From positions 6,038 to 70,037 of the forward strand of contig CAYFPM010000003.1 in assembly GCA_964345045.1 (NCBI GenBank): DNA of 64,000 nucleotides, in the 5' to 3' direction. Of the stretch, positions 1 to 64,000 are shown piece by piece. The notes under the pieces were generated by a model, which did no database searches, had not been told where the DNA came from, and worked only from the letters and a program-made list of their open reading frames with translations. The stretch is from an uncultured Gammaproteobacteria bacterium (GTDB lineage: Bacteria > Patescibacteriota > Patescibacteriia > Magasanikbacterales > UBA922). How positions within the stretch are numbered: position 1 is the stretch's first letter; each line of letters opens with the position of its first letter. Made by a program: the position numbers and the translations under genes.

Positions 1-12
1 TATAAAATTGAT

Positions 13-354
13 TTAATGCTTTAATGATCTTGTGCTTTTTTGAAGTGCTTTTCTTCGTACTACCTTCGTTACATCTCTATTTATTTTTTCTATTTTTATA
101 TGAAGCTTAAAAATTAAGAAAAATAAAACCGCAATTGAGATATAAATTACCAAATCTGAACCACGACCAATCCCAATATTGTCGGCAATTAGCTGAGTAC
201 TATTTGGCCACACTACAGCCACAGCAACAAGCACCCAAAACAAAGACCAAAACAAAGCTCCGGACAAGCTAAGAATACCGTCCTTTTTTCTTTTGAAAAC
301 GTTTACAATTGCGAATAGTGCAAATAAAACGAATAAAGTTTGGAACGCGAACAT
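13..354 (-). CDS. small 3-TM membrane protein, DUF2304-like (typically partnered with a GT2)
   Basis: 113 aa with three hydrophobic helices, immediately upstream (same strand) of a GT2 gene. Family assignment is from memory of architecture only. Confidence 0.35.
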   Translation of the reverse strand: MFAFQTLFVLFALFAIVNVFKRKKDGILSLSGALFWSLFWVLVAVAVVWPNSTQLIADNIGIGRGSDLVIYISIAVLFFLIFKLHIKIEKINRDVTKVVRRKALQKSTRSLKH

Positions 355-406
355 AATAATAAAAATTTAAAATACTAATCAACCAATAAACTAATTAACT
401 AAACAC

Positions 407-1066
407 CTAACTAACATACTTACCAAACCAAAGATCTTTTATAATTTCAAACGCTCCTCTCCCCTTTTGTCCATATTCACTATAAGACACCTGCACTGGA
501 AATTCAACCACCTCTAAATTGTGCTTTTTGGCCAAAATTGGAATTTCACTAGCGTGAGCCATTCTATTTTGGGTAATTATAATCGAATCCAAAGCTTTTT
601 TATTCAAAATACGAAAACCATTGTGAGCATCGGTATGATCCAGACCATGAAAAATTTTGTGAAATAATCTTGCCAAAGGATGAATAAAATATTTTTTAAA
701 CCAAGGCATACTAGAGTTGCCCCCCAAAAATCTAGAACCAAACAAAATATCTGCTTGACTAGATTTTAATTTTTCCAAAGCTGGCTTAATATCGCTCACC
801 GCAAATTGATTATCTCCATCAAAATGAAGCACATACCCTGCTCCCAAATTTCTGGCATACTCATGACCTGTTTCTATAGCAGCTCCTTGACCACGATTAA
901 TTTGGTGAGAAATAACTATGGCTCCAGCTTCTTTTGCCAACGTTGGGGTCTGGTCGAGGGAAGCATCGTCCACCACAATTACTTTATCGACATGATCAAA
1001 AAGGCTCCGCACTACGGAACCTATGTTCTTTTCTTCATTGTAAGCTGGCACAATCGCTACAAACAT
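407..1066 (-). CDS. family-2 glycosyltransferase (polyprenol-phosphate sugar transferase-like)
   Basis: N-terminal VAIVPAYNEEKNIG...VVDDASLD motif typical of the GT2 DXD region. Confidence 0.8.
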   Translation of the reverse strand: MFVAIVPAYNEEKNIGSVVRSLFDHVDKVIVVDDASLDQTPTLAKEAGAIVISHQINRGQGAAIETGHEYARNLGAGYVLHFDGDNQFAVSDIKPALEKLKSSQADILFGSRFLGGNSSMPWFKKYFIHPLARLFHKIFHGLDHTDAHNGFRILNKKALDSIIITQNRMAHASEIPILAKKHNLEVVEFPVQVSYSEYGQKGRGAFEIIKDLWFGKYVS

Positions 1067-1231
1067 GTATTTAATTTTAAATTTGTAATTTTAAATTTTA
1101 AAACTTTGTTTAAACAAATGCCTTAATCTAATGTGAAATTGCTACGATTTTTTTGAAGATGCTTTGCAATGAAAGAAACAGCCTAAATATTATCTAGCTA
1201 TTGCCTACACCCTACTCCCTAATCCCTAGTT

Positions 1232-2248
1232 TTACTTAAACTGCAAAACTTCTTTGTTGGCTATGGCGTAATCAATAGTTTTTCTTAGTCCATCTTGGAC
1301 TCTTACCAATGGGATCCAACCAAGCATCTCTTTGGCACGACGCAAATCTGGAATACCTTTAGCTGTTAAAAAAACCAATGGATCTTCGTATACAATTTTT
1401 GAACTTGATCTAGTCATCTGGATAATGGCATCTGCAATGTCCGACATTTTAAAAATTTGATCAGAACCCAAATTGATCAAAGATACTTGAGGCCCAGTGT
1501 GCATCAATTTAACCAATCCGTCAACCATATCGGACACATAACACAAAGTCTGATCCATATCTCCATCACCATAAATTACCAAATCTTTACCTTCCAAAGC
1601 ATTTAAAATAAAATCTGGAATTAAATGGCCGTCTCGCAAACGCATTCTAGGACCATAGGTGGTAAAAACTCGACCGATTTTGGCATCTATCCCGTAAACT
1701 TGTTTGTACGTAGCTACACAAGTTTCGGCAAACCGTTTGCCCTCGTCGTAGCAACCACGTGGCGAAAGATGATCTACAATACCCTCGTCTGTTTCGGCAA
1801 AGATTCTTCTCTCTGGAGTAGCCGGACCATATACTACAGAACTAGAACTAAAAACATATTTTGATCTATATTTCACAGCCAAATCCAAAGTAGAAATCAT
1901 CGAGCTAGAATTTGCCCACAGAGAATTCATTTTCTTGGCTTCGAAATTTTTGGGGCTGGTGGGACAAGCCAAGTGATAGATTTCTTGTACTCCTTGATAC
2001 TTTACACCAAATTTATCCAATTCATCGAAATCATCTAGATTTATAGGTTTGTTTACATCGTATTTTATAAATTCAAAATCTGGGTATTGCAACAAATGAT
2101 CTATATTTTGGATAGTAGAGCTAGAAAGATCATCCATACAAATTACCTTGGCTTCTTTCAACAGTCTTTCGCAAAGATGAGAACCCAAAAAACCGGCACC
2201 TCCGGTGACCAAAACATTTTTCTTTTGAAAAATTGGATTATCTTCCAT
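1232..2248 (-). CDS. NAD-dependent epimerase/dehydratase, UDP-glucuronate decarboxylase (UXS)-like
   Basis: VLVTGGAGFLGSHL Rossmann motif and extended SDR length of 338 aa. Confidence 0.7.
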   Translation of the reverse strand: MEDNPIFQKKNVLVTGGAGFLGSHLCERLLKEAKVICMDDLSSSTIQNIDHLLQYPDFEFIKYDVNKPINLDDFDELDKFGVKYQGVQEIYHLACPTSPKNFEAKKMNSLWANSSSMISTLDLAVKYRSKYVFSSSSVVYGPATPERRIFAETDEGIVDHLSPRGCYDEGKRFAETCVATYKQVYGIDAKIGRVFTTYGPRMRLRDGHLIPDFILNALEGKDLVIYGDGDMDQTLCYVSDMVDGLVKLMHTGPQVSLINLGSDQIFKMSDIADAIIQMTRSSSKIVYEDPLVFLTAKGIPDLRRAKEMLGWIPLVRVQDGLRKTIDYAIANKEVLQFK

Positions 2249-2287
2249 ATAGCAAATTATATCACAAGAAAATGGTGAAAGGTAACT

Positions 2288-4261
2288 CTAGTTTGCAAAC
2301 ACCTTCAAATTATTACCAGAAAATTTTATAGTTTCTAATTTTTTAGCTTTTCTATTCCAAACTCGAATGTCTTGATCCCCAGTTTTGGGTGCTACCACAA
2401 TATCGTCCGATCCATCCATATTGTAATCTCCTACCAATAGATCTACTCCTCTAGTATAGGTAGTCCCATAAGAGAAAAACTTTCGCAGTAACCGACCATT
2501 TTCATTGTAAAAAACCAAATAAGGAGTTTCTCCCTTTGCTGCGGCTAGCACATACTCGTCGATTCCATCGCCATTTATATCTCCAGATTCTATCAAAGCT
2601 CTATTTTTTACAAAATCCAAATCTTTTTTAAACTTTATATTTTTTTCAGCATCAAAATGATACAGAGAAACCACTGAATTTAATTTGTAAACTGCCAAAA
2701 CTTGATCTAGCCCTCCTATAATATTGTAAACAGAACTGTTAACTCCGCCATGTCTTTGGCTTATTTTGTTTTCATCTAATTTTTCACCACTTAGACTATA
2801 TACGCTATACACAATATCCGAGGCATAATCTGGAGAGACAATTATCTCTTCTGCCTCGTCTCCATAAACATTTCCTACAGAAAAATTTTGCTTACCAAAA
2901 GATTCTATTGTCCAACTGTTTCGAAAAGCCCAATCTTTGTTATAAAAACTAACTTTGGCTGTATCTTTATTTGTTTGCTCAATTGTCACATAGCCATCTT
3001 TGGTGGCAGCCACATCATCTATATTTTTCAAGATACTAGATTGGTTTTTGGTTAAATTTTTTGAATACTTTTTGTTAATAATTTCTCCGGTATTTAAATC
3101 GGTAATATTTATAGAATGCAAAGTCTTGGTATTGGAAATTTGAGACAAAGCAAAATCAACGACTTTGTTTATTTGCAAAAGCCCAGCTCCATAAAAATTT
3201 TCATAAGCTTCTACATCTGCCGGAGGAGTTCTATGTACATTGTCCAAAATAGCACTATAAATTTGGTCTGGTCCCCAACTAGGTTGGATAGATTTGACCA
3301 AGGCGGCTGTACCTGCCACAAATGGAGCTGCAAAAGATGTTCCTTTCCAACCACCACCGTATTTTTCGGTCAAACCATACCTAGGAGCATAACGCATGGT
3401 GCTAGCAATATTTACTCCCGGAGCAGTAATATCTATACAATTGGAACCTACATTGGAAAAAGGAGCCAAATAATGATCTTCTCCAATAGCACTAACCCCC
3501 AAAACCCACTGTTTATCTACATAAGAATCTGCACAAATTGGATAAACAGGAGATATATTTAGAGCCAATCTATTGTTGCCAGACGCAGCCACTACTACCA
3601 CACCATTGTCATAGGCATATTTGATAGAATCTCTTACTCCATCGTCTACATCTCCAACCAAACTAATATTTATAACATCGGCCCCATTGTCTACCGCATA
3701 TCGAATAGCATAAGAAAGTGGTTTAAGGTCTCCTACTCCAGCCTGCTCCAAAGCTTTTACATTCATTAATCGAACCTGCCAATTTACCCCTGCCCCACTA
3801 TTTAGATTGTTGCCCACAGCTCCTACAATTCCGGCAACCAGTGTACCATGATGAATACTATCTTCTACAGCCGATTGTATAGTTACCCGTGGTCTAGGAT
3901 CATTGTCCCCTTTTAATTCTTCTGGTTCAAACAATCCATTGCCATTTTCATCTTTGCCAGAAAAATCCCAGCCCCAAACATCGTCTATATAACCATTGTT
4001 ATCATCGTCTATATTATTGTCTGGGATTTCATCTTCGTTTTTCCAGGCATTTGGAAATATATCCGGATGAAAGGTATCAAAACCATTGTCTACAATCGCT
4101 ACCACTACTTCTTTGCTACCAGTAGATTTTTCCCAAGCCTCAAAAGCTTTTATATCTTCGTATGGCCATTTTTTGGACAAATCCGGGTCATTTGGCACTA
4201 GAGCATTTACAGACGTCGGCAAGGCCAAAATAATGGCTAAAAATAGATAAATTTTTTTCAT
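2288..4261 (-). CDS. secreted subtilisin-like S8 serine protease with C-terminal FG-GAP/VCBS-like repeats
   Basis: Signal peptide MKKIYLFLAIILALPTSVNA. Catalytic triad contexts VAIVDNGFD, HGTLVAGIVGA and GTSFAAPFVAG. C-terminal DINGDGIDEYVL and GDYNMDGSDDIVV repeats. Confidence 0.8.
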   Translation of the reverse strand: MKKIYLFLAIILALPTSVNALVPNDPDLSKKWPYEDIKAFEAWEKSTGSKEVVVAIVDNGFDTFHPDIFPNAWKNEDEIPDNNIDDDNNGYIDDVWGWDFSGKDENGNGLFEPEELKGDNDPRPRVTIQSAVEDSIHHGTLVAGIVGAVGNNLNSGAGVNWQVRLMNVKALEQAGVGDLKPLSYAIRYAVDNGADVINISLVGDVDDGVRDSIKYAYDNGVVVVAASGNNRLALNISPVYPICADSYVDKQWVLGVSAIGEDHYLAPFSNVGSNCIDITAPGVNIASTMRYAPRYGLTEKYGGGWKGTSFAAPFVAGTAALVKSIQPSWGPDQIYSAILDNVHRTPPADVEAYENFYGAGLLQINKVVDFALSQISNTKTLHSINITDLNTGEIINKKYSKNLTKNQSSILKNIDDVAATKDGYVTIEQTNKDTAKVSFYNKDWAFRNSWTIESFGKQNFSVGNVYGDEAEEIIVSPDYASDIVYSVYSLSGEKLDENKISQRHGGVNSSVYNIIGGLDQVLAVYKLNSVVSLYHFDAEKNIKFKKDLDFVKNRALIESGDINGDGIDEYVLAAAKGETPYLVFYNENGRLLRKFFSYGTTYTRGVDLLVGDYNMDGSDDIVVAPKTGDQDIRVWNRKAKKLETIKFSGNNLKVFAN

Positions 4262-4382
4262 ATAAATAAATACAGCAGCCAGTGCAAAAACATTGACTTT
4301 TTGTTATAATTATGCTAATAATAAACAGCTTTATTATAATTTATAATCAAGCAAATTTCAATTTGTGAATAACATAATTATT

Positions 4383-4871
4383 ATGAAAGTAAAGATATTA
4401 GTAACTGGCGGAACTTTTGATAAAGAATACAATGAATTAAATGGATCTTTGTTTTTTAAAGATACCCACTTACCAGAAATGTTGTCTTTGGGTAGATCCA
4501 AAGTTCCTGTAGAAACCGAAATTCTTATGATGATAGATAGCCTAGATATGCAAGAAAATGATAGAGCTCTAATTATTGAAAACATCAAAAAAAGCAAAGA
4601 AGACAAAATTGTGATTACTCACGGGACTGATACTATGGTAGAAACTGCCAAAGCTATAGCTAGTAAAATAAAAGACAAAACAATAGTATTGGTAGGAGCC
4701 ATGATTCCTTACAAATTTGGTAGTTCCGATGGATTATTCAATCTAGGTTCGGCTCTAGCTTATGCCCAAACACTTCCAAACGGGGTATATATTTCTATGA
4801 ACGGTCTATATTTTTCACATGATAATTGTCGCAAAAACAAAGAGGCTGGTTATTTTGAAAAAATAAAATAA
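4383..4871 (+). CDS. short protein with the asparaginase N-terminal domain only
   Basis: ILVTGGTFDKEY and ITHGTDTMVETA match the two asparaginase N-domain motifs. The six-frame ORF starts with GTG at 4365; the ATG at 4383 is the likelier start. Only about 163 aa, so the C-terminal domain is absent. Confidence 0.5.
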   Translation: MKVKILVTGGTFDKEYNELNGSLFFKDTHLPEMLSLGRSKVPVETEILMMIDSLDMQENDRALIIENIKKSKEDKIVITHGTDTMVETAKAIASKIKDKTIVLVGAMIPYKFGSSDGLFNLGSALAYAQTLPNGVYISMNGLYFSHDNCRKNKEAGYFEKIK

Positions 4872-4876
4872 TTAAC

Positions 4877-6259
4877 ATGAAACTAATTTATAGAACAAAA
4901 CAAATTATATTGGCAATTGGAGATTTGCTTAGTTTTGTTTTTGGTTTTTGGTTGGCTCTCTTAGTAAGAAATTTGGAAACTCCCGAATGGAGCCAAATAG
5001 AACTCCATATTCCCCTATTTAGTTTGCTGTTTTTACTCTGGATAATTTTTAACTACATCAATGGTCTTTATGATCTAGAGAGAAACACCGGAGACCGATC
5101 TTTTTACAAAAATTTTGCCGAAACCACCGGCCTGTCTCTTTTGCTTAGTATTATTTTCTTCTACTTACTCAATTCAGTTATTGCTCCCAAAACAATTTTG
5201 CTTTTGAATATCTTGTTTGGCTATGGACTTAGCTTGGTTTGGAGAATTTTTTATAAAAAAACTTTTGCCGGCAAAGCCTTACTTACCAAAGTTCTAATGG
5301 TTGGTCACAGCGAAGAAGTAGACTTTTTGCTAGATATTACCAAACGCAGACCAGAAAAAGGTTATGAAATTGTGGCTCTGGTTGACCCCGAAACTACAGC
5401 CAACAAAAAATCTGGTGTCCCTGTTTATCACAATTTGGAAGAAATGAAAAAAATCATTGCCAAATATGGAATCGATCTAGTTATCATTGTGCCACATATC
5501 CAAAAAAACAAGGCTAGTGAAAAACAGATTTATGAACTACTTTTTACAAAAGTTCAAATTAGTGATTTGCCAACTTTTTACGAAATTATCACCGGCCGTA
5601 TCCCTCCTTCTACTTTTTCCGAAGGTTGGTTTTTGCAACACTTAACAAAAAAAGAAAAACCCCTCTATGACAAAGTGAGAATTATTATTGACTACTTTGT
5701 AGCTACAATATTATCTATTTTTGTTTTGGCTATCTTGCCGGTTATTGCCCTGCTTATAAAAATAACTTCCAAAGGTCCGGTTTTTATAAAACAAAAAAGA
5801 GTAGGACAAAATGGTCGTGAATTTGTCCTATACAAATTTCGTTCTATGTATACCTTGTCTGCCGATGGCAGTGCCGAACTTGGCGAAGTTCAGTTTGCCA
5901 CGAGAGGTGACAAACGTATTACCCCGATTGGCCGATTTCTTCGCAAAGCTAGAATTGATGAATTGCCACAAGTTCTGAACTTGCTAAAAAGAGACGTTAC
6001 TTTGATTGGTCCTAGACCCGAGAGACCAGAAATTGTTCGGGAACTTGAAAAAAACATGTCTTATTATCCTTTGCGTCATTTGGTGCGTCCAGGTTTAACT
6101 GGCTGGGCACTTATAAACCAAGGTTATACAGACGATTATGACAAATCTTTGCAAAAATTGCAGTATGATCTTTATTATATAAAGAATAGATCTTTTGCCC
6201 TAGACATAGTTATTTCCTTGCGTACTCTTAATGTTTTGCTAAGGTTGATGGGGCAGTAA
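4877..6259 (+). CDS. polyprenyl-phosphate glycosyl-1-phosphate transferase (WbaP/EpsL-like initiating sugar transferase)
   Basis: N-terminal TM helices. C-terminal bacterial sugar-transferase signature KRDVTLIGPRPERPE and DELPQVLNLLK. Confidence 0.85.
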   Translation: MKLIYRTKQIILAIGDLLSFVFGFWLALLVRNLETPEWSQIELHIPLFSLLFLLWIIFNYINGLYDLERNTGDRSFYKNFAETTGLSLLLSIIFFYLLNSVIAPKTILLLNILFGYGLSLVWRIFYKKTFAGKALLTKVLMVGHSEEVDFLLDITKRRPEKGYEIVALVDPETTANKKSGVPVYHNLEEMKKIIAKYGIDLVIIVPHIQKNKASEKQIYELLFTKVQISDLPTFYEIITGRIPPSTFSEGWFLQHLTKKEKPLYDKVRIIIDYFVATILSIFVLAILPVIALLIKITSKGPVFIKQKRVGQNGREFVLYKFRSMYTLSADGSAELGEVQFATRGDKRITPIGRFLRKARIDELPQVLNLLKRDVTLIGPRPERPEIVRELEKNMSYYPLRHLVRPGLTGWALINQGYTDDYDKSLQKLQYDLYYIKNRSFALDIVISLRTLNVLLRLMGQ

Positions 6260-6293
6260 AATTTTAATGTCCAATTACAAATTTTAAATTTTT

Positions 6294-6322
6294 AAACTAC
6301 TGAGCTGACACTCAGTTTTTTG
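6294..6322. terminator. A-tract/hairpin/T-tract terminator (AAACTACTGAGctgacaCTCAGTTTTTTG)
   Basis: ACTGAG/CTCAGT stem followed by a T6 run, directly after the stop of the 4877..6259 gene. Confidence 0.5.
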
Positions 6323-6408
6323 TTCTATAGACAAAGTTTTGACTTAAATAATTCGACTATCAATGCTAATAATTTTGCTCAATTTAGCTAAATTTTGACC
6401 AAAATGTC

Positions 6409-6437
6409 TTGACAAAAGGCATTTTTTATGTTATACT
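6409..6437 (+). promoter_or_regulatory. sigma70-like promoter (TTGACA, 17 nt spacer, TATACT)
   Basis: Consensus -35 and near-consensus -10 with 17-nt spacing. It lies about 140 nt upstream of the GC-rich gene at 6580. Confidence 0.45.
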
Positions 6438-6579
6438 GCTTTGTTAGTTTCTGCTTTTTCTTAAGTAGAAAAACGATTTAAAAATATAATTTTTGTGTTT
6501 TTGGATCGTTCTTTCTATAGCCTACAACCTGGGGGTATCCCCCATTCAATCAACAGGGCTTTGCCCAAAGGAGCAAGAG

Positions 6580-7650
6580 ATGCGAAACTTCGCGCTCGTC
6601 ATCGCCATTCTGATCACGTGTGTCGCCACCATCAGTGGCTGCACCAAGAACAAGACCGAGGAGAAGCAGAAGTCGATCACCACTTCTGAGAGCTACTTCG
6701 GAGGTGACTGGCTTTCCGCAGTCCCCGACTGCGATCCCCTGAACGCAGCCATCAACCCCGATGCCATGGAGGTCGAGGACGGGATCGACAACAACTGCAA
6801 CGGCCTCATTGACACGGCCGAGTTGTCGGTCGACGTCCTCACCGACATCGAGAGACTCGGGGAGGTGCGCAAGCGCTTCTTCGACAGTGCCTTTGTCCGC
6901 AATGGCCCCCCGAAGGAGGAGGACGGCTGCTACAGCGGAAGAGCCTTCATTCGGGCCCTCTGGGCCATGGCCACCGACGAGAAGAGCGTCAAGAACGCCT
7001 CCGGCCTGGTCGGCGAGGCCTACAACGTCGAACTCAAGCTTGTGCAGAATGCCGATCTCTCTTCCAAGGACTGGGAGGAGATCTGGTACCAGACCGCGAA
7101 GCACATGCTCCCGGAACTGGTCGCCTATTGCGAGCCCACGCTCGACGTGGGCAACATGAGGTTCACGGCCACTTCGACGGGTAGCGGAGGCTTCCACGAA
7201 GTCTACTGGCAGATGAACGAGCTGGAGCTCGTTCACAAGCTCTACCCGGGCACGGAGAGCCCAGAGGACGCGGCCGAGACGATCGTACTCTTCGGGAACC
7301 TGCCGTACCCGATGAGCCCTGACAAATATCGCCACTACCACGAGCTTTCAAAGGTGGTCTTCCGCCACCTGGTCGAACTCAAGCAGAAAGGGAAGGACGA
7401 CTTGCCCTACCTCATGAAGTTCTTCCCGGTCGGAGATGGTTCGCCATCCGATTGGATCGGGCCGACACTCGAAGAGAAACTCTGCAAGGAAACGGACCGC
7501 ACCATCGAGGAGCGGGAAAAGTTCCTCGCCGTCGTGAGACGCCGTGTGAACAACAACGTCCTGTTTCAAAAGATCCGAGACAGGGACGACGGCAGTCCGA
7601 CATTCCCGCCGAACATGTCGGTAGAAGACTACTGCCGAGTGTGGAAGTAG
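6580..7650 (+). CDS. GC-rich predicted lipoprotein with a MopE-like Cys/Asp putative metal-binding motif
   Basis: RBS AAGGAG then ATG at 6580. Lipobox VATISGC. Motif DCDPLNAAINPDAMEVEDGIDNNCNGLID resembles the C-x-D-x-N-A-x-x-P-G-A-x-E-x-C-D-G-x-D-N-x-C-x-G repeat common in Myxococcota proteins. Strong GC and codon-usage contrast to flanks. Confidence 0.6.
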   Translation: MRNFALVIAILITCVATISGCTKNKTEEKQKSITTSESYFGGDWLSAVPDCDPLNAAINPDAMEVEDGIDNNCNGLIDTAELSVDVLTDIERLGEVRKRFFDSAFVRNGPPKEEDGCYSGRAFIRALWAMATDEKSVKNASGLVGEAYNVELKLVQNADLSSKDWEEIWYQTAKHMLPELVAYCEPTLDVGNMRFTATSTGSGGFHEVYWQMNELELVHKLYPGTESPEDAAETIVLFGNLPYPMSPDKYRHYHELSKVVFRHLVELKQKGKDDLPYLMKFFPVGDGSPSDWIGPTLEEKLCKETDRTIEEREKFLAVVRRRVNNNVLFQKIRDRDDGSPTFPPNMSVEDYCRVWK

Positions 7651-7798
7651 GTTCCCCACCATCTTTTCTGTGCCATAGGGTGCACAGATCGCAGAAGATG
7701 TAAAACATTCACAACCCAAACAAGGAGATCCCCATGTGCAACTGCGATGTGCCTGGGAACCAACTATTATTTTTACAAAGTTAAAAATAATTGAGGAC

Positions 7799-7829
7799 AA
7801 AAAAACTGAGTTAGTACTCAGTTTTTTTG
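7799..7829. terminator. A-tract/hairpin/T-tract terminator (AAAAAACTGAGTtagtACTCAGTTTTTTTG)
   Basis: Perfect 8-bp stem, 4-nt loop, T7 run; A-tract upstream makes it potentially bidirectional. Confidence 0.5.
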
Positions 7830-7841
7830 TTTAATTAATTC

Positions 7842-7958
7842 CTCCCCTATTAGGGGAGGCTAGCCCGCCTGCCTTGCTTCCCGATTTATCGGGATGCGGG
7901 CAGGGTGGGGTCAAATCGTCTACCAGCCCCCCTCTGTCTCCCCCTAATAGGGGGAGAA
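7842..7958. repeat. palindrome-bounded intergenic element (CTCCCCTATTAGGGGAG ... GC-rich hairpin ... TCTCCCCCTAATAGGGGGAGA)
   Basis: Two near-perfect palindromes in mutual inverted orientation enclose a structured GC-rich core (cccgat/atcggg and cctgcc/ggcagg pairings). The same boundary sequences recur at 41921 and 42342 around a DUF559 gene. Confidence 0.5.
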
Positions 7959-7979
7959 CTTTATTTCAATTTTTCGAAT

Positions 7980-8912
7980 CTACCCAATCCCCCACAATTC
8001 CTTCATCTGTTTTATCCCTTCTTCCAAATTAATCTTTGGCTCCCAGCCAAGCATTTCTTTGGCTCTGGTGTTGTCTGCTCTGGCATAGCGTGGATCTCCT
8101 GCTCTAGGATCTATGTTTGTAGTTGGTCCACCAATCAACTCAGCCAGTTGATTGACTGAGTATGGACTATTGTTTCCAATATTTATCATTTCCCCTTTGC
8201 CAACTTTGTCACTAGTCATAGCCAAGATATTGGCTTCTACAGCATCGTCTACATGAGTATAGTCACGGAAGTATTCTCCATCTCCACAAATAGTCATAGA
8301 TTCACCATTTTGCAATTGGCGCAAGAACTTGCCAATTACTAGGGCATAAGCTCCTTCCGGATCCATGTGCGGACCATAAATATTAAAATAACAAAGTGAA
8401 ACCGTTTCTAATCCATAAAGACTAGAAAAAAGTCGGCAGTATTCTTGACCAGCCAATTTTTGCAAAGCATAGGGGCTAAGCGGATTCTTCTTCATATTTT
8501 CTTTTAGAGCAATTGGTTCGTCTGATCCATAGACCGAAGAAGAAGTAGCAAATATAACTCTTTTTACTCCAGCATCTTTGGCAGAAAGAAGCACATTAAG
8601 AGTTCCATTCAAGTTGTGATCATTGGTAATATCCGGATGCTCAACAGAATAAGGTACCCGTGGCACAGCCGCTTCGTGAAAAACACCATCAACTCCTATT
8701 ACTGCTTTTTTGACATCTTCCAAATTTCTTATATCTCCTTCTATATATTCCACACCGTCAATTTTTCTTTCTGGAAATTTTTCAAAATCTCCAGCCGAAA
8801 AATTATCAAGCACGCGCACATCATGTCCGTCACGCTTTAATCTTTTTACAATGTTGGTACCGATAAACCCGGCACCGCCTGTTACTAAGTATTTCATATT
8901 TTTTTTAGTCAT
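7980..8912 (-). CDS. NAD-dependent sugar nucleotide epimerase (GalE/WbpP-like)
   Basis: MKYLVTGGAGFIGTNIV Rossmann motif, about 310 aa SDR-type epimerase. Confidence 0.8.
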   Translation of the reverse strand: MTKKNMKYLVTGGAGFIGTNIVKRLKRDGHDVRVLDNFSAGDFEKFPERKIDGVEYIEGDIRNLEDVKKAVIGVDGVFHEAAVPRVPYSVEHPDITNDHNLNGTLNVLLSAKDAGVKRVIFATSSSVYGSDEPIALKENMKKNPLSPYALQKLAGQEYCRLFSSLYGLETVSLCYFNIYGPHMDPEGAYALVIGKFLRQLQNGESMTICGDGEYFRDYTHVDDAVEANILAMTSDKVGKGEMINIGNNSPYSVNQLAELIGGPTTNIDPRAGDPRYARADNTRAKEMLGWEPKINLEEGIKQMKELWGIG

Positions 8913-8986
8913 ACTGAGCGGAGCGCAGCGGAGTCGAAGTATCCCGTTTATAACGAACGAGATCCTTCGCTAGCGCTCAGGATGAC
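8908..8986. repeat. MITE-like hairpin repeat with GTCAT(A/C)CTGAGCG terminal inverted repeats
   Basis: Left arm GTCATACTGAGCGGAGCGCAGCGGAGTCGAAG, right arm CCTTCGCTAGCGCTCAGGATGAC. Member of a family also present at 13035, 14023 and 46265. Confidence 0.5.
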
Positions 8987-9012
8987 TACACTTAAGACAA
9001 TTAATTTTCAAG

Positions 9013-10392
9013 TTATTTTATAAAAGGACTCCCCACCGCAATTATACCAAATCCGGCTTTTTGCAAATCATCGTACTTGTGTTGCAGCATTCTACGGCCA
9101 TCCATTAACAAAGTATTTGGTTTGGCGTGTTCTATAAGCAAATCTCCCAAACTACGAAATTGTGGCCAGTCGGTGGCTATTATTACTACATCGGCTTCGG
9201 CGATAGCTTCTTTTTCAGAGTTAGTATAAACCATTTTTTCTGACTCTGGAAAATTGTATTTGAAAAAATCCATAGCAGCCGGATCATAAGCTTGAATTTT
9301 TTTCACTCCCGAACCAAGCAAAATCTCGGCGATGTTTAAGCTTGGTGAGTTGCGAGTATCATTGGTATCTCGTTTGAAAGCTAGTCCAACCAAGGCTACG
9401 GTTTTGTCGCCCCACTCTATTCCGGCATCACGACCAGCTCTATCCAAAAAATTTTGCAATTGTCTTTTGTTGGCCCCATATGTTTCGTCTACAATCTCGG
9501 AATTTTTGCCAGCGTCACGCAATTGATGAGATAGGGATCTGGCATCTTTTATAAAACAGCTACCTCCGGCATAAAGACTATCATAAAATCCCCAATTACC
9601 AATTCTTTCATCACCAGTAATTATTTTACGAAGCTGTTCAAAATTTACATCGTCAAAAGCTTCGCTAGTGCGACCAATTACATCAAAACAAACGGCTAGT
9701 TTGTTGAAAAGATAAAAATTGGCCAACAGCTTACCGGCAGCAGATTCTTTTGGGTTTACTTCTAGATATTTTACAGTAGCCGAACTATAGAATCTGTCGT
9801 ATACGCCTCGCATTATGGCAAAATCTTTTTCACTCCAAGCTCCTACTACTACTCTGTCGGGACGAATGGAACCTTCTATAGCTTTGCCCTCTACCAAAAA
9901 TTCTGGGTTAGAAACTACACCATAATTTTTTACCCCCGCTTCGTCCATAATTTTGGCAGTTTGATCTACCATATCTATGGGCACGGTGCTTTTGTTTACT
10001 AGTACTACGTATTTTTCTTGGCTCCCATTATTTCTTTCTTTCAAAACTGTGGCCAATTGTTCGGCGGCTTTGTGATAGTATTCCAAATTGCTTTCGCCTG
10101 TCTCTCCAATTTCTGGAGTTGGCAAACACATAAAAATAGCATCAACATTGTCTAAAAAGGCTGTTACTTCCGAATAATCGGTAGTAAAACTAATGCGATC
10201 TTTGTGTCTTTGGAGTAGCTCTGCCAAACCTTCTTCGTAGATTACAGAATCTATTTGGTTTTTATCTCCCGAGCCTAATTTTTTTATTTTGTTTTCGTCT
10301 ATATCAAAAACCAAAGTAGTGTGTCCACTATCTGCAGACACAGCTGCCGAACAAGCGCCTACAAAACCAGATCCAATATATAAAATATTCAT
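9013..10392 (-). CDS. ugd: UDP-glucose 6-dehydrogenase
   Basis: MNILYIGSGFVGACSA N-terminal NAD fold and UDP-glucose/GDP-mannose dehydrogenase family length. The ORF in the track is extended upstream to 10566, but the ATG at 10392 matches the family N-terminus. Confidence 0.8.
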   Translation of the reverse strand: MNILYIGSGFVGACSAAVSADSGHTTLVFDIDENKIKKLGSGDKNQIDSVIYEEGLAELLQRHKDRISFTTDYSEVTAFLDNVDAIFMCLPTPEIGETGESNLEYYHKAAEQLATVLKERNNGSQEKYVVLVNKSTVPIDMVDQTAKIMDEAGVKNYGVVSNPEFLVEGKAIEGSIRPDRVVVGAWSEKDFAIMRGVYDRFYSSATVKYLEVNPKESAAGKLLANFYLFNKLAVCFDVIGRTSEAFDDVNFEQLRKIITGDERIGNWGFYDSLYAGGSCFIKDARSLSHQLRDAGKNSEIVDETYGANKRQLQNFLDRAGRDAGIEWGDKTVALVGLAFKRDTNDTRNSPSLNIAEILLGSGVKKIQAYDPAAMDFFKYNFPESEKMVYTNSEKEAIAEADVVIIATDWPQFRSLGDLLIEHAKPNTLLMDGRRMLQHKYDDLQKAGFGIIAVGSPFIK

Positions 10393-10750
10393 AATATAAA
10401 TGCTTGAAATGCCAAAAAAGCTAGAGAGGCTTTTAAGGCTTTTATGGGGGATACTATAGCAATTTGGATGTTTATTTTCAAGGGTTTTTGATAAATAGTT
10501 CTTGGTTCTTAGTTCAAAGTTATTAGTTAAGAGTACAGCTAAAATAATGCTAATTAGAAATTGCAACGGTCTCTGCCTTCGCTAGATTCACTATTACATA
10601 TTGCCAACTGCCTATACCCCAAAAAAACACGAAGGCCGGGCTGCTTTTTGCAACTCGGCCGGGCAGATACTGCCTTTCTCAGCATCTGCGCGTTTACCCA
10701 CTCACCTATGTCTACATCCGTTTTCACTATTTGCCCCTCCCAGAGCATGT

Positions 10751-11419
10751 TTACTCGTTGTCGTCTCCACCCAAAACCTCTACAAGTGGCACATCGCGAA
10801 CAGTGTCGGCCACTTGTACATCTAGTATCTCCGGGACTCCCGGGTCGGTCTGCACATCTGCCTCAAATGGCGGATGCAGCTCCTCGAGCCGACGACCTGG
10901 GACTGTATCCTTGTTCGCAGTCATTCTCCTCTGGGTTCTTCGGCTGGCACTGGCTAGCGGCCCTGGGTGCCGCTGGTCTGGCTCGGTGGTGCGCCTGGCT
11001 TGCCTAATTAGGAATTGAGCCAATTCTTCGTCTATGTCTGGGTCAAACCCTAGGCCCTCTCTATGGGGGGCTGGCGGGGCGACCAAACCAGGTGGTGCTT
11101 TGGCTTCTTCCATGTCACTTAGGATCTTGCCTAGCTCTGGAGCCGGGACAATATCTACAGGAGTGACCTCGCGCAAGTAGGGCGGCAAGCTGCTAGACTC
11201 TCTGGGCTGAGCCGGCATAGCCAAACCTTTGGCTAACTCTTGGGGCGAACTTGCATTCGCCCTGCCGACCATAGCCAGCGAGGTAAGCGCTGCCAAGAGA
11301 GCAACAACAGCTGTACCAATCAGGCTTTGTCGGCGAGATAGTACGCCGAGGAACCCTAGGGAAAGTATGGTGGCCAAAGCCACCAGTGTGGGTAACACTA
11401 GGAAACGCAATCTTTTCAA
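10751..11419 (-). CDS. GC-rich membrane-anchored proline-rich protein (unknown function)
   Basis: TTG start preceded by AAGGGAAG. Two N-terminal TM helices, then a Pro/acidic low-complexity tail. GC-rich codon usage unlike flanks. Confidence 0.45.
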   Translation of the reverse strand: MKRLRFLVLPTLVALATILSLGFLGVLSRRQSLIGTAVVALLAALTSLAMVGRANASSPQELAKGLAMPAQPRESSSLPPYLREVTPVDIVPAPELGKILSDMEEAKAPPGLVAPPAPHREGLGFDPDIDEELAQFLIRQARRTTEPDQRHPGPLASASRRTQRRMTANKDTVPGRRLEELHPPFEADVQTDPGVPEILDVQVADTVRDVPLVEVLGGDDNE

Positions 11420-11652
11420 AACGCTTCCCTTCCTTTCTCCACCATTTCGGTGGCCTAGGTATTCTTTGGCAAAAATAGCTAGGAGACAGAAATGGTGTGA
11501 ATTGTTACCTATTTTCAGTATGGCTTTATTTTTTCTTTTTTGTCAAGAGCTTTGGGCCAAAATATTGACTTTTGGCTAATTTTAGTGTAGGTTTCAAATA
11601 ATCTAGTTTGAGTAAAAAAGCTCAAACAGAAAGCTCTTTTGAGAGGTAAAAA

Positions 11653-12885
11653 GTGAAACTTACCATCACCAACCCCGACCACGCCTCCTACATCACCAGC
11701 CTCGACAACCAAAGATTCGCCGATGTACTCGTGGGAGAAGCCCCGAACATTCACTTCAACGATGGCAGGGCGGACAACCCGGTCATGCAGCTGTTGTGGA
11801 CAGATCCCCAGACTATCGTAGATATCTGCACCCTGGCCCTGCCCAAGGCAGAGCAAATGGAGACGTCCACCCACGTGAAACAAGAACGCCAGGCCGCCAT
11901 CTATGTATTGATGGTCGATGCATATCGGCGACTGTGGCAAGCAGAAACCTCTACTTCTAGGAAGATGTCTCTAGATGCGCAAGTCGCAGATATCTTCGAA
12001 AAAGCTCAGAGCCTGGTCGAGAAACTCGAGGAACACGATGTTGACAGAGCCAATAGGCTCACCGGATCTATGAATCACAACCGTATCCAGATGCTGGTTT
12101 CTACCGGCAAATACCTAGATGCTACCAAGCTCCACGACGAAAACGCTCGCCTCGCAAGAGAAGTGAATGATTTCCCCACCTTCGACCGAGAAGAACTTCG
12201 TGCCGCCGTACACGCCGCCAATCACCAACTGTGTTTTGGTGATCGCAGCGATATGGTCGGAGACCCAGACAGGTTGATAGATTGGGACTTGGCCGTACGC
12301 CAGGCTCAAGAGACAGCTCTGCATGTTGCAAGTCAATATGCAGACCAAGAAGAACACATCGCCATGGCCATCGAGGCACTTCTCTACGCTATTCGAATGG
12401 ACTGGTTGTCTAGGAGTGATCGCGACAACACGGCCTATATCCAACAAATCTCCGCCATGATGAGCGGGAACGAAGGCTTGCAAAAAGCCTTTGGCTGGAT
12501 GCACACGATCCTGGGGGCAGCCCAACTCATTCATTCCTTCAAGAATTGGGGGGAGGAGGTAATCGTTGAAGCCGAAAAAGCCATCGCCAGAATGAAGGAA
12601 ATCGGGGACAACGAAGATATCCCCATGCCCTACCGCACCGAAGCCATGCTCTGTATGGCGCAGCTGTCCAGCGCTCTAGGCCATTTCATCAGCCAAAACA
12701 GGTTCGGTTCCCATGGAGGCGCAACCATCCCCCAGTACCCGGACAGAATGCGGGCAGCCTACGAAGAAGCTGCCTCTATCCTACAGAAGCTCCAGAACCT
12801 GCAAGGTAGCCTGGCCTGGAAGGACGTAGCCACTATCATGGACAAGAGGCACCTCCCCAACGTACTCAAGTATTGCGCGGGATAA
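11653..12885 (+). CDS. GC-rich hypothetical alpha-helical protein (410 aa, no recognisable domain)
   Basis: GTG start preceded by GAGAGG. Long uninterrupted ORF in a GC-rich island, divergent from 10751..11419 across an AT-rich 230-bp spacer. Confidence 0.5.
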   Translation: MKLTITNPDHASYITSLDNQRFADVLVGEAPNIHFNDGRADNPVMQLLWTDPQTIVDICTLALPKAEQMETSTHVKQERQAAIYVLMVDAYRRLWQAETSTSRKMSLDAQVADIFEKAQSLVEKLEEHDVDRANRLTGSMNHNRIQMLVSTGKYLDATKLHDENARLAREVNDFPTFDREELRAAVHAANHQLCFGDRSDMVGDPDRLIDWDLAVRQAQETALHVASQYADQEEHIAMAIEALLYAIRMDWLSRSDRDNTAYIQQISAMMSGNEGLQKAFGWMHTILGAAQLIHSFKNWGEEVIVEAEKAIARMKEIGDNEDIPMPYRTEAMLCMAQLSSALGHFISQNRFGSHGGATIPQYPDRMRAAYEEAASILQKLQNLQGSLAWKDVATIMDKRHLPNVLKYCAG

Positions 12886-12993
12886 CATCAAAAAAGCAAC
12901 CTACCTCTCAACCGTTCTAAAGTTTAATTAGATTTAAATTTTTAGACCGGCCCCCTTCCCTTTGTTTATAAAAAATTTGTAACCAAAGGAAAA

Positions 12994-13026
12994 CAAAAAA
13001 CTACTGATATGTTCAGTAGTTTTTTG
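12994..13026. terminator. A-tract/hairpin/T-tract terminator (AAAAAACTACTGAtatgtTCAGTAGTTTTTTG)
   Basis: 8-bp stem, 5-nt loop, T6 run, about 110 nt after the stop of 11653..12885. Confidence 0.5.
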
Positions 13027-13034
13027 TTAGTAAA

Positions 13035-13207
13035 GTCATCCTGAGCGGAGTGAGTCTGAAAGACGAACACAGTCGATCCGATGCTTGCGATACGGATTCT
13101 CCGACGCAAGGTACGGAGTCCGTATTGAAACATCGGACCGTACTGTAAACGTCGGAAAGGATCCCGGTTGAAGTCCAAAGAGATTCTTCGCTAACGCTCA
13201 GAATGAC
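13035..13207. repeat. about 173-bp MITE-like element with GTCATCCTGAGCG / CGCTCAGAATGAC termini
   Basis: Terminal inverted repeats plus a highly self-complementary core (ccgatg...catcgg, atacgga...tccgtat). The core is the reverse complement of the core at 14023..14194. Confidence 0.55.
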
Positions 13208-13245
13208 TATAACTAATCAATCAGATTCTCACTACAACCTACCCC

Positions 13246-14016
13246 CTACTCACTAACAACATTCTTCGGATCTTCTCCCAAAGATTTGGTATAACCTTCG
13301 TTTCTGGTGTGGTGAGCATTGATCCCCTGCCATTCCGGATGAGCCAAACAAATACTAAGAACTTCGTTAAGTCCATAAAAACCACCTCGGGCTTCACAAC
13401 TTTCAATCAATAATCGCAAAAATTCAAAATCTTCCGGAGTATCCAAAGTCCAACGATGATTAGAAAAATCTTCTGTATTGGCTATATTAAAAAGTTTAAA
13501 CTTGTCCGGATGCTTCCAGATATAAGGCATTACGTGTTCACGCTCGGAATTAAGCTTGGCTTCTTTCCAAGCTTTTTCGAGGGCTGCAAAAGAAACCACC
13601 TCTGTATCAAGTCCATCTGGAAAAGTTGGTGGCTGAGTGTTTGATACATAATCATACTCCCCATCCAAAAAAGCTTGAATAACTCTATCTGTAACTTGCG
13701 GATCAAGCACCGGGCAATCTCCTGTAACACGCACAATTACATCGGCCTTGGACTGAATAGCAGCATGATAATATCTATCTAGCACATCTACCTCACTACC
13801 TCTATAATGTGGAATTCCTTTTTCTACTGCCCAATCGGCCAAAACATCGTCGGCATGGCTGGTAGTAGTAGCCAACCAAACATCATTTGCCAATCGAGAC
13901 ATTCTAGCTCTTTCTATCACGCGCTCTACTATGGGTTTGCCGGCTATGTCCATCATCATCTTACCTGGCAATCTGGTAGAGCCCATCCTGGCTTGAATTA
14001 TAATTACAACTTTCAT
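13246..14016 (-). CDS. CMP-nonulosonate cytidylyltransferase (NeuA/PseF/LegF, CTP_transf_3 family)
   Basis: MKVVIIIQARMGSTRLPGKMM N-terminal acylneuraminate cytidylyltransferase signature. Confidence 0.75.
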   Translation of the reverse strand: MKVVIIIQARMGSTRLPGKMMMDIAGKPIVERVIERARMSRLANDVWLATTTSHADDVLADWAVEKGIPHYRGSEVDVLDRYYHAAIQSKADVIVRVTGDCPVLDPQVTDRVIQAFLDGEYDYVSNTQPPTFPDGLDTEVVSFAALEKAWKEAKLNSEREHVMPYIWKHPDKFKLFNIANTEDFSNHRWTLDTPEDFEFLRLLIESCEARGGFYGLNEVLSICLAHPEWQGINAHHTRNEGYTKSLGEDPKNVVSE

Positions 14017-14022
14017 AAAAAA

Positions 14023-14194
14023 TTAATAAACAGTCATCCTGAGTCGCAGGTGAAGGATCCCAGTGGAAGTCCAAAGAGACCCTTTCCGACGTTTACAGTA
14101 CGGTCCGATGTTTCAATACGGACTCCGTACCTTGCGTCGGAGAATCCGTATTGCAAGCATCGGATCGACTTCGCTGTGCTTCGCTCAGGATGAC
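14023..14194. repeat. about 172-bp MITE-like element, inverted copy of 13035..13207
   Basis: GTCATCCTGAGTCGCAG ... CTTCGCTCAGGATGAC termini. The core ccgacgtttacagtacggtccgatgtttcaatacggactccgtaccttgcgtcggagaatccgtat matches the reverse complement of the 13035 copy almost exactly. Confidence 0.55.
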
Positions 14195-14195
14195 T

Positions 14196-15509
14196 CTAGG
14201 TTAGACGTTTAAACCCACTATGAGCCACAGGGCCTTCCAGCATTTCTTCTACTTTATTATTTTCAATCGCATCTTTCAAGAGGGCAAATACTTTGTCGAC
14301 TGTATCTAAAAATTTCTTTACGTGTTCTTCTTTGTGAGCATAACTAACATATACCGAGGCCGAAGCTAGTATGCCGCGTTTCAACATTTCTTGGGTATAA
14401 AGAGTTCTTATCTCTTGTCTGTTTTCATAATCAAAAAGAAACGTTACCAAAGCCGGTGGCCCCATAGTAGTAATTTTTAGACCATGTTTTTCGGCAAGTT
14501 TGTCCCAACCTTCCCAAATCATATTACCAATTTTTTCAATATGTTCTGGCACATTTTCTTTTTCTAATTTTTTTATAGTGGCAAGGGCCGCTACTGGGCC
14601 AATACGTTCGGTCCAATAAGTACTGCTAATAAAAGTATTTTGTGAAGCATCCATCACCTCGCTATTACCAATTACAGCCGACATAGGGAAACCATTGCTC
14701 ATACCTTTGGCAAAAACAGCTATGTCTGGTTCGACTCCATAAACTATATGCATTCCTCCTACATTTTTGCGCCAAGCAGAAGTTACTTCGTCAAAAATCA
14801 AAACAGCTCCAATTTTGTCTGCAATCTGTCGCACCTTTTGTAAGAAATCATTTTCTGGTTCATTGTGACGCACTGGCTCCATTACAATCACCCCAATATC
14901 ATTATTTTCTTTTACAATTTCTTCTAATTGTTCGATCTTATTATATTCAAAAGGTACTGCCGAACCATGTAATCCACGTACCACGCCTTTTGGTTCGAGC
15001 CCCGGGATAAGATGTCCGTCCAGGTTACTGTCGGAGGCTAGATTACTAGCCAAGTACCAATCATGCCAACCATGATAACCACAAAAAGCCACAGTACCTT
15101 TGCCACTTTTGGCTCGACCAATACGCACGGCAATAGACAAAGCTTCACCACCAGTTCTGGCATAGCGCACCATACTAGCCCAGGGGTGCAGTTCAATTAG
15201 CTTTTCGGCTAGGTCTACTTCTTCCGGGCAGTTAAGAGTTGTCATACTTCCCCGCTCTATCGCATCTACCACAGCCGCATTTACATCTGGATCGGCATAG
15301 CCCAGCACACAAGACCCAATCCCCATGTAAGACATGTCCATATAAGTATTACCATCCATATCTGTTACTTCACAACCTTTGGCATCGGTGTAGTAAGCTG
15401 GCCACTGGTCTGGCAAAAACATTTCTGCTCGTTTGGACAAAAGTTGTGATCCTCCCGGCAAAATCTTTTTGGCTTCTTGCCAACGTTTTAGGGTTTTTTC
15501 TCTACTCAT
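14196..15509 (-). CDS. class III PLP aminotransferase (glutamate-1-semialdehyde aminomutase-like)
   Basis: GSA-AT-like length and motifs (YTDAKGCEVTDMDGNTYMD; FDEVTSAWR). Confidence 0.8.
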   Translation of the reverse strand: MSREKTLKRWQEAKKILPGGSQLLSKRAEMFLPDQWPAYYTDAKGCEVTDMDGNTYMDMSYMGIGSCVLGYADPDVNAAVVDAIERGSMTTLNCPEEVDLAEKLIELHPWASMVRYARTGGEALSIAVRIGRAKSGKGTVAFCGYHGWHDWYLASNLASDSNLDGHLIPGLEPKGVVRGLHGSAVPFEYNKIEQLEEIVKENNDIGVIVMEPVRHNEPENDFLQKVRQIADKIGAVLIFDEVTSAWRKNVGGMHIVYGVEPDIAVFAKGMSNGFPMSAVIGNSEVMDASQNTFISSTYWTERIGPVAALATIKKLEKENVPEHIEKIGNMIWEGWDKLAEKHGLKITTMGPPALVTFLFDYENRQEIRTLYTQEMLKRGILASASVYVSYAHKEEHVKKFLDTVDKVFALLKDAIENNKVEEMLEGPVAHSGFKRLT

Positions 15510-15516
15510 AAAAAAA

Positions 15517-16506
15517 TTATAAATTTACAAATTTATTACTCTCACTAGATTCTTTGGCAGCACAAATAAGTTTTAAAACTTCTGCCCCTTTTCTTACTGG
15601 AGTTTGTGTTTCTTTTCTATTTTCCACACACTGCAAAAATTCTTTGGTTTGAGATATATACATATCATTCAAATCATAATTTTCCGGCAATGCAAAAATT
15701 TTTTCGTCTTCATCTTTGATTTTCAAAACAATACTCTTTTTGTTGGTATCCCAAATCATAGTGCCATTTTCGCCAAAAAATTCAAAATTACGTTGGTAAA
15801 ATCTTTGCAAATAATCCAAATGAATTTCTCCAATTGCTCCATTTTCAAATTTTAATAAAACCTCGGCCACGTCTTCGGTATCTACTGTTACTTGTCCAAC
15901 TCTATCGGCCATACAAGCCACTTGATTAACTTTTCCCAAAAACCAAGTTAGATAATCAAATTCGTGTGAATCAAGCAAAACTCCTCCCCCTAATTTTTTG
16001 TTGGCACTATAACCTTGTTTGTGATCTTCCCATGGATGCCAATCTGGTAAGTACTGCCCAAACTGACAACGCGCCGACAAAATTTTTCCAAGTACATTGC
16101 TATCCAAAACCTCTTTCATTTTTTTAAAAAGTGGATAGTACTTCCAGTTGCTGCCCACCATGCTGATTACTTTTTTACTCTCCACCAATTCAATTAGTTT
16201 ATCAACATTGTCCAAATTGTGAGACAATGGTTTTTCTACAAAAACATCAGAATCATTTTCTACACAAAAAATTGCTTGCTCTGTATGAAATCGAGAGGGA
16301 GAACAAACAAAAGCAATGTCATAGTTATTACTTTTGTAAGCATCTTCCAAAGATGACGCAGTTTTTACAGAAAATTCTTTTTCTATATCTCCTCTTCTGT
16401 CTGGATTGGTCTCTACAACTGTAAGGTTCTTTTCTCCCAAACTCAAAAGATTGCGCAAGTGTCTTTTGCCAATAGAACCTCCACCAATTATTAAAATTTT
16501 TTTCAT
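15517..16506 (-). CDS. Gfo/Idh/MocA family NAD(P) oxidoreductase
   Basis: MKKILIIGGGSIGKRHLRNL Rossmann N-terminus, 329 aa. Confidence 0.8.
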   Translation of the reverse strand: MKKILIIGGGSIGKRHLRNLLSLGEKNLTVVETNPDRRGDIEKEFSVKTASSLEDAYKSNNYDIAFVCSPSRFHTEQAIFCVENDSDVFVEKPLSHNLDNVDKLIELVESKKVISMVGSNWKYYPLFKKMKEVLDSNVLGKILSARCQFGQYLPDWHPWEDHKQGYSANKKLGGGVLLDSHEFDYLTWFLGKVNQVACMADRVGQVTVDTEDVAEVLLKFENGAIGEIHLDYLQRFYQRNFEFFGENGTMIWDTNKKSIVLKIKDEDEKIFALPENYDLNDMYISQTKEFLQCVENRKETQTPVRKGAEVLKLICAAKESSESNKFVNL

Positions 16507-16599
16507 AGTGTGTTAAAAGGCTAGAAAGGCTGAAGAAGCTTTAGAGGCTAGACAAAGGTTTTCAAAGGTTTTCAAACCTCTCCAGCCTTTCTAGCTTCT

Positions 16600-17028
16600 T
16601 TAGCTTTTAAAATATTCTTCGTATTCTTCTTTACCATAAGTATCTGGCTTTTCTGGATCAAAAACAGTTGAACGATACTCTACAAAGCTTACATCTGTCA
16701 AAGCTTTCATTTCGTGCCAAATACCTGGTTCAATTGTTAGCATATCCCCTTCTTCCAATCGGACTGTGATCTCTTCTCCTGTTTTACCGTTTTTAGCATA
16801 AAGTTCCGTCTTACCGGAAATCAAAAAGAAAAGTTCTGGATTTTTGGAAGGGTCATCTCCTTTGTGAAAATGACCTGCAAAAGAAACCCCGGCTTTTCTA
16901 GTATAGGCAGAGACTTGTAGACCAGACAAACCCTGAAAAACTTGATAGGTGTTGCCCCGCGGATCGCCTGGTTTTACGGGTTCTATTTTTTTTATTTCTA
17001 CACCTTTCATATTAGTTTTCTTTTTCAA
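16600..17028 (-). CDS. cupin-fold protein (WxcM/FdtA-like sugar ketoisomerase candidate)
   Basis: 142 aa with a cupin His cluster (FAGHFHKGDD ... WHEM), adjacent to a formyltransferase as in formamido-sugar pathways. Confidence 0.45.
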   Translation of the reverse strand: MKKKTNMKGVEIKKIEPVKPGDPRGNTYQVFQGLSGLQVSAYTRKAGVSFAGHFHKGDDPSKNPELFFLISGKTELYAKNGKTGEEITVRLEEGDMLTIEPGIWHEMKALTDVSFVEYRSTVFDPEKPDTYGKEEYEEYFKS

Positions 17029-17659
17029 TTTTTAAAATATACTTCTTACCATTTAGCTCAAAAAAGGCTGGATATTTTTCGTTATCTACCACCCGCAAAA
17101 GATTAAACTGTTCGGCAATTGTTTTGTTTGGATCAAGTTCACTGTCTTTTGCGCTTCTTTTTTTGTAAAAACTTTCTTCTCCAGATTGTTCTTGCCCCTC
17201 TACATCTGGATAAGCTTGCACAAACTGCACAATCAATTCATTAATTTTTTCGCCCTGCACTTGGTGCAACTCCTCCAGCAATTCATGTCCTTTAAACTGC
17301 ATTTTATTTTGCATAAAAATTTGTCCGGCATCTACAGCGTCTTCGGCTTCAAAAAGTGTATTTACCACTTCGTTTTTTCCTTCTAGGATTGTCCAAGTTA
17401 ATGGTGACCAACCTTTGCCAGCTGGCAAGTTGCTAGAGTGAACTACCAAACTAAGTTTGTTTCTATCTCTTACATCTTTTTTTATTAATTTTTCACAACT
17501 AAGAAAAAAAGCCAAATCACCTGTAGTAACTTCGTCAACAGTATGAACCAACAAAACCTCGTTTCCTAAATCTTGCAAATCTTTTTGCAATTTTTGAGCG
17601 TGCTTATAAAACCAACTCTTTGGATTGTCCATTAAAAGTGTTATTTTCATAAAATTCAC
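17012..17659 (-). CDS. formyltransferase-domain protein (sugar N-formyltransferase candidate)
   Basis: HSSNLPAGKGWSPLTWTILEG resembles the Met-tRNA formyltransferase / ArnA-type catalytic region. Confidence 0.6.
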   Translation of the reverse strand: MNFMKITLLMDNPKSWFYKHAQKLQKDLQDLGNEVLLVHTVDEVTTGDLAFFLSCEKLIKKDVRDRNKLSLVVHSSNLPAGKGWSPLTWTILEGKNEVVNTLFEAEDAVDAGQIFMQNKMQFKGHELLEELHQVQGEKINELIVQFVQAYPDVEGQEQSGEESFYKKRSAKDSELDPNKTIAEQFNLLRVVDNEKYPAFFELNGKKYILKIEKEN

Positions 17660-17760
17660 TAGATCATTAAATCATGAAAGCTTAAAAACAAATAATAAAC
17701 TTTGTTTTCTTACTTTATTGTCACCTTCTGGGTGATCAGCCGAAGGCTGGCTTTTTTGTT

Positions 17761-18531
17761 TTATTGTTTTATTGTTTTAAAATACTCTATATTCTTAATA
17801 TCATTTTCCAGTCCTTTGCCAGATTTTGGAGTTTCAAAAGCCAAATAAACCACTTTGTCTTTTGCATATTCTTCTATAGTCTCTCGTATCCATTTTACAT
17901 CAAATTCTGCTTCCCACAAATCTAGGTGCTGGTCAATAGGACTACGCAAATCACAACCGGAGATATGCATATATTCTGGTTCTATCTCCCCCAAAATCTC
18001 TAACAAAAATTCTTTATACGGTTTATCGTGATAAACTGCCGCTTTTATACTTTTGCAGATGTCCAAACAAATCTTTTTTTGTTTACTAATTTCTATAATA
18101 TCGTCTATATTAGTTCCAAATTTTCTATTTTCTCCACCAAGCGGACTAATCACCGGCATGGTTTCTATAATTATTCTTTCATCATTTAGTTTTTTTAAAT
18201 TCTCCCAAAAGCTTCCTGGATTATGATTATTTGCCGGATGAACCACGATTCTAGGAGCTTCAAAAAAATCAGTCAATTCCCTAGTCATTTGCCAAGCAGG
18301 TTCTTGTTCTTTGGTTAGAAAAAAATCATGAAAACCAGCCTTGTCCAAATGACCAATATGAGTTGCTAAAACCGGTATTTGTTTCAATTTTTCCAATGCC
18401 AAATAATCATGAGCTACTTCGCTATTACTATAAATTTCTACAAAATCAAATTCTTCTCGCTTGTGACGCTCTACGGCTTCTTCAAACCAATCTGTATTAT
18501 TCGACCAAATTTTTAAACCATATTTAATCAT
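17761..18531 (-). CDS. hypothetical protein, possibly xylose-isomerase-like TIM barrel
   Basis: 256 aa, no strong motif recognised; weak resemblance to sugar phosphate isomerase/epimerase proteins. Confidence 0.3.
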   Translation of the reverse strand: MIKYGLKIWSNNTDWFEEAVERHKREEFDFVEIYSNSEVAHDYLALEKLKQIPVLATHIGHLDKAGFHDFFLTKEQEPAWQMTRELTDFFEAPRIVVHPANNHNPGSFWENLKKLNDERIIIETMPVISPLGGENRKFGTNIDDIIEISKQKKICLDICKSIKAAVYHDKPYKEFLLEILGEIEPEYMHISGCDLRSPIDQHLDLWEAEFDVKWIRETIEEYAKDKVVYLAFETPKSGKGLENDIKNIEYFKTIKQ

Positions 18532-18532
18532 A

Positions 18533-19606
18533 CTAGCTAATCAAATCGTTATTTAGAGGAGTCCCTTTTTCTATATCATCTTTTGCATTTTTACCCAATA
18601 TTTCTTCTAAGAATTTTGGAGCCATACCAGTGCCAGGACGAATAATCCTCAAATTTTCTTTGGTAAACTTTTCACCAGCCTTTATATCTTTTACTACAAA
18701 AATAGATTGACGCAAATGTTTGGCATTGTATTCTTCTTTTTGGTTGGCCGGGCCGTAATGCACTTTGCCCAATCTTTTTTCAACTTCACGAATTTTTTCT
18801 ATCATTTCTTTTAATTGTGTTGGGGTAACCGAAAAATCCGAATCAGGAGTCTCCCCCATATTTTCTGGTACTACATGTTTTTCTATAAATTTGGCTCCTG
18901 CCAAAACAGCTTGCGCAGCCGTATCAACTCCTCCAATATTTTCGGAAAATCCTGGAACAATATTATATTTATTTTCCAAATCTTTAATTGTTTTCAAGTT
19001 GAGAGTTTCGTACTCCGGGATTTCGGAATAAGTAGTACTACAATGCATTACAGCCAAATCCTTGGTACCGTTTTCACGCAATGTTTTTATAGCCAAATCT
19101 ATTTCTTCTTCATTTGCAAAACCAACAGACATAAGCACTGGTTTGCCAGTTTTGGCTACTTTTTTCAAAAGCGGGATATGTGGAACTTCGTAAGAAGCAA
19201 TTTTATACATTCCTACGTCGATCTTTTCCATAAAATCTACTGAGGTAAGGTCGTACACTGTAGAAAAAAAGAATACGCCAGCTTTTTCTGCTTCTTCTTT
19301 TAACTGGGGCAACCAATCCCACGGGGTGTAAGCTTTTTTATACAAATCATAAAGTTTCCACCCTTTCCAAGGATTTTCATCGCCTTGCATTACAAAACCT
19401 GTCTTGTCACAATCTATTGTTAGTGTGTCTGGAGTATATGTTTGAAATTTGACAGCATCGGCTCCGGCAGCGGCAGCAGCATGAATCACTTCTATTGCTT
19501 TGTCTAATTTTTGATTATGATTGGCCGAGACTTCGGCAATCACAAAGCATGGAGCATCACCACCAACTTCCCTATCCCCTTTTGGAGTTTTTAAGATAAA
19601 TGACAT
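18533..19606 (-). CDS. nonulosonic acid synthase (NeuB/PseI/LegI family) with C-terminal SAF domain
   Basis: CFVIAEVSANHNQKLDKAIEVIHAAAAAGADAVKFQTY signature of the NeuB family. Confidence 0.85.
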   Translation of the reverse strand: MSFILKTPKGDREVGGDAPCFVIAEVSANHNQKLDKAIEVIHAAAAAGADAVKFQTYTPDTLTIDCDKTGFVMQGDENPWKGWKLYDLYKKAYTPWDWLPQLKEEAEKAGVFFFSTVYDLTSVDFMEKIDVGMYKIASYEVPHIPLLKKVAKTGKPVLMSVGFANEEEIDLAIKTLRENGTKDLAVMHCSTTYSEIPEYETLNLKTIKDLENKYNIVPGFSENIGGVDTAAQAVLAGAKFIEKHVVPENMGETPDSDFSVTPTQLKEMIEKIREVEKRLGKVHYGPANQKEEYNAKHLRQSIFVVKDIKAGEKFTKENLRIIRPGTGMAPKFLEEILGKNAKDDIEKGTPLNNDLIS

Positions 19607-19759
19607 AAGTAGGCTATTGATTTTTTAAAATAAAGTATTTAGTACAGTTAACTTTTTACAAACTACTTAGTTAGAGCTTGAAATAATAATTTCAATTTAC
19701 TTACTTTGTATGATTGAACTTCCGTGTTTTAATGTTTAAATGTTTTCATGATTTAAGGA

Positions 19760-20515
19760 TTACCCTCTCACATTAGCATTATGATGCGTTAAATAATTAC
19801 GCGCCATAATTGGACTCTGGTCGGTAAAATTAAAAATACTTCCGGCAGCTACTGCAGTAGCCCCAGCTTCGAAACCTTTTTGAAAATCAGACAATTCTCC
19901 TACTCCACCGGCAGCAATAACAGGGATAGAAACATTTTTTGTTATCGATTTTACCAGTTCCAAATCTAGCCCCTGCATAGTCCCATCAAAATCAATCGAA
20001 GTAATCATTATTTCCCCTGCCCCTAATTTTTCGACTTCTTTGGCCCAAGCGACAGGATCTAGCCCTGTACCTTTTTGTCCGCTGTGGGTATAAACTTCGT
20101 ATTCATTATTTTTATTTTTTTTGACATCTATAGAAACTACTATGGTAGAGCTACCAAATTTTTTAGCAGCTTTTTCTACAAGTCCTTCTATTTCTACGGC
20201 AGCCGTATTAATTATTACTTTGTCGGCTCCGGATTTCAAAATCTCTCTTATATCTTCCAAAGAATTAATCCCTCCACCTACTCCAAAAGGCATAAAAGTT
20301 TCTTCTGCAGCAGCCGAAACAATATCCAAAAGAGTTCCCCTTTTTTCTTGGCTAGCCGATATATCCAAAAACAAAAGTTCATCTGCTCTTTGGGCATTGT
20401 AAACTCTAGAAGCAGTTACAGGGTCCCCTACATCACGAGATTCACCAAACTTAACCGTCTTTATCATGCGACCATTTTTTAGAAGTAAAATTGGAATGAT
20501 TCTGTTTTTCAACAT
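19760..20515 (-). CDS. HisF-like imidazole glycerol phosphate synthase cyclase-subunit paralogue (WbuZ-type, LPS/nonulosonate amidotransfer)
   Basis: RIIPILLLKNGRMIKTVKFG HisF fold, sitting in a glycan cluster rather than a his operon. Confidence 0.8.
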   Translation of the reverse strand: MLKNRIIPILLLKNGRMIKTVKFGESRDVGDPVTASRVYNAQRADELLFLDISASQEKRGTLLDIVSAAAEETFMPFGVGGGINSLEDIREILKSGADKVIINTAAVEIEGLVEKAAKKFGSSTIVVSIDVKKNKNNEYEVYTHSGQKGTGLDPVAWAKEVEKLGAGEIMITSIDFDGTMQGLDLELVKSITKNVSIPVIAAGGVGELSDFQKGFEAGATAVAAGSIFNFTDQSPIMARNYLTHHNANVRG

Positions 20516-20521
20516 ACCTAC

Positions 20522-20818
20522 CTAACTTTTTGTACTCAAATAAGTTTTTAAAGCTTTCTTAATATATTGTCTACCCCAACCAATTTTAAAAAATTTTTCT
20601 CGTGCTTTTGCGTCCTCTTTATGAGAATAGGCTTCATAGTAAACTAACTTAAATGGTCTTCTTGGTGCAGTAAAAAAACTCTTTCCTTCATTGTGCTCAA
20701 CAGATCTTCTTTGTAGATCATTAGTATAACCTGTATAAAAATTACTATCTTTCATACTCTCTAAAATATAAACATAATACATACAAATGTACAAAACGTT
20801 AGACGGGATAATCAACAA
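20522..20818 (-). CDS. GIY-YIG nuclease-domain small protein
   Basis: YVYILESMKDSNFYTGYTNDLQRRSVEHNEGKS matches the GIY...YIG...R...E...N core. It is wedged between, and overlaps, the hisF-like and hisH-like genes. Confidence 0.6.
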   Translation of the reverse strand: MLIIPSNVLYICMYYVYILESMKDSNFYTGYTNDLQRRSVEHNEGKSFFTAPRRPFKLVYYEAYSHKEDAKAREKFFKIGWGRQYIKKALKTYLSTKS

Positions 20819-21410
20819 AGTTTTCTAAAATTTGCAAACCGTCTTTTTGACTTTTTTCCGGATGGAATTGTGTAGCAAAAATATTATCTTTTTCAATAGA
20901 GGCAACGAACTTTTGTCCATAGTCACAAATAGAAGAAACAATGTCCTTGTCTTTTGGTTCAAAATAATAACTGTGAACAAAATAAAAATCTGATCCGTTT
21001 TTTACTTTCTCAAAAATTTTACTTTCCTTTTTTAACTCTATATTATCCCAACCAACATGTGGGACTCGAACGTCTTTATTTGAAAGTAATTTTACTTCTG
21101 CCTCAACAAAACCAAGTCCTTCATGTTCACCAAATTCAAAACTCTTTTGGGCCAAAAGTTGCATCCCCAAACAAATTCCCAAAAATGGTTTTTTGTCCCC
21201 CAAGATTTCTTCTTCCAAGACTTTGTCCAATTCAAGTTCTTTTAATTTTTTAATCCCATCGGCAAAAGCTCCTACTCCTGGCAAAACTATTTTATTAGCT
21301 TTAGCTATTTTGGATTTGTCATTTGTAATCACTACTTCTCCACCAACATATTCCAAAGCTTTGGCAATAGAAGCCAAGTTGCCCATACCATAATCAATTA
21401 TTGCAATCAT
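20799..21410 (-). CDS. HisH-like class-I glutamine amidotransferase (WbuY-type)
   Basis: MIAIIDYGMGNLASIAKALE ... GICLGMQLL ... HPE catalytic-triad contexts. Confidence 0.8.
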   Translation of the reverse strand: MIAIIDYGMGNLASIAKALEYVGGEVVITNDKSKIAKANKIVLPGVGAFADGIKKLKELELDKVLEEEILGDKKPFLGICLGMQLLAQKSFEFGEHEGLGFVEAEVKLLSNKDVRVPHVGWDNIELKKESKIFEKVKNGSDFYFVHSYYFEPKDKDIVSSICDYGQKFVASIEKDNIFATQFHPEKSQKDGLQILENFVDYPV

Positions 21411-22975
21411 AACTGTCTGTATACATTATGTCTGTATTTTGTAGCTTCAAAATCATAATTACTATGCAAATATTCAAAAAACCATTCTGGAATACTTGCT
21501 TCTGTTTCTACTGGTATCAAAATAATTTCTGGCTTATTTTTTGCAAATGAATTGGTAATCTCTTCTACTGCACCAGGATTTTCTACAAAGTAAGAACTAA
21601 AATATCTACCCGGAGCAGAACGTTCGGAGTAATAGTATATTTGCCCATTATGAATTCCCCAGTGGTAAATATAATCTTCTGGATTGGTAATTTCTTTGGC
21701 ATAGATCCCCAAATCTTTCATTGGAGCTTCGTTTAAATTTTTCAAATACTTTCTAGTGGTGTGATAATAATTAGTTTCAAATGGGATATAGAAAAGCAAC
21801 AAACTAAGAATTACACCCACAGTCAAAATTTTCTGATTCTTTTTATCTTTTAAATGAGGCTTTATTACTTTGCCACCAATACCTTGTTCTGTAAGCATAA
21901 TCTTGCCAATAACAAAACTAATCACAATACCAAACACAATTGCCCAAGAAGGAATAAAAGATTTGTAATGATGATCCAAATATCTTCCTTGAGCATTGTA
22001 CATTACAAAATCACTAAGCGCCCAAACCAAAATTGGGATATAAAGAGAAATTTTATTTTTTAATTTATCTTTCAAAACTACAAAGCCCAAAAGAGTAGCT
22101 GTCAAAAACCACAACTTGTCATTGAAAAAATGTCTAAAGAAACCAGAAATTCTGGTAATGGCACTTCCGGCTGTAATACCAAACAAAATCTGCCAAGCCC
22201 CTTCGTAATAATCTTGCCAGGTTCCACCAGACCATAAAATTGGTAAATAAATCAAAACCATAGCCAAAACTCCACCAACGGCACTTAACAAAAATTGTTT
22301 AAACAAAAATCCAAACTGTTTGCCACCTAAATAAACATGAAAAGCCAAAAGTGGGAAAGCATCTAATAGCGCAATTTGTTTGGTAGAAACTGCTGCCCCA
22401 AAAGAAGCTCCACTAAGAATTATCCATAAAGCAGCTTTGTTTTTGGACTTTGCAACATAAGCAAGAAGTACAAACCATACCGACAAAAGTCTAAACAAGT
22501 TCATAAAAGTTTCTGTCTCGGCAAAACCACCGTCTACACTAGCAAGTGGCATGGTAAGCATAAAAATAATAAGGGCAAACAGAGCAGCTCTTTTTTCGCT
22601 TAATCTTTTGGTAATATCATAAAGAACCAAGCCAGACAAAACTACAAAGATAATAGCCAAAAATCTTGGGAACCAAACATTAATCCCAAAAAGTAAGTGT
22701 GATAATGCAAACACCAGATAAACAAATGGTGTCTTGCTTTCTACTGTCCCACTATATGGCAATATTCCTTCGTCCACCCAAACTCTACCCATAAATGCCC
22801 AAGTGCCCTCGTCGTTTCCCATAGGCAAACCCAAAAAAGAAACTATAGAAAGTAAAAAAACTCCCAAAACCAAAATAAAAATTTTGTTGGTAATTAAGTT
22901 ATATATTTTGTCCAAATGTTTTGCTGCTTTCATAATTTTTTTGGAATATTTTACATTGAAAGTTTTTTTCTTCAA
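21407..22975 (-). CDS. GT-C fold membrane glycosyltransferase (ArnT/PMT family-like)
   Basis: Multi-TM N-domain with a first-loop DE motif (GNDEGTWAFMG) and a C-terminal soluble domain. Confidence 0.6.
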   Translation of the reverse strand: MKKKTFNVKYSKKIMKAAKHLDKIYNLITNKIFILVLGVFLLSIVSFLGLPMGNDEGTWAFMGRVWVDEGILPYSGTVESKTPFVYLVFALSHLLFGINVWFPRFLAIIFVVLSGLVLYDITKRLSEKRAALFALIIFMLTMPLASVDGGFAETETFMNLFRLLSVWFVLLAYVAKSKNKAALWIILSGASFGAAVSTKQIALLDAFPLLAFHVYLGGKQFGFLFKQFLLSAVGGVLAMVLIYLPILWSGGTWQDYYEGAWQILFGITAGSAITRISGFFRHFFNDKLWFLTATLLGFVVLKDKLKNKISLYIPILVWALSDFVMYNAQGRYLDHHYKSFIPSWAIVFGIVISFVIGKIMLTEQGIGGKVIKPHLKDKKNQKILTVGVILSLLLFYIPFETNYYHTTRKYLKNLNEAPMKDLGIYAKEITNPEDYIYHWGIHNGQIYYYSERSAPGRYFSSYFVENPGAVEEITNSFAKNKPEIILIPVETEASIPEWFFEYLHSNYDFEATKYRHNVYRQL

Positions 22976-23040
22976 AAGATTCCTGCCTACCGGCAGGCAG
23001 GTCTCACTCTACGGGTTCGAAATGACAATTTTTAAGTTAA

Positions 23041-23784
23041 TTAATTGCTCATTGTTCTTTGTTCATTGTTCTTTAATTTAACAAAGACATATTTAACAGT
23101 GAGCCAAGTCATACCCAATCCAAGCTTGGCGGCTTTCCAGACAGTACCGGTGTATTGAGAATCTCCAATTCTTGGCAAATACATTACCGGAATTTCTACA
23201 ATTTTTAATTTTCTACGCAAAATCCAAATCATCATTTCGGGAGAAAATTTACCATCCCCTTTGGAGTTTGGAAAAAGATCAATTATTTTTTGCAAAGCAT
23301 CCTTTCTTATTAATCTATAAGTACAACCAACATCTGTAATAGTGTGTCCATTGTGCAGTACTTCCAAAAGTTTGGCCAAACCCCAGTTGCCAAGCCTTAC
23401 CAGCCAAGGCATAAATGCCCCAGACCAAATTGTAGCTCTGGCAGTACGAGTACCAAATACTACTTCAAAATCTTCACTATACAACAAAAATTTGTGCAAA
23501 TCTTTGGCTGTAAAAGTTCCATCTACCTCGGTCATTATAATCAAGTCTCCGGTAGCTTCTTTCAAAGCTCTCATATAACCATGACCATAACCTTGTTTTG
23601 GCTCATGTACATATGTAGCTTTGGTAGCCAAAATTTCTGCTTTGGTATTGCCTACGGCATTGTTATCAACGGCAATAACTTCGTCCACAAAACCAGTGTC
23701 AAAAAATTGATTAATCACTTGCCTGACCGATTTTTCTTCGTTGTATGTAGAAAAAACTACACTAACTTTTTTCCCTCTATACAT
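23041..23784 (-). CDS. family-2 glycosyltransferase
   Basis: KVSVVFSTYNEEKSV ... AVDNNAVGNT GT2 N-terminal signature. Confidence 0.75.
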   Translation of the reverse strand: MYRGKKVSVVFSTYNEEKSVRQVINQFFDTGFVDEVIAVDNNAVGNTKAEILATKATYVHEPKQGYGHGYMRALKEATGDLIIMTEVDGTFTAKDLHKFLLYSEDFEVVFGTRTARATIWSGAFMPWLVRLGNWGLAKLLEVLHNGHTITDVGCTYRLIRKDALQKIIDLFPNSKGDGKFSPEMMIWILRRKLKIVEIPVMYLPRIGDSQYTGTVWKAAKLGLGMTWLTVKYVFVKLKNNEQRTMSN

Positions 23785-23787
23785 AAT

Positions 23788-25011
23788 TTATTTTATCCAA
23801 GTTTCTTGGTCTGGTAATTTTGGTCCGGTTTTAGTTTGTTTAGGATCATGTAGCCAAGGTTTTACAGCATGGCGTTTGGTGATTTCATAAAATTTTTCTT
23901 CGGAAATTTCTAACCAATCCAAAAGAACATCCAAGCTAGCCGGGCGCAAACCTTCCCACTCTTCTATCATTTTCATGCCTTCTTCTCTTGTCAATCTTCC
24001 GTTTCGTATATCTATAGAGGCCAAATGACTCATACGACCATAACCACGTTTGATAAATTTGAGATAATCTTGTACCCCCTGTAATTTATCTTCTATTTTT
24101 TCATAATTGTATTCTGGTGGAACTCCCTCTACCACATCGCCTTGCCAACCCAATTCTTTTTTTATTATCTCTACTTGTTTTTTTACATCCCAAGGTTGGT
24201 AACTCCCCAAACAGACAGAACGACAGTTAATAGCTTTGAGATCTTTTCTGGCTGGATAGGTATGGTATTTCAAATCATTCAAAGTGTACTCTGGATCACC
24301 TGGTTTGCCATATACCGGATCATTGAGAAAACCAACCATGTCTTGAGCCGTGATGCCCATATTTACAAACATATTAAACCTAGTTTCATCCACTTCTTCT
24401 ACTTCGTCGTATTTGTAATAACTAGTGTACTCTGCCGAAGGTTCGCCCCAGATCACCAATGGCACATTAAATTTGATTGCCATGTGCATAGGAAACGCAA
24501 AAATTCCGGTTTCTTGATACCAATAAATATTTCCTTTTCTCTCTAGCCCAATTCGCATTAATTTTTTTACCAACTTCCAATTGGTTTGGTAAGAAATAAA
24601 ATCCACGCCAAGTTTTTTCAAAGTTCTTTCTCTGTTGGCGACAGTCTTTGGGCGGATCATTTGGTGATCATACATTACAACCAAAGGTTTCAATCCATAA
24701 TCGTGAACCAAAGAATAAACTTGGTAAGTACTATCTTTGCCACCACTAAATGGCACAATACAATCGTAGGCATATTTACCACGATATTCGTCTAATAATT
24801 TTTTGAATTCTTCTTTTTTTTCTTCCCAATTTATTTCTTCGTGTTTGCGATCTATATTTTTACAAGCACTACAAACTCCAGCATCATCAAACATGATGCT
24901 TTCTTGTGTCTCTGGCATTACACATCTAGTGCAACGAATTAAATCTTTTGGATTACTAATTATTCTTTCGTTCATATTGTATATTGCTATTATTTTTGTT
25001 TTTTCATCCAA
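23788..25011 (-). CDS. N-acetyl sugar amidotransferase (WbpG/PseA-like, PP-loop ATPase)
   Basis: PFSGGKDSTYQV PP-loop and N-terminal CxxC pairs; it co-occurs with the HisH/HisF paralogues. Confidence 0.75.
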   Translation of the reverse strand: MDEKTKIIAIYNMNERIISNPKDLIRCTRCVMPETQESIMFDDAGVCSACKNIDRKHEEINWEEKKEEFKKLLDEYRGKYAYDCIVPFSGGKDSTYQVYSLVHDYGLKPLVVMYDHQMIRPKTVANRERTLKKLGVDFISYQTNWKLVKKLMRIGLERKGNIYWYQETGIFAFPMHMAIKFNVPLVIWGEPSAEYTSYYKYDEVEEVDETRFNMFVNMGITAQDMVGFLNDPVYGKPGDPEYTLNDLKYHTYPARKDLKAINCRSVCLGSYQPWDVKKQVEIIKKELGWQGDVVEGVPPEYNYEKIEDKLQGVQDYLKFIKRGYGRMSHLASIDIRNGRLTREEGMKMIEEWEGLRPASLDVLLDWLEISEEKFYEITKRHAVKPWLHDPKQTKTGPKLPDQETWIK

Positions 25012-25526
25012 ACCTGATCAAATTTTTTACCATTGTGGTCTAGGGCTTGTTTGTCTGTTTTGTAAATTTCAAAACCAGATTTTTCGTAAACTTTTATAGC
25101 GGCTTTGTTTTCGCTAATCACTCCAAGGTTTACTTCTTTTATACCCAAATATTCAAAGGCAAAACTAACAATCGCTTTTACTACCTCGGTAGCCACTCCC
25201 TTGCCCCAATAATTTCTTTCGCCAATTATTATACCCATTGTAGCACAGCTTTTGGCAAAATCGATTGGTTCTAGTTTTACATTGCCAATATGATTATTAT
25301 TTTCCTTATCAAAAATTCCAAAAAACAAACATCCGGGACTTTCATTTTTTTCTTTTATATAATTTTTCAACTCTGCCAAAGTAGTGTCTCTAGTTTCCAA
25401 ATATTGATTTACAATCGGATCTTTTAACCAGCTTACATATTTTTCCGAAGCATCTGTTTCTTCCAAAACTCTCAAGACAAATCTATCTGTTTCTATTTTT
25501 GTTTTGTAATTTTCTAAATTTTTCAT
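24990..25526 (-). CDS. GNAT family N-acetyltransferase (PseH-like candidate)
   Basis: 178 aa with an acetyl-CoA-binding-like segment NYWGKGVATEVVKAIVSFAF. Confidence 0.65.
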   Translation of the reverse strand: MKNLENYKTKIETDRFVLRVLEETDASEKYVSWLKDPIVNQYLETRDTTLAELKNYIKEKNESPGCLFFGIFDKENNNHIGNVKLEPIDFAKSCATMGIIIGERNYWGKGVATEVVKAIVSFAFEYLGIKEVNLGVISENKAAIKVYEKSGFEIYKTDKQALDHNGKKFDQVWMKKQK

Positions 25527-26650
25527 GCCACCAATTTTTTAACTATATTAATTACTTTGTCTTGATCTTCTGCGCTCAAGTCCGGATAGATTGGCAAAGA
25601 AATAATATTTTCATACAGATCTTCTGCTACAGGGGTCAAACCTTTTTTATAACCTAACTTTTGAAAATGTGGATGGTGATTGGTTGGCACATGATGAACT
25701 TGCACACCTATCCCGGCCTCTCTTAATTTTTTAAATATTTCTCCTCTTTTGCCATGCAAATCATTAATTAATCTAATTACATACAAATGCCAAGCTGATT
25801 TTACGTTTTCATTATCTTTTTCTGGAATTTCTATGTTTTTCAAATTTGCAAAAGCTTCGTTATATTTTCTTACAATTTCTCTTCTTTTGTTTACAAAATC
25901 ATCTAATCTCTTTAATTGACTAACCCCTAGAGCCGCTCCCAAATCTGTAAGTCTGTAATTTTGTCCCAAAAAGTGTTGTTCAAAATACCAATCTCCTGGA
26001 GATTCTATTTCCAAATTTTCTTTGGTAATGCCGTGGGTTACAAACATTTTCATTTTTTTGTAAAATTCTTCGCTATTTGTAAGCACGGCTCCACCTTCGC
26101 CCGTAGTAATATTTTTGGCAGGATGGAAACTAAAAGTTGTAAAGTCTGAGATTGAACCTATTTTTTCTCCCTTGTATGTAGCCCCCAGAGCTTGGCAAGC
26201 ATCTTCTATTACTAGTAAATTATGCTTTTTGGCAATCTCTTTTATTTTTTCCAATTCTACTGGGCGACCAGTAAAATCAATCGGTACAATCGCTTTGGTT
26301 TTTTCTGTAATTTTTTCTTCTATTTTGTTTGGGTCCAAATTGCCATTTGGCAAAGTATCTACAAAAACCGGCTTGGCTCCCAACCACAAACCAACATTAC
26401 TAGTAGCCGGAAAAGTAAGTGTACTTGTAATAAATTCATCTCCTTGAGAAATTTCGGCGGCAAAAAAAGCGGCTTGCAAAGCTGCCGTACCGCTATTCAT
26501 TACTACAGCATAATTGGCACCACAATATTTTGCCAAATTATTTTCAAATTCTGCTATTTTTGGACCCTGAGTCAATCTGTCGGAGCGCAAAACATCGAGT
26601 ACAGCCTCGATGTCTTCTTGATTTATAGACTGACGGGCGTATGGAATCAT
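25523..26650 (-). CDS. DegT/DnrJ/EryC1/StrS PLP aminotransferase (PseC/LegC-like)
   Basis: SFHPAKNITTGEGG with the PLP lysine, 375 aa. Confidence 0.85.
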   Translation of the reverse strand: MIPYARQSINQEDIEAVLDVLRSDRLTQGPKIAEFENNLAKYCGANYAVVMNSGTAALQAAFFAAEISQGDEFITSTLTFPATSNVGLWLGAKPVFVDTLPNGNLDPNKIEEKITEKTKAIVPIDFTGRPVELEKIKEIAKKHNLLVIEDACQALGATYKGEKIGSISDFTTFSFHPAKNITTGEGGAVLTNSEEFYKKMKMFVTHGITKENLEIESPGDWYFEQHFLGQNYRLTDLGAALGVSQLKRLDDFVNKRREIVRKYNEAFANLKNIEIPEKDNENVKSAWHLYVIRLINDLHGKRGEIFKKLREAGIGVQVHHVPTNHHPHFQKLGYKKGLTPVAEDLYENIISLPIYPDLSAEDQDKVINIVKKLVA

Positions 26651-27654
26651 AATTTATCAATTAAATCCATTAATTTTTGGTTATCGAGCCAATCATGATT
26701 GTTGTCACTGGCATAGATATAGCCTTCTCCCGGCACTTTGCCATCGCCATAATTATTTTGGTCCCACCAATCATGCTCTGGCAAAATCACAAAGTGATCA
26801 TCGTATTCTTTGGCATGGCGAGATTCTTCTTCGGTAAGTAGGGTTTCATGAATTTTTTCTCCTGGTCTAATACCTACCATATCTAGTTCGGCATTTGGCG
26901 CTAGAACTTGGATAAATTCTTTTACATTCATGCTTGGAATTTTTGGGACAAATATTTCTCCACCTTTCATACGTTCCATAGCTTTTAGGACAAAAGCTAC
27001 TCCCTGATCAAGAGTGATCCAAAATCTAGTCATCTCTGCATGAGTCAATGGAATTCTACCTAGTTTTTCTTTTTCTTTTATTACATGGTATAGGCTTCCG
27101 CGGCTACCTAACACATTTCCATATCTGGCAACTGCAAATTTGGTTCCGCCTTCTCCAGAGTAGGCATTACCGGTAATTGCTAATTTTTCGGCACAAGCTT
27201 TGGTAGCACCGTATAGGTTGGCGGGGTTGGCGGCTTTGTCGGTAGAGATTAACAAAACTTTTTCTACGCCTTGGTCTAGAGCAGCATTGATTACGTTTTG
27301 GGTTCCCAAAATATTGGTTTTTACAGCTTCAAATGGGTTGTACTCTACCATTGGAACTTGTTTTAGAGCTGCGCCATGAAATACAAAATCTACTATACGA
27401 AAAGCTCTATCTAGTCTTTCTTTATCGCGAATGTCGCCTATAAAAAAACGCAAGCGACCATCTGGATCTGGTATATTGGCTTGCATTTGGGATTGTTTTA
27501 GCTCGTCGCGGCTAAATACTATGATACGAGCGGCGTTGCTATGTTCTAGCAGGATTCTGGTACAGGCTTGACCAAAAGAACCGGTTCCACCGGTGATTAG
27601 GACTGTCTTTCCATCCAAATATGATAATGACATAATTTTGCTAATTTGAGGCAA
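26647..27654 (-). CDS. UDP-GlcNAc 4,6-dehydratase (PseB/FlaA1/CapD-like)
   Basis: KTVLITGGTGSFG and the CapD-like polysaccharide biosynthesis protein layout, first gene upstream of the aminotransferase. Confidence 0.8.
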   Translation of the reverse strand: MPQISKIMSLSYLDGKTVLITGGTGSFGQACTRILLEHSNAARIIVFSRDELKQSQMQANIPDPDGRLRFFIGDIRDKERLDRAFRIVDFVFHGAALKQVPMVEYNPFEAVKTNILGTQNVINAALDQGVEKVLLISTDKAANPANLYGATKACAEKLAITGNAYSGEGGTKFAVARYGNVLGSRGSLYHVIKEKEKLGRIPLTHAEMTRFWITLDQGVAFVLKAMERMKGGEIFVPKIPSMNVKEFIQVLAPNAELDMVGIRPGEKIHETLLTEEESRHAKEYDDHFVILPEHDWWDQNNYGDGKVPGEGYIYASDNNHDWLDNQKLMDLIDKL

Positions 27655-27762
27655 TTATAATGCATTTAAGCTTAGCAGATGTGGTTTTAAAAAGCAAGCG
27701 TAAAACTTGGCTTTTTTTTGGCTAAAATAAGTAAAATTTTAGGAAAAATTCAAGGAGTAATC

Positions 27763-27791
27763 TTGACAATAAAGTTTTTTTATGATATTTT
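27763..27791 (+). promoter_or_regulatory. candidate sigma70-like promoter (TTGACA, 17 nt spacer, TATTTT)
   Basis: Consensus -35 but weak -10, about 100 nt upstream of the GC-rich micro-gene. Confidence 0.3.
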
Positions 27792-27892
27792 TTGCAGTCG
27801 TATAGTCTCTTGCTTGGGTGTGTCATAAGAGAACGGGGAAAGCAGATCGATAACCCCAACCAACTCCCCCCAAGGGAGAAAGGAACTCCTCT

Positions 27893-28111
27893 ATGGCACG
27901 TCCCCTGCACTACGACAAACACGGCAATCCCGACTTCGACTGGGACGATTGGGATCCCATTGCGGAAAGAAAACCGCAACCTCCAATCGTAATGTCGCCA
28001 GAAGAGGCTGCAAGGTATGGAGAACTCCAACTGCGCGCCTGGGAAAGTGACGGTGAAGTCCAAATGTCGGCTCTCGCCGACGAAGAGGGCGAGGAACCCG
28101 AGTCCGAGTAG
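27893..28111 (+). CDS. GC-rich small acidic protein (72 aa, unknown)
   Basis: RBS GGGAGAAAGG then ATG. Strongly acidic DFDWDDWD ... EEGEEPESE composition. GC-rich island only about 300 bp wide. Confidence 0.4.
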   Translation: MARPLHYDKHGNPDFDWDDWDPIAERKPQPPIVMSPEEAARYGELQLRAWESDGEVQMSALADEEGEEPESE

Positions 28112-28170
28112 TAGTCTGGGAGGCCTGGCTTTGTGCATTGCACAGAGCCAGGCCACCACTTACATCAATC

Positions 28171-28199
28171 AAAAAACTGAGTAGACCTCAGTTTTTTTA
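28171..28199. terminator. A-tract/hairpin/T-tract terminator (AAAAAACTGAGtagacCTCAGTTTTTTTAT)
   Basis: Same design as the terminators at 6294, 7799 and 12994. Confidence 0.5.
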
Positions 28200-38380: not shown

Positions 38381-38629
38381 CTAAAACTGTCGATAATACT
38401 CACCAATTTTTTTCTTTTTCAAATCAAAATCTTGCCAGTAGGTATCTGATTCTTTATCTAGTTTGGTTTTTAAAAACTTTTTTTTGAATAGTTTGGCCAG
38501 TACGGTTGTAATTCCAACTCCCAAAAAATAAACAACAGACAACAGTACAGAATTAACAAAAACTGCGATTGACTTGGCAAATAATTCCATGCCCTTTCTA
38601 AATTCTTTTAATATCTGCTTAAAGTTCAT
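38381..38629 (-). CDS. small membrane protein co-transcribed with carbamoyltransferase (SxtJ-like association)
   Basis: 82 aa with one TM; the call rests on position only. Confidence 0.3.
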   Translation of the reverse strand: MNFKQILKEFRKGMELFAKSIAVFVNSVLLSVVYFLGVGITTVLAKLFKKKFLKTKLDKESDTYWQDFDLKKKKIGEYYRQF

Positions 38630-38632
38630 AAC

Positions 38633-38827
38633 TTACAAAACTTCTTCTTTTAACCAATACCCCACAGCCGCAATTATGGCTGTAATAATAGCCAAGTCAT
38701 AAATATCCCAAGTTTGTGGCAGCTTGTCCAAAAAAGTAAGGATAAAATAAAGTACTGTAGTAAAAATCAAATATCCAAACAAAAAACCAATTCCATTTGT
38801 AAAACTTAATCTTGATTTTGTATTCAT
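38633..38827 (-). CDS. small two-TM membrane protein
   Basis: 64 aa hydrophobic; tightly packed between a GT2 and the carbamoyltransferase operon. Confidence 0.3.
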   Translation of the reverse strand: MNTKSRLSFTNGIGFLFGYLIFTTVLYFILTFLDKLPQTWDIYDLAIITAIIAAVGYWLKEEVL

Positions 38828-38828
38828 A

Positions 38829-39677
38829 CTAACTTTTTTTGAAAAGTGAAGCTAAAAATCCCAAACTCAAAAAAGCCAGACCAACAAAAAAGAAAGTCAA
38901 AGCTACTACAATGGTCCCAAGAGAATGAACCATAACTCCTAGAACAAAAAAAGCCAAAGCTGCTAAAAATGGGAAAAAAGACAAAAGTAAAAATAGCTTA
39001 ATCGGGTTGTACCTAGCAATAATCTCTACCATGATTTGCATGGTACGCAAAGAATCTTGAAAATATCTTACCTTAGATTTTCCTTTTCTAACTTCGTAAT
39101 TAATTGGTACATATTTTACAAAGTAGTGTTTCAAAAAGAAAATCAGAGTTGAAGAAGTTGTAAAAGAAAATTTATTGGAAAGTTCTGGTAAGTGCGGTTT
39201 GATTACACTTTTTCTAATTACTCGAAATCCAGAATTAATATCTGGAATTCTATTACCTACCACAAACTCACTCATTATTTTGAAAAAAAATCTAGCGATT
39301 CTTTTGGTTAGGTTTGGGATATAAGCTCTACCTTGTCTCGCACCTACTACCATATCTATCCCTTTGTCAAATTCACTAACTAACTTTGGGATATCTGCTA
39401 TTGGGTAAGTTGCATCAGCATCTGTAATTACCACACATTCGTTTTGGGCAGCCTCTATTCCTCGTTTCAAAGAAAAACCATATCCCATGTTGACTGGGTT
39501 ATTTATAACTTTGGCTTGATAATCTTTGGCTATTTCTTCTGTTTTGTCTAGAGAAGCATCGTTAACTACAATCACTTCAAAATCTCTATCTATCAATACA
39601 GACTTTAATTTTTCCAAAACTTCAGCAATACCTTTTTCTTCGTTGTAGGCCGGGATCACAACCGAAACATTAGTCAT
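38829..39677 (-). CDS. family-2 glycosyltransferase with C-terminal TM segments (Dpm1/GtrB-like)
   Basis: VSVVIPAYNEEKGIAEV ... VVNDASLD ... ITDADATY. Confidence 0.8.
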   Translation of the reverse strand: MTNVSVVIPAYNEEKGIAEVLEKLKSVLIDRDFEVIVVNDASLDKTEEIAKDYQAKVINNPVNMGYGFSLKRGIEAAQNECVVITDADATYPIADIPKLVSEFDKGIDMVVGARQGRAYIPNLTKRIARFFFKIMSEFVVGNRIPDINSGFRVIRKSVIKPHLPELSNKFSFTTSSTLIFFLKHYFVKYVPINYEVRKGKSKVRYFQDSLRTMQIMVEIIARYNPIKLFLLLSFFPFLAALAFFVLGVMVHSLGTIVVALTFFFVGLAFLSLGFLASLFKKS

Positions 39678-39680
39678 AAT

Positions 39681-41096
39681 TTAATTCTTAATATTTCTCT
39701 TATATAAGCGAAGTTTACAGGTTTCTATAAAAAATTCAAGGCCAAACCCCAAGAGTAAAAATAAGGCTGGAAAAGATGGCATACGGTAACGTACATGGCT
39801 GGCCGGCCCCAAGGTAAGGAGGATAAAATACAAAGAAAGTGCTACTAATAAAACTAACTTGTAACCATACTTTTGCCAATTGTTTTTGTTTGCAAAACTA
39901 AAGAGTATGAGTAGATAAATAAGTGACCAAAGAGCCAAACTAAAAAATAAAATAGCTTGAAAGATATCAAATTTCTTAAAAACATTTATCAAGCCAAGAG
40001 GCCCTTTGGTTAGCAGTGTTTCTGTATAACTCACCCGCGCTATTTTTCTTTCTACTCCCATTACATCTTCCAGTATATATTCATACCCTGTTCCTAGCAT
40101 AGCTGGCACAGCCGAAACTGTATAAAATTTGGCAACAGACAAAGGATCTTTTTTTATAATTTCTTTGGTTTCTTCTACTAGTTCATCGTAGTATTTAAAA
40201 TTATTTATAACATCTTCGTATCTGTAATCTGGAGTTCGTTCTACAAATCTTTGCCAATGCAGTTTGGCAGCATCTATGTAACCCAAATTTTCTTCTTTCA
40301 TTACAACTATTGGCGCTACCCTGGCAAAAAGCATAAACGAATCAATGTTTGTAATTTTGCTTCTACCAAAAGTTTGTTCTTGTCGCAAAAGCCATGGAGA
40401 CAAAACTAATACAAAAACCAAAAGCAGTACAAATGTATGAAAAACAAATTTTTGCCAATCTCTAACTTGAAATAACAAATATCTGATTGCCAAAAGTATA
40501 ATTATAAATATTGGCAAATACAAAGCTACAGGTCTTGTAAGTACCAACAAACCAAGCAATACTCCGGAAATTATTATGTCTTTGCAATTTTTTGTTTGTG
40601 AATAGTAACGACCAAAAAAATAAATAAATAAAATTAGTAAAAAATTAAAGAATGTCTCGGTAGTAGCCAAAACAGCAGTCATAAGCATGTATGGCTCGAA
40701 AATATAAATAAGACCTACAAGCTTACCAACTCGCTCTGAAAAAAACATTTTGCCAATTTGATAAAGCAAAACAGCAGAAAAGCTAGCCAAGATATTTTGT
40801 AAAATTATAATTGCCCAAATATCTGAACCGGGTATTAATTTGGCCAATACCAAAAATATAGGATAAAGCGGTGTCCGATAAGCACTAGGCATTCCATCTC
40901 TGCTAAAGCCTTCGCCAATAAGCAAACTATCTGCCAAGTTCAAATAACTATGGGCATCCTCGTTTTCAAACCACAAAATTGATTCACCAAATTTTTGGTA
41001 TAGAAAAATGCTTACTAAAAGATGAATTAAAAAAGAAGCTACAAAAATTTTGGTAGCAAATTGGTGTTGTTTTAAAAAATCTTTAATCTTATTCAT
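39681..41096 (-). CDS. GT-C fold membrane glycosyltransferase (PMT_2/ArnT-like), paralogue of the N-domain of 60042..62681
   Basis: FENEDAHSYLNLADSLLIGEGF ... RTPLYPIFL closely parallels GNSDTHGYLSLAENIAKGNGF ... RTPLYPLYL in the other protein. Confidence 0.55.
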   Translation of the reverse strand: MNKIKDFLKQHQFATKIFVASFLIHLLVSIFLYQKFGESILWFENEDAHSYLNLADSLLIGEGFSRDGMPSAYRTPLYPIFLVLAKLIPGSDIWAIIILQNILASFSAVLLYQIGKMFFSERVGKLVGLIYIFEPYMLMTAVLATTETFFNFLLILFIYFFGRYYSQTKNCKDIIISGVLLGLLVLTRPVALYLPIFIIILLAIRYLLFQVRDWQKFVFHTFVLLLVFVLVLSPWLLRQEQTFGRSKITNIDSFMLFARVAPIVVMKEENLGYIDAAKLHWQRFVERTPDYRYEDVINNFKYYDELVEETKEIIKKDPLSVAKFYTVSAVPAMLGTGYEYILEDVMGVERKIARVSYTETLLTKGPLGLINVFKKFDIFQAILFFSLALWSLIYLLILFSFANKNNWQKYGYKLVLLVALSLYFILLTLGPASHVRYRMPSFPALFLLLGFGLEFFIETCKLRLYKRNIKN

Positions 41097-41097
41097 T

Positions 41098-41907
41098 TTA
41101 TTTTTTCAAAACGGCAGTAGAACCATACCCAAAATTACGCATAATTGACCATGCTCGCATTTTGTCTAAAAATTTTACAAACGGCAAAAGAGAAACAAAA
41201 AATGGTAGACAAATAGTACTGGCTTCGAAATGTTCTAACTTAAAACCAACTTTTCTAAAATGTCTTTTCATTACCCAAGGATAACGGAATATATGGATAA
41301 GATCTTTGTTCCCTACATAACCTTCGTTGGCTCCTTCGCCAAATATGCCAAACAAAATTTTGAAAAATCCCCAAGGAATAGCGAGCAATGATCTTTTGGA
41401 TTTTTCCCAAAAACTACCATGACCAACTTGGATCATGCTACACAGATTAAGCGCAGAAGGAAGTGCAATTACTGCTTTTTTCTTGGTAACTCTATAAACT
41501 TCTCTCAAACCTTTGTGAAAATCTGGCAGATGCTCTAGCACATGAGAACTAACAACGGCATCAAAACTATTGTCGGGAAAAGCCAAATTTTCGGCATCGC
41601 CTACCATAAAATTGGTTTTGTCTTCTACTCCCCAATCTTTGGCCAACTTCTTGGCAGCCTCTATATTTGGAGCAGATATATCTACCCCGGTTACTTCTAT
41701 CCCCTCTTTGGCCAAAAGGCAAGACAAAACTCCATCACCACAACCCGCATCTAGCACCATTTCACCTTTGTAAATTTGTCTAATTACAGATTGGTATTGC
41801 GATATATGCGCATAACGACGCAACGCATTTTTCGAAGCAAACCGCTTGTCATGAATATGGTCAGCGTATTTGGTATAAATTTCTTTGTTGTCTTTTGTCT
41901 GAGGCAT
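41098..41907 (-). CDS. class I SAM-dependent methyltransferase with C-terminal hydrophobic tail
   Basis: VLDAGCGDGVLSCLLAKEGIEVTGVDIS motif I. The track ORF starts at a TTG two codons upstream of the ATG. Confidence 0.75.
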   Translation of the reverse strand: MPQTKDNKEIYTKYADHIHDKRFASKNALRRYAHISQYQSVIRQIYKGEMVLDAGCGDGVLSCLLAKEGIEVTGVDISAPNIEAAKKLAKDWGVEDKTNFMVGDAENLAFPDNSFDAVVSSHVLEHLPDFHKGLREVYRVTKKKAVIALPSALNLCSMIQVGHGSFWEKSKRSLLAIPWGFFKILFGIFGEGANEGYVGNKDLIHIFRYPWVMKRHFRKVGFKLEHFEASTICLPFFVSLLPFVKFLDKMRAWSIMRNFGYGSTAVLKK

Positions 41908-41920
41908 AAGCAAGTTGTTC

Positions 41921-41937
41921 CTCCCCTATTAGGGGAG
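41921..41937. repeat. CTCCCCTATTAGGGGAG palindrome (left boundary of DUF559 cassette)
   Basis: Identical to the palindrome at 7842..7859. Confidence 0.5.
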
Positions 41938-41951
41938 GTTAGGAGGGGTCC

Positions 41952-42338
41952 TTATATAGATAAATTTTTTATATAAAAGATTATATCATTAATAACATTA
42001 TCAAGCTCGTATTTAATTTGTTCATTCCTGTATCTCAAAACAAAATATCCGTTTTGTTGTAAATATTTTTGTCTAATTATATCTTTCTTTTTATTTTCTT
42101 TTTCTGCATGTATGTACCCATCTATTTCTATTATCAATTTCAACTCATGAGAATAAAAATCTACAATATAATAATCAATGTTAAACTGTCTTCTAAATTT
42201 AACCCCCAGTTGTTTTGCTTTTAATTTATACCACAATATTTTTTCCGCTTCAGTTTGACAAGTTCTTAGACACCTTCTTCTTTTTTTAAAAGATGCTTTA
42301 TTCTGGTAACGACCGATTGATTTCATATTGACCCCCAC
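41952..42338 (-). CDS. DUF559 (Vsr/Mrr-like restriction-endonuclease-fold) protein
   Basis: TEAEKILWYKLK ... FRRQFNIDYYIVDFY ... LIIEIDG ... RQKYLQQNGYFVLRY matches the DUF559 layout. Confidence 0.6.
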   Translation of the reverse strand: MGVNMKSIGRYQNKASFKKRRRCLRTCQTEAEKILWYKLKAKQLGVKFRRQFNIDYYIVDFYSHELKLIIEIDGYIHAEKENKKKDIIRQKYLQQNGYFVLRYRNEQIKYELDNVINDIIFYIKNLSI

Positions 42339-42341
42339 TTA

Positions 42342-42360
42342 CTCCCCCTGATAGGGGGAG
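42342..42360. repeat. CTCCCCCTGATAGGGGGAG palindrome (right boundary of DUF559 cassette)
   Basis: Near-identical to TCTCCCCCTAATAGGGGGAGA at 7938..7958, including the preceding CCCCCxCTxxxCT context. Confidence 0.5.
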
Positions 42361-42362
42361 AA

Positions 42363-43523
42363 TTAACTTTTACTCTTATAATTCTCTATAATCTGTTTAA
42401 TTGTTACATCCCAACTAAACGTAGACATAACTTTGTTGTAACTAGCTTCACCAAATTCTTTTCTTTTTTCTTCATTTGAGAGCAACTCATTAACTTTGTC
42501 AGCCAAATTTTGTTTCCTTTCTTCACTTGTATCCATTGGGGCATCATAATCAGAATTTTCCCAATCAACTAGTTTCACCAGATAGCCCGTTTTGTTATCT
42601 TCTACCATTTCCAAATAACCACCAACTCTACTGGCAACAAGTGCTTTTTTCATAGCCATAGCCTCTAGACAAGCCAAACTGGTTGATTCGGCAGTAGAAG
42701 GAAAAACCACAACTTTGGCCAAAGATAAATAACCTGGAACCAGTTTGTTTTCTACTTTTCCAACAAAATCAAAATGTTTTCTTACTCCCAATTCTTCTGC
42801 TCTTTGTTTGAGATATTCTTCTAATTGACCATAACCAACCAAGACAAATTTTACATCTTTGTTTTTTTCTACAATTTTTGGGCTAGACTCTACCAAAAAT
42901 TGTATTCCATTTTTAGGAACCAATCTTCTTACAGTCAAAACAACTTTGTTGTCTTTGTATTTTTCTTCCAAATCAGTTGGTATTTCGGTCTTTTGAAAAG
43001 TTTCTAGATCAACGGCATTTGGAATATACTTAATCTTTTTTTCACTAGTATATTTTTTGGCAATGTCTACAAAATCTTGGCAAGAAGCAATTATATAATC
43101 GGAAACTTTTAGCGAAAACCATCTGTAAAAACTATGTACCAATCCATAAACAAAATTATTTCCAGGTAGATCAAGAATACCTCTTCCCTGCAAAGTTATG
43201 GCAAATGGTTTTTTCTTGAAAATATTATAAATCCCGGCGTAAGCAGCAAACTTGTGCGAATATACTGCATGGATTATATCGACTTCGTCCAAAAACTTTT
43301 TAAGTTCTTTATAAAATTTAATCTTGCCTTTTAGCCCTTTGCCAAAATCTACTCTGGTGGTATTGAAATCATCCTGGTAATCTTTGGTGTTTTTTTCGTC
43401 TAGTGTAAACACACTTACTTCATAACCACTTTTTTGTAGATACTTGGCCAAATTGTAGGCATAAACTTCTGCTCCCCCAATTCTTGGCAAATACCAATCA
43501 ATTACAATTCCTATTTTTTTCAT
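42363..43523 (-). CDS. family-4 (GT-B fold) glycosyltransferase
   Basis: Glycos_transf_1 layout; a C-terminal domain with an EAMAMKKALVAS-type motif. Confidence 0.8.
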   Translation of the reverse strand: MKKIGIVIDWYLPRIGGAEVYAYNLAKYLQKSGYEVSVFTLDEKNTKDYQDDFNTTRVDFGKGLKGKIKFYKELKKFLDEVDIIHAVYSHKFAAYAGIYNIFKKKPFAITLQGRGILDLPGNNFVYGLVHSFYRWFSLKVSDYIIASCQDFVDIAKKYTSEKKIKYIPNAVDLETFQKTEIPTDLEEKYKDNKVVLTVRRLVPKNGIQFLVESSPKIVEKNKDVKFVLVGYGQLEEYLKQRAEELGVRKHFDFVGKVENKLVPGYLSLAKVVVFPSTAESTSLACLEAMAMKKALVASRVGGYLEMVEDNKTGYLVKLVDWENSDYDAPMDTSEERKQNLADKVNELLSNEEKRKEFGEASYNKVMSTFSWDVTIKQIIENYKSKS

Positions 43524-43525
43524 AC

Positions 43526-44479
43526 TTACTTTATATTATTTTCCTCAAACCATTTTATAGTTTTTTTTAAATTACTTTCCAAATCATGACTAGGATTGTA
43601 ATCAAAATCTTCTTTTGCTTGGTCAATATCTGCCAAGCGACGACTAATATGATCCCAGCTCCGTCTATCTTTATACTCTATATTAGCTTGATTATTTGTT
43701 AATTTATTAATAGTCTCGGCAAGCTCCTTTATAGTTACTTCCTGTCCCGAGCCAATATTATATATCTTTCCTTTACTTTTGTCAGATGAGGCTGCCAAAA
43801 TTGTACCTTCTACTGTATCTTCTATATAGGTAAAATCTCTTGTTTCACTGCCATCACCAGTAATTATCAAAGGTTTGCCAGACTTTGCCAAAGCAACAAA
43901 ATTGGGGATTACGTTTCTATACTGCCCGGGTCTCTCGGCCGGTCCATAAGAATTGAAATAACGCAATACCACAGTATTCAAACCATGATGATCATGAAAA
44001 AACTTGGTGTAATGTTCTCCTAATAATTTGCTAATAGCATAGGGAGTATCCAAGTTTCCAGGATTGTTTGATTCTTTCAAAGCTCCTTCGGCATTGCCAT
44101 ATACACAAGAAGAAGAAGCATAGACAAATTTGTCTACTTTTTTTTCTATACATTTTTGCAAAATTTTTAGTGTTCCGAATCCATTGGTTTGCAAATCTTT
44201 TTCGGGGTGGTCTACTGAATTTTGATTGGCAAAATGAGCTGCCATGTGAAAAACAATATTTATTCCATTTTCAAAAGCTTTTGCCAAGGTAGCATCATCG
44301 GCTACTGAACCCCGAACAAAGTTTACTTTGCTTTCATCTATATTTTCCAAAAAACCAGAACTAAGATCGTCTACAACTACAACCTCGCTAGGTTTGTACT
44401 CAAACAATCTATTTACCAAACGACTACCAATTGCTCCAGCCCCGCCCGTCACAAGTATTTTTTTGTTTTCTAATTGCAT
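43526..44479 (-). CDS. NAD-dependent sugar nucleotide epimerase/dehydratase
   Basis: KKILVTGGAGAIGSRLVNRL ... YASSSCVYG ... YAISK catalytic Tyr-Lys. The start is taken at ATG 44479 rather than the extended ORF. Confidence 0.8.
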   Translation of the reverse strand: MQLENKKILVTGGAGAIGSRLVNRLFEYKPSEVVVVDDLSSGFLENIDESKVNFVRGSVADDATLAKAFENGINIVFHMAAHFANQNSVDHPEKDLQTNGFGTLKILQKCIEKKVDKFVYASSSCVYGNAEGALKESNNPGNLDTPYAISKLLGEHYTKFFHDHHGLNTVVLRYFNSYGPAERPGQYRNVIPNFVALAKSGKPLIITGDGSETRDFTYIEDTVEGTILAASSDKSKGKIYNIGSGQEVTIKELAETINKLTNNQANIEYKDRRSWDHISRRLADIDQAKEDFDYNPSHDLESNLKKTIKWFEENNIK

Positions 44480-44480
44480 A

Positions 44481-45035
44481 TTACAAATATTTTTCCCAAT
44501 CATTAACAATATTTTTATAAAAATCTTGCACAATTTCCTTACTTTTATCAAACTTTAACTTTTTTATTTTGTCTAGTTTTCTTTGCATATCTTTTTTTGC
44601 ATTTCTATTCAACGCCCAAACTCTGTATGCTTCATAAAGTTTTTTGTCAGCATAAAAAGAAATAATATCTGCATCTTCAATTATTTCTGCTTCAATTGAG
44701 TTTACGTTACCTGTAAAAAAATTTTTCAATAATTCTGATTGATAGTCTTTTAGATTTAAAGAATTTACAAAATCCTCACAAACCACCCAAGCCAACTCTG
44801 CATGTCTTTCTTTTAAAGTTTCTTCATCTGCTTCATAAGTTTTACCAATATCATGAAGAAGTCCTCCTATAATTAATATTTCCTTATCACATTTCATTGC
44901 TTCAGCAATTTTTTCAGATAATTCGGCTACTTTTAAACTATGGTTATACATGATTGTCCAGTCATCAAAACTATAATGTGGTTTCTCTTCAAATGCCTTT
45001 TTTATATAGTCTCTTGTTTTTTCTATGTTACTCAT
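44481..45035 (-). CDS. HD-domain phosphohydrolase
   Basis: IIGGLLHDIGKT HD motif. Confidence 0.55.
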   Translation of the reverse strand: MSNIEKTRDYIKKAFEEKPHYSFDDWTIMYNHSLKVAELSEKIAEAMKCDKEILIIGGLLHDIGKTYEADEETLKERHAELAWVVCEDFVNSLNLKDYQSELLKNFFTGNVNSIEAEIIEDADIISFYADKKLYEAYRVWALNRNAKKDMQRKLDKIKKLKFDKSKEIVQDFYKNIVNDWEKYL

Positions 45036-45037
45036 AA

Positions 45038-46252
45038 TTATTCCCCCAACAAATAATAATCCGAGTCTAATTTCCTATTACTCCACAAATTCTTGGTATC
45101 AAAAATCCATTTTTGTTTGGACAAATCAATTTCTTTGTAAACATCATGATCGGTTACCACTACAATCCCCTCTGCTTTTTGCAAAAACTCTTCAAGTGAA
45201 ATAAGTTCGTGTGCAAAATTTTCTACCAAAGCATCTGTTACCACAACCTCGAAACCTTTTTCTTCTAAACCTTTTATAATAGTCGTGGCCGGAGTTTCGC
45301 GAGAATCATCTACATTTTTTTTGTAAGCTACTCCCAAAACACCAATTGTTTTACTATCGTGTTTGTTGGCAATATCACTCACCTTCTCTACAATTTTTTG
45401 TGGTTGATTATCGTTTATATTTCTACTATTTGTAATAAGCTTGGAAACACTTTCGTTGCCAGCAGTAAGAAACCAAGGATCAATAGCAATACAATGTCCA
45501 CCTACGCCAGGACCTGGGGTATGTACATTTACTCTAGGATGTTTGTTGGCAAGCTCTATTAATTCCCACACATTCGTGCCAAATTTTTCTGCCAAATCTG
45601 CCAATTCGTTGGCAAAAGCAATATTTATATCACGATAAGTATTTTCTACCAACTTTACCATCTCCGCGGTTTTGCAGTCTGTCAAAAACATTTCTCCTTT
45701 TACAAAAGATGAATACAGCTCTTTGGTAGCGTTTTGACTTTTTTGATCTATACCACCAATAATACGATCATTGTTTATCATTTCGTCTATAGTATTGCCC
45801 GGGATAGCTTTTTCCGAAACATAGGCCAAATCAAAATCTTCTCCTGCCTGAAGATTATTTTGTGCCAAAATTTTTCCCAAAACATTTTCTGTTGTTCCCG
45901 GGGCTACGGTTGATTCCAAAATTACCAAATTTCCTTTTTTCAAAATTGAGAGCAAAGCTTCACCAGCTTTTTTTATATAACTATCATCACAAGTTTTGTC
46001 TGTTTTTACTGGAGTAGGTACCGCAATTACAAAGACTTCTGCCTCGCTTAAACTAGTAGTAGGTGTAAAATTTGTTCTTGCTTCTGCAAACAATTCTTTC
46101 ATTCCAACCTCTTCAAATGGAAGTTCCCCTTTTTGCAAAGTATTTATTTTGTTTTCATCAATATCATAACCAAAAACCTTGTGACCATTTTTGGCCAAGA
46201 GTAAGGCTGTTGGCAAACCAATATAACCAAGTCCAATTACACAAACTTTCAT
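45038..46252 (-). CDS. wecC: UDP-N-acetyl-D-mannosamine dehydrogenase-like (UDP-sugar dehydrogenase family)
   Basis: MKVCVIGLGYIGLPTALLLAKNGHKV; located directly downstream of the wecB-like gene in the same operon. Confidence 0.7.
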   Translation of the reverse strand: MKVCVIGLGYIGLPTALLLAKNGHKVFGYDIDENKINTLQKGELPFEEVGMKELFAEARTNFTPTTSLSEAEVFVIAVPTPVKTDKTCDDSYIKKAGEALLSILKKGNLVILESTVAPGTTENVLGKILAQNNLQAGEDFDLAYVSEKAIPGNTIDEMINNDRIIGGIDQKSQNATKELYSSFVKGEMFLTDCKTAEMVKLVENTYRDINIAFANELADLAEKFGTNVWELIELANKHPRVNVHTPGPGVGGHCIAIDPWFLTAGNESVSKLITNSRNINDNQPQKIVEKVSDIANKHDSKTIGVLGVAYKKNVDDSRETPATTIIKGLEEKGFEVVVTDALVENFAHELISLEEFLQKAEGIVVVTDHDVYKEIDLSKQKWIFDTKNLWSNRKLDSDYYLLGE

Positions 46253-46264
46253 AGTTTAATAGTA

Positions 46265-46320
46265 TTCATCCTGAGCGTCAGCGAAGGATCTCTTCGGACT
46301 AAGGCTAGGATATTTCTTCC
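46265..46320. repeat. partial copy of the GTCATCCTGAGCG repeat family
   Basis: TCATCCTGAGCGTCAGCGAAGGATCTCTTCGGAC shares the left terminus and GAAGGATC core; no matching right arm. Confidence 0.35.
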
Positions 46321-46334
46321 GACTTTAATCAAAA

Positions 46335-47453
46335 TCAAGACAGTTGATTAAAATCATTAATTAAAATATCTACAATCTTTTTGGCGGCATCCCCTTTTCC
46401 ATAAAGAGGTTTCCAATCATGATTTTTTTCGAGCATTTCTTTGGCACCTGCCAAAATATTTTCCGGTGTTGTCCCGACTATTCTATTGTAACCATGATCA
46501 ACTGTTTCCGGACGTTCGGTATTGTCTCGTACGGTTATACATGGAGTTTGCAAAATACTAGCTTCTTCTTGCAAACCACCAGAATCGGTAATAATCAAAG
46601 CAGCATTTTTTTGTAGATGCAAAGATTCAAAAAATCCAACCGGTTCAATTACTTCTATGGTTCCCGGAATAATAATCCCTTGATCAGCAATTATTTTTTT
46701 GGTTCTAGGATGCATTGGGTAAATTATTTTCAAACCAGTTTCTTTGCCTACCAAATCAATCCCTTCCAAAATCCCCAAAAGTCTTTTTTTGTCATCCACA
46801 TTTTCTTGACGATGAGCAGTGACTACAATATATTTTTCTTTTTCCAAACCAAGCTTGTCCAATATATCCGAACTTTCGGCTTGTTCTAGGTGGTGCATCA
46901 CAGCATCTACAATAGTATTGCCTGTTACATGAATTCTGTTTTGTTCATTGGCTTCGCGAAGCAAATAATCTTTGGCTTTGTCGCTAGGCGCAAACAAAAA
47001 ATCAGCCATATGATCGGCATGAATACGATTGATTTCTTCTGTCATACCACGATCAAAACTGCGAAGGCCGGCCTCTACATGCCCCAATTTCATTGGCATG
47101 TTTATCGGGTTGGTTTTTAGTTTGCTCACAGCAATAGAGGCTGCCAAAACAGTATTGGTATCTCCCTGTACCAAAACTACATTGGGTTTTTCTTCTAAAA
47201 GTAATCCTTCAATTTCAATTAACATTTTACCAGTATGCTCGGATTGTCTAATCGGTGAACTAGATTTGATTGCCAAATTATATTTTGGTTCTGGAAAACC
47301 AAGTTGCTCATAAAAAAGTCTATCCATTTCGTACGAATAATGCTGCCCGGTATGTACCACAAAATAATCAAGCTCTGCTTCTTGGCAGGCTCTAATAATT
47401 GGACTCATTTTTATTATCTCTGGTCTGGTTCCCAGTACAAAAGCAATCTTCAT
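46335..47453 (-). CDS. wecB: UDP-N-acetylglucosamine 2-epimerase (non-hydrolysing)
   Basis: MKIAFVLGTRPEIIKMSPI ... VTAHRQENVDD ... HPRT signatures. Confidence 0.85.
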   Translation of the reverse strand: MKIAFVLGTRPEIIKMSPIIRACQEAELDYFVVHTGQHYSYEMDRLFYEQLGFPEPKYNLAIKSSSPIRQSEHTGKMLIEIEGLLLEEKPNVVLVQGDTNTVLAASIAVSKLKTNPINMPMKLGHVEAGLRSFDRGMTEEINRIHADHMADFLFAPSDKAKDYLLREANEQNRIHVTGNTIVDAVMHHLEQAESSDILDKLGLEKEKYIVVTAHRQENVDDKKRLLGILEGIDLVGKETGLKIIYPMHPRTKKIIADQGIIIPGTIEVIEPVGFFESLHLQKNAALIITDSGGLQEEASILQTPCITVRDNTERPETVDHGYNRIVGTTPENILAGAKEMLEKNHDWKPLYGKGDAAKKIVDILINDFNQLS

Positions 47454-47456
47454 AAT

Positions 47457-49235
47457 TTAGGTTTTCAATTCTTTCTTTTCTTCCTTTTGGGCAAACCACT
47501 TTTCTAGTTCGTTTGCTTCTTTGGAGTAAGAGCCAACTGGAAAATTTTTTTCTACATCTGTGGCTCCATTTTTGTTTAACTGAAATATAACAGTATTTAT
47601 TTTACTTTTTTTGTCTGGGACAACTCCTTCGTTCCACCAATACACATGACCAAGTTTGTCTCCAAACATAGACAAAAGTTGTTTTACTCCTCCGTCTAGT
47701 TGTCCTTTGTCAAATTTTAATTTTTCTTCTGGTGGAAAAAGTCCAAAACTAATCAAAACCAAAGCTCCATCTTTGGCTACTCTAATAATCTCGTCTACCA
47801 CCTTTTGGGCATTGTAAGAATAAGTAATAGTAGCTCCGGAAAAAACAGTGTCAAAAGTATTGTCTGCAAATTTCATGTCGTGCATGTCCATCATTTTTAT
47901 TTTTGGACTGTATGTAAACAAATCTATACCCTCGACATCTCTAAAACCTTGTGCTTCCAATAACAAAACTTCTCCTTCGTTTTTTGGACCAATCGAAAGT
48001 AACTTGCCTTTTTTGTTCAAAGTTGGCACAGAAAGCAAAGGATAAATTAATTTTTCCAATCTACCACGGCTAAACTGAAACAAACGCAAATTATCACGAA
48101 AATTGTGTTGGATCACATGACGATTGTGAGAAGTTTCCGGAGTCAAATTTATTTCGTCAATTTTTCCTTTTTTCTTGGCCAAAAAATAAAATAGACGTAA
48201 AACAAATTTGGACCACACTACAAATCTGGATTGGCGAAACCAATCTAAAAATGTACCCAAAAAAAGTGAATGATGTGGATAAAAAATCCTCCACCAACCT
48301 TTATGGTGTTTCATATAGCTAAGAGCTGGGATAAGGTGTCCGGCCAATGGAACTTTTTGTCCCAACCACTCTACCCAAACATTGTAGCCCGGACCACGAA
48401 AAACAGCCGGAACTGCAGGCTGGGTATGCTGTCCGCTCAAAATTGTGCCGGTTTTTTTGTTGACATGAAAAAACAAAGTTCCAAGAGTATTACCGGTATG
48501 GTTTACAGTCAAAGAACCTCTCCCGTCAGTTTTTTTGAGTAATTCTCTACCAGCTTGGCCAAAGTGAGTGTCTACATTTATCGCTACCGATCCAAATGGT
48601 TCCATGGTTACAGACTCACCAGTCAAACTTTCTCCTTGCAAATTGTGTAGAACCGGAGTAAAGCTAACTTTGTCGTAGTAATCTGCTTCGGTAGCATGAT
48701 TAAATACCGCTACTCTGGTTTGTACTTCTTCGCTATCGTGCACAGCCGAACAAAACATGACAAATCTTTTTTTATCTTTTTTTCCAGTTACATTAATGCT
48801 TTTGTGTCCGGCTGTTAAAATTTGTGCTGCCGAGTCTGGTCCCCACCAAGTAGACATGTGGTGCATGTGTTTGTTGTTTAGGGGAATTGTTTTGTCTTTG
48901 TTGGTTACCATGGCTTGGAAACTACCTTCAAATTGAGTAATGCCAGCTTTTTCCAATTCGGCATTGGCATCTAGATTCATCCATTCACCAGGAGCCAACT
49001 CTAACACGACTGGTTCCAAACCATTTGGCAAATTACCACTTTTGTCCAAAAGTAGTCCTACTACTATTTCTGTTTCATCTGTAGGATTTACATAACGAAA
49101 AGTGTTGCTATGTTCTATACCATCGACAAATACGTAACTAGAAAAAATACAAAGATCTTCTGGCTCCAAGTGTTTACGCCAATTGCGTTTATCTTTGTAA
49201 TTATTTGTTTCTAATTGTGTTTGAGTTTGGTCCAT
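47457..49235 (-). CDS. two-domain protein: uncharacterised N-terminal domain (about 390 aa) + C-terminal class I SAM methyltransferase
   Basis: C-terminal LLSIGPKNEGEVLLLEAQGFRDVEGIDL MTase motif I. The N-domain shares HMST and SLT(F/V)xNH blocks with the neighbouring 49241..50041 protein. Confidence 0.5.
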   Translation of the reverse strand: MDQTQTQLETNNYKDKRNWRKHLEPEDLCIFSSYVFVDGIEHSNTFRYVNPTDETEIVVGLLLDKSGNLPNGLEPVVLELAPGEWMNLDANAELEKAGITQFEGSFQAMVTNKDKTIPLNNKHMHHMSTWWGPDSAAQILTAGHKSINVTGKKDKKRFVMFCSAVHDSEEVQTRVAVFNHATEADYYDKVSFTPVLHNLQGESLTGESVTMEPFGSVAINVDTHFGQAGRELLKKTDGRGSLTVNHTGNTLGTLFFHVNKKTGTILSGQHTQPAVPAVFRGPGYNVWVEWLGQKVPLAGHLIPALSYMKHHKGWWRIFYPHHSLFLGTFLDWFRQSRFVVWSKFVLRLFYFLAKKKGKIDEINLTPETSHNRHVIQHNFRDNLRLFQFSRGRLEKLIYPLLSVPTLNKKGKLLSIGPKNEGEVLLLEAQGFRDVEGIDLFTYSPKIKMMDMHDMKFADNTFDTVFSGATITYSYNAQKVVDEIIRVAKDGALVLISFGLFPPEEKLKFDKGQLDGGVKQLLSMFGDKLGHVYWWNEGVVPDKKSKINTVIFQLNKNGATDVEKNFPVGSYSKEANELEKWFAQKEEKKELKT

Positions 49236-49240
49236 AAAAA

Positions 49241-50041
49241 TTACAAATGCTCTCCAAGAACATAAATATCATTGGTCTGGATCATAATTGGTCTATGCAA
49301 AATATTTTTTCCTACTATATGAATAGCATAAGGTTTGTCTTCTACATGTGCTTCTACTCCGGGCAAGTCTGTAAACAAATCTAATTTTCTACATTCCAAA
49401 CCATTTAGTGGATCCAAAGTAATAGTATGTTTTTTTCGTTCATGATTAATAAAAGTTAATGACACCGGACTACAACCTTTGTGACCATATTTTTGAAAGC
49501 GACAAGAACTACCCAAAATTAATTTTGGATAGAAATTTTTGGGAGTCATAATGCTAGTACTCATATGATCAAAATCAAAATGAGCAGCTTTGGGGGAACT
49601 TCCGAGGCAGTGTCCCATCAAGCGTTTTTGGGTACCAGGGATATAATATTCTGGAAAAAATATTGATCCATACTGTGTACTGATTATTTCTTTGCCATCT
49701 TTGTCTCTAATTTGGGTATGGATAATACCGTGTGTATCCAAACCTTCTATATCCGATACTTCTATAACAGCTGTTTCTGATTTGGAAAAAGTTCCTTCTT
49801 TGGTAGCCGCCAAATCTCCATTGGCTTTGTAAAATTTCATCTCCCATTCTACTCTAAAAGGGCCATCATTAAACAAAGGAAAATAATTATGCAAAAAAAC
49901 TCTGGTTTTGAAACCATAGTCATTTATATAGTAATTGATACACCCCTTGGAAAGAAGTTTTTTACAGGCTGTTAGAAGAGGGTTTTTTAATTTGGATTGT
50001 AAACTGTTCAAAAAAACCGGATTTTTGTCTACAGCACTCAT
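49241..50041 (-). CDS. hypothetical protein, paralogue of the N-domain of 47457..49235
   Basis: DFDHMSTSIMTPKN / SLTFINHERKK align with HMHHMSTWWGPD / SLTVNHTGNT in the neighbour. Confidence 0.4.
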   Translation of the reverse strand: MSAVDKNPVFLNSLQSKLKNPLLTACKKLLSKGCINYYINDYGFKTRVFLHNYFPLFNDGPFRVEWEMKFYKANGDLAATKEGTFSKSETAVIEVSDIEGLDTHGIIHTQIRDKDGKEIISTQYGSIFFPEYYIPGTQKRLMGHCLGSSPKAAHFDFDHMSTSIMTPKNFYPKLILGSSCRFQKYGHKGCSPVSLTFINHERKKHTITLDPLNGLECRKLDLFTDLPGVEAHVEDKPYAIHIVGKNILHRPIMIQTNDIYVLGEHL

Positions 50042-50101
50042 AATTATTCTTTAAGCCCTAGTATTCTACTTAGCCAGGCCAAGGCTGTCAAGAAATTTTT
50101 A

Positions 50102-50119
50102 CTATTTTTTAGGCAAAAA
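50102..50119. repeat. 18-bp direct repeat CTATTTTTTAGGCAAAAA (left copy) bracketing the 50.1-55.2 kb island
   Basis: Exact 18/18 match with 55226..55243. Each copy is itself part of an imperfect palindrome (CTATTTTTTaggcAAAAAATAG). Confidence 0.5.
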
Positions 50120-50270
50120 ATAGCTTTTCAATTCTTCAAAACCCCACAACCTATGTTATGGATTTTTGAAGGTGTTCAAGTCATTCTGTTTTGGAGAACA
50201 ACTTGAACAAAGAAAAGAACGTTTTTACAAGCTAGTTTCATCTGGATGATGAAGGTGGCTTGGTTTTGGT

Positions 50271-53200
50271 TTATGGCACAGCTTGCGGAGTTTCTCCCGG
50301 GCAGCAGAGAGCGCCATTGTCGGTAATATAGGTGCCCTGGGCGCAGCCATAGACCAGTGGCGCGCTTGGCGTACCTAGGTAGCGCAGTTCATTGCCCGAC
50401 CAGATTTCTACTCCGGTCACCGAGTTGGCATCCGGGGCATTGTACGAGCCACCAGTCCCCGGCCATTGATCGTAGACATGGGGAGGATTGGAGACGTAGG
50501 AGCACGTACTACAAATCTGATCGCTAGGGATACCCGAGACGTCGTTGCCATCGACCACACACGAAGCCAACCAGTATCTCCCAGTTGTTGGAATAGGCGT
50601 CGGTCCTCGGTAATGCAAGAACTCGGTCCAAGTGCACATATGCGAACCATTTCCGCAAGAGACATGGGCACTGCACTGGTCGAAGTTGGTACTCCAGCTA
50701 GATGTAGCACAGCCAACCATCATGCTGTCTGGGTAGACATCTTCGGTGTTGTAACCCGAGGCGCAAGTGGCCGGAGCGAGTGGAGCTGCTGCTCCAGAAT
50801 CTGGTTCGACTCCGGTGTCCGGAGTGCCGGTGTCAGGGGCTTCTCCAGAGTCTACGCTTCCACTATCTACTGTTGCTATTCCAGAATCTAGACTCCCGCT
50901 GTCGGTGATTCCCCCATCGCTGCTTGTGAAGATTTGAGGAGTGGCTCCGTAGCAACACAGGGCTCCGTTGTAGTCAACGTAGGTGCCTTGGGCACTGCCG
51001 TAGACAGCCGAAGTAGTTAGTGTTCCCAGGTGACGCGGGTCTCCATTGGGTCCCCAGATTTCTACGCCAGTGTAAGAGTTGGTGTTGGGGGCATTGAAGG
51101 CCACCCCACCTTCTTGCCACTGATCGTGGACATGAGGGGGATTGGAAACTTGGGCGCAAGAACTACAGATTTGGTCAGTCGGAGTGCCGGGGTTGTCGTC
51201 CCCATCAGTGACGCACGAGGCTAGCCAAAAGCGTTCTTGGGTGTAGACTTGGCTGCCGCCGCTGTAGTGATTGAACTCGCTCCAAGTGCACATATGGGAA
51301 TTGTCTCCACAAGAGACAGGGGCGTCGCACTGGTTGTAACCATTGCTCCAATTCAAGGTAGAGCAACCGATCATCATGCTTGTTCCAGGAATTGCTTCCG
51401 TGGGATGACCGGGAGCGCAAGTGGCTACTGCGGGGATACCGCTATCTGCTACTCCGGCGTCTACTTGAACGTTGGCTTGGCTGGCAGCTGGGAGAGGCGT
51501 AGTGCCTGGGCAACACATGGCGCCGTTTTCTGCAAGCGATGTGGGTTGAACCGAAGCATAGGCCAAAGGACCGCTCGACGAACCCAAACGACGACGTCCT
51601 GAACCTGGCCAGAGTTCTACACCGGCTACGGCATGAGGATCTGCATGCCCAAAGCTGGTACCGTCTTCGTGCCATTGATACTCAAAGTACATGGTCGAAG
51701 CGATGTTTTGGCAGTTGTAGCTACAAATCTCGTTGGTGGGCAAAGTCACCAGGGCTTCGGGGCTGTCGTGTACACAAGAGGCTAGCCAATACCGACCAAT
51801 GGCCGGAATGGGAGTGTTTCCACGGTAGTAGACATACTCGTCCCCAGTGCACATATGTGAGTTGCCTCCGCAAAAGCCGTTGGCTCGGCACTGGTTGCGT
51901 CCTTCTGTCTTTCCACCACAACCGACCATACCGGGAATAGCGTAGTCCGGGTTAGTGGTTTTCTCGTACCCTGCAGCACAACTGGCGTAGGTGATGCTGG
52001 GGTCGAGTGTGGGCGCGGTGCAGGTGCTGGTTTCTGTTGGCGAGACGCGTGGATCTTGGGTGCAGGTCTCGGTATTGACCAGTTCGCAAACGCGGTTGTG
52101 GGTATTGTCTACTCCACACTCTAGTGGGTAGGCAGAACAAACCCAGTCGTTGTCTGCTACGGTACACGACCGCATCGGGGTACAAGTGCTGGTCTCGGTA
52201 GGAGCCAGTCCCATGGTGTCGACACAAAGAACGTCGAGCTTTTGGCAGTCTCGACTTTGGGTGCCCAGGTAGTTGCAGCGGTCGTACTCGCCACAGCTCC
52301 AGTCATCTGCCGTACAGGGATCTGTGCTTTCTATGGCCGTAAGGCTTACGGCTCCGAGTTCCCTGACTTGGTTGGTGGCGGTATGGAGGCTTCGAGCCAG
52401 GATAGTGTAGTTTCCGGGGAGTGGATGCTCTAGGCTGACTCGGTGGTGGAGTTGTCCTTGGCCACCTCCGGTGGTGGGCACGGTGTAGGGGCCGGTGAGG
52501 AACGACAGGTCGTGTCGTTTGGCTCCGTTGTAGTAGACTTCGTAGTAGGTGTAGATGTCTCCGGGGGAGACGTTATGAATTTGAAAGTACAGGTAGTATT
52601 CCGGCCAGCCGGCGTAGATGGTGGTTGGCGGGATACATTCGTACTGGTTATTTATTTGGTTGTAGGTGGCATTTCCTTCGCAGAGGATGGCGGTGCCAGC
52701 CTGGCCAAAGCCAGTGCTCGAGGGATTGAGGTTGGCATCTGATCCGCTGGTTTGCAGGTGAAACAGGCTGGTGGAATCTAGCCCGTAGATGCCGGGTAGT
52801 GTAGACGTGGCTCCGAGGTAGGAACTAGTACACAGATTAGTTCCGGTGGAACTATTCTCTAGACAGTTCGTACCAGAGGGTGGATTGTTAGAACCGCTGG
52901 TAGCCACTTCGCAAACTCCCACTCCGCTGGGGAGGCCGTATCTTCCGCCTTGGGCAGGATTGCAGACTAGGCCGCTGGCACACTCCGTATCGCTCTCGCA
53001 GTGGCCCTCGCCAGCCTGGCACTGGCAGCCGCTGGAGCAATAGTAGTAATCTCCGTTTAGGTAGCCAGTGAGGCAGCGGGTGCCATCCGTGGCTCCGGGA
53101 ACGGATGCTAGTCTAAGTGCTCCTCCCTGGGGGTTGTATGCGAGATTGGACAAACCCGTATCTACCGTATAGGAAGGAATACCTCCAAGGGGGATTCTTT

Positions 53201-54284
53201 TTATTCGGTAATCGAACTCGAAACTGGGTTGGCTGGGCCAAGAAATTCCGCCTGTTTGGACGAACACTTCGAATCTCCATTTGGTCCAAACTTGTCCGGG
53301 TTGGCTATTGGCCAAAGCGTTATGGATTGTGATATTGGGCATCACATGTTTATAGATCACCAGAGTTCCATTGGAAACGCTGCTCCAGGCTGGATCCCAG
53401 TTAACGTTGATCCAGTTGGTCTCCTCGACCCATTCTCCTCGGCTTTCTTCTCCCCCGTTATCTGTTTCTCTATGTCCTACAACTCTAATACGTACCAGCT
53501 GGTCTCTCACACGCAGTTGGATTGCGGTGTAAGGGCTTTCGGTTTCGTAGAAGTCATAAAACGGAACCAGGGGATCGGAATCGTTCCCATCGTTTGACAA
53601 ACCTGCTCCAAATCTATTTGACAAGGGCAGGCAGCTTACGGGATTCCCAGAACTGTCTTGAGTGTAATGAACGCACGTCGTCGGGTTCGGGAGGATTGTG
53701 TAAGAAGCCGTTGGATTATACAAAGTATTGTTTGAAAGATATTGATTACCAGCAACCAAGTTGGCATATCCAGATATAGGCTCAGGTTTTACGCCTACAC
53801 CATTACAATACAATGCAAAATGCAAATGCATACCAGGACTCAGCGAACATGCAGATCCAGACACATTTCCAGTATTCCCAACAACTCCAATTTGCTGTCC
53901 CTGAAAAACATACTGACCATCTTGCACAAGCACACTATCAAGATGAGCATATCGAGTTTTGCACTCACCATGATTAATCAGAACAGCATTACCATAACCA
54001 CCGCTGTTTGGGGTGGGAACAGCGACAACTCCCTCTGCTGCAGCAAGAATGGGTTTCCCAATCGAATTGCAACCCGACTCAATAAAATCTACAGCATAAC
54101 GATCGTCAGAGGTGTCCCCACCATAATCGATATGAGAAGCAATATTATATCCTCTAGTAAGAATCCAACTCTCACCACTCGGGAACGGCAATCTCATATC
54201 CGGTACAGAGGCAGAGGCTTTCACAACAAAAAGCATCTGAATCTGAATAGCCAAGAGGATGGTTGAGATAACAAACCTATACAA
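50271..54284 (-). CDS. GC-rich giant secreted protein: N-terminal M23 (LytM-type) metallopeptidase + Cys-rich central region + three tandem about 170-aa Cys-rich repeats
   Basis: TTG start with AGGTAG upstream. Signal peptide ending VKASA. M23 motifs HIDYGGD (HxxxD) and GMHLHFALY (HxH). Three repeats each contain C..SHMCT..E(F/Y)..Y ... RYWLASCV ... GALCC. Strong GC and codon-usage contrast to flanks. Confidence 0.6.
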   Translation of the reverse strand: MYRFVISTILLAIQIQMLFVVKASASVPDMRLPFPSGESWILTRGYNIASHIDYGGDTSDDRYAVDFIESGCNSIGKPILAAAEGVVAVPTPNSGGYGNAVLINHGECKTRYAHLDSVLVQDGQYVFQGQQIGVVGNTGNVSGSACSLSPGMHLHFALYCNGVGVKPEPISGYANLVAGNQYLSNNTLYNPTASYTILPNPTTCVHYTQDSSGNPVSCLPLSNRFGAGLSNDGNDSDPLVPFYDFYETESPYTAIQLRVRDQLVRIRVVGHRETDNGGEESRGEWVEETNWINVNWDPAWSSVSNGTLVIYKHVMPNITIHNALANSQPGQVWTKWRFEVFVQTGGISWPSQPSFEFDYRIKRIPLGGIPSYTVDTGLSNLAYNPQGGALRLASVPGATDGTRCLTGYLNGDYYYCSSGCQCQAGEGHCESDTECASGLVCNPAQGGRYGLPSGVGVCEVATSGSNNPPSGTNCLENSSTGTNLCTSSYLGATSTLPGIYGLDSTSLFHLQTSGSDANLNPSSTGFGQAGTAILCEGNATYNQINNQYECIPPTTIYAGWPEYYLYFQIHNVSPGDIYTYYEVYYNGAKRHDLSFLTGPYTVPTTGGGQGQLHHRVSLEHPLPGNYTILARSLHTATNQVRELGAVSLTAIESTDPCTADDWSCGEYDRCNYLGTQSRDCQKLDVLCVDTMGLAPTETSTCTPMRSCTVADNDWVCSAYPLECGVDNTHNRVCELVNTETCTQDPRVSPTETSTCTAPTLDPSITYASCAAGYEKTTNPDYAIPGMVGCGGKTEGRNQCRANGFCGGNSHMCTGDEYVYYRGNTPIPAIGRYWLASCVHDSPEALVTLPTNEICSYNCQNIASTMYFEYQWHEDGTSFGHADPHAVAGVELWPGSGRRRLGSSSGPLAYASVQPTSLAENGAMCCPGTTPLPAASQANVQVDAGVADSGIPAVATCAPGHPTEAIPGTSMMIGCSTLNWSNGYNQCDAPVSCGDNSHMCTWSEFNHYSGGSQVYTQERFWLASCVTDGDDNPGTPTDQICSSCAQVSNPPHVHDQWQEGGVAFNAPNTNSYTGVEIWGPNGDPRHLGTLTTSAVYGSAQGTYVDYNGALCCYGATPQIFTSSDGGITDSGSLDSGIATVDSGSVDSGEAPDTGTPDTGVEPDSGAAAPLAPATCASGYNTEDVYPDSMMVGCATSSWSTNFDQCSAHVSCGNGSHMCTWTEFLHYRGPTPIPTTGRYWLASCVVDGNDVSGIPSDQICSTCSYVSNPPHVYDQWPGTGGSYNAPDANSVTGVEIWSGNELRYLGTPSAPLVYGCAQGTYITDNGALCCPGETPQAVP

Positions 54285-54379
54285 AACATCTACCTGCGCG
54301 GAATAGAAAACAAATGTCTTCTAACTACACACAGCGCTTGTGTGTAGTACAAAAAACATTTGAATTCCAAATAATTTAA

Positions 54380-55033
54380 TTATTTTATTGATGAAAAAAT
54401 ATTATTAGCGATATTTTTAATATCGTCAATTTTATCTAAACTATCCCCTGAAAAAACAAGTACAAAATTTCTTAGACCACTGTATTTTAAATAACCCGAA
54501 GAACCATAGATTACATTATTATCTTCCTTAATATAACCTCCAGAACCTAAAATCCTAAAAAACTTTTTACCTTTGATTTCTAAAAATTCGAATTCATCTA
54601 TGTCAATATGTTGCGAGAAAAATTTTTTTATATCATCTTCATTTTCATATAAGGGATTAAAATATATTGGCAAACCTTCCCCAATCCCTTCAGAAAAATC
54701 ATCCGAAAAAAAAGCTAAGTTCAATCTATGTTTATTATTTATATTATTAAAACTTATAAGTAATCTTTTCCCTTTATCAAACCCTTTTAACTCTTTCTGA
54801 ACACCCATTAATTCATACCCCCCCGGATACCGAAACCTAATCCCCAACTCTTCACTTTCAAAAGTCTTCCAATCACTAGTATCCACTTCATCACTACCAC
54901 CACTAACAATACTCTCTCCATTCAGCACTTTCTCACCCATCCCAAACAAACCATCTTCATAAAGATAAATACCAAAACCAAATACTAAGACAAGAATAAT
55001 TACGACTAAACCAATAACTTTAGATTTTTTCAT
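54380..55033 (-). CDS. membrane-anchored hypothetical protein (217 aa)
   Basis: N-terminal TM/signal anchor KVIGLVVIILVLVFGFGIYLY; no recognised domain. Confidence 0.4.
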   Translation of the reverse strand: MKKSKVIGLVVIILVLVFGFGIYLYEDGLFGMGEKVLNGESIVSGGSDEVDTSDWKTFESEELGIRFRYPGGYELMGVQKELKGFDKGKRLLISFNNINNKHRLNLAFFSDDFSEGIGEGLPIYFNPLYENEDDIKKFFSQHIDIDEFEFLEIKGKKFFRILGSGGYIKEDNNVIYGSSGYLKYSGLRNFVLVFSGDSLDKIDDIKNIANNIFSSIK

Positions 55034-55225
55034 ATAAATAGATTATACAAATAATTTAGAGTTCAATTATACCACGAAGCTACAAAGCTAGGGGAATAAA
55101 AAAATCTCCTTGGGCAGGAGGGTAACAATCTTCTCTATTTTCCCCTCCCTGTTATTTAGGGAGAAATTATCATGGGGTGAAAAAATTGTCAAGTTAACTA
55201 GAAACAAAATCCCCCAAAACCTCCC

Positions 55226-55243
55226 TATTTTTTAGGCAAAAAC
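55226..55243. repeat. 18-bp direct repeat CTATTTTTTAGGCAAAAA (right copy)
   Basis: Exact match with 50102..50119. Confidence 0.5.
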
Positions 55244-55257
55244 ATAGATATTTGCAA

Positions 55258-55286
55258 TTGACAATCACCCCTTATTTCTATATAAT
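55258..55286 (+). promoter_or_regulatory. sigma70-like promoter (TTGACA, 17 nt spacer, TATAAT)
   Basis: Perfect -35 and -10 hexamers with 17-nt spacing, about 50 nt upstream of the flippase gene. Confidence 0.45.
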
Positions 55287-55334
55287 TTCCGCATAAATTA
55301 CGAACAAAATAAGCAAAAAATTAAATAAAAAACT

Positions 55335-56831
55335 GTGACTGTAAGCAAATACCAAAAAGCCTACGACAAAAACAAAGAAGGCGTTTTGAACAAATCGATC
55401 CGAGCCGGCAAATGGCTAACCATAGATTTTTTTGTCCGCAAACTACTTAACTTTGCGCCTTTTTTTATTTTGGCCAGACTCCTTACCCCGGCCGACTTTG
55501 GAGCCTTGGCTATTATTTTGCTGGTTCCCAGATTTTTGCAATCCACCAGCGAGACCGGCCTGGCCACGGCAGCTATCCAAAAAGGAGGCGACCCTATAAA
55601 ATATCTCAATCCCATTTGGACTCTTAACATCCTCCGTAGCCTTATCATTGCCATTGTCGTATTTTTGGCTGGCCCTTATATTGCCAATTTTTACAATGCT
55701 CAATCCGTAGTCTGGCCAATTAGGTTTGGTGGAATTTTTATTGTTATCTACCAATTATCCAATATTGGTGAGATTTGGTTTACCAAAGAATTAGATTTCA
55801 AAAAAGTTTTTATAAGAAATACCATCAAAACAACTGTTTATGCAGTAGTAAGCGTTGGAGTAGCTCTTATTTATCCAAACTATTGGGCTTTGGTTATCGC
55901 TACCCTGGCTCTACACATTTCCGAAACCATCTCTACTTATTTTTTGCATCCGTATAGACCAAAACTATCGTTTGAATTTGGAAAACTAAAAGAACTAACC
56001 GGTTATAGCAAATGGATAGTCGGCCAGATCTGGCTAGAACAACTATACAATTTTGCCGAAAGCTCTATAGTAGCGCGCACCACCAATACCTCGGCTCTGG
56101 GTTTGCATAGCAAAGCTCGCAACCTGGCTTCTATAGCTCCCGGATCCGTAGCCTCGGTAATTACCATGATTAGTTTACCGGCTTATGCCAAGATCAAAGA
56201 GTCCAAAGAAAAAATCGTAGAAGGACTCAAAAAAAGTTTGGACTTACTTTTTGTATCTATTATTCCGGTAATTGTAGTTATGATTGTAGGTGGAGGCAAG
56301 ATTGTAGAGGTCTTACTTGGGGACCAATGGATCCCGATGACCAATCCTCTACGAATTTTCTTGGTCTTTTTTACTTTGTCTGCCCTAGTAGACATTGCTC
56401 ACAAACTTTTCAATGGCATTGGTTTTCCAGACAAAAAGGTAAAACTAGATACAGTCAAAATTGTAGTAACAGTTTTGCTATTACTTATCCTAACTCCAAA
56501 ATACGGAATCGTAGGAGCGGCCAGCGCCATTACTATTGGACTACTACCCTCTTTTGCACTTAGTGTTTGGTATTTGATAAAAATTACCGGTATTAGTTTG
56601 TGGAGTATTTCGGTAAGAATATTGTCTCCCTTGGCATTGTCTTTATTAGTTTTGTCTCCGGCTATTATTTGGAAAGATACTGTTTTAACTTATTCAAATC
56701 TGCTTTTACTTTTGCTAATTGCTCTAGGAGGAATAGTTTATGCAGGTATAATCTGGTTGGTAGGAATCAAATTCCAAAAAGGACCTTATAACACTATCAA
56801 ACTTATTCTTAAGACTTTACCGAAGACCTAG
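55335..56831 (+). CDS. Wzx-like oligosaccharide flippase (polysaccharide biosynthesis protein family)
   Basis: 498 aa with about 12-14 hydrophobic helices; N-terminal KWLTIDFFVRKLLNFAPFFILARLL typical of the PST family. Confidence 0.8.
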   Translation: MTVSKYQKAYDKNKEGVLNKSIRAGKWLTIDFFVRKLLNFAPFFILARLLTPADFGALAIILLVPRFLQSTSETGLATAAIQKGGDPIKYLNPIWTLNILRSLIIAIVVFLAGPYIANFYNAQSVVWPIRFGGIFIVIYQLSNIGEIWFTKELDFKKVFIRNTIKTTVYAVVSVGVALIYPNYWALVIATLALHISETISTYFLHPYRPKLSFEFGKLKELTGYSKWIVGQIWLEQLYNFAESSIVARTTNTSALGLHSKARNLASIAPGSVASVITMISLPAYAKIKESKEKIVEGLKKSLDLLFVSIIPVIVVMIVGGGKIVEVLLGDQWIPMTNPLRIFLVFFTLSALVDIAHKLFNGIGFPDKKVKLDTVKIVVTVLLLLILTPKYGIVGAASAITIGLLPSFALSVWYLIKITGISLWSISVRILSPLALSLLVLSPAIIWKDTVLTYSNLLLLLLIALGGIVYAGIIWLVGIKFQKGPYNTIKLILKTLPKT

Positions 56832-56832
56832 T

Positions 56833-58338
56833 ATGAAAGCATTAATGGTATACCAAGGACAATACACCAAGATGGGGCACGCTGTGGCCAAGCTCTTGCA
56901 CCAAAAACATGGAGTGACAGAATTTTGTGCTTATGTGTTTATGGCAGACTCTACCGCCTGGCTAAGAAAACAAACCGATCTAAAATACAACCAAATTTTG
57001 GCTGATCACGAATTGCATGAATTGTACAAAAAAGAAAAAGTTGATACAGAATGGATCAAAAACTTCGAAGACAAATATGCTCCACCACAGTTGTGGCATT
57101 ATCTGTATTCGGACAAAAAACTAATGTACTCCATTGGTCCAAAAGAAGAAACTACTACTATTATTGATCCGCTTTATCCTCACGAGGATTTGTTAAAAAT
57201 TTTTCAAGCTAGAGCCAAGGCTATAGAAAAAATGCTTCTAGAAGAAAAACCGGATTTTTTGCTTTTCTTTGCTATTGGTTCACTTGGTCACTTAATTCTT
57301 TATCATGTAGCCAAAAAACTTGGAATCAAAGTTTTGAATATTGATTTTCCTAGAGTTGGCAACCGCATGTGTGTGTCGGAAGACTACAACACTCTAACTG
57401 GCGTAGAAAAATTTTATCAAGATTTTGAAAAAGCAACCGAAAAAACCGAGTATCACGAACAAGCCGAAAAATTAATTAAAAAATTCCGCGAGACAGGTTC
57501 TTTGGATTTGGAATACATGGCAGTAAACAATGATCTAAGAAATCCAGACAATCCACTTCTAAAAAATCCCAAAAGAATTATCAAAATTTTTACTTATCTT
57601 TTTAAACTTACCAAAGACTATAGACGAAACAAAGGCAAGTTTAACTACGGTATGACTAACCAACACCCTTTGCGTTTTGTTGGTCATGCTCTAAAAAGGC
57701 ATCTAAGAAGACTAAAAGGAGTAAAAGATCTATACGACGAACCAGATTGGAACGAAGACTATGCTTTTTTCCCTGTTCATTATGAACCAGAGTTAGCACT
57801 ACTACTTCTCTCCCCTTTTCATTTTGATCAACTGGCCATTATCCGCCAGATTGCTCGGGCATTGCCACTACACTACAAACTGTATGTCAAAGAGCATCCG
57901 GCTATGATATTTCGTCGTTCTAGAAAGTATTATGAGGAGCTAAAGAAAATACCAAATGTAAAACTAGTACCTCATACTGTTTCTAGTTTTGAACTAGCAA
58001 AAAATTGTAATCTAATGACTTTGATTTCTGGTACAGCCGGTTGGGAGGCTTCTATCCTTGGCAAACCAGTTATTACTTTTGGCGAAGTTTATTACAATGC
58101 TTTGTCTTTTGTAAAAAGAGCCAAAGCTTTGGAAGACTTGCCTAGATTGGTAAAAGATCAAGTGGAAAATTTTGCTTACAACGAAAAAGAAATGCAAAAC
58201 ATGGTAGCCGCTGTATTCAAGGATTCTTTTCCCTATAATTTTGCCGGGCTTTGGTATGAAAATGATATTGAAAAAATAATGAAAGACGAAGGCGTGCAAG
58301 AATTTTGCAAACGTATTGTTGAAAAAGCAAAATCATAA
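56833..58338 (+). CDS. capsule-polysaccharide-biosynthesis-like protein (KpsC/KpsS-type, PF05159-like) candidate glycosyl/nonulosonyl transferase
   Basis: C-terminal ISGTAGWEASILGKPVITFGEVYY resembles the conserved block of capsule synthesis proteins; assignment is weak. Confidence 0.4.
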   Translation: MKALMVYQGQYTKMGHAVAKLLHQKHGVTEFCAYVFMADSTAWLRKQTDLKYNQILADHELHELYKKEKVDTEWIKNFEDKYAPPQLWHYLYSDKKLMYSIGPKEETTTIIDPLYPHEDLLKIFQARAKAIEKMLLEEKPDFLLFFAIGSLGHLILYHVAKKLGIKVLNIDFPRVGNRMCVSEDYNTLTGVEKFYQDFEKATEKTEYHEQAEKLIKKFRETGSLDLEYMAVNNDLRNPDNPLLKNPKRIIKIFTYLFKLTKDYRRNKGKFNYGMTNQHPLRFVGHALKRHLRRLKGVKDLYDEPDWNEDYAFFPVHYEPELALLLLSPFHFDQLAIIRQIARALPLHYKLYVKEHPAMIFRRSRKYYEELKKIPNVKLVPHTVSSFELAKNCNLMTLISGTAGWEASILGKPVITFGEVYYNALSFVKRAKALEDLPRLVKDQVENFAYNEKEMQNMVAAVFKDSFPYNFAGLWYENDIEKIMKDEGVQEFCKRIVEKAKS

Positions 58339-58446
58339 AAACATTATCCCGACTTTGGTCGGGACTTCGCCTGTGGGCTCAGAACTTGAAAACACTAGAA
58401 CATTAAATCATTCTTTCTGTGAAACAAGTGGACAAAAACAAAAATC

Positions 58447-59142
58447 ATGAAAACAATTATTTTACTACCGACTTACAACGAAAAAGAAAATATTGGTCAA
58501 ATTGTGCCGGATATTTTTGCAGCTGTACCGGAAACTCATATTTTGGTAATTGACGACAACTCGCCAGATGGCACAGCCGAGGTGGTAAAAGAAATGCAAT
58601 CCAAATTCTCTAATTTGCATTTGCTAAATAGAGAAAAAAAAGAAGGCTTGGGCAAAGCCTATGTAGATGGTTACAAAAAAGTTTTTGCCGATTTGGGAGA
58701 TGTAGAGGTAATCTGTATGATGGATGCAGATTTTTCTCATCACCCAAAATACTTACCCGGTATATTTGCCAAAATGAAAGAATATGATTTTGTAATTGGT
58801 TCTCGTTACAACAAAGAAGGAGCAATTGAAGGTTGGGAGAAAAAACGTGAATGGCTTAGTAAGTTGGGTAATTTGTATGTACGATCTATCACTCGTATGC
58901 CGATTATGGATGCTACTAGTGGATTCGAATGTATGCGAGTTGAAAAATTAAAACAGATAGAATTTTCGCAATTTGATCCATCTGGTTATGCTTTTCAGAT
59001 TTATTTGAAATATAAAATGTGGAAAATGGGGACAAAGATTTATGAATATCCGATTTGTTTTTTTTCTCGTAGAAATGGTGAATCAAAAATTTCTTGGAAG
59101 ATTGTTTTGGAAGGGTTGCTTATTCCGTGGAGGTTGAAGTAG
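58447..59142 (+). CDS. family-2 glycosyltransferase (polyprenol-phosphate sugar synthase, Dpm1-like)
   Basis: IILLPTYNEKENIGQIVPDI ... VIDDNSPDGT. Confidence 0.8.
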   Translation: MKTIILLPTYNEKENIGQIVPDIFAAVPETHILVIDDNSPDGTAEVVKEMQSKFSNLHLLNREKKEGLGKAYVDGYKKVFADLGDVEVICMMDADFSHHPKYLPGIFAKMKEYDFVIGSRYNKEGAIEGWEKKREWLSKLGNLYVRSITRMPIMDATSGFECMRVEKLKQIEFSQFDPSGYAFQIYLKYKMWKMGTKIYEYPICFFSRRNGESKISWKIVLEGLLIPWRLK

Positions 59143-59184
59143 AAAACAAAAAACAGCCCTTTTACAGTGCTGTTTTTTACAAAA

Positions 59185-59925
59185 TTATTTTTGTTTTTTC
59201 AAATGCCGCTTCAATCGCCAAATCTTCATAAGCCCGGTAAAAGCATTTTTAATCTCTTTGAAATTGAGAGAACTTTCGCCTCTTACCCTGTTTACAAACA
59301 CAGTCGGCACTTCTCCCACTACAAGATCGCGATAATAAACACTCACCAAAATTTCACTAAGTGGAATAAAACCAGTACCTAGTCGGCCACAATGTTTTAC
59401 AATAATATCACTAGCTCGCTTGGAATAAACTCGGAAACCATTGGTGTAGTCCGAAACCGGTACTTGCAAAGTAAGTTTGGTAAGAATATTCGAAAGTTTG
59501 GAAAAAATTCTTCTCGAGAGTGGCCAATTTTCAATTCTACTTTCTGGCAAATATCTGGCTGCAATAAGCAAATCCAAATTTTCTTTTTGCAAATAATCTA
59601 CCAACTGCGGAATCTGACTAGGTGGATGAGAAAAATCTGCGTCCATTTCTACTACAATCTTGCAATCCCTATCAATCAATTTCCTTACTCCGGCAATAAC
59701 TGCCGAACCACGCCCCCCTTTTTCCTTTCGGTGTACCAAACCTACTCCAGGCAAATCTACTCCTTTTACAGCCTTGGAAGTCTCATCGTTTGGAGAATCA
59801 TCTACTACCAATACATCTGCTTCTGGTATATACTTTTTTACTTCCTTTATTAACTGGGCGATATTTTCTCCTTCGTTATAAGAAGGAATTACCACACCTA
59901 CTTTTTTACTCGTTTTATTTTCCAT
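59185..59925 (-). CDS. family-2 glycosyltransferase (polyprenol-phosphate sugar synthase, Dpm1-like)
   Basis: KVGVVIPSYNEGENIAQLIKEV ... VVDDSPNDET. The start is taken at ATG 59925, not the TTG-extended ORF. Confidence 0.8.
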   Translation of the reverse strand: MENKTSKKVGVVIPSYNEGENIAQLIKEVKKYIPEADVLVVDDSPNDETSKAVKGVDLPGVGLVHRKEKGGRGSAVIAGVRKLIDRDCKIVVEMDADFSHPPSQIPQLVDYLQKENLDLLIAARYLPESRIENWPLSRRIFSKLSNILTKLTLQVPVSDYTNGFRVYSKRASDIIVKHCGRLGTGFIPLSEILVSVYYRDLVVGEVPTVFVNRVRGESSLNFKEIKNAFTGLMKIWRLKRHLKKQK

Positions 59926-60041
59926 AAATAACAATTACAATCACGAAAAAAATACTGTTATCTCAATGCAAATTTAAAAATATAATTCTTAATCTCAAAT
60001 ACTACTAACTACAACCTACCCCCTACAACCTAAATATCTAA

Positions 60042-62681
60042 TTACTGTTTACTTTCTAGATACACTCCAAACACTTTATCAATATATTCAATTTCATCTT
60101 CTCGAAGAGAAGGGTGACACCCAATATAAAAACCATTTTTGTTGATATGATCTGCTACAGGATGTTCGTCGGTCATATCACCAAAGGCTTCAATTACAAA
60201 TGGTTGGTTGATTAATGGCAAAATGTGTCTGGTTTCTATATTGTGCAATTCCAAATAATGAGCAAAGTCATCGCGATTAATACCACTGTCTTTGTTGATC
60301 AAAATTGGGAACATCATAAATACATGTTTGTAATCTTCTCCCCAACTAGGCAATTGCAGTTGCTCGTATTTTGACAAAACCTCAATTAATTTTTTGGCAT
60401 TACTTTGTCTCTTACTAATTTCGTCTTCTATCCCATCTTCCATTTGTGCCAAACCAATAGCAGCTTCCATCTCGGTGGCGCGAAAACTATAACCAGGACG
60501 AACAAACGAAAATCTACGATTTACAATCTGCTTTAACTCATCGCTGCTTTTGCCTTTGTCATCGTCTATTTGCATATAAATACCATCGCGTCCGTGGTTG
60601 GCCAAGCTACGCAAAATCACAGCTAGCTCCGGATTATTGGTAGTAGCAAAACCACCAACTCCTGTAGCCATGATATGAGCTTGATAAGTAGAATAACAAC
60701 CAATATCACCAAAGCTACCAACTGGTTTGCCCTTTATGGCCGCAAACGAAGACTCACAGGCATCTTCAATCACTCGCAAATCATGTTTGCCTGCAATCTC
60801 CATTATTTTTTCCATGTCAGAAGCCAAGCCACACAAATGTGTTGGCAAGATTGCTTTGGTTTTGCTAGTAATTTTTTCTGCTATTTTTTCTGGATCAATA
60901 TTGTAAGTCTTGGGATCTACATCTACAAAAACCGGAGTTAATCTATTGTGAGTCACCACATTAACGTCCGAGACAAAAGTTATAGATGGAATAATTACCT
61001 CGTCCCCATCTTCCCATTTGTAAAATTCTTTCAAAGCTGCCAAAGAGATCCGCAAAGCACTGGTTCCACTATTTACAAAAATTGCAAATTTGGCATTGTG
61101 AGCTTTGGCAAACTCTGCTTCCAAAGTTTTGGTAAAAGGACCATAGCTAAGTCTATTGGTGTCCAAAGCTTTGTTGACATATTCTTTTACCCTAGGTGAA
61201 AGTTCACAAGTTCCCACCCCTATTTGGGTAGGCCATTTTTCAATTTTTTGGGTTTCTTCCATATTATTGTTTTTGTTAGGTTTGCTTATTCTACCCAAGA
61301 GACGGCTTTTTTTCAAGAGCAAATCCAGGCTATAAGCAAGTAGCAAAAATAGGTACGGATAAGCCAAAATTCTATACCTCACATAAACAGATGGGCCTAG
61401 AGCAAAAACAGAAAAATAAGCCACCATTCCTAACAAAAAAACAGCGCTAAGTAAATTTTTCTTATTTTTTCTATCTATTAACAAAGCGGAAATTATCAAA
61501 ATATAAATCAAAAACCAAACAGCCAACCCAAATACAAAAATCAAATTAAATAAATCAAATTTGAATATCCCTGCAAAAAATTGACCATACTCTTTTTGAC
61601 GCAAAAGTTCTGTAAAGTTTGGCTTGTTTACACTTCTTTCCAAGCCTACTGTTTCTAGTATCCGATCATAGCCTGTGGCAAAAAAAGCCGAAGTTCCCGA
61701 CAAAATATAATACTTCGAAACAACCGGCCAATGCTGTAAAACTTTTGTTTTTATTTCTTTTCTCAATTCTTGGTCATACAACAAAGTATGCTCCATTTTG
61801 AATCTATCAAAATTTTCTATTTTTTCTGGTAATTCTTTTATTAATTTGTCTACAGCTTCTCTGTAGGTAATATTGTGTTCAGTAGCTTCTGCCAATGGCA
61901 AAGTACGAAAATAAAGTACAAAAGTATCTACATTCGAAAGACGCCAAGAATTAAAAACCGATTTTTGACGAATAGCCCAAGGAAAAATAACTGCCAAAAA
62001 AGTAATTAAAAAAGCCAAAAAAGATAATAGTAATTTTTGCCAAGATAATTTTTTTAAAAAAGAAATAACCAATAGGACTACAAGAACCAAAGCCGGAGTG
62101 TACTGAGTGATAGGTCTGGTAAGCGTCGCAAGTCCAAAACAAAACCCTACCAAAAGTAAATAATTATGATCAGATTTAACCAACCAAAATTTAACTAGAA
62201 AATAAACTGCCCACAAAACCAACATTAGAAAAAGTGATTCGGACAAAGCCGCACTGTTTAAAAACAACAACAAAGGTTCTAGAGTAAAAAAGATGGTCGC
62301 CAACTTGGCAATTCTTTTGGAAAAAAGCAACTCCCCTATTTTGTAAACCAACACCGTAGAAATACCAAAAAACACAAACTGCCCCAAAACCAAAAAACCA
62401 ATTGGTAAGCCAAAAATATAAAACAAAGATAAATAAAGTGGATAAAGCGGGGTTCTAAGGGCAGATGTAAATTCATACATCATAAAACCATTTCCCTTGG
62501 CGATATTTTCTGCCAGGCTCAGGTAACCATGTGTATCCGAATTACCAACTACAAAAAAATCTCCACCAAACTTGGAAACAAGCAGCAAAGAAATTAAACT
62601 ATTCAAAAATATAGATATACAAAAAACCAGTGTTTCAAACTGATATTTTTGTATTATGTTTCTTATATTCCTCACAAACAA
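60042..62681 (-). CDS. fusion protein: N-terminal GT-C membrane glycosyltransferase (about 470 aa) + C-terminal DegT/ArnB-like aminotransferase-fold domain (about 400 aa)
   Basis: Single uninterrupted 879-codon frame. The N-domain is paralogous to 39681..41096. The C-domain has DegT-family blocks (FVNSGTSAL; VIEDACES; GCYSTYQAHIMATGVGG). The position of the PLP lysine appears occupied by His (compare SFHPAKNITTGEGG in 25523..26650). Confidence 0.6.
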   Translation of the reverse strand: MFVRNIRNIIQKYQFETLVFCISIFLNSLISLLLVSKFGGDFFVVGNSDTHGYLSLAENIAKGNGFMMYEFTSALRTPLYPLYLSLFYIFGLPIGFLVLGQFVFFGISTVLVYKIGELLFSKRIAKLATIFFTLEPLLLFLNSAALSESLFLMLVLWAVYFLVKFWLVKSDHNYLLLVGFCFGLATLTRPITQYTPALVLVVLLVISFLKKLSWQKLLLSFLAFLITFLAVIFPWAIRQKSVFNSWRLSNVDTFVLYFRTLPLAEATEHNITYREAVDKLIKELPEKIENFDRFKMEHTLLYDQELRKEIKTKVLQHWPVVSKYYILSGTSAFFATGYDRILETVGLERSVNKPNFTELLRQKEYGQFFAGIFKFDLFNLIFVFGLAVWFLIYILIISALLIDRKNKKNLLSAVFLLGMVAYFSVFALGPSVYVRYRILAYPYLFLLLAYSLDLLLKKSRLLGRISKPNKNNNMEETQKIEKWPTQIGVGTCELSPRVKEYVNKALDTNRLSYGPFTKTLEAEFAKAHNAKFAIFVNSGTSALRISLAALKEFYKWEDGDEVIIPSITFVSDVNVVTHNRLTPVFVDVDPKTYNIDPEKIAEKITSKTKAILPTHLCGLASDMEKIMEIAGKHDLRVIEDACESSFAAIKGKPVGSFGDIGCYSTYQAHIMATGVGGFATTNNPELAVILRSLANHGRDGIYMQIDDDKGKSSDELKQIVNRRFSFVRPGYSFRATEMEAAIGLAQMEDGIEDEISKRQSNAKKLIEVLSKYEQLQLPSWGEDYKHVFMMFPILINKDSGINRDDFAHYLELHNIETRHILPLINQPFVIEAFGDMTDEHPVADHINKNGFYIGCHPSLREDEIEYIDKVFGVYLESKQ

Positions 62682-62712
62682 AAACTTACAACTGAATCTT
62701 CTCCAATTTTAT

Positions 62713-63981
62713 CTATAATTTATAAACCACGATATCACCAAATTCTATTACCTTTTCCAAACCAAATCTATTATCTATTTCCCATTCTGGATTGTCTTTT
62801 TTGTCCCAGACCAGATACTCCACCGGATATCGTTTTAAAAATTCTATAAAATTATCATCTGTTAGTTTGGTATATTTTTCTACAGCATTTTCTATTACAC
62901 TATCTGGGAAACAACCCAGACATACATCTGGTAAAAATCTATATTGATAAGCAAAGACATAATCACTAATCTCATTTCTGTTTGCCTCGGCATAAATTGC
63001 AAAAGTGCTGGTTGGAATAGCCCCCAAATATTTATAAGCCAAATAACCATCCAAAAGTCTTTCATTGGGAGCCAAAGTATAAACCGTACTGCCAGTATAA
63101 TAAGAATCTCCATGGCTAGCAGCCGACAAAAATTCGGACATGCGGTGCGAAGTAAAAAACGGAGTGGCAACTTTTGTTTCTTGGTCAACCCATTCCAAAA
63201 ACGGCGCATATCTTTGTTCTTCTACTACTGTTGGCAAAGCTGTTTTGTAGCCAGTATATTGTGACAAAAATCCATTGTAAAAAGCCAAGGCAACTAGGAT
63301 AATCCCCAATACAAGCTTGGCAAAACGATCTTTATTAATTTTACCTACCAGAAAAAAAGCAAAAGTAACCAAAAATATAATTACAAGTGGAGTATTGTAA
63401 TACCAATGATAGTGATGATTGAAAAGATATAATCCAGTAATAACTTGTTCATTTACCACTACAACCCCTGCTATAAAAAAGGCCGTAAAAAAAGTTCTAA
63501 TATTTTTTTCAAACCATTTTCTAGTTAACAAAAACAAAACAAAAGTAACCAAAACCACTCTACTAAGATTTAATTGCCTGGTATGAACAAAACCAAATCT
63601 CGGTGAAGACTCTGCATACCAATCATGAGAACGCAAACCAAAAACATGCAGCAAATATGGCAGCCCCATAATACTAGCCCCAAGAGAAACAAAAAATACT
63701 TTTTTGGCTTGTTCTTTTTCTTTGTTAAAAAGATAAATCAAAAACAAAATTCCGTTTAACGCAAAAATAAATGTCCAGGTATAAAGATAAACATAAAAAG
63801 ACAAACCCAAAATAACCGTGGCAAAAATACCATAATAGGTTTGTTCTCTACTTTGTAGAAAACGCCAAAAAAATGTGAGGTAAGCAAAAAAGAACAAAGA
63901 ACTAACTTGCGGATTAATTGGCCGTCCATAATCTATAAAGCTTCCTGCACCAGACCAAGCGCTTGGTTTTAAAATATTCAA
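62713..63981 (-). CDS. multi-TM membrane protein with C-terminal soluble domain (possibly N-terminally truncated by the window edge)
   Basis: Hydrophobic helices through about 240 aa, then a soluble tail; the window ends 19 nt upstream. Confidence 0.35.
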   Translation of the reverse strand: MNILKPSAWSGAGSFIDYGRPINPQVSSLFFFAYLTFFWRFLQSREQTYYGIFATVILGLSFYVYLYTWTFIFALNGILFLIYLFNKEKEQAKKVFFVSLGASIMGLPYLLHVFGLRSHDWYAESSPRFGFVHTRQLNLSRVVLVTFVLFLLTRKWFEKNIRTFFTAFFIAGVVVVNEQVITGLYLFNHHYHWYYNTPLVIIFLVTFAFFLVGKINKDRFAKLVLGIILVALAFYNGFLSQYTGYKTALPTVVEEQRYAPFLEWVDQETKVATPFFTSHRMSEFLSAASHGDSYYTGSTVYTLAPNERLLDGYLAYKYLGAIPTSTFAIYAEANRNEISDYVFAYQYRFLPDVCLGCFPDSVIENAVEKYTKLTDDNFIEFLKRYPVEYLVWDKKDNPEWEIDNRFGLEKVIEFGDIVVYKL

Positions 63982-64000
63982 AATATGACTTGGATTGAGA

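Follow-up and report, generated by a model that had tools for sequence, protein, structure and literature searches.

Genomic setting and integrity of island B

We asked how two adjacent, divergently oriented GC-rich genes came to lie in an AT-rich Patescibacteria (CPR) genome and whether they form a functional pair. The genes make up island B, a segment of ~2.3 kb within the window, which is the whole 64,000-nucleotide stretch of DNA that we analyzed; the host genome is ~34% GC. Island B lies between the genes for a UDP-glucose dehydrogenase and a CMP-sugar cytidylyltransferase, surrounded by a nonulosonic-acid/polysaccharide cluster with NeuB, an aminotransferase, and glycosyltransferases. 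The flanking dehydrogenase is most similar, at 64% and 58% identity, to proteins from MAGs of Candidatus Magasanikiibacteriota and of other Patescibacteria. The true start of the dehydrogenase gene is the ATG at 10392, and a 517-aa TTG open reading frame (ORF) reaching 10566 was rejected as an over-extension of it. Two more islands of atypical GC content occur in the window, one of them referred to here as island A.

An earlier note on this DNA had described divergent TTG-start and GTG-start ORFs, the latter of 410 aa, and both were found with the strands and lengths it gave. ORF222 (TTG start, 222 aa) occupies 10751 to 11419 on the minus strand, as indicated by the ORF list, periodicity, ORF length, and membrane and disorder predictions, and ORF410 (GTG start, 410 aa) occupies 11653 to 12885 on the plus strand. 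Host GC is mostly 0.30 to 0.40 in 1-kb windows, and that of island B is 0.50 to 0.625 in 200-nt windows. Both ORFs are 54 to 57% GC, beside an AT-rich spacer (11420 to 11652; 233 bp, 36% GC, with windows of 0.355 to 0.365), again as the note had described; the left GC-rich tract begins near 10590 rather than at its proposed island start of 10560. ORF222 has a GC3 of 0.55 and ORF410 one of 0.635, compared to 0.31 to 0.34 for the flanking host genes. The GC enrichment of ORF410 is bounded exactly by its own start and stop codons, with AT-rich flanks. Correlations of codon usage (RSCU) between host and island genes are negative or weak (r = -0.17 for ORF410), and ORF222 and ORF410 are unrelated to each other (r = 0.19); at the third codon position, ORF222 has a flat composition and ORF410 is C-rich.

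These segments might be assembly chimeras or contaminating DNA fused to a Patescibacteria contig, and contigs of independent assemblies do stop inside island B, at 11420 and about 11832 to 11834. However, contigs drawn from two samples and built with two assemblers run across every AT/GC junction at 100% identity, with a 415-bp contig overlap, and therefore the island B junctions are not an assembly artifact. Moreover, the composition boundaries fall on gene signals (SD site, start, stop, and terminator), and the locus of the ORF410 homologue described below has the same neighborhood, so we regard a chimera as exceedingly improbable. An invertible promoter segment behind the contig ends at 11420 and 11834 was also rejected, with no inverted repeats at either point.

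All 32 host genes of the window start with ATG, and 0 to 1 of the 32 has an SD core. The SD core is present in 3/3 island genes (Fisher P ~6e-4, calculated by hand), and the island B genes start with TTG and GTG. The purine-rich ribosome-binding sites proposed in the earlier note are GGAGAAAGGAAGGGAAG before the TTG of ORF222 and GAGAGGT (11641 to 11647, plus strand), 5 nt upstream of the GTG of ORF410; the SD region of ORF222 (11423 to 11440) reads GGAGAAAGGAAGGGAAGCG on the minus strand, and both sites were identified from the sequence and an SD survey. These results show that both island B genes are compositionally foreign and carry foreign-type translation signals. The contrast between SD-led TTG/GTG island genes and SD-less ATG host genes might serve as a marker of genes newly imported into Patescibacteria genomes, and it raises the question of how SD-led genes get translated in these bacteria.

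ORF222 behaves as an orphan gene with a predicted membrane anchor

When the left GC-rich tract was shuffled with its dinucleotides preserved, 2 of 3,000 sequences contained an ORF of at least 222 aa (P ~7e-4). The codon-periodicity check suggested in the earlier note was passed by both genes: the period-3 signal of ORF222 was 6.3 compared to 1.0 ± 0.5 in shuffled sequences, none of 300 of which reached it, and that of ORF410 was 16.9 against 1.0 ± 0.5. ORF222 thus behaves as a gene, with a coding signal beyond chance. Its product has two predicted N-terminal transmembrane helices (residues 3 to 27 and 32 to 54) and a C-terminal tail predicted to be disordered, acidic (pI 4.7), and proline-rich, which bears out the membrane/proline-rich description in the earlier note. 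The N terminus is signal-like, and the second helix is followed by an ANA|S motif. Searches of about 15 billion proteins and of contig collections yielded no homologue of ORF222; a word-indexed search of 5.8 billion proteins returned the query itself alone, and a back-translated scan of JGI metagenome contigs gave no usable match. ORF222 is most likely a lineage-specific orphan encoding a membrane-anchored protein with a disordered tail.

We considered whether ORF410 is the only functional gene here; 10590 to 11419 would then be a decaying foreign remnant or a newly arisen ORF, and the 222-codon frame would do little or nothing. The missing homologues would fit this reading, as would the flat third-position composition and the predicted disorder of most of the product. 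All GC-rich codon models, for which the other GC-rich genes served as training set, also gave ORF222 a negative score, and it was not clearly above its in-phase antisense frame; three gene callers chose three starts, giving 215, 222, or 173 aa. However, an SD site is found at the TTG start alone, where it is strong, correctly spaced, and of a kind rare in the host genome; the N terminus is properly built, a positive stretch preceding the hydrophobic helices; and promoter-like and terminator-like signals are correctly placed around the gene. The ORF length is rare in shuffles, and the period-3 signal is significant in the N-terminal part too. Disordered proteins evolve fast, so the missing homologues are weak evidence. 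We consider a remnant or a young ORF of little or no function unlikely.

The predicted 5' leader of ORF222 contains a long imperfect hairpin (11440 to 11497, minus strand) with 27-nt arms that are 81% complementary (-38.1 kcal/mol, z = -4.77; 0 of 200 shuffles matched it). In a smaller second hairpin, part of the SD site is paired with codons 5 to 7. These leader hairpins may have a regulatory role; Rfam searches of the spacer and leaders at gathering and E-value thresholds gave no match. Downstream, 10590 to 10750 is the noncoding 3' region of ORF222, with a terminator-like stretch at 10621 to 10689 (minus strand) in which GC-rich hairpins (10663 to 10689 and 10634 to 10660) are followed by a U7 run (10621 to 10627). 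The fold of this region is weak (z = -1.97), and it may act as a terminator.

ORF410 has one distant homologue, also beside a UDP-glucose dehydrogenase gene

ORF410 was positive under the codon model in its own frame alone, in cross-validation with island A and its homologue. Its product is predicted to be soluble and all-alpha, with 17 helices, in line with the helical partner proposed in the earlier note. The structure prediction suggested there gave an all-helical AF2 model from a two-sequence alignment with moderate confidence (pLDDT 67.7, pTM 0.51), and the Foldseek matches to it were generic and weak: repeat proteins only, all with E of at least 6e-3 and TM of at most 0.47. They comprise Sec17/SNAP (TMt 0.44 to 0.47), MalT domain III, Rap, NprR, and LGN, with Rap and NprR at a TM of about 0.21 to 0.27. 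ORF410 thus appears to resemble TPR/SNAP-type repeat proteins only generically, and because model confidence is moderate and no Foldseek match had E < 1e-3, "scaffold" is a fold-class guess. We also considered an enzyme (alpha/alpha toroid or terpene synthase) and rejected it, with no match in support.

The earlier note recognized no domain in either protein, and its judgment held: no family in Pfam, NCBIfam, PADLOC, or PHROGs matched ORF222 or ORF410. Pfam and NCBIfam at E ≤ 1 gave two or three chance-level matches to ORF410, none to a sigma family. Searches of PDB sequences and, by tblastn, of plasmid and phage records gave no usable match.

A search of 1.8 billion representative proteins identified the sole homologue of ORF410, P0003, a distant but full-length relative (library-wide E = 1.7e-8; 21% identity over 365 columns). 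The word-indexed search of 5.8 billion proteins returned ORF410 itself alone, a profile search added nothing beyond P0003, the ORF410/P0003 alignment gave no usable match when back-translated against JGI metagenome and viral contigs, and a Pfam scan of P0003 at E ≤ 10 found no match. P0003 is encoded on a 1.4-kb contig (locus L031), divergent to a dehydrogenase N terminus about 100 to 135 bp away that is identical to that of the window at 33 of 40 positions. UDP-glucose dehydrogenase therefore adjoins an ORF410-family gene in both known cases (n = 2). The likely P0003 start is a TTG behind an AAGGAG site. L031 is GC-rich throughout (GC3 of 0.675 to 0.75), and therefore GC-richer relatives with such a gene order exist. 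The ORF410/P0003 family is very rare and appears restricted to Patescibacteria. The conservation that the earlier note had asked about is thus found for ORF410 and not for ORF222. The loci of the nearest dehydrogenase genes (L003, L004, and L005; 64 to 72% identity) have no ORF410 homologue; in a search beside related dehydrogenase genes for an empty site or a homologue, we found different, codirectional neighbors instead.

The spacer carries promoter-like sites and a motif common to both loci

The earlier note had proposed that the AT-rich spacer is a bidirectional control region. In support of this, two promoter-like sites lie back to back, 18 bp apart. Facing ORF222 is a sigma-70-like promoter (11517 to 11546, minus strand; TTGACA, 18 nt, CATACT) that matches 10 of 12 consensus positions, a consensus match only. 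Facing ORF410 is a promoter-like region (11560 to 11593, plus strand) with a -35 TTGACT at 11565 to 11570 and a weak -10 TAGGTT at 11588 to 11593. We infer promoter use from these matches. The spacer is not simply "host-like," as the note had put it, but carries SD sites without host counterpart and a promoter motif common to L031. This 23-nt motif, AAATATTGAC-TTTTGGCTAATTT, lies in the ORF410 promoter-like region at a distance from the start codon similar to that at the P0003 locus; its local alignment score was 17, compared to 10.4 ± 1.7, and was reached by 0.35% of 2,000 shuffles. The region also contains a palindrome, GCCAAAA-N7-TTTTGGC, with a hairpin at 11555 to 11577. A promoter common to islands A and B was rejected: CCAAAAT-N-TTGAC occurs at just these two sites, but at least two matches occurred in 3 of 100 shuffles, and the alignment was not significant.

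Do the two genes form a pair?

The earlier note had speculated that the two genes are an anti-sigma/sigma-like or toxin/immunity pair. In known ECF sigma/anti-sigma pairs, the sigma partner has sigma-70 region 2 and region 4 domains, and anti-sigma factors carry a cytoplasmic anti-sigma domain at the N terminus, ahead of the transmembrane helix. Pfam and NCBIfam gave no signal for region 2 or region 4 in ORF410, and the ORF222 helices begin at the extreme N terminus, leaving no space for an anti-sigma domain upstream. Searches for toxin, immunity, defense, and phage families (Pfam, NCBIfam, PADLOC, PHROGs, and PDB sequences) gave no significant match. The sequence thus gives no sign of a sigma/anti-sigma or toxin/immunity pair, and neither suggestion in the earlier note stood up. 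ORF222 is like TonB-type linkers and single-pass anti-sigma factors in having an N-terminal anchor followed by a proline-rich extended segment, but it has two hydrophobic helices rather than one, lacks a folded C-terminal domain, a cytoplasmic anti-sigma domain, and sequence similarity to them, and has no cognate partner family nearby.

A third known arrangement is the RRNPP pair, in which a receptor has a profile-detectable TPR peptide-binding domain, usually with an N-terminal HTH, and an adjacent gene encodes a secreted propeptide of tens of residues. The RRNPP receptors Rap and NprR are among the weak ORF410 fold matches, but profiles for TPR, Sel1, HEAT, and HTH matched neither the island B proteins nor P0003, and ORF222, at 222 aa, is far longer than such propeptides. 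The best, if weak, structural matches of ORF410 are TPR-like/alpha-solenoid scaffolds (alpha-SNAP/Sec17, MalT domain III, Rap/NprR, and LGN), and ORF410 itself is predicted to form a cytoplasmic array of 17 antiparallel helices. It differs from them in that many helices are 18 to 26 residues, longer than canonical TPR helices, and in having no HTH, effector domain, or TPR/Sel1/HEAT profile match.

The two genes could still be one module, acquired together and coregulated from the spacer, in which the membrane protein tethers or regulates its helical partner through its tail, whether as anti-sigma/sigma-like signaling, an RRNPP-like TPR receptor with a secreted propeptide, or a toxin/immunity pair. 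The divergent genes with their back-to-back promoter-like sites, the GC-rich, SD-led, non-ATG character that sets both apart from host genes, the Rap and NprR matches, and the signal-like N terminus of ORF222 would agree with this. However, co-transfer as one module is disfavored because ORF222 and ORF410 have unrelated codon usage. The sole homologous locus lacks the partner: in L031, UDP-glucose dehydrogenase is directly upstream of P0003 and an ORF222-like sequence is absent (n = 1 locus), so the co-occurrence elsewhere raised in the earlier note was not found. Together with the missing profile matches, the length of ORF222, and the position of its helices, this makes a module, including all three of its versions, distinctly unlikely. 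The divergent arrangement of a membrane protein beside a soluble partner is still compatible with a functional link.

Origin of island B

We slightly favor the view that the two genes of island B are foreign orphans, each acquired on its own, in a glycan locus of variable content, which would be a familiar kind of occurrence. Island B would be a small horizontally acquired patch in the surface-glycan cluster of an AT-rich CPR genome, comprising two separate, self-contained transcription units rather than a dedicated two-component system. ORF410 would be a cytoplasmic, all-helical repeat protein of TPR/SNAP-like architecture whose family genes are driven by a conserved promoter, divergent from the UDP-glucose dehydrogenase gene in both known cases. 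Its likeliest role would be linked to envelope glycan synthesis, as a protein-binding scaffold/adaptor or a regulator. This copy is probably a xenologue that came from a GC-richer relative, and it would have brought along its promoter, SD site, and non-ATG start; ORF222, located between ORF410 and the dehydrogenase gene, probably has a separate origin, whether acquired or newly born. The donor was probably another Patescibacterium, because the sole homologue adjoins a Patescibacteria-type dehydrogenase.

As expected of a horizontal islet, composition and codon usage deviate and the distribution is patchy, with no homologue at the nearest loci and one relative globally. Mobility hallmarks were not seen: there is no tRNA in the window, no mobility gene in island B, and no convincing flanking repeat. 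The GC limits of ORF410 at its start and stop codons are not predicted by plain transfer of a donor fragment. Variable surface-polysaccharide (O-antigen/capsule-type) loci carry accessory genes of atypical GC, and island B likewise lies inside a sugar cluster, but neither of its genes is recognizable as one for a sugar-pathway enzyme, flippase, or polymerase. Patescibacteria are documented to carry genomic islands and to exchange genes, mostly with one another (PMC12455944). Like those islands, island B is deviant accessory DNA of largely hypothetical genes in a streamlined CPR genome; unlike them, it is very small (about 2.3 kb, two genes), lacks an integrase, tRNA, and repeats, and has in ORF410 a GC shift limited to coding sequence.

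Alternatively, ORF410 could be an ancient gene passed down vertically within Patescibacteria, keeping its position next to UDP-glucose dehydrogenase and owing its GC richness to constraints on this gene rather than to a recent transfer. Synteny and a promoter motif in common with a homologue only 21% identical would fit such descent, as would a GC enrichment confined to the coding sequence between AT-rich flanks. However, a GC3 of 0.635 against 0.31 to 0.34 in the host is not explicable by amino acid content, the SD site and GTG start stand out from SD-less, ATG-started host genes, and the closest dehydrogenase loci lack such a neighbor; we judge vertical descent very unlikely. A broader proposal is that ORF410 and P0003 are a new Patescibacteria-specific helical-repeat family, with a conserved operator/promoter linking it genetically to UDP-glucose dehydrogenase and with a controlling or scaffolding role in surface-glycan synthesis. 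It further holds that the SD-led, non-ATG, GC-rich envelope/secreted genes of the three islands are recent cell-surface/host-interaction imports, translated by an initiation mode unlike that of the SD-less, partly leaderless host genes. Taken jointly, these claims seem to us distinctly improbable. If the favored reading of separately acquired orphans is true, island B is one more foreign-orphan case in a variable CPR glycan locus, useful for annotation and not surprising. The two-member family merits specialist attention for its UDP-glucose dehydrogenase neighbor and the promoter motif common to both members despite 21% protein identity.

The right-hand end of island B

AT-rich 3' hairpins follow ORF410 (12912 to 13028, plus strand; z = -6.56), the last a perfect 16-bp stem at 12992 to 13028 with A-run and T-run flanks, and they may terminate transcription in both directions where ORF410 and the host operon converge. 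Hairpins of similar form occur at 6294, 7800, and 12998; we considered and rejected them as marks of island boundaries, since they are just terminators that follow the few genes on the plus strand. Insertion scars in the form of direct or inverted repeats flanking the island were rejected as well, because the short matches were at chance level only; one of 14 nt, at 10550 and 11004, would arise about once at random. A MITE-like repeat (13035 to 13207) abuts the right side of island B.

Composition and neighborhood of island B

The window has a GC content of ~34% and holds three GC-rich patches, at ~6.4 to 7.9 kb (island A), 10.6 to 12.9 kb (island B), and 50 to 54 kb (island C). Island B contains two divergent open reading frames, ORF222 (10751-11419, minus strand, TTG start, 222 aa) and ORF410 (11653-12885, plus strand, GTG start, 410 aa), separated by a 233-bp spacer. 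The ORF listing, the sequence, and the GC windows bore out an earlier note on these ORFs, strands, starts, and spacer; the GC-rich tract it described is there as well, but with its left edge near 10590, and 10590-10750 is noncoding 3' sequence of ORF222. In 200-nt windows, GC is 0.50 to 0.625 in both ORFs, 0.355 to 0.365 in the spacer, and 0.33 to 0.42 in the flanks. Overall GC is 0.567 for ORF222 (GC1/2/3 of 0.68/0.47/0.55) and 0.535 for ORF410 (0.59/0.38/0.635), and adjoining host genes have a GC3 of 0.31 to 0.34. The GC rise over ORF410 coincides precisely with the coding sequence, from start codon to stop codon.

Flanking genes encode an NAD-dependent epimerase, a UDP-glucose dehydrogenase, a CMP-sugar cytidylyltransferase, an aminotransferase, an oxidoreductase, NeuB, and glycosyltransferases, and form a nonulosonic-acid/polysaccharide cluster. 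The dehydrogenase is closest to those of Candidatus Magasanikiibacteriota and other Patescibacteria MAGs (64% and 58% identity), which places the host among the CPR bacteria. We rejected a 517-aa TTG ORF (9013-10566, minus strand) as an over-extended form of this dehydrogenase, whose database form has 459 aa from an ATG at 10392; a promoter-like site, TTGAAA-17-TATAGT, lies at 10481-10453 (minus strand). The sugar cluster also has an 86-aa GIY-YIG domain ORF (~20522-20782, minus strand) between HisF-like and HisH-like (glutamine amidotransferase) genes.

Contigs from two PRJEB17505 samples (MEGAHIT) and from one Logan assembly are 100% identical to the window and jointly cover every AT/GC junction, so a chimera is very unlikely, and we consider it extremely improbable that island B is an assembly artifact. 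Independent assemblies break inside the island: an ERR2281803 contig begins exactly at 11420, a MEGAHIT contig and a Logan contig of ERR2281802 both stop at 11831-11834, and the full ORF410 protein was not found in Logan; these observations may reflect strain microdiversity or a drop in coverage.

Coding potential and predicted proteins

ORF410 is clearly a gene, because its codon-model score is positive only in its own frame (trained on either the island A gene or the gene for its distant homologue P0003), its period-3 signal is 16.9 (1.0 ± 0.5 in shuffles), and it has a distant full-length relative. The ORF222 signal of 6.3 was reached by 0 of 300 shuffles, and thus both ORFs stand above shuffled sequence in the codon-periodicity test that the earlier note had proposed. 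The N-terminal 180 nt of ORF222 also give a significant period-3 signal, ORFs of at least 222 codons arose in 2 of 3,000 dinucleotide shuffles of the 851-nt tract holding it, and GGAGAAAGGAAGGGAAG precedes its TTG at good spacing. Other gene callers start it at a GTG (215 aa) or an ATG (173 aa), both without an SD-type site. Its negative score in all GC-rich codon models, a frame not clearly above its in-phase antisense frame, and the flat composition of its third codon positions would fit a nonfunctional ORF. Against this stand the rare ORF length, the period-3 signal, and the site before the TTG, and we consider a nonfunctional ORF222 unlikely; it is probably a gene, and quite likely a functional one.

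ORF410 is soluble, with no hydrophobic window, and is predicted to be all-alpha with 17 helices (pLDDT of 67.7, pTM of 0.51). Foldseek against PDB and BFVD returned helical-repeat proteins only (designed repeats, importin-alpha, STAG1, LGN, MalT domain III, Rap, NprR, and Sec17/SNAP), none at an E value of <1e-3, with a top TM of 0.44 to 0.47 to SNAP. Read cautiously, the model makes ORF410 a putative array of TPR/SNAP-like helical hairpins, an architecture that binds proteins. In ORF222, two hydrophobic helices (residues 3 to 27 and 32 to 54), both flanked by positive charges that favor no one topology, are followed by a tail with a pI of 4.7, 23 prolines in 166 residues, and three short predicted helices only.

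Homologues and the L031 locus

Among 5.8 billion clustered proteins, ORF222 and ORF410 each matched only themselves. When 1.84 billion representatives were searched exhaustively with HMMER, ORF410 had one relative, P0003 (374 aa, E = 1.7e-8), with 21% identity across 365 alignable columns. A profile of these two sequences found no further relatives, and neither island B protein matched in back-translated scans of JGI metagenome and viral contigs or in tblastn searches of plasmids and phages.

The gene for P0003 comes from L031, a Logan contig of 1.4 kb. Directly upstream and divergent is a gene encoding MNILYIGAGFVGACSAAVSANSGHKTLVFDIDKKKIEMLG, which is the N terminus of a UDP-glucose dehydrogenase (33 of 40 residues identical to that of the window), so the ORF410 family adjoins this enzyme in both known cases. 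No ORF222-like sequence was found between the two L031 genes. At the nearest dehydrogenase loci of reference genomes (L003, L004, and L005), the neighbors are unrelated and co-directional. The window and L031 spacers share the motif AAATATTGAC(A)TTTTGGCT(A/T)ATTT, which overlaps a -35 box and is about equally far from the start codon at the two loci (alignment score of 17 versus 10.4 ± 1.7; 0.35% of 2,000 shuffles reach 17). ORF410 and P0003 are only 21% identical, yet both loci retain this 23-nt promoter motif. The P0003 N terminus aligns best with a TTG start behind AAGGAG, in agreement with the ORF410 GTG behind GAGAGGT. Both L031 genes are GC-rich (GC3 of 0.675 and 0.75), and therefore GC-richer relatives with the same gene order exist; these are plausible donor types.

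Expression signals

The starts of 32 host genes of the window were checked (e.g., 2248, 15509, 55033, minus strand); every one is an ATG, and between -18 and -4 an SD core is present in 0 to 1 of these genes. Nine have a TATAAT-like box 4 to 11 nt before the ATG, including three perfect TATAAT at 6 to 8 nt, which suggests that these mRNAs may be leaderless. By contrast, SD sites precede 3 of 3 GC-rich island genes checked (hand-computed Fisher P of ~6e-4). The island B spacer, previously called host-like and AT-rich, is indeed AT-rich but not simply host-like, with its donor-type translation signals and the motif in common with L031.

Two divergent -35 boxes lie 18 bp apart in this spacer, one in a promoter-like site facing ORF222 (11546-11517, minus strand, TTGACA-18-CATACT, 10 of 12 matches) and one in a conserved region facing ORF410 (11565-11593, plus strand, TTGACT...TAGGTT). 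The predicted ORF222 leader (-38.1 kcal/mol, z = -4.8) has a 58-nt hairpin at 11440-11497 (minus strand) and a second in which codons 5 to 7 base-pair with part of the SD site. Three AT-rich hairpins lie 3' of ORF410, the last a predicted bidirectional terminator with a perfect 16-bp stem (12992-13028, z = -6.6), and a pair of GC-rich hairpins plus a U7 run lies 3' of ORF222 (10621-10689, minus strand), with a weak fold signal. Because each gene has promoter-like, SD, and terminator-like elements of its own, each appears to carry a full signal set, whose use we infer from sequence.

Origin of island B

The divergent arrangement and common foreign character of ORF222 and ORF410, and nothing beyond these, would fit a functional pair acquired together, and the earlier note had speculated on sigma/anti-sigma or toxin/immunity partners. 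However, the only homologous locus (L031) has no ORF222 partner, and tests for the features that define sigma/anti-sigma, toxin/immunity, and RRNPP systems were negative. Codon usage also separates the two ORFs (RSCU r = 0.19), with ORF410 nearer to island A (0.58) and P0003 (0.40). A functional pair is thus quite improbable, and on the missing partner, the unrelated codon usage, and the lack of known-system features, we lean slightly toward two independently acquired units. Vertical descent of ORF410 has a slim chance. Surface-glycan loci are classic sites for atypical-GC accessory genes, and island B is a case of this, its own content being two proteins of unknown family. Most likely, island B consists of ordinary horizontally acquired orphan genes and is not a recognizable two-gene system. 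Genomic islands and gene exchange, for the most part within the group, are documented for Patescibacteria, and as much as 13% of genome length has been attributed to transfer (PMC12455944).

Other features of the window

A structured, MITE-like repeat occurs at 8908-8986, 13035-13207, 14030-14194 (inverted), and 46256-46292. It is bounded by terminal inverted repeats, GTCATCCTGAGCG...CGCTCAGRATGAC (6 matches versus 0.02 expected). For the 173-nt copy, Rfam gave no match and the predicted fold has -75 kcal/mol (z = -7.1). Two copies in inverted orientation flank the cytidylyltransferase gene (13246-14016); their ~95-nt core is nearly identical, with 87 to 90% identity over the full 119 to 139 nt.

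The island A gene (6580-7650, plus strand, GC3 of 0.80) encodes a 356-aa lipoprotein, an orphan outside its source organism, with lipobox ISGC and a MopE-type metal-binding motif. An AT-rich promoter region and an AAGGAG site of its own precede this gene, which sits between terminator hairpins at 6294-6324 and 7800-7830. Island C (50271-54284, minus strand) is a 1,337-aa ORF that has a Peptidase_M23 domain at its N terminus and repeats internally with a period of 654 nt. Its GC is ~0.53 at each of the three codon positions, an unusual pattern for coding sequence. Intergenic G/C-rich hairpins TTCCTCCCCTATTAGGGGAGG and CCCCCTAATAGGGGGAG are repeated at 7839-7863/41918-41942 and 7928-7973/42332-42377, and their copies are 76 to 96% identical to each other.

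Follow-up and report, generated by a model that had tools for sequence, protein, structure and literature searches.

Do the two genes that lie between exact copies of an 18-bp sequence form an island that was inserted into its surroundings, or do they belong where they are found? The window, the whole 64-kb stretch of DNA analysed here, belongs to a host genome that is probably low-GC, Patescibacteria (CPR)-like and ultra-small, and its Pfam-scanned ORFs are glycan-biosynthesis genes. A sequence-only reading had described a 5.1-kb att-like island carrying a secreted M23 peptidase with three tandem cysteine-rich repeats, and a small neighbour as its possible partner. The two ORFs, both on the minus strand, are as that reading described them. 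On balance we favour a native two-gene envelope module, in which an M23 enzyme bears compositionally foreign lectin-like targeting modules and palindromic elements lie upstream of the flanking promoters, with no mobile island; the gene pair would be resident within a very large surface-glycan biosynthesis region.

Candidate molecules by which ultra-small CPR/Patescibacteria might recognise host cells and breach them have been listed from published genomes, among them M23 peptidases and large surface proteins, with no mechanistic detail (PMC8080830, PMC11393006). The present locus offers a concrete one, in which a catalytically plausible peptidoglycan endopeptidase is joined to three domains that are lectin-like by modelling. 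The interval and its borders contain the following features.

50063–50091, minus strand: sigma-70-like promoter TTGACA-17-TAGAAT (11/12), serving a 266-aa gene and the sugar-nucleotide genes downstream of it
50102–50123, no strand assigned: 18-mer copy 1 (50102–50119) and perfect 9-4-9 palindrome CTATTTTTTAGGCAAAAAATAG
50173–50209, minus strand: stem-loop just 3′ of the stop codon of the giant gene
50271–54284, minus strand: 1337-aa secreted multidomain protein with a TTG start, also present in independent assemblies
54380–55033, minus strand: 217-aa protein with an N-terminal membrane anchor, 29% GC, a recurrent neighbour of the M23 subfamily
55225–55247, no strand assigned: 18-mer copy 2 (55225–55242) and imperfect palindrome CTATTTTTTAGGCAAAAACATAG
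55258–55286, plus strand: perfect sigma-70-like promoter TTGACA-17-TATAAT (12/12), preceding a Wzx-type flippase gene (55335–56831)

The 18-bp repeats and the flanking promoters

The 18-mer CTATTTTTTAGGCAAAAA is present in the window as two exact copies, and a further copy is absent there even when two mismatches are allowed (0.04 expected). Among 2049 random pairs of 450-bp low-GC segments, taken as a control, none shared an exact match of at least 18 bases. The exact pair that the sequence-only reading had reported is thus real, but its second copy begins at 55225, not 55226, and ends at 55242, so that the end of the interval, given as 55243, was off by one.

That reading missed that the 18-mer sits within a near-palindrome, CTATTTTTT-AGGC-AAAAAATAG, which is perfect (9+4+9) at copy 1 and carries one extra C at copy 2. 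How are the palindromes placed? Each copy stands upstream of a –35 box: copy 1 is 10 nt from that of the minus-strand promoter to its left and copy 2 is 15 nt from that of the plus-strand promoter to its right, and the two promoters face outward. The palindrome centres fall at about –56.5 (50102 copy) and –57 (55225 copy) from the inferred start sites. The 18-mer may therefore be, on this geometry, the core of a palindromic element some 57 bp upstream of the inferred starts of two near-consensus sigma-70 promoters. Such an element could be a shared UP-like or regulator-binding site and may have been left by the duplication of a promoter segment. Against this stands the 18/18 identity, which exceeds what a regulator site needs; the same geometry is also expected from insertion with target duplication in a divergent promoter region.

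A terminator role for the 18-mer was ruled out because the hairpin is weak, at just –3 to –7 kcal/mol (–4.8 to –6.7 kcal/mol for copy 1 as RNA). The stem-loop at 50173–50209, at –17 kcal/mol on the minus strand, is probably the 3′ end or terminator hairpin of the giant-gene transcript; we infer the terminator role, since the stem-loop has no T-run.

Does the likeness of the two sites extend past the 18-mer? By unanchored local alignment the score is 50, against shuffles reaching 72, and is not significant. Anchored alignment of both copies gives a marginal similarity over about 28 nt of the right flank (p ~ 0.02) and none in the left flank. A third promoter-like site has a related sequence, TTTTAGGAAAAA, upstream of it. 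In the window, the core motif TTTTAGG(N)AAAA occurs three times against one expected, a count reached by 8 of 100 shuffles and hence not significantly enriched. Across 185,579 species genomes, the 18-mer gave more than 120 listed matches, single ones scattered over unrelated taxa, with the source genome absent from the list; by our estimate this is about the chance level for an AT-rich 18-mer in 596 Gb.

A peptidase with a compositionally foreign extension

The giant protein has the following parts.

54207–54284, minus strand: signal peptide, aa 1–26 (MYRFVISTILLAIQIQMLFVVKASA/SV), aligning with the N-terminal signal peptide of the related protein P0002
53715–54197, minus strand: M23 metallopeptidase domain, aa ~30–190, with Pfam (5e-21), NCBIfam and PDB M23 matches, GC3 0.31
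53247–53714, minus strand: extension, aa ~191–346, common to relatives of about 290 aa; the GC3 rise begins here
51993–53246, minus strand: lineage-specific middle region, aa ~347–764, Cys-rich and beta-rich, with no Pfam or PDB sequence match
52419–52446, minus strand: 28-bp patch with a second population haplotype, 9 differing positions, mostly third codon positions, where the assembly graph forks
51495–51992, minus strand: CTLD-like repeat 1, aa 765–930
50937–51431, minus strand: CTLD-like repeat 2, aa 952–1116
50274–50777, minus strand: CTLD-like repeat 3, aa 1170–1337, the unit that was modelled

The Pfam profile Peptidase_M23 (PF01551) aligns with aa 74–167 at E = 5e-21 and 75.1 bits, well above its cutoff of 28.7, and 23 solved M23 structures in the PDB, including ShyA, TagE, LasA and lysostaphin, match at E ≤ 1e-3. 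H51, D66 (AVDF), H114 (RYAHL), and H153 and H155 (HLHF) are conserved in the aligned subfamily members; for M23 enzymes, the Asp and the second His of HxH are expected as zinc ligands, next to two catalytic His residues. With the profile match, the aligned signal peptide and the conserved catalytic Asp and His residues, the call of a secreted M23 peptidase is borne out. The protein deposited at NCBI (P0001) begins at M30, so the signal peptide is missing from it.

Where is the first zinc ligand? The corresponding His of lysostaphin aligns with R62, a position that is variable across the subfamily. The invariant His upstream of the Asp lies 14 residues away here (H51–D66) and 8 in shorter relatives; LasA-type M23A enzymes have a long His–Asp spacing. 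Conservation and spacing suggest that H51 may replace the canonical zinc-ligand His of the HxxxD motif. The N-terminal domain is predicted to be a zinc peptidoglycan endopeptidase, and the protein would be exported via its Sec signal peptide.

At 53% GC and a GC3 of 0.53, the giant gene departs from its neighbours (GC3 0.22–0.37), and it is not uniform: a change-point at codon 194 separates a GC3 of 0.31 from one of 0.57. The M23 domain and the 217-aa gene are host-like in composition, while Lys makes up 0.6% of the extension against 7.6–11% of the neighbouring proteins. The gene for P0002 has a like switch in GC3, at codon 161, ahead of an unrelated C-terminal region. An ancestral enzyme of about 350 aa may have gained about 1000 aa of compositionally foreign sequence. 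This mosaic of a host-like catalytic domain and a GC-rich extension, reproducible in two independent genes, bears on how reduced genomes get surface-interaction modules. The stretch from aa ~199 to 764 has no Pfam or PDB sequence match; within it, the middle region holds two Cys repeats of about 54 aa, each ending in PTETSTCT.

The cysteine-rich repeats are C-type-lectin-like by modelling

The three tandem repeats are real and fall in no curated family. The 1337-aa protein contains three instances each of the motifs SHMCT, WLASCV and A[LM]CC, and the units, of about 165 aa, are 45–59% identical to one another. None of the three matches Pfam, or any PDB sequence, at E ≤ 10; the Pfam profiles Lectin_C, Xlink, DUF1566, FGE-sulfatase and Intimin_C do not match them, and the calcium/sugar motifs EPN, QPD and WND occur in none. 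An exhaustive HMM search with the repeat unit found 105 relatives with invariant Cys positions: each repeat domain has 10–11 Cys, of which 8 are invariant across the family. Pfam run over 69 members gave no consistent match. A further protein-database search brought up 15 hypothetical proteins.

AlphaFold2 on the three repeats alone gave a pLDDT of 35, and that model was discarded; the model used had the relatives added. In it the core fold of repeat 3 is judged structurally similar to solved CTLDs, at a Foldseek match that is not significant. The repeats are confidently modelled as disulfide-rich, divergent and uncatalogued C-type-lectin-like domains. They would act as targeting modules: by binding a glycan or protein at a surface, they would keep the peptidase against a cell wall, which would most likely belong to another cell (host or prey) and less likely to the own envelope. 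Two copies of the same domain occur in P0086, a pilin-like protein encoded inside a complete type IV pilus cluster.

The 217-aa neighbour and the M23 relatives

Is the small gene a chance neighbour? In locus L130 the related M23 gene, that of P0002, has a homologue of the small gene (31% identity, E = 3e-12) immediately upstream, and in locus L132 the M23 gene is flanked by a relative of this homologue. The L130 neighbour is the only direct match of the 217-aa protein, and the M23 loci L134 and L133 have no neighbour homologous to it. The suggestion that the small neighbour is a partner of the peptidase is accordingly plausible, and the 217-aa product may be an extracytoplasmic protein with a membrane anchor, one that is repeatedly encoded next to this M23 subfamily. 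Against the PsbP_2 profile the L130 homologue scores 21.3 bits (E = 3e-4), below the cutoff of 27; the window protein has no match to this profile.

The closest M23 relatives are proteins of about 300 aa with 45–64% identity, and those of lower identity (37–40% and below) come from sources named Falkowbacteria, Paceibacterota, Minisyncoccia or Patescibacteria. By tblastn the L134 relative covers aa 19–346 at 41% identity; a scan of metagenome loci with the M23 N-terminus gave one weak relative. The C-terminal modules differ among relatives: CTLD here, CBM_4_9-like in P0002 and PPC in P0127.

Island, chimera or resident genes?

An integrated island would be 5.1 kb of DNA placed in a divergent promoter region by a site-specific or Campbell-type event, the repeats being attL/attR or a target duplication. 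The exact pair, unique in the window and unparalleled in the control, is what such an event would leave, and the promoters stand to its left and right as if an ancestral divergent promoter region had been split; the marginal similarity to the right of both copies points the same way. However, Pfam found no integrase, transposase or reverse transcriptase in the two ORFs of the interval, in their neighbours or in 30 further window ORFs; the precomputed annotations of the contigs L001 and L005 show no integrase, recombinase or transposase; and ARAGORN finds no tRNA or tmRNA, and Rfam no RNA family, in the window. The strongly GC-atypical gene, which invites the idea of an insert, has its compositional boundary at codon 194 and not at the repeats, with the 217-aa gene and the M23 domain on the host-like side of it. 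Homologous pairs of small gene and M23 gene occur in other low-GC loci, three other GC-rich ORFs of the window lack flanking repeats above chance, and another exact repeat, a 21-mer common to two distant intergenic regions of the window, bounds nothing. With the 18-mers placed at promoters, the att-like island does not stand up well, and we consider it unlikely. Could the contig itself be false, reads of a high-GC organism having been spliced into a low-GC one? The sharp GC contrast would fit, as would contig breaks inside the giant gene, but the ORF is unbroken across the GC switch, and the junctions of the giant gene and both 18-mers are 99.9–100% identical in independent PRJEB17505 assemblies. 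These span window positions 64000–52294 and 52418–39241, with a 125-bp overlap where the contig ends of L001 and L005 meet (52294–52418). A second GC-rich ORF is likewise confirmed together with its AT-rich flanks. Because the junctions and the 18-mers recur in independent assemblies, the locus is not chimeric, and we give the chimera practically no credence.

Own wall, other cell or hypervariable scaffold?

Cell-wall-binding domains retain Gram-positive autolysins. By analogy, the native enzyme may be a housekeeping autolysin for the own wall, anchored by its lectin-like domains to the surface glycan made by the cluster; this is possible but rather doubtful. A 64-kb glycan-biosynthesis region surrounds the gene, a GT2 homologue and sugar-nucleotide genes adjoin the related M23 genes of L134 and L130, respectively, and versions of about 300 aa occur widely among CPR-named sources, which fits a core function. 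Yet the C-terminal modules are completely different between relatives, a type-IV-pilin-like protein carries the same CTLD family, and the giant gene is polymorphic in the population, none of which is decisive. Cultivated CPR bacteria attach to their hosts by type IV pili (PMC11623550). The CTLD repeats might instead be variable regions of a diversity-generating retroelement (DGR), whose hypervariation breaks assemblies inside the gene. As scaffold, DGRs usually use the CTLD fold (PMC11661182), and all four contigs that run into the giant gene from the side of the 217-aa gene stop within it. Near the M23 relative in L134 there is a bAvd gene, which can be counted towards the same view. It is nevertheless very improbable: no template repeat matching the gene exists in the 64-kb window, no reverse transcriptase is among the scanned ORFs, and the sole clustered variation, at aa 613–622, lies outside the CTLDs and is mostly synonymous, at third positions and not adenine-directed.

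A bolder form of the native-module reading, which we put forward tentatively and think improbable as a whole, takes the Cys-rich unit for an uncatalogued, disulfide-locked CTLD family of CPR host-surface recognition. The extension and the other GC-rich ORFs of the glycan locus, which encode secreted proteins or lipoproteins, would have been captured from high-GC bacteria, the donor possibly being the host lineage. The module would be carried on type IV pilus proteins (P0086) or, as here, on an M23 enzyme, which would make a 'recognise-and-cut' device. If so, the GC3 switch at the end of the M23 domain, seen also in the unrelated relative P0002, would make the 3′ end of the gene a place where foreign binding modules are repeatedly captured. 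Should the lectin domains bind the own glycan, the story becomes the more ordinary one of autolysin anchoring.

Comparison with known systems

An M23 enzyme joined to a targeting domain is of a known kind, here varied by CTLD-like modules in the targeting part. Lysostaphin and ALE-1 (SH3b), zoocin A (target-recognition domain) and LasA likewise pair a signal peptide and an M23 domain with at least one non-catalytic targeting module, and the Asp, catalytic His and HxH of lysostaphin-type enzymes are also conserved here. Unlike them, the present protein carries three CTLD-like domains and about 400 aa of unassigned Cys-rich sequence in place of SH3b, is 4–5 times larger, and has a compositionally foreign extension; its first zinc-ligand His would stand outside HxxxD, an invariant His lying 8–14 residues upstream of the Asp in the subfamily.

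The mosaic adhesive fibre tips of Bdellovibrio (Bd2740 C-terminal domain, PDB 8oks) differ in that there is here no trimeric fibre and no S74 chaperone domain, the lectin-like domains being fused directly to the enzyme. Predatory DD-endopeptidases with a self-protection partner (Bd3460; ref. 32 of PMC8080830) have an ankyrin protein in that role, whereas the candidate partner here is membrane-anchored and possibly PsbP-like. The present organism is not known to be a predator.

Within the CTLD superfamily (Link modules, NK-receptor CTLDs, collectins, invasin D5, the C-terminal domain of Legionella Lcl) the repeats stand apart by matching no Pfam CTLD sequence profile, by lacking the calcium/sugar motifs and by about 60 extra residues. 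DGR variable proteins such as Mtd and TvpA (CLec fold) likewise use a CTLD scaffold for ligand binding and are common in CPR genomes, but have what is missing in this window, a template repeat or reverse transcriptase and adenine-type variation. Integrase islands with att repeats share an exact direct repeat, here of 18 bp, flanking a compositionally atypical gene; they differ from this locus, which has no recombinase or tRNA target, a boundary off the repeats, a gene pair that recurs and repeats upstream of promoters.

The nearest likeness in the repeat family itself is P0086, a 787-aa type IV pilin-like protein on a 41% GC metagenome contig, in a low-GC genome. Its two domains, with an SHVCT variant of the motif, are about 25% identical to the repeats here and sit on a pilin N-terminus in a pilus operon, not on a peptidase. 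The repeat family, with about 100 clusters and no Pfam model, could be curated.

The predicted secreted enzyme and its possible partner

What kind of enzyme does the giant gene encode? Both reading frames proved to lie where the sequence-only reading had placed them.

50271–54284 (−): giant gene, TTG start, 1337 aa
54380–55033 (−): partner gene, 217 aa

The M23 domain, which that reading had recognized by its motifs, gives a Pfam Peptidase_M23 match of 75 bits, and 23 solved M23 structures match the giant protein. Its closest relatives (45–64% identity) are proteins of about 280–400 aa; the closest by local identity, P0127, comes from a contig of 65% GC. The more distant relatives (≤37–40% identity), where named by source, come from Falkowbacteria, Paceibacterota, Minisyncoccia, Jorgensenbacteria and Patescibacteria, names that would fit a low-GC host genome resembling the CPR (Patescibacteria). 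Homology to the M23 relative of locus L134 (P0122) reaches residue ~346, from which we conclude that the ancestral unit comprised the M23 domain plus one domain of ~100 aa.

The conserved residues are D66, H114, H153 and H155. At the position of the canonical HxxxD histidine there is R62, where the subfamily is variable. H51, invariant and a putative zinc ligand, precedes D66 by 14 residues (8 in shorter relatives), a spacing that we take to resemble the LasA type. The deposited protein P0001 (1308 aa) begins at M30, thereby omitting the signal peptide (54197–54284); the TTG start lies 29 codons further upstream. This start is supported by alignment of the TTG-initiated version with the signal peptide of P0002, a 1089-aa M23 protein of locus L130, which bears out the signal peptide proposed earlier.

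Does the gene pair occur elsewhere? Locus L130 derives from a different metagenome. There a 259-aa membrane-anchored protein that shares 31% identity with the 217-aa protein (E = 3e-12) is encoded directly upstream of P0002. Over the signal peptide and M23 domain, P0002 and the giant protein share 44% identity. In L132 a pair of small paralogues, of which one is related to the small protein of L130, flanks a 283-aa M23 relative. No homologous small neighbour was found beside the M23 relatives of L133 or L134; in L134 the relative is adjoined by a GT2 homologue.

Two further features of these loci deserve mention. In L130 the 3′ end of a further GC-rich gene (L130:1–141) lies 5′ of the small gene, and the last 46 residues that it encodes are identical to P0002 aa 414–459 at 44 of 46 positions; giant M23-type genes (L130:1–141; L130:1263–4532) thus appear tandemly paralogous in that genome. 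L134 contains a bAvd/23S_rRNA_IVP gene, encoding an accessory protein of diversity-generating retroelements (DGR), at 976–1344, ~6 kb from the P0122 gene, which is itself GC-rich (GC3 0.53) within a locus of 38% GC.

A new family of lectin-like domains

The C-terminal part of the giant protein carries the three Cys-rich units that the sequence-only reading could not place in a known family.

aa 765–930: repeat 1
aa 952–1116: repeat 2
aa 1170–1337: repeat 3

They contain 10–11 Cys each and are 45–59% identical as protein and 57–64% as DNA. None of the three matches anything in Pfam, NCBIfam or the PDB sequences. When 1.84 billion representatives were searched exhaustively with a profile, 105 relatives of the repeat emerged, 14 of them below 1e-10; none carried an informative name, and no Pfam model matched the domain in them. 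Nearly all are proteins of 180–290 aa that combine a lipoprotein-type signal and an acidic low-complexity linker with a single domain copy at the C-terminus. Two of the relatives with available DNA lie on contigs of 70–74% GC, adjoining Che-type and Ser/Thr kinases. P0086 (787 aa; L128:8001–10364) combines a pilin-type N-terminus with two domain copies. Its gene lies within a complete type IV pilus cluster (PilB, PilT, PilC, prepilin peptidase, minor pilins, PilM), and the contig spans 159 kb at 41% GC.

An AF2 model of the repeat, built from an alignment that included 66 relatives, reaches pLDDT 88.6 and pTM 0.86; a three-row alignment gave no usable model. We conclude from the predicted fold that the repeat unit is a very divergent, disulfide-rich core of the C-type lectin-like domain (CTLD) with about 60 extra residues. 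The EPN, QPD and WND calcium/sugar motifs are absent from the repeats. This CTLD-like family is new.

What might such a protein do? What the analysis establishes is a protein with a Sec signal, an M23 catalytic set and three CTLD-like modules, beside which a membrane-anchored neighbour recurs, and palindromes that lie close to promoters. The enzyme would be exported and would cut peptidoglycan cross-links, while its lectin-like domains would bind a surface ligand and so localize it; the 217-aa neighbour might regulate, inhibit or anchor it. Judged by sequence, the earlier idea of an effector with its partner is plausible. The joining of an M23 hydrolase to a targeting domain is a known plan, from which the giant protein differs in that a new CTLD-like family would serve as that module.

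Whose wall would be cut? The window is one long region of surface-glycan biosynthesis (NeuB, a CMP-sugar transferase, DegT aminotransferases, GT2, GT4 and PMT_2 glycosyltransferases, Wzx, a carbamoyltransferase), and a serious rival reading is that the giant protein is anchored to its own cell through glycan made by this cluster. We nevertheless lean towards a non-self (host) wall, because the binding modules are swapped among relatives, because the CTLD-like domain also occurs on a pilus protein, and because the type IV pili of CPR are implicated in binding hosts (PMC11623550). Attack on host walls has also been put forward as a role of secreted hydrolases (PMC8080830, PMC11393006).

Is the interval an inserted island?

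The gene pair is flanked by two exact copies of the 18-mer CTATTTTTTAGGCAAAAA.

50102–50119: copy 1
55225–55242: copy 2

The sequence-only reading had reported this pair, unique in the window, correctly but for the second coordinate, which it gave as 55226, off by one. No third copy was found in the window with ≤2 mismatches allowed (0.04 expected). In a control, 450-bp segments of low GC were compared in 2049 random pairs: none of these had at least 18 exact bases in common, and 11 had at least 16. Chance therefore does not explain the repeat, which is genuine. Are its copies the att-like ends of a 5.1-kb island, as had been suggested? We find this unsupported. Neither the interval itself nor the ORFs scanned across the 64-kb window yielded an integrase, transposase or reverse transcriptase, in agreement with the lack of an integrase noted before, and the window contains no tRNA, tmRNA or Rfam family. 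The discontinuity in composition falls inside the giant gene (GC3 0.31 in the first 194 codons, 0.57 in the rest) and not at the 18-mers, and the 217-aa gene has 29% GC, so the interval is compositionally mixed, which counts against an island. An M23 gene and a small membrane-protein gene, moreover, recur together in another metagenome. Nor are long exact intergenic motifs peculiar to this interval, since the 21-mer TTCCTCCCCTATTAGGGGAGG, a GC-stem hairpin, is common to two unrelated, distant intergenic regions (7839–7859 and 41918–41938).

Independently assembled contigs of the same project, PRJEB17505, cover window positions 64000–52294 and 52418–39241 at 99.9–100% identity. They confirm both compositional junctions and both copies of the 18-mer, and their reproduction of the junctions excludes an assembly chimera. 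One of them, L001, differs from the window by nine substitutions, all within 28 bp of the giant gene (52419–52446), most at third codon positions and mostly synonymous. This patch adjoins the 125-bp overlap at which two contigs of one assembly end. The differences show a second population haplotype, to which we attribute the assembly fork. No DGR template repeat was found in the window.

Promoters and palindromes

Where, then, do the 18-mers lie? Both are intergenic, each immediately 5′ of a near-consensus sigma-70-type promoter.

50091–50063 (−): TTGACA-17-TAGAAT, facing a 266-aa gene
55258–55286 (+): TTGACA-17-TATAAT, facing the Wzx flippase gene

When the promoter-like sites in the window's intergenic DNA are ranked, both fall in the top four. 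A near-palindrome, CTATTTTTT-AGGC-AAAAAATAG, has the 18-mer as its core; it is perfect in copy 1 and has one extra C in copy 2, and its centres lie at −56.5 and −57 relative to the inferred start sites (taken as 7 nt past the −10 box). Folded as RNA hairpins the palindromes reach only −3 to −7 kcal/mol. A separate stem-loop belongs to the giant gene.

50173–50209: stem-loop, −17 kcal/mol

In an anchored comparison ~28 nt to the right of both copies were marginally similar (p ~ 0.02); no similarity was found to the left, and in an unanchored test extended similarity beyond the 18-mer was not significant. A related TTTTAGGAAAAA lies 5′ of a third promoter-like site at 27763. Enrichment of the core motif in the window was not significant (3 matches against 1 expected), while looser versions were modestly enriched (68 against 47 ± 6). 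A scan of one genome per species in 185,579 species gave, among the matches listed, only single scattered copies of the 18-mer in unrelated taxa, the source genome not being among those matches.

Other intergenic elements were seen. Near the 21-mers is a second repeat, of 46 nt and 76% identical (7928–7973 and 42332–42377), and a similar hairpin, CTCCCT...AGGGAG, lies at 55142–55160, 5′ of the 217-aa gene. They could be REP-like or terminator elements; Rfam gave no match for the 21-mer or the related hairpins. The leader of the 217-aa gene (55100–55170, −) has two hairpins, one of them terminator-like (CTCCTGCCCAAGGAG followed by a T-run, 55120–55106), an arrangement that points to an attenuator-type leader; it has no matching family in Rfam.

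GC-rich genes elsewhere in the window

That the giant gene is GC-rich against its surroundings was borne out: it has 53% GC and a GC3 of 0.53, its neighbours a GC3 of 0.22–0.37. Lys makes up 0.6% of residues 201–1337 and 7.6–11% of the neighbouring proteins. P0002 likewise switches GC3, from 0.32 to 0.58 at codon 161, and its C-terminal region is unrelated; the switch thus recurs where the M23 domain ends. The window has further GC-rich patches, of which the first three listed here coincide with ORFs.

6493–7650 (+): lipoprotein-like ORF, likely ATG at 6580, GC 0.58, GC3 0.80, AT-rich background
~10600–11450: patch, GC 0.52–0.59, reading frame uncertain
11653–12885: ORF, GC3 0.64, no Pfam match
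27800–28200: small patch

The ORF at 6580–7650, confirmed by an independent Logan contig (L136) identical to window 5864–7933 at 100%, has a signal ending in ISGC and a Cu-binding_MopE Cys motif. A promoter-like TTGACA-17-TATACT stands 5′ of it at 6409, with a AATTTAGCTAAATT palindrome upstream. AT-rich intergenic DNA separates the other three patches (GC 0.52–0.59), and no direct repeats above chance were found flanking the further patches. GC-rich secreted genes thus recur in this genome; they may have been acquired from higher-GC bacteria, their non-coding flanks since lost. The glycan region encodes another large secreted hydrolase, a subtilase (Peptidase_S8; 2288–4261, −) with C-terminal FG-GAP repeats and native composition (GC3 0.27).

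Follow-up and report, generated by a model that had tools for sequence, protein, structure and literature searches.

The stretch of DNA analyzed here (the window, 64,000 nucleotides) carries on its minus strand an open reading frame of 879 codons (positions 60042 to 62681, TTG start, TAA stop included) in which a GT-C-type membrane glycosyltransferase is followed by a short linker and a domain of the DegT/DnrJ/EryC1 fold. As a preliminary description of this DNA had stated, the frame is uninterrupted, with no stop codon across its 879 amino acids, and two public assemblies contain a fusion protein of identical sequence, annotated from alternative starts with 854 and 877 amino acids. The same description had seen in it a membrane domain and a complete DegT-family fold, and this agrees with two Pfam matches, PMT_2 over amino acids 80 to 232 (38.1 bits; cutoff, 26.1) and DegT_DnrJ_EryC1 over amino acids 498 to 867 (296.3 bits; cutoff, 19.8; profile positions 7 to 355 of 360). 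The E-values of both matches, 1e-9 to 1e-88, exclude chance. The proposed paralogy of the membrane domain with the ORF at 39681 to 41096 is also correct; this ORF encodes a PMT_2 paralog with 33% identity. Downstream of the fusion lies a gene for a GT2 of 249 amino acids (59185 to 59934, minus strand; Pfam Glycos_transf_2) that belongs to the class of polyprenyl-phosphate sugar synthases and is syntenic in the relative loci L039 to L042 and ERZ27297570. Its best NCBIfam matches are PpgS, ArnC, AglJ, PgfS, and the Dol-P-hexose transferase, all of them below the cutoff. Directly upstream, a conserved protein of unknown function (62713 to 63981, minus strand) is encoded, which is also syntenic in relatives; its 5' end is beyond the window, and it has 572 amino acids in a longer contig. 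The same cluster contains a gene for an RmlB-like enzyme (about 9 kb upstream) and one for RmlC. No RNA elements were found in the window by Rfam.

The GT-C half comprises amino acids 1 to 462 (61296 to 62681, minus strand), as delimited by Pfam, an AlphaFold2 (AF2) model, Foldseek, and the end of the orthologous protein of L040, which corresponds to amino acid ~462. The dedicated AF2 model of this half (pLDDT, 81; pTM, 0.84), from which the transmembrane helices were counted, has 10 helices of transmembrane length, two juxtamembrane helices in the long first outer loop, and an outer helical domain at amino acids 253 to 372. In Foldseek, the model matched STT3, PglB, AglB, ArnT, and Pmt1/2 with a probability of 1.0 and a TM-score of ~0.5. 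Together with the PMT_2 score above threshold, this multi-helix core places the domain in the GT-C family, and NCBIfam gave no match for it, ArnT included. An acidic residue of the first outer loop, Asp49 (codon at 62535 to 62537, minus strand), stands at the beginning of that loop's first helix and is 93% conserved among 14 GT-C homologs, in all of which Tyr53 is present; Asp49 is also kept in the GT-Cs of L039 and L040. From general knowledge of GT-C enzymes, we take Asp49 to be the candidate catalytic residue. The positive-inside pattern predicts that both the N terminus and the C terminus of the GT-C half are in the cytoplasm. With this probable orientation in the membrane, the DegT domain is predicted to be cytoplasmic, opposite to the outward-facing active site of the GT-C. 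A full-length AF2 model was also computed from a mixed alignment, but since its GT-C rows had been misaligned by MAFFT and its GT-C half was poor, only the linker and the C-terminal domain of that model were used.

The two halves are connected by amino acids 463 to 473 (61263 to 61295, minus strand; LLGRISKPNKN NN), which alignment with the C termini of the GT-Cs of L040 and L039 identifies as the translated former stop codon and intergenic spacer. In the full-length model, this linker is predicted to be disordered, with coil and a pLDDT below 50 from amino acid 461 to 475/486. It ends at Met474, whose ATG is at 61262, the internal methionine that had been guessed earlier near this position. 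The closest homologs of the DegT segment are standalone proteins of ~400 amino acids, up to 72% identical over 97 to 100% of its length, which start at Met474. Indeed, in L040, L042, and ERZ27297570, the GT-C (458 to 459 amino acids) and the DegT protein (404 to 405 amino acids) are encoded by separate genes, 31 to 112 nucleotides apart and in the same order as in the window. The GT-C of L040 ends with LPKKR, followed by the stop codon, and aligns with LLKKSR of the fusion. Compared to the orthologs, the GT-C stop codon has thus been lost, and 11 spacer codons are now read through to Met474. A GT-C is found within the DegT cluster in six of seven close relatives, in three of them directly upstream of DegT, and a GT2 of ~250 amino acids directly follows the DegT gene in five of the seven. 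In L039 and L041, a gene for an FAD oxidoreductase of the PRK07233 type lies between those for GT-C and DegT. The order GT-C, DegT with a catalytic-site histidine, GT2 is that of the window as well, and it is absent from 80 more distant loci.

A search for the fusion in related genomes, as had been suggested, retrieved no other protein of this composition, neither in the best 150 of 1.84 billion representatives nor in the 120 closest homologs, 36 genome loci, and 80 metagenome loci. A second, sequence-divergent copy was not found in these data either, and the fusion is a singleton. Searches of a word-indexed protein database with the full-length protein or its GT-C half gave almost no matches because sequence rich in transmembrane segments swamps the word index, and the homolog surveys therefore rest on the exhaustive search of representatives and on searches with the C-terminal domain. 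The literature search yielded nothing relevant on GT-C/DegT fusions or on deoxysugar pathways in CPR bacteria. The claim of a novel architecture holds insofar as the pairing is unseen in the other sequences searched, but what we see looks like a recent loss of a stop codon between neighboring genes and not like an evolved architecture. It is a fusion of the Rosetta-stone type within a conserved GT-C/DegT(His)/GT2 module and, as such, of modest interest.

The DegT half (amino acids 474 to 879; 60042 to 61262, minus strand), delimited by Pfam, by the standalone homologs, and by the ancestral start Met474, does not have the Schiff-base lysine of the aminotransferases. That a histidine replaces this lysine had been proposed from an alignment, along with a rigorous placement of the catalytic position, and the latter puts His669 (codon at 60675 to 60677, minus strand) and no lysine on the catalytic column. 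In BLASTP, His669 pairs with the lysine of the Lys-type DegT protein of the window (25523 to 26650, SFHPAKNITTGEGG). HMMER alignments to proteins of solved structure, wild type and mutants, place it on the column of K186 of perosamine synthase (K in the wild type, A in the mutant), of H220 of E1 (H in 3bcx, K in 3bb8), and of H188 of ColD (H in 2gms, N in 3b8x, K in 2r0t). The lysine motif S-x-x-x-x-K of the aminotransferases PseC, WecE, ArnB, and Per is absent, with His669 in its place, and the scores for all aminotransferase equivalogs of NCBIfam are far below their cutoffs. The histidine occurs in 122 of 137 homologous domains, is invariant in the 120 closest homologs, and occupies the catalytic position in all 86 related loci. 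Furthermore, the query shares with E1, ColD, and 9wvy an insertion between the HG motif and a conserved G-Y/F-x-x-R that is absent from perosamine synthase. The length of this insertion covaries with the histidine, with a median of 28 to 34 residues compared to 13 in Lys-type domains. The domain retains ~98 clade-invariant residues and shows only four deviations, all conservative, at columns with a consensus of at least 90%.

The PMP-dependent sugar 3-dehydratases E1, ColD, and SpnQ are defined catalytically by this very substitution of lysine by histidine; E1 and SpnQ, but not ColD, have an Fe-S cluster (PMC8987622). The best NCBIfam match of the DegT half is RfbH (238.1 bits, below the equivalog cutoff of 423), that is, the E1/RfbH/DdhC type (CDP-6-deoxy-L-threo-D-glycero-4-hexulose 3-dehydrase; 3bcx, 3bb8), and E1 is also the best PDB match of the C-terminal half of the domain, followed by ColD and then by the aminotransferases. 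Against the PDB, perosamine synthase (186 bits), E1 (180 bits), and ColD (173 bits) come out at nearly the same distance from the full-length domain. With E1, it has in common the insertion, His669 (H220), and Cys642 (C193), and it differs in three of the four cysteines of the [2Fe-2S] motif of E1/RfbH/SpnQ (C193, C251, C253, and C261 in E1). CYCAPGCDNTC of E1 aligns with GIYMQIDDD..K of the query, with G-I-Y...D in place of C251, C253, and C261. An Fe-S mechanism of the E1 type was rejected because these cysteines are missing; no gene for an E3-type reductase adjoins the fusion in the window, an FNR-like one being found behind the L038 homolog. Where E1 has three of its [2Fe-2S] cysteines, the query carries, inside the insertion, a clade-specific invariant motif, HGRD-x-IY-xxx-DDD (amino acids 696 to 708; 60558 to 60596, minus strand), and the cysteines conserved in the clade are those at positions 642, 662, and 855. 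ColD (GDP-4-keto-6-deoxy-D-mannose 3-dehydratase; 2gms, 3b8x, 2r0t, 3gr9) resembles the query in its fold type I scaffold, the histidine on the same column, the insertion after HG, the lack of a [2Fe-2S] cysteine motif, and a similar length that aligns from end to end. Unlike ColD, to which it is ~30% identical, the query reads A-H-I-M-A-T-G-V-G-G where ColD has S-H-H-I-A-T-M-E-G-G, belongs to a clade with its own invariant HGRD...DDD, and is fused to a membrane protein. The PDB matches included no structure from this His-type subclade. The most probable identity of the domain, taking all this together, is a ColD-like PMP-dependent nucleotide-sugar 3-dehydratase that has no Fe-S cluster.

This assignment has to be weighed against two other readings of the histidine. 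In the preliminary description, the domain was a catalytically dead aminotransferase fold that serves as a recognition module and passes a 4-amino sugar to the GT-C. The Schiff-base lysine is truly absent and a GT-C is part of the same polypeptide, but the histidine at this site is a catalytic residue in E1, ColD, and SpnQ, hardly varies among thousands of standalone homologs that have no GT-C to serve, and is accompanied by nearly all other clade-invariant residues. Loss of catalysis is therefore not what the domain suggests; from their sequences, both halves of the fusion look catalytically competent. A recognition role for the GT-C is not supported, because the DegT domain and the GT-C active site (Asp49) are predicted to be on opposite faces of the membrane, and the donors of the outward-facing site would be lipid-linked, not nucleotide-linked. 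The 4-amino sugar finds no support either, since the expected reaction of a His-type enzyme is deoxygenation at C3, with no amino group left. We consider this reading very improbable. Alternatively, the domain may not be a 3-dehydratase but may perform other PMP/PLP chemistry on a keto sugar, such as a transamination without an internal aldimine or an epimerization. ColD itself catalyzes a glutamate-dependent half-transamination, the best full-length match in the PDB is an aminotransferase (perosamine synthase), the RfbH score is below its cutoff, and the motifs TGVGG (TGEGG or MEGG in solved dehydratases) and HGRD...DDD, whose DDD is invariant in the clade, are unlike those of the solved dehydratases. 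Against this, histidine and dehydratase-type insertion occur together, the C-terminal half is nearest to E1 and ColD, and the closest homolog (L038, 72% identical) lies in an E1/E3-like context, with genes for an FNR-like flavin reductase and 4,6-dehydratase-like SDRs downstream. Other chemistry on the keto sugar is, hence, unlikely.

Two further explanations concern the fusion itself. The true genome might have two genes that were merged by a miscount of one base in a run of seven A's (61307 to 61313, minus strand, within codons K459-K460-S461) or by an erroneous base call in the former stop codon. The run is 11 codons upstream, and an error of one base in either direction would split the frame again: in simulations, six or eight A's led to a stop after 463 to 464 amino acids, compared to 458 to 459 amino acids in the orthologous GT-Cs. 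Moreover, the two genes are separate in all relatives, the fusion has no counterpart in any of the searched databases, and the two assemblies of identical sequence may share the same reads. However, the in-frame KKSR fits KKR of the ortholog better than the products of six (KKAVSWVE and stop) or eight A's (KKKPSLG and stop), the two assemblies (60.8 and 229.7 kb) have no mismatch over 11,151 bp, and a stop comes up off frame once in ~10 codons of this AT-rich gene, which makes the stops past the run unremarkable. Short-read assemblies generally get homopolymers of seven bases right. In JGI metagenomes, from which the population is absent, the junction sequence with the number of A's left variable had no match, and this result has no bearing on variants with six or eight A's. 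An assembly artifact or rare variant is accordingly a minor, though not negligible, concern. Programmed slippage or phase variation at the run was rejected, since off-frame stops recur at about every 10 codons over the whole ORF and homopolymers of seven bases or longer are present four more times. It is also conceivable, and carries somewhat more weight, that the read-through is real but neutral, with the DegT protein made mainly in free form from Met474 and the 100-kDa product a tolerated by-product of a recent stop loss. The A/T-rich context upstream of Met474 is typical of starts in this DNA, with a Shine-Dalgarno-like motif at only 3 of 34 genes, the fusion is a singleton without divergent copies, and the DegT fold must dimerize. 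Nothing speaks directly against a neutral read-through, and it differs from our best explanation only in the dominant product. Fusions are, however, common in both clades, from which it is evident that fused products are tolerated and frequently become fixed: GT2-methyltransferase-DegT, DegT-GT4, and SDR (epimerase/dehydratase)-DegT occur in the DegT clade, and GT4-GT-C, GT2-GT-C, and radical SAM (rSAM)-GT-C in the GT-C clade.

In our model, to which as a whole we give a probability of roughly 0.55, a GT-C gene has been fused by stop loss with the gene of a His-type, 3-dehydratase-like DegT protein. Translation would run past the lost GT-C stop via 11 former spacer codons into Met474 of the next gene, and the fused polypeptide is presumably made and active. 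In the DegT domain, an NDP-4-keto sugar, possibly dTDP-4-keto-6-deoxyglucose from the RmlB-like enzyme encoded ~9 kb upstream, would be bound by PMP as a Schiff base; His669 would take the C4' proton, and expulsion of the C3 hydroxyl would give a 3-deoxy-4-keto sugar. Since both termini of the 10-helix GT-C would be cytoplasmic, the DegT domain would be flexibly tethered to the membrane on its inner side. The finished sugar would then be loaded onto polyprenyl phosphate by the adjacent GT2 and, after flipping, moved by the GT-C, with Asp49 facing outward, to an acceptor on the cell surface. The lipid-linked nature of the donor is suggested by the adjacent GT2, and the acceptor is likewise a proposal. 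Among the points against this model, DegT-fold enzymes are obligate dimers (PMC8987622), and the fused protein must therefore dimerize while anchored in the membrane. Another is that the surroundings of Met474 are those usual for starts in this genome poor in Shine-Dalgarno motifs, which leaves room for some DegT protein to be made in free form. As a fusion of pathway neighbors, the protein marks a functional link and no new mechanism. In a more speculative variant, a long shot in our estimate, the tethering to the membrane would be no accident, and the DegT(His) subclade with TGVGG and HGRD...DDD would act at the inner face on a keto sugar linked to polyprenyl phosphate and not on a nucleotide sugar. 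The sequence of steps would then be GT2, oxidation (by the FAD oxidoreductase of L039 and L041), the DegT(His) step, flipping, and GT-C, reminiscent of DprE1/DprE2 or ArnD, which remodel lipid-linked sugars.

Known systems show parallels to the proposed stop-loss fusion and its neighbors. The analogy to ArnB and ArnT drawn earlier is apt at the level of the operon: as in the ArnB-ArnC-ArnT system for lipid A aminoarabinose, a DegT-family enzyme, a GT2 acting on polyprenyl phosphate, and an outer-face GT-C are encoded in one locus. However, the proteins are not members of the Arn pathway by the ArnB, ArnC, and ArnT equivalogs. The DegT half has His instead of the Lys of ArnB and scores 162.8 bits against a cutoff of 631, the GT2 scores 61.5 bits against the ArnC cutoff of 529, no equivalents of ArnA or ArnD adjoin the fusion, and lipid A is presumably lacking in the host, a bacterium of the CPR type. 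In Gram-positive bacteria, three components, the GT2 CsbB/GtlA, the flippase GtcA, and the GT-C YfhO/GtlB, carry out extracytoplasmic glycosylation (PMC7389260). There, too, a cytoplasmic GT2 makes a C55-P-sugar that a GT-C transfers outside to a wall polymer, and by analogy this logic likely applies to the GT2/GT-C pair described here. Unlike the locus studied here, these systems use common sugars and have no sugar-modifying DegT enzyme, whereas our GT-C is of the PMT_2 type with 10 transmembrane helices; a GtcA-like flippase was not identified at the locus. Bi- and trifunctional deoxysugar enzymes are known as products of gene fusion (PMC8987622), but the pairing of GT-C with DegT was unseen in any other sequence searched.

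The fusion is a single and possibly recent event and would gain weight only if it is expressed and advantageous. If the lipid-linked variant were true, the fusion would be the first physical hint of lipid-linked deoxysugar tailoring in CPR bacteria. Together with the conserved order of GT-C, DegT(His), and GT2, it ties a cytoplasmic deoxysugar step to an outward, lipid-dependent glycosyltransferase, and the three-gene module can be tested for a role in glycosylating the surface of Patescibacteria, a group with little-understood envelopes. Thousands of proteins from CPR and DPANN organisms now listed as "aminotransferase" or "perosamine synthetase" have His instead of Lys; they are better regarded as a 3-dehydratase-like subclade, which bears on the surface sugars of these organisms.

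The ORF at 60042-62681 (minus strand; start codon, TTG) is a single uninterrupted frame of 879 codons that joins a GT-C half to a complete DegT fold, as the preliminary description had stated. Pfam finds PMT_2 (GT-C) at amino acids (aa) 80 to 232 (38.1 bits; cut-off, 26.1) and DegT_DnrJ_EryC1 in full length at aa 498 to 867 (296 bits; cut-off, 19.8), and inspection of the junction DNA between the two parts revealed no stop codon. The internal Met noticed near 61262 proved to be residue 474 (ATG at 61262), and the ORF at 39681-41096 is indeed a PMT_2 paralog of the GT-C half (33% identity). The fused protein is also on record in two public assemblies, with 854 aa (60.8-kb ENA contig) and 877 aa (229.7-kb NCBI/ENA contig), the called start being the sole difference; the ENA contig overlaps the window over 11,151 bp with 0 mismatches.

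Every close relative of the DegT domain is a standalone protein of ~400 aa that is at most 72% identical and covers 97 to 100% of the segment from Met474, and the standalone GT-C homologs (~458 aa) align to aa 2 to 458. The fusion was sought in related genomes, as had been suggested: it was absent from the top 150 representatives, the 120 closest homologs, 36 species-representative genome loci, and 80 metagenome loci. The relatives carry separate genes, and the fusion is unique among the sequences searched. Three loci of close relatives (L040, L042, and ERZ27297570; DegT 65 to 66% identical) have the gene order of the window, namely, GT2, a protein of 570 to 574 aa, PMT_2 (458 to 459 aa), DegT (404 to 405 aa), and a ~250-aa GT2, followed by Capsule_synth and Polysacc_synt on the opposite strand; one syntenic relative is on a 597-kb contig. 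The protein of 570 to 574 aa has no Pfam or NCBIfam match and lies directly upstream of GT-C in these loci and in the window (62713-63981, minus strand; L001:8176-9894 on the longer contig extending past the window). The gap between GT-C and DegT is 112 nt in L040, 78 nt in L042, and 31 nt in ERZ27297570. The C terminus of the L040 GT-C, ...LPKKR*, faces ...LLKKSR of the query, which goes on LLGRISKPNKNNN-M474. Judged from the separate syntenic genes and this alignment, the fusion arose by loss of the stop codon, with 11 codons of the former spacer now read through.

A run of seven A residues (61307-61313) is located 11 codons upstream of Met474, and a single-base error there could have faked the fusion of what are in truth two genes, since a simulated A6 or A8 restores a stop after 464 or 463 aa, respectively. 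However, we consider this improbable: the in-frame KKSR is closer to the KKR of the ortholog than either shifted reading, the same sequence is present in two assemblies, and off-frame stops are common throughout, with roughly one per 10 codons in an ORF this rich in AT, those after the run being unremarkable. Along with the product of the stop-loss fusion, DegT may also continue to be produced as a free protein, because the genome barely uses Shine-Dalgarno sites (3/34 genes) and the start context of Met474 is typical for it.

That a His replaces the Schiff-base Lys, as had been proposed, is confirmed by two kinds of alignment. In BLASTP, His669 pairs with the Lys of the in-window aminotransferase, a Lys-type DegT with SFHPAKNITTGEGG (25523-26650). 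HMMER alignments to solved structures carry more weight, because as markers they offer wild-type/mutant pairs from the PDB that differ only at the catalytic column: perosamine synthase (...GNK... and, in the mutant 3dr4, ...GNA...), E1 (...PAHH... in 3bcx; mutant ...PAKH... in 3bb8), and ColD (...YSHH... in 2gms; mutants ...YSNH... in 3b8x and ...YSKH... in 2r0t). The varying residue of each pair aligned with His669. What chiefly sets the sugar 3-dehydratases (E1, ColD, and SpnQ) apart from the aminotransferases is that the catalytic Lys is exchanged for a His, which serves as the catalytic acid/base; a [2Fe-2S] cluster is present in E1 and SpnQ but absent in ColD (PMC8987622). By these alignments, His669 is real and a catalytic signature.

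When 1.84 billion proteins were searched exhaustively, 122 of 137 aligned domains among the best 150 representatives had the His, within the motif C-F-S-T-Y-x-A-H-x-x-x-T-G-V-G-G, with Lys confined to more distant TGEGG aminotransferases. The His is invariant in the 120 closest homologs and present in 86/86 further loci. The query has kept ~98 residues invariant in these 120 homologs and deviates at only four columns with at least 90% consensus, each time conservatively; therefore, the domain is not decaying. The His is accompanied by a second dehydratase-type trait: behind the HG motif, the query has an insertion that also occurs in E1, in ColD, and in 9wvy, a putative dehydratase, and that perosamine synthase lacks (median, 28 to 34 residues in His-type compared to 13 in Lys-type domains). 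The C-terminal half scores highest with E1 (108 bits), followed by ColD (86) and the aminotransferases (≤70), and the top NCBIfam model is RfbH. Named homologs come from "Candidatus Ryanbacteria," Harrisonbacteria, Paceibacterota, "Patescibacteria group," and DPANN archaea. Standalone His-type homologs are labeled "perosamine synthetase," "dTDP-4-amino-4,6-dideoxygalactose transaminase," or "DegT family aminotransferase" in the source databases, names that are probably wrong because the Lys is missing.

With RfbH, the domain reaches 238 bits and so falls well short of the equivalog cut-off (423), and over the full length, perosamine synthase (186 bits), E1 (180), and ColD (173) are about equidistant; hence, we did not adopt orthology to RfbH or ColD. 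Three of the four Fe-S cysteines of E1 are missing, and therefore, an E1-type electron transfer mechanism is unlikely. At the site of three of these cysteines, the clade has an invariant HGRD-x-IY-xxx-DDD (aa 696 to 708; 60558-60596, minus strand), which might bind a metal, a nucleotide, or a partner; three further cysteines conserved in the 120 closest homologs sit elsewhere. In the PDB comparison, no solved structure belonged to the His-type clade. We instead place the domain as a new member of the His-type (3-dehydratase-like) branch, probably a ColD-like one. The neighboring genes are consistent with this placement: the cluster also includes, ~9 kb upstream and just past the window end, an RmlB-like dTDP-glucose 4,6-dehydratase (279 bits for a fragment truncated to 245 aa) and RmlC (207.7 bits; cut-off, 155.75), and in the relative's locus L038, the genes after that of the 72%-identical DegT homolog encode an FNR-like flavin reductase and two SDRs resembling 4,6-dehydratases.

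A dedicated AlphaFold model of the GT-C half (pLDDT, 81; pTM, 0.84) has ten membrane-length helices (14-38, 94-119, 122-141, 148-169, 172-186, 190-210, 214-243, 377-402, 407-426, and 434-466), a first loop with two short juxtamembrane helices, and a helical domain at 253-372, and matches STT3, PglB, AglB, ArnT, and Pmt1/2 in Foldseek (probability, 1.0). Among GT-C homologs, Tyr53 is invariant, and Asp49, where the first outer-loop helix starts, is conserved at 93%. Positive charges at the N terminus, in the loops SKR, KKLSWQK, and IDRKNKKN, and in the tail KKSRLLGRISKPNK fit an N-in/C-in topology with the 253-372 domain outside. Helix count and charge distribution thus predict a cytoplasmic DegT domain, on the membrane side opposite the GT-C active site and where nucleotide sugars, PMP, and glutamate would be available; the linker (~aa 461 to 486) is predicted to be disordered. 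The modeled topology is compatible with an active, tethered DegT enzyme. It is incompatible with the earlier proposal of a dead aminotransferase fold serving the GT-C as substrate-recognition module; nor does the domain look dead, its His being a clade-conserved 3-dehydratase signature, and the 4-amino sugar falls together with that reading.

In the closest lineage, PMT_2 GT-C is part of the DegT(His) cluster in 6/7 contexts, directly upstream in three, 2 kb downstream in one (L043), and in two separated from DegT by an FAD-dependent oxidoreductase (L039:6573-7907 and L041:3618-4994; NCBIfam PRK07233, 398 bits; cut-off, 252). The ~250-aa GT2 directly follows DegT in 5/7 contexts; in the window (59185-59934), its best matches are polyprenyl-phosphate sugar synthases (PpgS, ArnC, AglJ, PgfS, and Dol-P-hexose transferase), all under the equivalog cut-offs. 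A sugar may thus be modified in the cytoplasm, loaded onto a lipid carrier, and transferred outside, with ArnB/ArnC/ArnT-like or CsbB/YfhO-like logic (for the latter, see PMC7389260). The ArnB-ArnT logic invoked earlier is therefore retained at the operon level, although no Arn equivalog could be assigned. Of 80 His-type loci at greater distance, only 4 show a GT-C match within 5 kb, and a weak one at that, and hence, the tight adjacency is lineage specific. Both clades are generally fusion-prone: we found GT2+MT+DegT(His), DegT(His)+GT4, SDR+DegT(His), DegT+DegT, and DegT(His) with ~230 aa of unknown sequence, as well as GT4+GT-C, GT2+GT-C, and radical-SAM/SPASM+GT-C (examples among the retrieved homologs are P0013, P0011, P0012, P0023, P0005, P0142, P0099, and P0002).

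The window (GC, ~35%) most likely derives from a CPR/Patescibacteria genome, and about 50 kb of it is a glycan biosynthesis island. A nonulosonic acid-like (pseudaminic/legionaminic type) set at 15517-27654 (minus strand) comprises a PseB-like dehydratase, a Lys-type DegT aminotransferase, GNAT, NeuB, a HisF/HisH-like amidotransferase pair, a formyltransferase-like ORF, and a GFO/IDH/MocA oxidoreductase. LuxC acyl-CoA reductase, LuxE acyl-protein synthetase, an AMP-binding ligase, and a phosphopantetheinyl transferase (28208-35142, minus strand) may constitute an acyl or aldehyde decoration route within the island; they adjoin an aminoglycoside-N-acetyltransferase-like gene and a DUF4910 gene. 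Glycosyltransferase genes flank a small ORF of the DUF559 (endonuclease-like) type (41952-42338, minus strand). The GC-rich stretches (0.47 to 0.49) at 6000-8000 and 10000-14000 have long overlapping ORFs on both strands and no rRNA or other Rfam family. A 1,337-aa ORF at 50271-54284 (minus strand; GC, ~0.52 compared to ~0.35 for the genome) has Peptidase_M23 (aa 74 to 167) as its sole Pfam match and no tandem repeats; the independent ENA contig starts inside it, at 52850, which suggests an assembly-breaking region.

In sum, the fused ORF is a stop-loss fusion, a singleton, that unites two neighboring pathway genes, each of them ordinary by itself. It is mainly useful as a Rosetta stone link between these genes, and it points to an uncharacterized, widely misannotated His-type subclade of the DegT family.
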